DNA of 24,263 bases, from IMG/VR virus record IMGVR_UViG_3300027743_000484, positions 1 to 24,263 of that record; one strand, written 5' to 3'. Under the pieces are notes generated by a model that searched no databases, had not been told where the DNA came from, and saw only the letters and a program-made list of their open reading frames with translations. Below are positions 1 through 24,263 of the stretch, piece after piece. The position numbers and the translations under genes were made by a program. Each line of letters opens with the position of its first letter. The first letter of the stretch is position 1. Source of the stretch: a virus (taxonomy: Duplodnaviria; Caudoviricetes).

Positions 1-425
1 ACCTCGAGCTGCTGGCTCACGACCGATGCGCTCGACGCGTCCGTCAGGCGCTCGTTGAGGTACTCGTCGGCCCCCCACGAGTTCTCGCCCCTGTTGCCCT
101 CACTCCACGCATCCGCGCTGGGCGTGATGGGGCGCATCCGCAGGCGCGAGATGTTGCCGCCCTGATCGATGTGCGTCGCCGAGCCGCGCAGCACGAGGTC
201 GGCACCGATGACCCGTCCGACGTTGGTGTACTGGCCGCTCTCGTCGATCTGGGCATGGACCCGGTAGACGTCGGTGCGTCCACCGCCGAGGCCGAACGCC
301 TTACCGACGATCCAGTGGGGCTCCCCGCCCGAGCCTTGGTCGGTGGCCCCACTGCCATCGTTGGTCATGTGGCGGCTGGTGTTGTCCTTCGACAGCTCCA
401 GCCGCAGCGTCTTGGTCGCGGCCAC
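1..425 (-). CDS. Putative tail/baseplate-associated protein, N-terminal part (runs off the left edge; not in ORF track)
   Basis: GTG at 425 directly abuts the TAG of the upstream gene. Frame is open to the window edge: MAATKTLRLELSKDNTSRH...PHWIVGKAFG...DVYRVHAQID...IGADLVLRG...AWSEG. GC3-rich codons. The beta-rich pattern loosely resembles DNRLRE/CBM96-type domains (inference). Confidence 0.7.
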   Translation of the reverse strand, partial: MAATKTLRLELSKDNTSRHMTNDGSGATDQGSGGEPHWIVGKAFGLGGGRTDVYRVHAQIDESGQYTNVGRVIGADLVLRGSATHIDQGGNISRLRMRPITPSADAWSEGNRGENSWGADEYLNERLTDASSASVVSQQLE

Positions 426-1340
426 CTACGCCCATGCCTCCCAGAACCACATGCGTGATCCGGGGTCGAGCCAGCCCTGACCCGACGGGCGGGTCCACGT
501 GAACGGGTTGTTGCCCGGCTGCACGAGCGGGTGGGTCACGCCCTGCGTGAACTTGAGCAGGTCCATGCGCAGCGACACGGTCGTGCCGATCTGCAAGGTG
601 ACCACCCGGTGGGTGCCGTCATAGCGCAGGACACGCGCATTGGACGCATCGGCGGGGACGGTCAGGACCATGGTGCTGCCGCCCATCACGAGCGTGAAGG
701 TGAGGGCAGGACCCGCCGACAGCGCGAGCATGATGTTGAGCGGCGAGGGGTAGTCGCCCTTGTGGTTGAACGACCCGGACTGGGTGCCCGTTGACCCCAC
801 GATACCCGTGAACTCGGTGTAGTCCTGTGCGTACACGCGCGGGTCGCGCGCTTGGAGCTGGGCCTGCCACGGGATGGACAGCCCCTCCTCGGTGACCCCA
901 CCGATGGTGTCCCGCCGGATGTTGAAGCCGAGGTCGCGCACCGGGCGGACCTTGATCATCTGCGGCTTGAAGCCACTCGGGTAGCTCGTGGTGTTCTTGG
1001 TGGGGACCTCGAAGTTGAGCGGGATGTAGCCGTACTCGCCGGGCTCGTCAGCGAACGCGGCGGTCGGGCTGAACGCGTTGCGCAGGAGCTGGAGATAGTC
1101 GAACAGGTCCGCCCGGGTCTGGCCGTACAGGGTCCCGGTGAGCACCACGGTGCGCATGCCGAGCGTGATGTCCGACGCGTCGTAGCCGTCGGTGGCCGCA
1201 CGCTTCTCGGTGTAGCCCACGCCGGGCACGTCGGAGTAGTCGCAGCTCTCGATGGTGATGCCACGGATGGGCGCGGTGGGTGAGATCACCGGGCTGTTGA
1301 GCTGGAGTCCCCGGTACTCGACGGGCCGGGTCAGGTCCAC
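426..1340 (-). CDS. Distal tail (Dit)-like / phage tail domain protein, 304 aa
   Basis: Pattern resembles siphophage Dit proteins (DG...G.R.V.L.G; WQAQLQARDPRVY; ..GDYPSPL.I; L.PGNN). Lies downstream of capsid and adaptor. GTG abuts the upstream TAG. Confidence 0.65.
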   Translation of the reverse strand: MDLTRPVEYRGLQLNSPVISPTAPIRGITIESCDYSDVPGVGYTEKRAATDGYDASDITLGMRTVVLTGTLYGQTRADLFDYLQLLRNAFSPTAAFADEPGEYGYIPLNFEVPTKNTTSYPSGFKPQMIKVRPVRDLGFNIRRDTIGGVTEEGLSIPWQAQLQARDPRVYAQDYTEFTGIVGSTGTQSGSFNHKGDYPSPLNIMLALSAGPALTFTLVMGGSTMVLTVPADASNARVLRYDGTHRVVTLQIGTTVSLRMDLLKFTQGVTHPLVQPGNNPFTWTRPSGQGWLDPGSRMWFWEAWA

Positions 1341-1985
1341 CTACGCCACCCGGCGCAGCAGCACCGCCCGCTTGCGCAGGTCCGACCACTCCTGCTTGAA
1401 GGTGCTCGCCATCTGGAGGAGCTGGGTCGGGGAGACGTCGCTGTTGTTGGCCTGCGTCTGCCACTGCTGGTAGAGCGTGCGGTCATGGAGCAGCATCTCC
1501 AGCGCGGTCCAGCGCGCGTAGGCGCGCACGACCTCCTCGTCGGTCATGTCGAAGAACTGGGCGACGTCGGTCTCGTTCTTGAGCGGGTCCCGGTCCTCGT
1601 AGCAGAGCGCCCGGAACGCCGTGGTGTCAGAGGTCAGGATGCCCTGCGGCAGGATCAGGGTGTCGCCCCACTGGTCCCAGCCGTCAGCGGCGATGCCCTC
1701 GAAGGTCCGACTGCACTGGGGCACGTAGCGCCACGGGGCGTCGGTGTAGTTCTGCGCCTCCAACGCGATGATCTGCTGGCGGCCCAGTGCGATGTCGGTC
1801 GCCGGATACGTCCACGCGAGCGCGACGACGCGCGGCCACGGGCGCAGCCGGTCCAGCTCGGCGATCCCCTCGTTGATGAGTGATCCCACCATCGGCTCCG
1901 TGAACGTCTTGAACAGGACGTCACGCAGGTCGAGGGCCACCGCATCCTTGAGGTGGTCGAAGTCAGGCGCGATGTAGGGGGCCAT
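1341..1985 (-). CDS. Putative head-tail adaptor/connector protein, 214 aa
   Basis: Immediately downstream of the major capsid gene. N-terminal helical 'LINEGIAEL' motif and helical C-terminus typical of phage adaptors. RBS-like AGGAG/GAGG upstream. Confidence 0.6.
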   Translation of the reverse strand: MAPYIAPDFDHLKDAVALDLRDVLFKTFTEPMVGSLINEGIAELDRLRPWPRVVALAWTYPATDIALGRQQIIALEAQNYTDAPWRYVPQCSRTFEGIAADGWDQWGDTLILPQGILTSDTTAFRALCYEDRDPLKNETDVAQFFDMTDEEVVRAYARWTALEMLLHDRTLYQQWQTQANNSDVSPTQLLQMASTFKQEWSDLRKRAVLLRRVA

Positions 1986-2005
1986 GGCCTCACGCTCCTA
2001 GGGAC

Positions 2006-2046
2006 TCGGGGGACGGGCCCGGCTGGGGCACGGGACCCGCCCCCGA
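2006..2046 (-). terminator. GC-rich imperfect stem-loop just after the capsid stop (possible terminator/attenuator or mRNA stabiliser)
   Basis: Minus strand TCGGGGGCGGGTCC...GGGCCCGTCCCCCGA, between capsid stop (2055) and adaptor start (1985). No U-tract. Confidence 0.4.
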
Positions 2047-2054
2047 TGGTCAGA

Positions 2055-3074
2055 TCAGAGCGTGCCGCCCGACTCGATGCGGATGTACTTGGGGCCGCTG
2101 GACACCATGGTGGCGGAGCCGAGCAGCCGCGCACCGAACATGCCCTTCCAGCCCACCTCGGCGAGCTGGGCGAGCGGATCGGTGTGATCACCACCCGGGC
2201 GCACCATGTACGACCGGATGGTCTGGACGTCGCCGACCGCCCACGCGCCGGGGCCGAACACGAAGGTCGAGTAGACCTTCGCGCTGGTCGCGCCCACGGT
2301 GCCGAGGTACGTGCCGACGGGGGTCTCGATGAAGCGGACGCCGTACAGCCGCCCGATCTCGCCCGCGAACAGCTGATCCACCGCGCCGTACTTGGCGGCC
2401 TCGATCCAGCCACCCACGGCGGTGTCGCCCATCAGATCGAAGATCATGTTGGGGTGGACGAACGCGTGGTAGTAGCCGTCCGCGAAGGTCGGCACGTTGG
2501 CCGCCTTGAGGGTGGCCACGGCCTCCCTGATCTCGGCTGCCGTGAGCTTCATCGCGGAGGTGATGGTGCCGGTGCTGGTGGCCGCACCCGCCCACTGGAC
2601 GTTGGTGCCCGCATGGAGCACCTGTGCGATGTAGTTGTCGAGCGTCTGCATGGCGTTGTACGCCACGCGCTCGGCAGCCACCGAGAACAGGTTGTGGGGG
2701 TTGAGCGCCAGCGCGACATCGGAGATGCCGACGAGCCGACCCGCCTGATAGGCGACCAGCTCCTCGTATCCGATGGTGATGGGCTCAAGGAAGGGCCTCT
2801 GACCCTCGACGAGCCACGGCACGGTCCCGGGGGCGGGCGGCGTGGGGATGGGCAGCGTGATGGGCAGGTCACCGTAGGAGATGTACCTGATCTTGTTGGT
2901 GCCGGGCACGATGTCGCCCGTCACGTAGCCGTCCGCCGCCATGTAGCGGACGACCTTGCGCAGGTTCTCCGCGATGTTCTGGCTGACCAGTGCGGTGACG
3001 GTGTTGTCGAAGTTGGTCGTCTGCGCTACGCCACCCGTACCGATGGGCTGGCCAGCGACGATGACATCAGGCAT
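2055..3074 (-). CDS. Major capsid protein (N4-gp56-like family, HK97 fold), 339 aa
   Basis: Family-typical motifs: EG..P, 'IREAVATLKAANVP..DGYYHAFVHP...DL', 'GEIGRLYGVRFIETP', 'VYSTFVFG..AW', 'DPLAQ...VGWK'. GAGGA RBS. Follows the scaffold gene. Confidence 0.9.
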   Translation of the reverse strand: MPDVIVAGQPIGTGGVAQTTNFDNTVTALVSQNIAENLRKVVRYMAADGYVTGDIVPGTNKIRYISYGDLPITLPIPTPPAPGTVPWLVEGQRPFLEPITIGYEELVAYQAGRLVGISDVALALNPHNLFSVAAERVAYNAMQTLDNYIAQVLHAGTNVQWAGAATSTGTITSAMKLTAAEIREAVATLKAANVPTFADGYYHAFVHPNMIFDLMGDTAVGGWIEAAKYGAVDQLFAGEIGRLYGVRFIETPVGTYLGTVGATSAKVYSTFVFGPGAWAVGDVQTIRSYMVRPGGDHTDPLAQLAEVGWKGMFGARLLGSATMVSSGPKYIRIESGGTL

Positions 3075-3090
3075 TCGGAGTGTGTCCTCA

Positions 3091-3642
3091 TCAGCGGTTC
3101 ATGCTGTCGATGAACTCCGGTGCCATCCGCTCAAGGTCCGCCTTGAGATCACTCGTGGACCGAGGACCGGGTTGCCCCTGCGGAGGGTTCCGGGGCGGTG
3201 CGTTGGGGTCCACGTACGGCTCGGGCTTGCGCCCACCTGCCGGTCGCAGACGCTCCTCCAGCGCTACGAGCTTCGCCTCATCCATCGCAGCCAAGGCGCT
3301 CGCGTCGAGCACGTCGGCTGCGTTGGGGAACCTGATGGACCGCACCTCGCTGGCGTGGGCCGTGTCCCGCTCGGCAAGCTGTCGCTTGAGGGCTTCAACC
3401 TCACCTAGTTCAGCGGTCCGTCGCGCTTCTGCTTCCGTCTGGCGCTGTGCATCCGCTGCCTTGTAGCGGTCCAGCTCCTGTCGGAGAGCGGCGTTCTCGC
3501 GGTCCTTGCCCGCTTGCCGCGCTCGGTATTCCGCCTCGACCTGCTCGACAGTGCGAGTGGCCTCACCGACCGGCGGGGCGGGCGGCTGTGCCGTCCCCTC
3601 ACCGATGGGCGCTTGCCCCTCGGACGTTCGCTGCTCGGTCAC
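3091..3642 (-). CDS. Capsid scaffolding protein, 183 aa
   Basis: Coiled-coil E/A/R-rich centre and Pro-rich C-terminus. Directly upstream of the capsid gene. Strong AAGGAGG RBS before GTG 3642. Confidence 0.75.
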   Translation of the reverse strand: MTEQRTSEGQAPIGEGTAQPPAPPVGEATRTVEQVEAEYRARQAGKDRENAALRQELDRYKAADAQRQTEAEARRTAELGEVEALKRQLAERDTAHASEVRSIRFPNAADVLDASALAAMDEAKLVALEERLRPAGGRKPEPYVDPNAPPRNPPQGQPGPRSTSDLKADLERMAPEFIDSMNR

Positions 3643-3679
3643 GAACTCCTCCTTGCATCCTCTATCGCCCCTGACCGTG

Positions 3680-3691
3680 ATGTCAAGGACA
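3680..3691 (-). promoter_or_regulatory. TGTCCTTGACAT motif (contains perfect -35 TTGACA) upstream of scaffold/capsid
   Basis: In the 54-bp intergenic gap. Identical 12-mer at 20523-20534. No clean -10 at 17-bp spacing. Confidence 0.4.
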
Positions 3692-3696
3692 TATCA

Positions 3697-6600
3697 CTAC
3701 AGCCCGATCTGGGACCACACGTTGGCCGCGTCGTCGGGCTCCGGGGTGTTGGCTCCGTTCCACTCACTCATGAGGTTGAACGGCGATGCGATGGCGCGCG
3801 GACCCCCGAAGGCGTACGCGACGGTGTCCTCGATGATCTTGCCGAAGTCGGTCGGCTGTGCGGCCAAGCCCTGCTCCGTGCGCAGGCGGTTCTGCGCCGC
3901 GTCCTCCGCCGCGTGGCGGGCCCACGCTGGCATGTTCACGGGGATGTCCCACGGGGTGCCCGGCAACATCATCTGGAACATGCGGATGGTCTCGGGGTGC
4001 TTCTCGATGAAGTCCTGCATCTCGGGGTTGGTCTGGATCATGAGCTGGGCGTAGAACGCCGCGTGCTTGGCCATCAGCGCCCCCGCGAAGGGGGCGTCCA
4101 CGCCGAAGGGCTTGGCCACGAGGAAGCGGATCATGGCGGGCAGCACCTTGCCCCACATGTAGGACGCCGGGTACATGCCGAGGTACGGGTGGTTGACGCT
4201 GCGCTCGGTCCACGACCGGCCACGCTTGTAGTAGTGGCGGGTGTGGGCCTGCTCCTCGCCCATCGTGAAGCTCTGCATCAGGGCCTGCATCCAGCGGTAT
4301 TCGTCCGCGTCGAACGTGGCCTTGGGCTCACTCTGGTCGGCCACCCGGAACCACTCGTCGAAGACCTCGCGCACCTCCTGCGGCACGTTGCGCACACCGC
4401 CTTCGAGGTTGGTCCGGCCCCACTCCCCGTAGGCGTTGAAGATCGCCTTCAAGCCCGGCGTCGGGGCGGTCTTGGCCCCACCCGCCACGTAGTGCTCGAA
4501 CTCCCGGGCGAGGTACTCCTCGTGCTGGCGGCCCCACTGGCGGGACGTGCGCCGACGCCCGCCCGACGCTGTCGGGGTGGCGTCATACGCCGTCATGAGC
4601 GCACGCTTGCCCGACTCGTCGAGGGAGCGCGCGAACTCGTGGGCGAACTCGTGGACGATGGAGCTGGGGTCGGCGTGCTCTAGGACGTAGAGGGTGCTTC
4701 GGGCTCCGTCGGTGTAGGCAAGGGCTGCTCGGACCCCTCGGGCGTTGCGCTGGTACTGGACGGTCTCTCCTCGGGCTCCGCCTCCGAGGGAGGCGAGCCG
4801 GGCTCGCCCTGCGGCTGGTCCTGCGAGGCTCGGCGCGTACTGTTCGTACGCATCGTCGATGTGCGACTTGGCTTGATCCCGCCACCGACCGACCACGCTT
4901 GCCGCCACCTCTGCTCCGTAGTCCCCTCGGGCCCGGAGTCGGTCGAGATAGGTTCGTCCGATCGCATCGTTCGCTGCCTCCTCGGGCGTCATGCCCCCTC
5001 GCGTGAGGGAACGGGCCATGCGCTCGTCATGGGCGAAGGTCGAGCCCACGCGTGGGTGATCCGCGCCCCGGTTGGTGGTCATCTTGACCTGCACCGGGTG
5101 GCGGTCAAGCTCCACGGGCAGGATGGTCTCGCGCATCCACTCGAACTCGTCGGGCAGCCCGTTCACCCAGTCGCCCACGTGCAGCTCGTCCTCGATGCCC
5201 GCCTCGGCCTCACGCATGCCCGCGAGGAAGTCGTCGAGCGTCGTCTGGGCGACACCCTCCTCGGGCTGCCACACGATGCGCACGACCTGTCGCCCCTCGG
5301 TGTCACGCGCGGACAGCACGCGGGTCCCGTCCGGGTACGCCTCCGCCGCATAGCGCGCGAAGGCGTCCCAGTGGCGAGCGGTGGCGGTCGAGGGGAGTCG
5401 CAGGTCGAGCGCCCAGTGGATGCCCTTCGACGGGTCCGCTGTGAGGGCATCGGTGTACTTGGTGCCCCACACCTCGTCGAGCTGGAGCGTCGCGCCGATC
5501 ATGTCCATGGCCGAGTCGGCGGCCTCGTCGGTGAGGGCCATGAGCGACCAGCCCGTGAGTGGCGACACGGCGGCGGCCCCGCCGCCCCGGGGCATCACGA
5601 TGTCGATGGGTGAGCCCACGAAGCGCACGCCCGTGGCCTGCTCCACGAAGTCCATGGCCATCAGCGAGACCTGCCTGCTGACGTCCCGCATCTGGTCGTC
5701 GGTGAGGTCATCCCACTGGGGCAGTGTGCCCTCAAGGGTCGAGCCGGGGCCCGACACCAGCTCGTCGGGGGGCAGCGGGTTGGTCCACTCGGGGGCCCGC
5801 CGGAAGCCCGGGCTGACCTCGGTCACGAGCGCCTTGCGCAGGACGGTGCCGCCCTCCACCTCGCTCGCGTGCTGCTCCGCGATGCGCCGGGCGTGGGTGC
5901 TCGCGAGCGTCGCCATCTCGCCCGGTGTCCAGTCGCTGCGGCCACCCCAGTCCTCGGCGTTGGCCGCGTTGGCGAGGGCGTTGGCCTTCTGGACGCCCCA
6001 CTCGTAGAGCACCTCGGGGTCCGCCTGATTGGGGTTGGGCTTGCGCACGTCGTAGCCCGCACGCGCCGAGAGCTGGCCGAGGGCGTCGTCGATGTCAGTG
6101 GCGTCACCTGCCTTGACCATGCGCCGGGCGATGGCGGTGGCGTACTCGGGTGTCCAGTGCCCCAACGCATGGAGCGCATGGCGGTCGATGGCGGCGGCCT
6201 TCGCCTGCACGCTGAACGAGGGGGCCGTGCCCCGGCGCATCGTGGCCGAGCGTTTGGGCGCACCGAACGTCTGGTCCATGACATCACGGGCGAAGGGGCT
6301 CATCGCCGCTGGGGCACCGGCCTCCCAGTCGCCCACCAGCTCCGCGACCAAGGGGTGGTCCACGACCGTGCGGCCACGGGGGTCGGCCTTCTGCTTGAGG
6401 CTGATGTCGTGGAGCACGTCGGCCATCTGCTGGATCGCCGTCCCCGGGGCGACGTCCTCGTCGAGCGCCCGCACGTAGCCCGCGAACATGCGTGCCGCCA
6501 CCTCGGCGCGCATGTCCTGCATCGTGCCCTGCACCTTGGACACACTGGGCTCGATGTCGCCCAGCGTCTGGATGTCCTCGGGCCACACGCGCAGCTCGTG

Positions 6601-9600
6601 CTCGCCCTGCACCCAGTCGATAGGGCGACCGGGCTTGCGGCGCACCGCCACCTGCACGGTGCGGATGGACTCGGGTGGCGTGGCGGCATGGGAGGCGAAC
6701 GCCACGTCGGGGTCGCCTACCACGATGATGCCGCCGATGCGCTCGGGGTCGCCCTGCTGGAGGTTGTAGTTGTTCCAGTGGCCCTGCATGCGGTGAGCCG
6801 CGTTGTCCGCGCGCTGGATCATCTCCCAGTTCGAGCGGTGCTGGCCCGCTGCCACCCGCTTGTCCCACTCCCGGGCGAAGTAGCGCTGTGCCTTGCGCCA
6901 CTCGGCGTCCGTGGCGTCCTTCCAGTGCGGGGCCCGGTAGTCGCCGTCGGGGTCGAGCGTGCGCAGCGCGTCGTAGGGCCGCTGGTAGAGGTGCTCCCAC
7001 TCGGTGCTGATGAAGTGGTCCCACACCTGATCGCCCGTGAGTTCACCACGCGCAGCACCAGCGAACACCCGCTGGCGCTCCGCGATGAGGCGGGCATGGT
7101 CCTCGTCGTAGGTCAGCGAGATCGTGTTGTCGGGGCCGCCACCCAGCCCCTGCGCGTTCACCTCGCGGCGTGATCGCAAGCCCTGCTCGGTGACCGGGTC
7201 GGTCCGTGTGGTGGTATGCCACAGCCCGCCGCCACCCTGCCCGTCGTGGCCATACAGCGCCAGATCGTCGGGCAGTGCCCGGCGCATGTAGGAGTCCACG
7301 CCCGGCCAGCTCGCGACCTCCGACGGAACCACATCGGTGACGAAGCCCTCGGTCACCGGCAGCATGCCGATGCGCTCGTGGGCGACCACGTTCTGCCGCA
7401 GCAGCGTCGCCACCTGCTCGTCGGACAGGAGCTGGGTGACGGTCTGGACCGCCGCCAGCATCTCCTCGTGGAGGTCGGTGGGACGGCTGCCCGCCTCCTG
7501 CACCGTGGTGGCAAGGGAGTTGAGCATGTCGTCGGTGTTGTCGGTGGCGAAGCCCATGGGGAAGGACTCGGTGCCGACTTCGAGGATGCCCTCGGCCATC
7601 TGCGGGACGCCATCGCCCAGCGCCGCCTGCTCCGCCGCCCGGATGGTCCGGTCGGCGATGAGCACCGGGGTCTCCGTGGGGCCACCGCCCAGCAGGCGGT
7701 AGGCCCGCTCGGTGACCGCAGCGTCCGCTGACCGCTGGGGCAGCCCGCCGTGCAGCCCGGCATACGTCCGGCGCGCCGTGCGGATGTCCTCGCGCATCGA
7801 CGTCATGGTCTGGGCATACGCCGCACGCGGCAGCTCGCGCTGTGAGTCCACCCACACGGGCTTGCCCGCGAAGTGTGTGGCCATCCACTCGTCGAGGGTG
7901 ATGCCCTTGGCGCGCGCCCCGGCCTGCGCCATGTTGCGCGCGAGGCGGGTCGAGAGGTCGATCTCGATGGCGCTGCGTCCGCCCTTGCGCATGCTCGACG
8001 CGAGCGAGTCGAACCACTCCTCGGGCGACGAGAAGTTGGCGGTGCGCCACGCCCGGTCGGCGAACTCCGGGTCGAAGGTGCTGACCACCGGGTGGGCCCG
8101 GAACTGGGCCTCCGTGAGACCACCATCGCTGATGGCCTTGCGCAGCGCGATGGGGTCGCGATAGCCCAGCGTCTTGGCGAGTGGCTGCATCAGCACCTGA
8201 TGGGGCTTGCCGATGGAGTTGGGGATGTAGCCGGTCGCGAGGAACGTCTGGTAGTGGGGGTCGTCCGCGTGGTGGACGCCCTTCTCGATCCAGTAGCGCA
8301 CCGCGATCTCGCCCGCGTTCGTGGTGCCGTAGTGCTGCTCCATCTCGGCCCACTGGGCGGGCGCGGAGTTGAGCATGTAGCGCTTCCAGCGCTGGCCGCT
8401 GTCGGCCTTCACGTCACGGATGTAGTTGAGCATCTTGCGGTCCTTGACGTCACGGACCTTCATGCGCTTCTCGTTGGCGATGGCGATCTGGCCGCCGGGC
8501 CCGAAGGACGTCTCGGGGCGGTGGGTGCTCATCCAGCCCTGCGCCGCCGTGTAGGCGTACTCCGCCTGATCGCTGAACATCGTGCCCAGCTTCCAGCGGT
8601 CGAGCATCGCGAGGACGGCCCGGTCCTCGGCGGTCCACTGGAGCCCCGGCCTGACGCCCCGGATGATGTTGAAGAAATAGGGCTCCAGCCACTCCTGCAT
8701 CTGGAAGATCGGGTTGGCCGTGAAGCGCATCATCGGGTAGAGCTTCTCGGAGACCACGCCGACCCAGTTGCCCATGCCCGCACTGCGGGTCTTCATCTTC
8801 CCGGTGAGCTTGACCGAGAGGCCCACGGTGGCCATCTCGCCCTCGAACGCCTGTGCGGTCAAGAGTGCGAGTCCGTCGTCGCCCAGTCGCTGGCGCAGGT
8901 TGGGCGAGAGCCCCTCGGCGACGCCATCGACGATGCCCCGGAACTCGTCCATGGACAGGCCGCGCGGCTGGATGTTGCGCTCACTGGCGGTCTTGCGGAC
9001 CGCCTCGAACAGGTTGATGGCCTCACGCCGACCGAGGTTGTGGACCTCGGTCGCGCGCCGGATGAAGCGTGAGCGCGCTTGGAACAGCAGCTTCTCGCCC
9101 CGGATGGGGCTGAACAGTCGGTTACGCTGGGTGTCCCAGTTGGTGGGCACGAACGCGGGGGCGCTCTCGGCGGTCGCCTCGACCCATGGGTTCACACCCA
9201 CGAGGCGACCCGTAGCGTCGGTGGACACACGCCACTGGTCCTTGGCCGCCGGAGCCACCGCGATCCGGTAGGCGAACTGCTCGCCGCCATTGACCCGGCG
9301 GTTCTCGTCGATGAACGACTTGAGGCTGTCGCCCAGCGTGTCGTAGTCCACCACCGTGGGGAACGACGAGACCCCGTCCTCGCCGCCACTGATGTTGTCG
9401 CGCAGCCAGACCGCGAGCCGGTCGAGCAGCACGGCGTCCTCGATGAGCCGCCCGTCCTCGTCGTACATGCGCTCGAAGTTCTGGTGGAGCACGTCGAAGC
9501 GGTTGATGAACTCACGCGCCCGGTTGGCGGCGTCGGCGGCCCCCGACTCCACGATGCCCAGCAGCTCCTTGGCATCGTCGAGCGACATCTCCCGTGCGCC

Positions 9601-11643
9601 CAAGAGGGTGTAGCGGTGGACGAGGTCGCGGAGTGCGGTCAGGCGGGCCACCTCCACTTGGTCGCCCGCTGCCGCAGCAGCCTCGATCTTGGACCCGTAG
9701 GCGTTGGCGTCGAGCGTCCGCGACTCGATCATGTCGTGGACCGAGCGCCCGTAGAACAGGCCCTCGGCGAGCGCGAGCCGCTTGTCGTTGCCGCCCTTGA
9801 TGAACTTGGTGGCGGCCTCGCGGCTCATGCCCGTGGAGGCCACCAGCCGCTCGATGGCGATGCCCTCCTGCTCCTCGCGGAAGACCGTCCGGGCGCGTGC
9901 CGCCTCCTCGGGGGTCAGGTGGGAGGTGTCGAGGACGTAGTCGGGCATGGCCCGCGCCGCCTCACGCTTGGACTCGTTGACGAGCACGTCGGGGGCCATG
10001 AGGTTGACCTCACGGATGCGTGCGTTGGGCGTCGCATCGGCCATGTTCTCGGGCAACCCGCCGCGCGCCTTGATCTGCTTGACCATCGAGTTGCGGTGGA
10101 CGAGCGACATCTCGCTGTTGGCCATCCACGTGCCGAGGCTCTGGATGAAGCGCGCCTGTGGCACGCCGAGGGCCTTGGCCAGCGCTCGCACGTTGCCGTA
10201 GCCATACGCGTCGAGCGCGCCCCGGGCGTGGGCGTCGGAGCGGAGTGCGCCCACCATGTCCGCCGCGCGGTCGGTGCCGAACACCCGGAAGGGCTCGTTG
10301 AGCACACGTGCCACCGAGCCCGTCGCCCGGACGATGGGCTCCATCCGCACCACGGCGCGCTGTCGCCGGGTGAGGGTCCCCTCCGCGTACTGCAACGCGT
10401 CGTCCATGAGCGCCGGGTCGATCTCGCGGATGCCGTCGCGGACCCACTCGTTGAACACACCGGCCCGGCCCCGGGGCGGGTTCAGTGGGTCGGTCGCCGC
10501 CTTGGCCAGCGCGGCAGCCTGCTCGGACGCCGCTTCGAGTGGGGTCAAGGGGGACTGGGTCCTGATGTCGTTGGTCGTGCGTGCGAGTGCCTTGGCGGTC
10601 GCCGCCGCGTGGGCCTCGGGCGCTACCTGCGCGACACGCGCGTTGGCACGCGCCGTGCGCAGCGCGAGCGACCCGCGCTCCATGGCCCCGAGGGCGGCCC
10701 CGGTGCCGAAGGAGCCCACGATGATGGGGTCGGAGACCATGGACAGGAAGAAGTTGGCGAAGGCGTCGTTCGTGAAGGCGTAGCCGAGCTGGGTGATCTC
10801 GTCGAGGAACTGGTCGTGCGTGAGGTCACCGCTCAAGCGCCGCAGGCGCACCTCCTCCAAGGGCTGGGGGAGCGAGTTGGCAGGCGCGTTGAGGATGGTG
10901 TCCTCGACGTTGCGCAGACCCGTGCCCGCGTACGTCCGCGCGATGACCTGCTGGGGCATGCCCAGCACGCCCAGCGCCCGTTCGAGGATATTGGCGTCGG
11001 GCATCATGAGCGGGCTGAACATGCGCGGCATGCCCAGCGCCTCCATGTACTCCTGCTCGTGCATCCGCAGGTACTGGCTCATGTAGCGCAGCGCCGTGTC
11101 CGGGTCGTCGAGCGCGAGCTGCTTGATCTGCTGGGTCTGTGCGGTCACGGGCAGGCGGTCGAACGCCTCCTGCACGTCGGGCACCCACGGCAGGGGCACG
11201 TGCCCGGCCAGTTCGAGGGGCACGTCGAGCACCTGCCCCACGCCATGCGCGAGGCCCACGAGCGGGTCCCGCGCGAAGCCCGGCAGCGCACCCGTGAACT
11301 GCTCCACGAGCCCGCCGATGATGCCCTCGGCGACACCCATCCGGGGGGCCAGCCCTTGGAAGGGCGTGTTCTGGGACAGCGGTGGCCCCACCATCGGCTG
11401 GCTGATGTTGGTCTTGCCCAGACCCCGGTAGGGCGTGCCCACACGCTGGGTCGGCGTGGGCCCATCGCCACCATCGGGTGACCCGCTCGCGTAGGGCCCT
11501 CGGACGGGTCGTCCGCTGAACAGGTCGTAGGTCGAGAGGGCGGGCCCGATGGTCGCCCCGTTCATGCCGTAGTTGCGGCCCATGGGCGTGATGGCCTCGA
11601 ACTCCGACGCGTTGTGACGCGCGGAGAGACCCCCCCTGTCCAC
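3697..11643 (-). CDS. Giant (2648 aa) multidomain virion/ejection-type 'polyvalent' protein with HExxH metallopeptidase-like and ART-like regions
   Basis: Long uninterrupted ORF with GC3 bias in the structural operon. Contains 'ADPSSIVHEFAHEF...HEEYLAREFEHY...APTPGLKAIF' and 'LWHTT...ISLTYD...EHELRV'. Function is inferred. Confidence 0.8.
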   Translation of the reverse strand: MDRGGLSARHNASEFEAITPMGRNYGMNGATIGPALSTYDLFSGRPVRGPYASGSPDGGDGPTPTQRVGTPYRGLGKTNISQPMVGPPLSQNTPFQGLAPRMGVAEGIIGGLVEQFTGALPGFARDPLVGLAHGVGQVLDVPLELAGHVPLPWVPDVQEAFDRLPVTAQTQQIKQLALDDPDTALRYMSQYLRMHEQEYMEALGMPRMFSPLMMPDANILERALGVLGMPQQVIARTYAGTGLRNVEDTILNAPANSLPQPLEEVRLRRLSGDLTHDQFLDEITQLGYAFTNDAFANFFLSMVSDPIIVGSFGTGAALGAMERGSLALRTARANARVAQVAPEAHAAATAKALARTTNDIRTQSPLTPLEAASEQAAALAKAATDPLNPPRGRAGVFNEWVRDGIREIDPALMDDALQYAEGTLTRRQRAVVRMEPIVRATGSVARVLNEPFRVFGTDRAADMVGALRSDAHARGALDAYGYGNVRALAKALGVPQARFIQSLGTWMANSEMSLVHRNSMVKQIKARGGLPENMADATPNARIREVNLMAPDVLVNESKREAARAMPDYVLDTSHLTPEEAARARTVFREEQEGIAIERLVASTGMSREAATKFIKGGNDKRLALAEGLFYGRSVHDMIESRTLDANAYGSKIEAAAAAGDQVEVARLTALRDLVHRYTLLGAREMSLDDAKELLGIVESGAADAANRAREFINRFDVLHQNFERMYDEDGRLIEDAVLLDRLAVWLRDNISGGEDGVSSFPTVVDYDTLGDSLKSFIDENRRVNGGEQFAYRIAVAPAAKDQWRVSTDATGRLVGVNPWVEATAESAPAFVPTNWDTQRNRLFSPIRGEKLLFQARSRFIRRATEVHNLGRREAINLFEAVRKTASERNIQPRGLSMDEFRGIVDGVAEGLSPNLRQRLGDDGLALLTAQAFEGEMATVGLSVKLTGKMKTRSAGMGNWVGVVSEKLYPMMRFTANPIFQMQEWLEPYFFNIIRGVRPGLQWTAEDRAVLAMLDRWKLGTMFSDQAEYAYTAAQGWMSTHRPETSFGPGGQIAIANEKRMKVRDVKDRKMLNYIRDVKADSGQRWKRYMLNSAPAQWAEMEQHYGTTNAGEIAVRYWIEKGVHHADDPHYQTFLATGYIPNSIGKPHQVLMQPLAKTLGYRDPIALRKAISDGGLTEAQFRAHPVVSTFDPEFADRAWRTANFSSPEEWFDSLASSMRKGGRSAIEIDLSTRLARNMAQAGARAKGITLDEWMATHFAGKPVWVDSQRELPRAAYAQTMTSMREDIRTARRTYAGLHGGLPQRSADAAVTERAYRLLGGGPTETPVLIADRTIRAAEQAALGDGVPQMAEGILEVGTESFPMGFATDNTDDMLNSLATTVQEAGSRPTDLHEEMLAAVQTVTQLLSDEQVATLLRQNVVAHERIGMLPVTEGFVTDVVPSEVASWPGVDSYMRRALPDDLALYGHDGQGGGGLWHTTTRTDPVTEQGLRSRREVNAQGLGGGPDNTISLTYDEDHARLIAERQRVFAGAARGELTGDQVWDHFISTEWEHLYQRPYDALRTLDPDGDYRAPHWKDATDAEWRKAQRYFAREWDKRVAAGQHRSNWEMIQRADNAAHRMQGHWNNYNLQQGDPERIGGIIVVGDPDVAFASHAATPPESIRTVQVAVRRKPGRPIDWVQGEHELRVWPEDIQTLGDIEPSVSKVQGTMQDMRAEVAARMFAGYVRALDEDVAPGTAIQQMADVLHDISLKQKADPRGRTVVDHPLVAELVGDWEAGAPAAMSPFARDVMDQTFGAPKRSATMRRGTAPSFSVQAKAAAIDRHALHALGHWTPEYATAIARRMVKAGDATDIDDALGQLSARAGYDVRKPNPNQADPEVLYEWGVQKANALANAANAEDWGGRSDWTPGEMATLASTHARRIAEQHASEVEGGTVLRKALVTEVSPGFRRAPEWTNPLPPDELVSGPGSTLEGTLPQWDDLTDDQMRDVSRQVSLMAMDFVEQATGVRFVGSPIDIVMPRGGGAAAVSPLTGWSLMALTDEAADSAMDMIGATLQLDEVWGTKYTDALTADPSKGIHWALDLRLPSTATARHWDAFARYAAEAYPDGTRVLSARDTEGRQVVRIVWQPEEGVAQTTLDDFLAGMREAEAGIEDELHVGDWVNGLPDEFEWMRETILPVELDRHPVQVKMTTNRGADHPRVGSTFAHDERMARSLTRGGMTPEEAANDAIGRTYLDRLRARGDYGAEVAASVVGRWRDQAKSHIDDAYEQYAPSLAGPAAGRARLASLGGGARGETVQYQRNARGVRAALAYTDGARSTLYVLEHADPSSIVHEFAHEFARSLDESGKRALMTAYDATPTASGGRRRTSRQWGRQHEEYLAREFEHYVAGGAKTAPTPGLKAIFNAYGEWGRTNLEGGVRNVPQEVREVFDEWFRVADQSEPKATFDADEYRWMQALMQSFTMGEEQAHTRHYYKRGRSWTERSVNHPYLGMYPASYMWGKVLPAMIRFLVAKPFGVDAPFAGALMAKHAAFYAQLMIQTNPEMQDFIEKHPETIRMFQMMLPGTPWDIPVNMPAWARHAAEDAAQNRLRTEQGLAAQPTDFGKIIEDTVAYAFGGPRAIASPFNLMSEWNGANTPEPDDAANVWSQIGL
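4680..4967 (-). CDS. Candidate nested overlapping gene (+1 frame) inside the giant protein gene, 95 aa, acidic/Pro-rich
   Basis: GAGGAGG RBS 9 nt upstream of ATG 4967. Host-frame codons switch to A-ending (GGA, CGA, GCA, CTA) over this span. Confidence 0.5.
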   Translation of the reverse strand: MRSDEPISTDSGPEGTTEQRWRQAWSVGGGIKPSRTSTMRTNSTRRASQDQPQGEPGSPPSEAEPEERPSSTSATPEGSEQPLPTPTEPEAPSTS

Positions 11644-11646
11644 GGG

Positions 11647-14600
11647 TTACCTGCCCCAGCCCCGGATACCACCCCTGCCGGTGTAGCCCGACTGGAACTC
11701 CCGCTGCTCCTGCTCGGTGGTCGGCGTGCGCTGGCCGTTCGCCCGCAGGAGGGTGTCGGGCAGCCGCTGTGGGGTCGTCTTGGGTCGTGGCGTTGGCTTG
11801 GGCGGCGGCGGCGGCTTCTCGGGCTCGGGCGGCTTGGGGGTCCTGACCACCGGCTCGGGCGTGACGCGCGATCCGCGGATGGGCGCGATGGGCTTGCGCC
11901 CACTCGGGTCGAACGTGACCCGTGAGCCCATGACCTTCTCCTGATTGGCGCGCAGCCGCTCCCGCTCGGCCTCCTGTGCGTTGATGTTGCCGAAGCCCGT
12001 GAGCCCGAACAGCGACGGCAGCTTCATGACCGGACGGTCGCCCGCGTCGGCGTCGGGGTCCGGGGTCGCACCGTCGCGACGGTTGAGGATGGAGAACTGG
12101 GCGAGCCCGCCCCACTGGGTCGGGTCGCCCTTGCCACCACCCCAGATGAAGGGCCCGATGGGCACGTCCTCGTCATCGGTCACGGCGTTCGGGTCCTCGT
12201 CCTCGAACGTGTCGGTGATGCCCGGCGCGTTGGGCGCACCCCGCGATGCGCCGCCCTTGCCACGCGCGCTCTTGCCACCCGGGTGGTTGCCCGTGGCCGT
12301 GTCCGCGACCTCGGGCGGCACGCCATCGCCTTGGAGGCGGTCCGAGGTGTAGGTCGCGTTGTCCTTGTCGGCGTTGCGATGGATCGCCAGCACCTCGGCG
12401 TTGAGTTCCTGCAACCGCTGCGGGTCCCGGGCGAGCGAGGGGTCCGCGATGAGCAGGCCGTTGATGATGTCGATGGGCTCCAGCTCGGCCATGGCTTGGC
12501 GGCTCGGCTGGTCCCGGCCACCCACGAGCGTCTGGTACGTGGAGAACGTGTCGTCCTGCTCGACGGTCACCTTGTTGGTGCCGTCGGTCAGGCCGTTGCG
12601 CCCGAGGAAGTTGCCGAGGAAGGCCCCGATGCCTGCGGCGGTCTGGACGCCCTGCGCCACCAGCTCCTGCCGACCGGTGCGTGATCCCAAGCGGGTCTTG
12701 ATGATCTCCTGCCGGGCGGTCTCAAGCTGCTCGCGGATCATGCCGTGGTTCTGGGCCTGATTGGGGTCCTGTAGCTGGAGGTTGAGCTTGCGGATGCCCT
12801 CGGCCAGCTCGTCGATGCGCTGCTGGGGGTCCTTCCACGCGGGACGATCGGGCTCCTCGCGCTGCTGGGAAGGCGTGCTCTGGGTGTTGATGCGCTCGTC
12901 GTTGAGGGCACGCTTGACCTCACCGAACGCCACCTGATCGGGCTGGGAGGTGGGGGTCCGGTTGGAGGGGTTGAGCGAGGAGTCGATGATCTCCTCGGCG
13001 CTCTTGCCCGCACGCGCATCCTGCACCATGCGGGTCCACAGCTCCTGCGTGACGCCCCGGTCCTTGAGGTACTGGGGGATGTCGGGGATGGGCGTGGTCT
13101 TGGTGGTCTCACTCTTGCCGCCGAACCAGCGCGCAGGCGCATCGCTGCGTTCGCGTGCCCGGTCGATGCGCTCGTTGCTGACCTCACCGGCCCGCATCTT
13201 GTCGAAGCCGCCGCCGCCCTGCTGCCCGCTGCGACCACTGGTCACGATGCCCTGATCGATGAGGTAGCGCTGGTTCGTGGGCGTCAGCGCCTCGAATGCC
13301 TTGCGCTCCTCGGCGCTCCACTGCGACGTGTCGAGCCCCGTGATGCTGCTCACGAGGTTCCGGGCAGCCGCCGCATCCGGTGGCTGCGGCGTGGTGCCCG
13401 CGATCTCGTCGGCCCGCTCCTCCCCGAAGCGCACGACGTCCGTGAGCGCGTTGCGGGGCCGGTCCTCGTAGATGGGCTGGCCGTTCGCGTCGGTGCCGAC
13501 GACCTGCACGGTGCCCGTGCCTGTCGTCTGGTCGTCCGCGACGGTGATGATGACCTCGCCCCTGTCGTTGGTGCGCGTGCTGCGCACGAGCCCGGGGCGG
13601 ATGAGGTCGCTGCCGTTGCTCCCCACGGGCGCATCGGTCCACTCATAGGAGCCGTCGTCGCGGAACACCTGATACTGCTTGGTGCCGTCGGCCCGCGTGA
13701 ACAGGAAGGCGACGATGCCCGACTGGGGACCCTGCGTGTCGGGGTTCGCACCCGTCGGGGTCTCCAGCCCCGTGACGTTCTCCTGCGCCCCCACCTGCAC
13801 CCGGACGGGCTGGCCCACGCGCACGATGGTGATGGGCCCGGAGCCCGAGTCCACCTCCTTGCCATCACGGTCGCGATACGTGGACCCGTGGGCCTTGACG
13901 ATCTCGACCGCCGTGCCCCGCCCGGTGGCCACCTGCCCCCGTGGCACCACGCTGCGCTTGACGGTGCCGTCAGCCCCGACCTCCTCAAGGATCACGTGGG
14001 TGCCCTTGAGCAGCCGCTCGTTGTCCTCGATGTCCTGTCGTGCCAGCTCCGCGATCCGGGCGTCGCCTTGGGTGCCGCCCTGCGCGGCGGGCAGGTTGCC
14101 CTCGCTGTCGCGGATGTCGCCGACGTCCTGACTGATGGCGGTCGAGGTGCCCGAACGGTTCTCGGCGGCCTTGTCCCCACGCAGGATGCGCATGTCCCGG
14201 GTGATGTCACCCGTGAGCGTGTTGGCCCCGTTCCTCTCGGCCCTGCGGCGGATCGCACCCAGTTCCTTGAGCGCGGTGGCCCGGATGGCCATGCGCTCGT
14301 CGGGGCTCTTGCCCTCGTCGTTGATGCCCGCATCGAGCGCGTCCTGCCACACCTGCTCCACGGCGGTCGCGAGGTCGGCGTTCGAGTGGGTCTTCTGGTA
14401 GCCGCTCCAGACGCTCGCGCTGTTGTCCGCACTCCGCTTCCAGTCGTTGTAGCCCCGCCGCTCGGCGAGCTTCGACTGCTTCTTTGCGCCCTGCTTGGCG
14501 CGCCCGTACACCGCCGAGAGGTAGTCGCTGTCGAGGTGGCCCCGGAAGTGGTGCGGATCGGCGCGCCGGAGGGCCGGTTCCCACACCTCCTTCCACTGCT

Positions 14601-15255
14601 TGGCGTACTGGGGGTCGGTCTCGACCTTGGAGAAGAAGTCCTCCATCATCGTCATCTCGCCGCCGCCCAAGGCTTGGGTCCACTGGTTGCGCGATCCGAT
14701 GTCGGCGGACGTGAGCATCTGGTTGACGACGTCATCGACCGTCTCGGCGGGCTTGATGTAGGTGTCGTTGAGGCTGTTCCACTGGCTCTGGAACTGCTCG
14801 AACTTGGACTGCTTGGCCCCACTGTTGCGGGCCTTGGCGGCAGCTTTCTTGAAGCGTGCCGCGTTGGTCATGAGATCACGCCAGATGGCCGAGTTGCGGG
14901 GCACCTTGCCCGCCTCCTCGACGTAGAACTTGGCGACGCCCAGCTCCTTGATCTTGCCCTGCGTGTAGGCGAGGGTGACCTTCTGCTCCCTGATCTGGAA
15001 GCGATAGTTGAAGATCATCTGGTCGTAGTAGTCGGCCATGGGGTCGTCGTCCGACACCTCGTTCCGACGCTTCTGCCACCAGTTGAGGAAGAACTGGTCG
15101 GTGACCTTCTGCCCCTCGAACTTGCCCCCGTGGTTCCACGCGAACTCGACGTTGCGATCACGCTGGTTCTCGTACTGCGCGATCATCGACGCGATGGTGG
15201 AGGAGAGGTCTTGCGCCTCGGCGGGCAGACGCCCGAAGCGCCCGGTGCGGGCCAT
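11647..15255 (-). CDS. Large (1202 aa) hypothetical protein, probable internal virion/ejection protein
   Basis: Long ORF with GC3 bias, tightly packed in the operon (3-bp gaps). Helical basic N-terminal third, beta-rich middle, low-complexity Pro-rich C-terminus. Confidence 0.75.
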   Translation of the reverse strand: MARTGRFGRLPAEAQDLSSTIASMIAQYENQRDRNVEFAWNHGGKFEGQKVTDQFFLNWWQKRRNEVSDDDPMADYYDQMIFNYRFQIREQKVTLAYTQGKIKELGVAKFYVEEAGKVPRNSAIWRDLMTNAARFKKAAAKARNSGAKQSKFEQFQSQWNSLNDTYIKPAETVDDVVNQMLTSADIGSRNQWTQALGGGEMTMMEDFFSKVETDPQYAKQWKEVWEPALRRADPHHFRGHLDSDYLSAVYGRAKQGAKKQSKLAERRGYNDWKRSADNSASVWSGYQKTHSNADLATAVEQVWQDALDAGINDEGKSPDERMAIRATALKELGAIRRRAERNGANTLTGDITRDMRILRGDKAAENRSGTSTAISQDVGDIRDSEGNLPAAQGGTQGDARIAELARQDIEDNERLLKGTHVILEEVGADGTVKRSVVPRGQVATGRGTAVEIVKAHGSTYRDRDGKEVDSGSGPITIVRVGQPVRVQVGAQENVTGLETPTGANPDTQGPQSGIVAFLFTRADGTKQYQVFRDDGSYEWTDAPVGSNGSDLIRPGLVRSTRTNDRGEVIITVADDQTTGTGTVQVVGTDANGQPIYEDRPRNALTDVVRFGEERADEIAGTTPQPPDAAAARNLVSSITGLDTSQWSAEERKAFEALTPTNQRYLIDQGIVTSGRSGQQGGGGFDKMRAGEVSNERIDRARERSDAPARWFGGKSETTKTTPIPDIPQYLKDRGVTQELWTRMVQDARAGKSAEEIIDSSLNPSNRTPTSQPDQVAFGEVKRALNDERINTQSTPSQQREEPDRPAWKDPQQRIDELAEGIRKLNLQLQDPNQAQNHGMIREQLETARQEIIKTRLGSRTGRQELVAQGVQTAAGIGAFLGNFLGRNGLTDGTNKVTVEQDDTFSTYQTLVGGRDQPSRQAMAELEPIDIINGLLIADPSLARDPQRLQELNAEVLAIHRNADKDNATYTSDRLQGDGVPPEVADTATGNHPGGKSARGKGGASRGAPNAPGITDTFEDEDPNAVTDDEDVPIGPFIWGGGKGDPTQWGGLAQFSILNRRDGATPDPDADAGDRPVMKLPSLFGLTGFGNINAQEAERERLRANQEKVMGSRVTFDPSGRKPIAPIRGSRVTPEPVVRTPKPPEPEKPPPPPKPTPRPKTTPQRLPDTLLRANGQRTPTTEQEQREFQSGYTGRGGIRGWGR

Positions 15256-15258
15256 GGG

Positions 15259-15387
15259 TCAGCGGTGCTTCCGGCGCTTGGCCGCCGCGTTGCTGATCTT
15301 GGCCGCCTTGGTCTTGGAGTAGCCGCCCCGACGCAGGGCCTCGTAGACCTTGGGGCGCTTGATGGACGCGTACTTCTTCCCGGGCAT
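15259..15387 (-). CDS. Small basic protein, 42 aa (DUF7218-like 'YEALRR.G.SK.KAA.I.NA')
   Basis: MPGKKYASIKRPKVYEALRRGGYSKTKAAKISNAAAKRRKHR. The likely true ATG is 15387; the track's 117-aa version over-extends into neighbouring genes. Family similarity is from recall, not a search. Confidence 0.7.
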   Translation of the reverse strand: MPGKKYASIKRPKVYEALRRGGYSKTKAAKISNAAAKRRKHR

Positions 15388-15392
15388 GGCGG

Positions 15393-15542
15393 TCAGAGGA
15401 GCGCGAGGATGACGAACACGGCACCCAGCGTGCAGACGCCCCACGCGCTGATGTCCTGCCCGTTGGAGCGCAGCGCATCGACCGCGCCGAGGATGATGGC
15501 AATCGCGCCGCCCACGATCATGACCAGTTCCTCGTTGCTCAC
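15393..15542 (-). CDS. Small two-helix membrane protein, 49 aa (not in ORF track)
   Basis: GTGA overlap with the portal stop and GAGGAGGAG RBS. MSNEELVMIVGGAIAIILGAVDALRSNGQDISAWGVCTLGAVFVILALL has two hydrophobic segments. Confidence 0.7.
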   Translation of the reverse strand: MSNEELVMIVGGAIAIILGAVDALRSNGQDISAWGVCTLGAVFVILALL

Positions 15543-17620
15543 AGCTCCTCCTCCTCGGGCACTGGCGCGCCGCCGATCTCGTTCTGGAACATGAGCCGGT
15601 TGCTCGCCTCACCCTCCTTGATCATGGTCTGGGCGAGCATGGGCTCCGCGCCCGCTGCCGCCGGGCCACCGGGGGTGGCCTCGGCACCCGGCATCACCTG
15701 TGCGCCCTCGCCCTGCATCGACTCATCACCGACCGCGCCGCCCTGCTCCTGACCGAACGCGGCTGCCGCCTGCTCGGGGGACACGCCCTCCTCGCCCGGC
15801 ATCGGCTGGCCCATCTGCTGGGCGGTGATCTGGAGCTGCTGCATCGTGCTCATGAGGGCCGCCTGCACCTGCACGTCGGCGGGGAACAGCGAGGCGTCGG
15901 TGCGCTCACCCTTGACGATGGCGATCTCGGACTCGGGGTCCTCGACGCCCACCGCGTCCATGCCCCGCTCCAAGCTCCAGAGCTTGGCGTTCACGAGGTT
16001 GATGGCCATCGTGGCGGTCTCGAGATCGTCCCGTGGGGACAAGGACGGGTTGTCGGTGACCAACCGTCCGACCGACTCGAAGATGGGCTTCAAGGCGGTG
16101 TTCTTCTCGGCCCAGATGATGCCCGCCAGCTTCCAGATGTCCCTGCGCCAGCGGTACAGCAGGTCGCGCTTCATGCGCGAGCGGGTCTCGTAGTTGGCCA
16201 CCAGCGCGTTGATGGCCTTGCTGGAACTCAGGACGTTGTTGGGGGCGAGCCCGCGCAGCAGGTCGTTGAGCCCACTCACGTCCTGTAGCTCGCGGTCGAT
16301 GCGCGCGAGGTACTGCTCCGCTTGGAACGAGGGCATCCATGGCTGGATGGCCTCGATCCTGTTGCCCGCACCGGGGCCGACCACCTTGTTGGCCTGCGGA
16401 CGGAGTCCCGTGGGCACGATGTCGGGGGCTTCCGGGCCCACGAGCTGCCAATACTGTGCGTTCACGGTCTGGCTCATCATCTGGGCGTATTCGGAGAGCC
16501 GCTGCTCCTTCTCGCGGATGAGCTGCTCCACGTCGTACAGCTCGGAGCGCCCCGTGGGCAGGCCCGGCAGGTAGGTGTTGAACAGCGGGATGTAGGGGAT
16601 GGCTCCCCGGTACTCGCCGTGCTCCTCGTCCATGACCTTGTGGTCGCCCACGAAGATGCAGTTGCGGGTGACCATCGTGGTGGGCTCACCCACCTCGATA
16701 TCGTCCTCGTCCTTGGGCTCCCGGTACCAGTAGTCCCAGACCTCGACCATGGTCTGGGTGCTGTCCATGACCCCACCCGTGCGGTCGGTGCGCTGGGCGA
16801 GCGGGTCCGCGTGGGTGCCGTAGCCGCGCGTGGCCGGTGGCAGCACGGTGAGGTAGCGCTTGCCGTCCTTGCCCTCACGCCAGCCGCACTCAAGGCCCCA
16901 GTCCGCGAGCACCGCCTCGGGGGTCATGCGGTAGACGTACAGCGCCCAGTCCAGTCGGCGGTAGTCGGAACTGCCCCAGCCGAGGTACAGGTTGCGGGGC
17001 TGATCGACGATGGTGAAGCGGGGTGACTCGGCGTCCTCGTCCCACCACACCTTGGCGGCGGTCTTGCCGTACAGACCCTTGACCACACACGCCTGATGGG
17101 CCAGCTCCTCGAAGGCGACGTCGTCCTTCCACGCGAAGTAGACCCGCTCCATGGCCGCCGCCATCATCCGGCCCTGCTCGTCGGACACCAAGGGCAGGAT
17201 GTTCTCGATGGGCGGCACGCTCTGGAGCGCCGCCGGGACGTCCACGTACACGGGGTAGCTGTTGATGCTGATGTGGACGCGCCCGGGGATGCGCGCACTG
17301 GGGTGCTCGGGCCAGTTGTCCGCCCCGCCGCCGTTGGCGATGGTGGTCGGGTAGTACAGCTCGTCCCAGCGGTCGCACATCTGGGCGAACGCCTGCTGCT
17401 CCGGTTCGAGGGTCGCCTTGCGCGCCGCGATCTGGCGGTAGAAGTAGGCGTCGTCCTCGCTCGACCCGTCGCGCTTGAGGTCGTGGGGGCGTCGGTTCTG
17501 GCGCGTCTTGGGTGTCTGATGGACACGCGTATCGCTGAGTGCCGAGCTGGGATAGGGGACGACCGCCACGGGCGCGAGTGTGGGCCCAACGCGATGTGAT
17601 CGCAAGGCCCGCATATCCAA
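15539..17620 (-). CDS. Portal protein (podovirus/P22-like size, ~690 aa; start uncertain)
   Basis: Follows TerL. Contains 'G.YGKTAAKVWWD', 'VEVWDYW', 'HGEYRGAIPYI', 'GRSELYDV..L', 'LQDVSGLNDLLRG...SSKAI' and an acidic/Q-rich tail. Confidence 0.85.
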   Translation of the reverse strand: MDMRALRSHRVGPTLAPVAVVPYPSSALSDTRVHQTPKTRQNRRPHDLKRDGSSEDDAYFYRQIAARKATLEPEQQAFAQMCDRWDELYYPTTIANGGGADNWPEHPSARIPGRVHISINSYPVYVDVPAALQSVPPIENILPLVSDEQGRMMAAAMERVYFAWKDDVAFEELAHQACVVKGLYGKTAAKVWWDEDAESPRFTIVDQPRNLYLGWGSSDYRRLDWALYVYRMTPEAVLADWGLECGWREGKDGKRYLTVLPPATRGYGTHADPLAQRTDRTGGVMDSTQTMVEVWDYWYREPKDEDDIEVGEPTTMVTRNCIFVGDHKVMDEEHGEYRGAIPYIPLFNTYLPGLPTGRSELYDVEQLIREKEQRLSEYAQMMSQTVNAQYWQLVGPEAPDIVPTGLRPQANKVVGPGAGNRIEAIQPWMPSFQAEQYLARIDRELQDVSGLNDLLRGLAPNNVLSSSKAINALVANYETRSRMKRDLLYRWRRDIWKLAGIIWAEKNTALKPIFESVGRLVTDNPSLSPRDDLETATMAINLVNAKLWSLERGMDAVGVEDPESEIAIVKGERTDASLFPADVQVQAALMSTMQQLQITAQQMGQPMPGEEGVSPEQAAAAFGQEQGGAVGDESMQGEGAQVMPGAEATPGGPAAAGAEPMLAQTMIKEGEASNRLMFQNEIGGAPVPEEEEL

Positions 17621-17636
17621 GGACGCTTGTACTCAC

Positions 17637-17655
17637 GTACTCCCTACGGGAGTAC
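17637..17655. repeat. Perfect 8-bp inverted repeat with triloop, GTACTCCC-TAC-GGGAGTAC
   Basis: Read directly in the TerL-portal intergenic gap. On the minus strand the loop is C-GTA-G. Confidence 0.8.
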
Positions 17656-17662
17656 CGGCGTC

Positions 17663-19357
17663 CTACGACTCGACGAGCCAGTCCTCGACGGGCTTGGGCG
17701 GCCAGCCTTCGAGCGTGGAGGTGGGCAGCCGACCGCCGAGGAACTCGCGGTCGGTGATGACCCGGTTCTGGCGGCCCACGGGGTTGCTCGACTGGTCGAA
17801 AAACGTGAACGGCGAGGCCGGTGCGGCCACGACCTGCTGGTAGCGGACCATGACCCGTGCCGCCACCGCGAGCGCCATGACCGCGTCGGTCTTGAGCTTG
17901 CGGTCGGCGAGTCGGTAGGCCAGCAACTGGGAGCGCAGCTCCAGCCAGATGCCCGTGCGCGGGAAGCGCAGCTTGCCCTGCTCGATGAGGCCCTTGAGGT
18001 CGGTCAGGATGGTCAGCTTGCGCTGGCCGCGACCCCCGAACTCGACCGCCCGCAGGCCCGTGAGGTCACGCAGCGTGTCGTGGAAGACCTTGCCCCCGAA
18101 GCCCGTGGTGTCAAGGCCCGTGTCGCAGCGCGCACTGCCCTCGTCGTAGGCCAGATGGGTGTCCCGCACGAGGCCCGACACGGCGGTCACGGTCTGCTTG
18201 CCCTGCTTGCGCTGGGCGAGCACCCCGATGGCGGGCTGGCCCGCCACGATCTTGAGCACGACCGACCATGTCGAGTCGTGCGTGAGGGCAGGATCGACCC
18301 CCTGCACGTACCGACCACGCGGCTCGGGCTCCTGTCGGTGGGGCATGCCGTCCACGAAGCAGGCATCGACCGCCCGGGCGTCGAAGAACCCACGCTCGCC
18401 CTCGATGAAGTAGCCGTCGATGTTCTGGGGCACCAGATGTGGCTGCATGCCCGCGACCATCCGGTCGAACAGCTCGTCGCTGATGCCATAGCCCACGTTG
18501 TCGCGGGTGCTCATGCGCATGCTGATGCGGTCGGGGTCGCGCTGGGGGTCGTCGGGGTCGCCCTTGATCCACTGGTCGTGCCACTGGTTGAAGCCCTCGG
18601 ACGGTGTGGACACCATCACGAGCTGGCCACCCGTACTCAGGCGACGAAGGTGGAGCACCTCCTCCACGATGAACTCCAACGCAGGCTCGAAGCCACACTC
18701 GTCGAACGTGATGAGGTGCATGTCGCGCCCCAACTGCGACACCGCCTTCTCGCCCGAGGTACGGAAGGCGATGGTGCCACCACCGAGCACCTCATGCCAC
18801 GAGAAGTCGAGCGCTCCGCGCTGGCCCGTGATGCCCCAGACGCCCTTGCCCATGGCTTCGGTGAGGGGGCAGCCGTGGCTCTGGGCGTAGTGGGTGCCCG
18901 CCATGATGGCCCGGATGTCCTCGGCCACGATCTCGCAGACATCGACGCTGATGCCGAAGTGGTAGGCCGCGAAGCGGCGCTGGGCGTGGGCGTACAGCGC
19001 CCGCTCATCACCTTCGGCGGGTGGCGGGGTGCCGTACTTGTAGAGCGTGCCGTGGAGCAGCAGCACATCCAAGAGCAGGGTCTTGCCCGCACGGTTGCCC
19101 GACGACAGGGCGCAGGTCAGGTAGCGCGGTCGGTGGCCTGTGGCGTCACGCAGCAGCACCGACTCCGCGAAGGCGACCTGTCCCGGGTGGAGGGTGATGC
19201 CAAGGACGCCCTTGGCGAACAGCTCGATGTCGTAGCGCCCACGGCGCAGCGCGTCGGCGAGGTCAGGTGGTGGTGTCCGTGGTGCGGTAGCGGTTCTGGG
19301 GACTGGGGACCGGGATACGATCAGGACGTCGTCCTTCGATGAGTCGCTCGACGGCAC
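17663..19357 (-). CDS. terL: Terminase large subunit
   Basis: LHPGQ adenine-binding motif, Walker A SGNRAGKT, Walker B LITFDE, coupling motif STP, RNase-H nuclease GVDPA ... DTTG ... DAVMALA. Start placed at GTG 19357 (GGAG RBS); the ORF track extends it to 19405. Confidence 0.92.
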   Translation of the reverse strand: MPSSDSSKDDVLIVSRSPVPRTATAPRTPPPDLADALRRGRYDIELFAKGVLGITLHPGQVAFAESVLLRDATGHRPRYLTCALSSGNRAGKTLLLDVLLLHGTLYKYGTPPPAEGDERALYAHAQRRFAAYHFGISVDVCEIVAEDIRAIMAGTHYAQSHGCPLTEAMGKGVWGITGQRGALDFSWHEVLGGGTIAFRTSGEKAVSQLGRDMHLITFDECGFEPALEFIVEEVLHLRRLSTGGQLVMVSTPSEGFNQWHDQWIKGDPDDPQRDPDRISMRMSTRDNVGYGISDELFDRMVAGMQPHLVPQNIDGYFIEGERGFFDARAVDACFVDGMPHRQEPEPRGRYVQGVDPALTHDSTWSVVLKIVAGQPAIGVLAQRKQGKQTVTAVSGLVRDTHLAYDEGSARCDTGLDTTGFGGKVFHDTLRDLTGLRAVEFGGRGQRKLTILTDLKGLIEQGKLRFPRTGIWLELRSQLLAYRLADRKLKTDAVMALAVAARVMVRYQQVVAAPASPFTFFDQSSNPVGRQNRVITDREFLGGRLPTSTLEGWPPKPVEDWLVES

Positions 19358-19835
19358 GAGCGCTCCCGTCGATGACACGCGCAGGCGTGTGCTCACCAGA
19401 GCCACTCAGCAAGCGCGCCAGTCCCATGGCCAGCTCCCGGTCCTGTGCCCGCTCCTCGCGCCGGTCGATCATCTGCTGGGCGATGAGCCCCTGCTGGACG
19501 GTGGGATGGAGGTCCCCATCCTCGACCCGACGGCGCACGTCGTCGCGCACCAGTTCCGCGAGGTCGGGCTTGGCCGCGTAGCCCCCCGCGAGCTGGGCCA
19601 TGAGGTCCCGCTCGGTGGCCGGGAGCCGCGCGATCCAGTGCTCCCTGTGCTTGCTGATGGTCTCGGACTTGGTGGGCCAGTCGAGACCACGCATCTCGCG
19701 CTCGATGAGCGTCGGGTACTTGCCCGAGGCCAGTGCGCGGTCGATGGCCATGCGTCGGTCCTGCTCCCCGACGCATATCCCGCACTCGCCCTTGCCGGGC
19801 CGGTCCTTGGGCTCTCTGGGGAGGGGTGCGGTCAC
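19263..19835 (-). CDS. Putative terminase small subunit / Zn-binding HTH protein
   Basis: Directly upstream of and overlapping TerL. CGIC...KHREH potential Zn ligands around an HTH-like segment, with a coiled C-terminus. GAGGA RBS before GTG 19835 (track start 19892). Confidence 0.6.
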   Translation of the reverse strand: MTAPLPREPKDRPGKGECGICVGEQDRRMAIDRALASGKYPTLIEREMRGLDWPTKSETISKHREHWIARLPATERDLMAQLAGGYAAKPDLAELVRDDVRRRVEDGDLHPTVQQGLIAQQMIDRREERAQDRELAMGLARLLSGSGEHTPARVIDGSARAVERLIEGRRPDRIPVPSPQNRYRTTDTTT

Positions 19836-19892
19836 GGATGGGTCGGTCCTCGTGTGTGATGCCGAGGAGGGGCGACAGGAGGGAGGCATCAC

Positions 19893-20800
19893 ACTCCGTC
19901 TGCCACGACCTCCTCGGTCGGTGCGAGCGTAGCTCAGTCGGTCAAGGGACTACGTCGTCCGTCCTAGACGCTCTCTCTTGGCCTCACATCGCCCCCCGCT
20001 CCTCCCTGCACCCTCCTCACCCCCTCGAAGGGTCTGGGACCCCGGATACAGGGGGTCCCAGACCCCCCTTTCCCACACCCCGGGTCCTACCATCCCCCCC
20101 TCCCCCCCATCCCCCTCGAACCTATGGGGGGTGGGGACCGTCCCTCAACGAAGTTGAGGGACTGGCCCCCCTATGGGTAGGGATAGGGGGAGGGGAGGGT
20201 AGGACCACCATAGGTGGTCCACCCTCTGGGGACATGACATCCCTCTCCCCTATGAGGGGGACGGGGTCGGGTAGGTGGGACGTAGTCCCACCGTACCCTC
20301 CCCCTTCCCTCCGCGCGCGTGCGCGCGTGAGGGGGAGAAGGGTAGGGTCGGTGGCCCCCCATAGGGGGCCACCTCCCCTACTCAGATGGGAGGGCCCCCT
20401 TCGCCTCGGTCGTCGGCGGTGGTCGGGGACCCCCACCTTCGGTGGGGACGGGCTCCCTCGATCCGCCCTGTCCCCTCCGGGGACCGCCTCCTCCCTCGGC
20501 TCGTCCCCCATTGTGCTTGCACATGTCAAGGACAGGGTGTGTCCACAGCTAGGCAGTCTCTGACTGCCGTAGCTTGGACCCACCTATCTGTCCTCCGTGC
20601 GTGCGTCGTGAGCACACACACGCCGTCGGCGCGGTCTTCGCGCGCAAGCTCCCTGCGAGACACACACACAGACCGTTGCTCACCTTCGGTGAGCCGATGG
20701 CCGACCCGATGTGGTGGAATGGAAGCGGCGAACGACCGCCGTTCTCTACCGGCCCCAAAGGGGCTGGCGGCATGGTCAGTCGTCAGGAGGCATCCTTTCC
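19893..20800. promoter_or_regulatory. Non-coding divergence/control region between late (minus) and plus-strand gene blocks, rich in hairpins and G/C tracts
   Basis: No ORF with coding-like composition. Inverted repeats at 20030-20065, 20140-20162, 20202-20220, 20274-20292, 20350-20373, 20431-20447, 20470-20484, 20529-20594 and 20678-20694. Confidence 0.7.
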
Positions 20801-22405
20801 ATGGGAAACGTCGCAACCACACCGGTCCTCTCCGGCAGAGCCGGAGACAGTGGGGTCACGCCATCGAAGATGGCGTCACTCGTGAGCCGTGGCTCTGCCA
20901 CGGAGAAGTGGGGTCACGTCGCCAAGACCCCTGCCACATCGGAGATGTGGACGGTCGAGTTGTTCGGCGATGACGGTTCCACCGTCCATGCCAAGGGTGC
21001 GTTCAACGTCTCCGACGTTGACGACCGATGGTCGGCGGCGACGGTCGCCGTCCATGGTGATGCCAAAGGCATCAGCGTCGAGCGCTTGAACAAGATCATG
21101 CGCCTGCTGACCGACTCCGTCGGATCAGCACCCCGCATCGATCTGTACTGGAGGACCGGCAAGGCCGCTGTCCGATGCCCCGGCTACGCCGGGAGGACGA
21201 ACGTCCCGGTGTTGGTCCGTGGCACCACCCCCCTTGGGGGTGGCGACTGGTCATGGGACCTCGCCACCTTCGGTGGCTCCATCATCAAGCCCGGCAAGCC
21301 CCGCAAGGCACAGACGAAGTCTGTGAAGGCACCGGTCACCCCGGTCATCCCTGCACCGACTCCGTCGGTGGCTCCCAGCCCGGCACCTTCGGTGCCCTCA
21401 CCGAAGCGGGCGGAGCGCAAGGCCGCTCGACGTGCTGCCGCTGCGGAGCAGCGACAGGTCGCAAGCACACCGGTCGAGCCGAAGGCTCGTGAGGTCACGG
21501 CGTCGGGGTCTACGACCCCGGTCATCTTCGCCGATCCGGCGACCATCAAGCCCGGCTTCGCCGTCCACCACGACGCCACGATGCTGGCCGACCTCAAGCG
21601 CGAAGCGAAGCTTCATGCGTCAGGTCGGAGGACCGTCGTGCTGATCTCCGGTCCCACAGGGACCGGGAAGACGCTGACGGCGAAGCATGTCGCGGCAGAC
21701 GAAGGTCTGCCGTTCCTCAAGGTGGACGCCGTTGCCATGGCAACGTTCTTCGACTGGGTCGGCGGCGTTGGCCTCACCTCCGGTGAGGGTGTCCACACCG
21801 AGTTCCAGCCGAGCCTCCTACTGGAGGCTATCCGGGCTGACGGACCGTTCGGTGGCATCCGAAGGATGGTCCTCATCGACGAGGTCAACCGGGTCACCCA
21901 AGGCTCTAGCCTTGGGGCGATCATCCCCATGACGGATGGTCAGGGGACGGTGTACGTACCGGATGCTCGACAGAGCATCCCGGTCGATCCCGCCGTCATG
22001 TGGGTCATGACGGCCAACATCGGCGCTGCTTACAGCAGCGGCACGGTGCAGGTCGATCCGGCGATCATGAACCGGGTCACATCTCACCTTGAGGTGAGAT
22101 ACCCGGCGGCTGTCGCAGAGCGACAGATGCTGGTCGAGCAGGGTGGCTGCACGCAGGGCATCGCAGATGCCCTGATCAAGGCTGCGGCTCAGGTCCGGGC
22201 TGTCTACGACAGCGGTGCCATCGCCACACCGCCTGTCTCTACGAGACAGTTGATCGAGGCTGCGGCGAAGGTCGCCGTCGGGTGTGATCCCGTCCACGCT
22301 TGTGAGTTGGCGTTCGCTCACAACTACTCCGCCGAAGGCGGCAACGACTCCGAACGGGCCAAGGTCATGGTGGCGGTCCGCGCCGTCCTGACCGGGGTTC
22401 GATGA
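20801..22405 (+). CDS. MoxR/CbbQ/CobS-type AAA+ ATPase with an extra N-terminal domain and Pro/Ala linker
   Basis: Walker A GPTGTGKT, Walker B VLIDEVNR, sensor-I MTAN, Arg finger DPAIMNR, sensor-II STRQL. AGGAGG RBS before ATG 20801 (track start 20711). Confidence 0.9.
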   Translation: MGNVATTPVLSGRAGDSGVTPSKMASLVSRGSATEKWGHVAKTPATSEMWTVELFGDDGSTVHAKGAFNVSDVDDRWSAATVAVHGDAKGISVERLNKIMRLLTDSVGSAPRIDLYWRTGKAAVRCPGYAGRTNVPVLVRGTTPLGGGDWSWDLATFGGSIIKPGKPRKAQTKSVKAPVTPVIPAPTPSVAPSPAPSVPSPKRAERKAARRAAAAEQRQVASTPVEPKAREVTASGSTTPVIFADPATIKPGFAVHHDATMLADLKREAKLHASGRRTVVLISGPTGTGKTLTAKHVAADEGLPFLKVDAVAMATFFDWVGGVGLTSGEGVHTEFQPSLLLEAIRADGPFGGIRRMVLIDEVNRVTQGSSLGAIIPMTDGQGTVYVPDARQSIPVDPAVMWVMTANIGAAYSSGTVQVDPAIMNRVTSHLEVRYPAAVAERQMLVEQGGCTQGIADALIKAAAQVRAVYDSGAIATPPVSTRQLIEAAAKVAVGCDPVHACELAFAHNYSAEGGNDSERAKVMVAVRAVLTGVR

Positions 22406-22437
22406 ACCCCGTCAGCACACACACAGGAGGCATCGTC

Positions 22438-24263
22438 GTGTCATCACTCATCCCCACCTTCGGTGGGGACCCCATCCCGTGGGTCACGGACCTTTGGTCC
22501 GGTGCTCTCGACGGTCGGAAGCCCGACGTCGAGCGGTCCCGTGCTGCCTTGGCAGCACTCAACAGCATCGTCGCCGGTCTGTCGGATGACGACCGAACGT
22601 ACTCCGTACGTTTCAGCGGCGATGCCCTCACGACGAACACCCACATCGCCGCCAAGGTCGTGACCGTAGGTCACGGTCCGTTGGGTGATCCCAACCTGAC
22701 CTCCGGTCAGATCGCGGCGATCATGACCGGGCTCGCCTTCCACGAGATCGGCCACATCCGGCACACCCGCAAGGTCGAGCACGTCCTTGACTCCTACGGA
22801 GCCAAGGGGAGCACGCCATGGAAGCGGGCACAGCGTGTGCTCAACCTCGCCGACGACGTTCGTTCCGAACGTCTCAACTGTGTCGAGTTCCCGGGTCTCG
22901 CAGAGACCCTGCCGATCACCCTTCGGTGGATCGGTGAGCGCACCATCAAGCCCGGGATGCAAGCATCCCGGATCAGCACGTCCTTCGGTGTCGGCATCAT
23001 GGCGGTCCGCTACCCCGACTTCGTCGAATGGACGGGTCGCGAGGCGGCTCGCGACTGGTGGCAGGCATGGGCGGAGCGTGCAGCGGTCGCCCACACCATC
23101 CCGGCACTCCGTGCCGTGATGGACGAGGCGCTCGATCACATCGCCGAAGGCGATGACCTCAAGGACGAGCCCACCGAAGGTGGCGATGACGCCACCGAAG
23201 GTGAGGATGAGTCGGAGCCCGGCGATGACGCCACCGAAGGTGGCGACGGTCAGGGTGACGACGCCGATGGCGAGTCCGATGACGCCACCGAAGGTGGCGA
23301 GGGTGACTCCGACGGCGAGGGTGAGTCCGACGATGACGCCACCGAAGGTGGCGAGCAGGGTGAGGGCTCCGATGACGCCGACGGCGACGGCGAGGGTGAT
23401 GCCACCGAAGGTGGCGACAGCGCCGACGGTGAGCCCACCGAAGGTGATGACGATCCGTGGGCCGATGAGTCCGACGGTGATGCCACCGACGGTGAGCCCG
23501 GCGGCTTCAACCCGGGCGAGGCACCGGAACAGGGTTCCGGCCAGCGTGATGGCGATGAGCCCACCGACGGCGAGGATGCCGAAGGCATCGACGCGGAGTC
23601 GATGGTGCAGGACTGCCCCACCGATGCCGCCACCGATGGCACCGAAGGTGACGTGCAGAACGGCATCGACGCTGCCGTGACCATGTCACGGGGCGCGTCG
23701 GGCCACCGCTCCTACACCACCACGCTCACGGACTACCGTGGTCGCACCACGACCTACACGCAGGAGGTCAAGCGCGGCATCCCGGCACGGCGTGGTGGCA
23801 AGGCCACCACGGGTGGCAGTGAGGGCATGAGCTTCCTCCCACCTACGGTGGGTCAGCCCATGAACCCCACGGCCAGTCGGACCCAGCGCCCGACCCTTCG
23901 GGTCGGCGTGAGTCAGGCGCTGGCCGCTGCTATCGCAGCGTCCAAGCATGGTGATCCCCTGCCGACACCGGGTCAGCGTTCGGGTCGGCTCGACCGACAG
24001 CGCTTGCCACGGGTCGCCGGAGGCGACTGCCGTGTGTTCACGAACGTCGTGACGCCGGGACCCACGCGTATCCGGGCCATCGTGCTGCTCGACGCATCAG
24101 GATCGATGGACGCCGGGTCACAAGTGACCCGTGACCACACGGGTCGGGTGTCGGGGCACTTCGGCGCGACGCGTGCCACGGTGGCCGCACAGGTCGGCAT
24201 GGACCTCGCCGGGGCATTCGACCGGATGCGCAACGTGACCGCCGCCATCTACGCCCACAACGT
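22438..24263 (+). CDS. CobT-like VWA-domain protein with N-terminal HExxH metallopeptidase-like domain and acidic linker (runs off right edge; not in ORF track)
   Basis: AGGAGG RBS + GTG 22438, frame open to the edge. HEIGH (22741-22755), N..DD.R.E....FPG, D/E/G linker, SGRLD, MIDAS 'IVLLDASGSMD' (DASGS at 24091-24105). Adjacent to a MoxR-type ATPase. Confidence 0.9.
   Translation, partial: MSSLIPTFGGDPIPWVTDLWSGALDGRKPDVERSRAALAALNSIVAGLSDDDRTYSVRFSGDALTTNTHIAAKVVTVGHGPLGDPNLTSGQIAAIMTGLAFHEIGHIRHTRKVEHVLDSYGAKGSTPWKRAQRVLNLADDVRSERLNCVEFPGLAETLPITLRWIGERTIKPGMQASRISTSFGVGIMAVRYPDFVEWTGREAARDWWQAWAERAAVAHTIPALRAVMDEALDHIAEGDDLKDEPTEGGDDATEGEDESEPGDDATEGGDGQGDDADGESDDATEGGEGDSDGEGESDDDATEGGEQGEGSDDADGDGEGDATEGGDSADGEPTEGDDDPWADESDGDATDGEPGGFNPGEAPEQGSGQRDGDEPTDGEDAEGIDAESMVQDCPTDAATDGTEGDVQNGIDAAVTMSRGASGHRSYTTTLTDYRGRTTTYTQEVKRGIPARRGGKATTGGSEGMSFLPPTVGQPMNPTASRTQRPTLRVGVSQALAAAIAASKHGDPLPTPGQRSGRLDRQRLPRVAGGDCRVFTNVVTPGPTRIRAIVLLDASGSMDAGSQVTRDHTGRVSGHFGATRATVAAQVGMDLAGAFDRMRNVTAAIYAHN
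23172..23650 (+). repeat. Eight copies of CACCGAAGGTG (T-E-G) in the acidic linker
   Basis: Copies start at 23172, 23193, 23232, 23286, 23340, 23403, 23436 and 23640. Confidence 0.9.

Follow-up and report, generated by a model that had tools for sequence, protein, structure and literature searches.

The locus and its hairpin array

We analysed a stretch of 24,263 nucleotides of a Caudoviricetes virus record (the window), which carries a structural operon and, divergent from it, the beginning of an early arm.

2055-3074, major capsid protein, structural operon
15539-17620, portal protein, structural operon
17663..19405, minus strand, terminase large subunit (terL) at the head of the structural operon (PHROG 2, E 3e-13); 0 hairpins with stems of at least 6 bp
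19266..19892, minus strand, likely terminase small subunit (terS), assigned by its location (relatives have its homologs directly upstream of terL); free of hairpins with stems of at least 6 bp
19893..20800, unstranded, divergent non-coding leader between terminase genes and early arm, rich in G/C runs; the hairpins begin at about 20030
20030..24052, unstranded, carpet of perfect short-loop palindromes, most often 7-bp arm, 3-nt loop and 7-bp arm with a C:G closing pair
20796..20808, plus strand, hairpin with the AAA start codon (ATG 20801) as its loop; 7-bp stem in G001, L048 and L049
20801..22405, plus strand, MoxR/CobS-like AAA+ ATPase, 534 aa (PHROG 249, E 5e-22; PF08406, E 1e-9); about 25 hairpins
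21648..21666, unstranded, hairpin over the Walker A codons; a hairpin occupies this column in 5/5 carpet lineages and 0/5 carpet-free relatives
22024..22040, unstranded, hairpin made perfect by insertion of one codon (AYSSG; window and P0003)
22438..24263, plus strand, CobT-like vWA protein (PF00092, E 2e-4; PHROG 1576); about 23 hairpins

The structural operon also encodes large virion proteins, one of 2,648 aa, gives matches to PHROG 156 and PHROG 1357, and is free of the carpet. The leader, near which contig ends of relatives cluster, is a candidate genome end or packaging region. The AAA+ ATPase, whose homologs measure 534-550 aa, is composed of an N-terminal beta-rich domain, a Pro-rich linker, and AAA and CbbQ_C domains. 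The vWA gene continues beyond the window to position 38,021 of the complete phage genome G001 (46.7 kb), and its product contains, as read from the sequence, a metallopeptidase-type HExxH N-terminal part, an acidic repeat linker and a vWA domain. Within the repeated linker, a single unit recurs as the five hairpins at 23171-23401, and hairpins become sparser within the vWA domain. The window is short of one G near 20795 that is present in G001 and in runs X1 and X2; the start-codon hairpin has a 5-bp stem in the window, and restoring this G gives 7 bp.

An initial annotation had described at least 35 inverted repeats at 20030-23906, roughly one per 100 bp, and all 20 of its quoted examples match sequence and coordinate exactly. 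The array stands, but the count was too low: we found 69, 55 and 37 perfect inverted repeats with 3-nt loops at stems of at least 5, 6 and 7 bp, respectively, compared with 54, 12 and 3 in the 19.9-kb structural part, which is indeed far poorer, as had been claimed (0.6/kb versus 14/kb at stems of at least 6 bp). At stems of at least 5 bp the structural part has a mild excess (54 observed, 25.5 expected by shuffling). The carpet extends past 23906, to about 24050. The proposed shuffling controls (stems of at least 6 bp, 200 shuffles each) bear out the enrichment: the AAA gene contains 25 hairpins versus 0.5 after dinucleotide and 1.1 (maximum 5) after synonymous-codon shuffling, the vWA gene 23 versus 0.7 and 2.4 (maximum 7), and the leader (19900-20710) 8 versus 0.3 in shuffles. 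These controls rule out a codon or composition effect. Enrichment over controls is modest for 4-nt loops (11 versus 1.5) and absent for loops of 5-8 nt. An assembly artefact is ruled out because G001 is 99.98% identical and independent relatives carry the carpet, and a single repeated element or protein-binding consensus is excluded by the 213 distinct 6-mers among 266 arms. Rfam returned no family at gathering score (11 matches at E <= 1, all below it). Within G001 the carpet is confined to 33.4-37.4 kb; it is restricted to the leader and the MoxR-AAA and vWA genes, a pair that diverges from the terminase genes.

Rules of the hairpin unit

As annotated, the loops are mostly 3 nt long and closed by C:G (49 of the 55 window hairpins with stems of at least 6 bp); of these 55, 34 read C-GNA-G on one strand, and C-ANA-G accounts for 8. 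GAA, GTA and GGA predominate, on either strand, and about 24% of the carpet bases lie within arms or loops. GCA accounts for 8/328 loops, a 6-11-fold under-use relative to background, although it is as stable as GTA. Carpet coding DNA has a GC3 of 0.78 versus 0.90, with rare codons raised. Across carpet phages, one perfect palindrome occurs roughly every 70-180 bases over 4-8 kb.

Both loop orientations had been noted, and they are balanced in G001 (17 sense, 18 antisense). Selection for mRNA structure of the first operon, conferring stability or shielding from RNA-targeting defence, is thus very unlikely: the carpet does roughly coincide with one transcription unit, the next sigma70-like promoter following about 500-620 nt past its end in G001, G003 and G008, but the stable loop is often antisense, triloops dominate rather than GNRA or UNCG tetraloops, and the G006 carpet begins 1.4 kb upstream of a sigma70-like promoter. 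Moreover, the stems are perfect Watson-Crick pairs, and RNA versions of GNA loops are far less stable, according to the accessible part of the source (PMC13037366). Equal orientations and coverage of DNA upstream of a promoter agree with the DNA-level code that had been proposed.

The stem mode is 7 bp in coding and non-coding carpet DNA alike, at densities of 9.8/kb and 7.8/kb, and stems beyond 7 bp fall off at about the chance rate (73, 27, 7, 2). Stable-loop sites comprise 110 perfect 7-bp stems; single mismatches number 0, 5 and 0 at positions 2, 3 and 4, and 15 and 11 at the outer positions 5 and 6, so that the inner 4 bp are almost never broken. Measured against a local hard-core null (2000 runs), gaps of 17-29 nt are depleted (12 versus 38+-5, null minimum 23) and gaps of 36-65 nt favoured (94 versus 61+-6, null maximum 81). 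The ubiquitous 7-bp peak, the almost unbroken inner 4 bp and the spacing rule together argue for selection and not mutation alone, and it is probable that selection acts on DNA structure. The earlier proposal of a selected DNA structure fits the stem cap, inner-pair perfection and spacing; it did not take in that six related lineages have no carpet.

Supercoil-driven mini-cruciforms in the duplex, acting as torsional buffers or structure-specific landing sites during transcription-driven entry, could also account for the array, although we consider this rather unlikely. Their spacing would mirror the footprint of a phage or host protein, and spacers of 4 nt or shorter, arms without consensus and the spacing rule itself are all in line with such units. 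GCA under-use would fit a putative C-GDA-G rule for N4-type extrusion. The unit further corresponds to the N4 element, whose extrusion in vivo and dependence on the C:G closing pair and on G and A in the loop are described in the accessible text (PMC4496689). However, no reader protein was identified: the N-terminal domain of the AAA protein (model pLDDT 91) matches no known fold (best Z 5.2), a result that in itself eliminates nothing, and occurs in carpet-free relatives as well. Sixty competing cruciforms would, in addition, hardly extrude all together.

Turnover of the hairpins

Compensatory arm changes in related phages, which had been suggested as a check, were found, and the hairpins are conserved as structure. 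L048 and L049 (98% identical) differ by two exact loop inversions and four compensatory pairs (0.04 expected), G006 and G007 by eight compensatory pairs (0.55 expected), and the window and L048 (72% identical) by 27 compensatory pairs (7.8 expected) and three inversions. Arms are homogenised by multi-base changes and spacers are inverted, the hallmark of template-switched inverted repeats, and this signature suggests that template switching very probably generates the hairpins. The one-codon insertion at 22024..22040, absent from the other 15 of 17 aligned homologs, is consistent with copying from the other arm. Arms and loops of the Walker A hairpin vary among carpet lineages. The initial annotation had named a lack of conservation or covariation as a refutation; the changes are there, but template switching, which it did not consider, by itself yields compensatory and non-synonymous change without selection (PMC8604942).

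The carpet may thus be a neutral by-product, a reading to which we give a low but appreciable probability. The genome end would become single-stranded in each cycle, either by resection with a phage exonuclease and a Sak-type annealase or by displacement synthesis, GNA fold-backs would prime copy-back, and perfect palindromes would accumulate without function. Loop inversions, multi-base arm swaps and the templated insertion all speak for this, and the gene set of G001 includes an exonuclease, a Rad52/Sak-like annealase and RusA. Arms diverge at the flank rate (0.26 versus 0.28), 31/53 hairpins hold position between the window and L048, and loops outpace flanks in the 98% pair (13/159 versus 55/2988 changed). 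In the AAA protein, positions that carpet-free relatives conserve are no worse preserved where a hairpin overlies them (63/86 kept, versus 218/324 elsewhere). The equivalent region of carpet-free relatives is itself mildly enriched, 2-4-fold, in short palindromes whose loops measure 4-7 nt, and the trait distribution requires three changes on the AAA tree. A neutral reading is also favoured by the Nematomorpha authors for their case, in the accessible part of their report (PMC6649704). However, if protein constraint were what held mutation pressure in check, hairpins should fill non-coding DNA and have longer stems there, whereas density and mode are the same in coding and non-coding DNA. Outer mismatches, which should be easier to copy-correct, persist while inner ones are absent, and the missing 17-29-nt gaps have no obvious mutational cause.

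Genome position and known systems

Five lineages of uncultured phages from soil and sediment have the carpet; their AAA proteins share about 30-45% identity. In all five it begins in the non-coding DNA at the head of the arm that diverges from terS/terL, and spans AAA and most or all of vWA; it thus heads the early arm, in agreement with the likely early region of the initial annotation. The records G002 and G016, which are linear, have their break between terS and AAA, and of 25 linear contigs of at least 15 kb, 17 terminate in the 6 kb upstream of terL (6.4 expected), although such breaks may mark only a variable region. Contig depth in run X2 was 8.3 and 9.3 inside the carpet versus 5.3-10.2 elsewhere (contigs only, library type unknown), and this undoubled depth, a weak test, gives no support to a long terminal repeat. 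We predict, with moderate confidence, that the carpet region is the first-entering genome end.

We tentatively favour a selected mini-hairpin array, made by template switching, at the first-entering end and with a protective role, while rating this combination somewhat below an even chance. Template-switch copying likely creates the 17-bp palindromes and keeps them perfect, and selection likely retains them on the first early operon and its leader because this region is predicted to enter first. Among triloops, only GNA forms mini-hairpins, which resist 3' exonuclease and bind SSB poorly, as far as the accessible source text goes (PMC13037366). Whichever strand is unwound would fold at once into hairpins that resist nucleases and exclude SSB, and one hairpin every 36-65 nt would leave unfolded single-stranded stretches under about 50 nt. 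Until the AAA+/vWA proteins have been produced, the array would obstruct end-processing nucleases of the host and loading of the SSB/RecA type. The protective role of the folded entering end, which we infer, is the weakest step.

Several observations count against this protective reading. GCA under-use is left unexplained by ssDNA stability, six lineages have the same genes and no carpet, and clusters built from 16 genomes (rough gene caller) contain no gene confined to carpet genomes; nor does the type of replication module follow the trait. In G006 and G003, 2-5 kb of other genes separate terL from the carpet. Lamassu and OLD defences can be triggered by ssDNA hairpins, which can thus be a liability. 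Among cultured phages, no carpet was found in T5 (1-14 kb), N4 (1-12 kb), SPO1 (1-16 kb), HMO-2011 (1-50 kb) or the whole of HTVC010P, and the bare first-entering ends of T5, SPO1 and N4 count against a protective role as well. A search for cultured relatives gave no match for terL and only distant CobS-like matches for AAA; the homolog search named no host, and relatives fall in MAGs labelled Dehalococcoidia, Salinibacterium and Bdellovibrionota, possibly mis-binned.

More broadly, unrelated phages may have repeatedly evolved a second code over their first genes, a sequence-independent, size- and spacing-ruled mini-hairpin carpet that armours the entering end against a host DNA-processing or sensing machine, with template switching writing and rewriting it and the host dictating its presence in each lineage; we regard this as almost evenly poised. 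If selected, the carpet would amount to a so far undescribed mechanism of counter-defence or entry that works through the shape of DNA, and would allow the first-entering end to be recognised from sequence alone. If neutral, it would be a natural reporter of single-stranded phage DNA sites and of very high template-switch rates rewriting proteins.

The initial annotation knew of no matching system, and our literature search, which covered sources other than subscription journals and supplements, likewise found no description of such a carpet. The chemistry of stable GNA mini-hairpins has been known for decades, and the biological uses given in the accessible source text are confined to single sites (PMC13037366). 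In the carpet they cover kilobases of coding DNA, with stems of 7 bp, an inner core that is perfect and a spacing of 36-65 nt. The G4 origin and ssiA mini-hairpins share the loop chemistry and poor SSB binding but are, in that text, single sites at origins and not kilobase arrays over genes (PMC13037366).

The analogy to N4 promoters holds for the shape of the unit and fails for copy number and orientation. The N4 early promoters P1-P3 share the short stem, G-N-A 3-nt loop, C:G closure, variable arms and early genome end (here 34/55 GNA loops, 49/55 C:G pairs, stem mode 7), but are, in the accessible account, three oriented non-coding promoters for a virion polymerase, whereas about 60 unoriented, spaced hairpins here cover coding DNA (PMC4496689). 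The first 12 kb of N4 contain at most 2 such hairpins per kb. N4-type promoters have a template-strand stable loop, few copies and conserved stem bases; the carpet has loops split 17 versus 18 and 58 copies. That its hairpins serve as N4-type promoters of a virion RNA polymerase concealed within the 2,648-aa protein, as the unit shape and the size of that protein might suggest, is therefore extremely improbable and already disfavoured: no phage RNA polymerase was found, no conserved polymerase motif was seen across 18 rows, the protein has no Pfam, PHROG, NCBIfam or PDB sequence match and, for residues 560-1230 (that part only; model pTM 0.50), no Foldseek match, and sigma70-like promoters lie within the G006 and G008 leaders.

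T5 first-step-transfer DNA and the SPO1 host-takeover terminal repeats are first-entering segments similar in relative size to the carpet region, with pre-early genes annotated on that of T5, but they have no carpet (at most 4 hairpins per kb), and doubled depth is not seen here. Streptomyces telomeric palindromes are likewise tightly packed, with G:A-closed triloops at a linear DNA end that are nuclease-resistant when single-stranded; as described in the accessible text, they span about 170-300 nt, are non-coding and sequence-conserved, carry GCA loops and are bound by Tap/Tpg (PMC4513846). The carpet, in contrast, covers 4-8 kb of coding DNA with variable arms and rare GCA, and no Tap/Tpg-like match occurs among the 15 window ORFs and 23 further G001 ORFs, many of these genes being unannotated. 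In Nematomorpha mitochondria, perfect inverted repeats are gained and lost in conserved coding genes and actively perfected, which is attributed to template switching; they have arms of 15-142 bp and a mean spacer of 37 bp, lie in many genes and follow no loop, size or spacing rule in the accessible text (PMC6649704), whereas the carpet combines 6-8-bp arms with GNA triloops in one confined region.

Hairpin density and genome setting

We counted perfect palindromes with 3-nt loops between window positions 20030 and 23906: 69 have a stem of 5 bp or more, 55 of 6 bp or more and 37 of 7 bp or more. The hairpin carpet proposed in the initial annotation is thus real and bigger than claimed, and all 20 examples quoted there are exact in the window sequence. 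The 19.9-kb terminase-portal-capsid operon, said to hold far fewer, contains 54, 12 and 3 in the same stem classes, with a mild surplus at stem 5 (54 versus 25.5 expected). At stems of at least 6 bp, synonymous-codon shuffling yields 1.1 hairpins in the AAA gene and 2.4 in the vWA gene (25 and 23 observed), and dinucleotide shuffling 0.3 in the non-coding leader (8 observed). Counted by loop length, carpet palindromes show no enrichment at 5-8 nt. Five hairpin units in the acidic vWA linker are copies of one repeat. The carpet is a real, conserved feature with a putative function; it is apparently undescribed, as no account of such a carpet was found in the open-access literature.

Features of the window
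20030 to ~24050: carpet, covering the non-coding leader, the MoxR/CobS-like AAA+ gene (start codon ATG, 20801) and the greater part of the CobT-like vWA gene
20080-20470: leader stretch with long runs of G and of C
20801-21298: AAA N-terminal domain
23150-23700: acidic D/E/G linker of vWA, whose repeat unit is itself a GAA hairpin (seven core copies)
3697-11643 and 11647-15255 (-): virion-region proteins, both very large (2,648 and 1,202 aa) and conserved family-wide

The window belongs to a complete circular phage record of 46,749 bp (G001, 99.98% identical), in which the carpet is restricted to ~33.4-37.4 kb. The carpeted leader-AAA-vWA arm is divergent from the terminase-portal-capsid operon, and the genome encodes an exonuclease, a Sak/Rad52-like annealase, RusA and a primase/helicase pair. 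The two large virion-region proteins, which may be ejection proteins, gave no family or PDB match and, where folded, no fold match. Near-identical strains are present in soil metagenomes X2 and X3, and searches with terL and AAA homologs returned no cultured relative. About 450 viral contigs encode this terL, none from a cultured member, and together represent a large uncharacterised phage group. One phage-sized family contig (L132; G021 contig 4, 47.8 kb) lies inside a Dehalococcoidia-labelled MAG, a weak hint at the host.

Rules of the hairpin unit

We pooled 328 hairpins from six carpets, one of which, that of locus L048, does not count as independent of G001. Taken together with the closing pair, the commonest loops are CGAAG (84), CGTAG (44), CGGAG (27), CAAGG (19), CAGAG (18) and CAAAG (16). 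CGCAG is scarce (8/328), and GCA loops are under-used 6-11-fold against background in all carpets. Thermal stability does not predict this deficit, which might reflect deamination of the loop cytosine or a 'GDA' rule such as that reported for N4 hairpin extrusion. The stable loop is found on either strand and the arms share no consensus. That mRNA structure drives the carpet is very improbable.

At stable-loop sites, stems of 6-10 bp number 61, 73, 27, 7 and 2, peaking at 7 and then declining at about the chance rate, and the mode is 7 in both coding (9.8 hairpins/kb) and non-coding (7.8/kb) carpet DNA. Single mismatches number 0, 5 and 0 at stem positions 2-4 and 15 and 11 at positions 5-6, compared with 110 perfect stems. 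Against a local non-overlap null in five lineages, gaps of 17-29 nt between hairpins are depleted (12 versus 38±5) and gaps of 36-65 nt enriched (94 versus 61±6); by CV, the G003 carpet alone has no spacing regularity. Were mutation alone at work, held back by protein constraint, non-coding DNA should be saturated with hairpins and have longer stems, outer mismatches should be corrected no less well than inner ones, and close neighbors should not be avoided. Because all three expectations fail, we infer that selection on the hairpins is favored over mutation alone.

Several perfect palindromes in the G006 leader (~4.7-5.3 kb from the start of terL) have arms of 13-16 bp, longer than those of the 7-bp carpet units; they are possible packaging or termination signals.

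The window is one G short near 20795 relative to G001 and the strains in X1 and X2. With this G restored, the AAA start codon (20801) forms the loop of a 7-bp hairpin directly 3' of the ribosome-binding site, as in loci L048 and L049. The AAA N-terminal domain, in which R, N, W, R and P residues are invariant, gave a confident model (pLDDT 91), and a structure search matched no known fold (best Z 5.2). The Walker A hairpin site is occupied in 5/5 carriers and 0/5 non-carriers; across ten genomes the AAA gene has 69 hairpin sites, 15 of them common to at least two lineages. A codon insertion that 2 of 17 homologs carry completes one hairpin. GC3 drops from 0.90 to 0.78 in the carpet, yet AAA residues conserved in carpet-free relatives are equally kept beneath and outside hairpins, which counts against a protein cost.

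Distribution and turnover

Carpet carriers among family members with a readable AAA-vWA region
G001 together with L048-L050 (identity 73% at the nucleotide level)
G002: 80 hairpins in 7.0 kb
G003: 29 hairpins in 5.3 kb
G006/G007: 61 hairpins in 7.9 kb
G008: 44 hairpins in 4.2 kb

Six lineages are carpet-free (G004 with L179, G009, G010, G011, G016 and L182), and G012 and G013 have neither AAA nor carpet; the AAA region lies outside the other records retrieved and outside most of the 80 terL loci retained from 450. The trait requires three changes on the AAA tree, two of which well-supported branches impose, and gene clusters from 16 genomes include none exclusive to carriers. In carpet-free relatives, short palindromes are in 2-4-fold surplus and their loops vary in length, but there is nothing more. 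The tested stretches of T5, SPO1, N4, HMO-2011 and HTVC010P lack a carpet. A low-GC subfamily without AAA carries a small triloop-hairpin cluster (L113 1-1000 and L125 1-1000; ~9-11 kb upstream of terL in G014), with 5 and 3 hairpins per kb in G014.

Between loci L048 and L049, which share 98% identity, two loops are exactly inverted and there are four compensatory pairs (0.04 expected). Compensatory pairs are likewise in excess between G006 and G007 (8 versus 0.55) and between the window and L048 (27 versus 7.8), the latter with 72 one-sided changes versus 131 expected. Arms diverge at the rate of the flanks, and 31/53 hairpins stay in place while density is maintained. Of 11 substitutions listed for strain X2 (12 in two carpet contigs), three lie within loops, whereas no arm is hit. 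Where close strains differ by a single loop base, the change is in many cases a C/T exchange, read on the pyrimidine strand. Arms co-change in related phages, a point that the initial annotation had proposed to check, but this covariation does not prove a selected function, because template switching alone gives that signature. Arm homogenization with spacer inversion is described as its mark, with an adaptive explanation not required in that account (PMC8604942). A neutral origin of the carpet, as a by-product of DNA that becomes single-stranded again and again, fits this signature, is opposed by the stem, mismatch and spacing rules, and seems rather unlikely.

Genome end, mechanism and known systems

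In the linear records G002 and G016 the break lies between terS and AAA. Among linear contigs of at least 15 kb, 17/25 end within 6 kb upstream of terL versus 6.4 expected, a count that excludes six terminal-repeat and two complete-length records and to which assembly and detection bias could contribute. In lambda and T7, packaging finishes with the end opposite terS, which is then the first to enter; by analogy, the carpet end would be the first-entering genome end. Depth over the carpet was not doubled in run X2 contigs, a weak test, and a long terminal repeat is thus not supported. Sigma70-like promoters sit within the G006 and G008 leaders, and the following one lies 500-620 nt past the carpet end in G001, G003 and G008.

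We tentatively regard as the most likely mechanism that template switching would supply hairpins and selection would keep a spaced array at the entering end. Both strands would fold once unwound, hence retention of the array, and the spacing would leave less than ~50 unfolded nucleotides. GNA mini-hairpins are reported to withstand exonucleases and to be bound poorly by SSB (PMC13037366). Lamassu and OLD defenses can also be triggered by hairpins (PMC11707656; 10.64898/2026.07.10.737580); this could account for the short stems or speak against a benefit. N4-like cruciforms serving as buffers or protein sites, a reading drawn from N4 hairpin promoters (PMC4496689), are a fairly unlikely alternative. 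N4-type promoters proper are extremely improbable, as no RNA polymerase was detected in the phage, whose large virion protein was folded at residues 560-1230 only.

We compared the carpet to three known systems, each as portrayed in the source cited. Its unit works like the N4 promoter or origin mini-hairpin, but the carpet departs from N4 promoters in defining features (PMC4496689). Streptomyces telomeres pack palindromes similarly, but defining telomere features are missing from the carpet (PMC4513846). Nematomorpha mitochondria have a like overlay on genes, from which the carpet differs in size, loop and spacing rules (PMC6649704).
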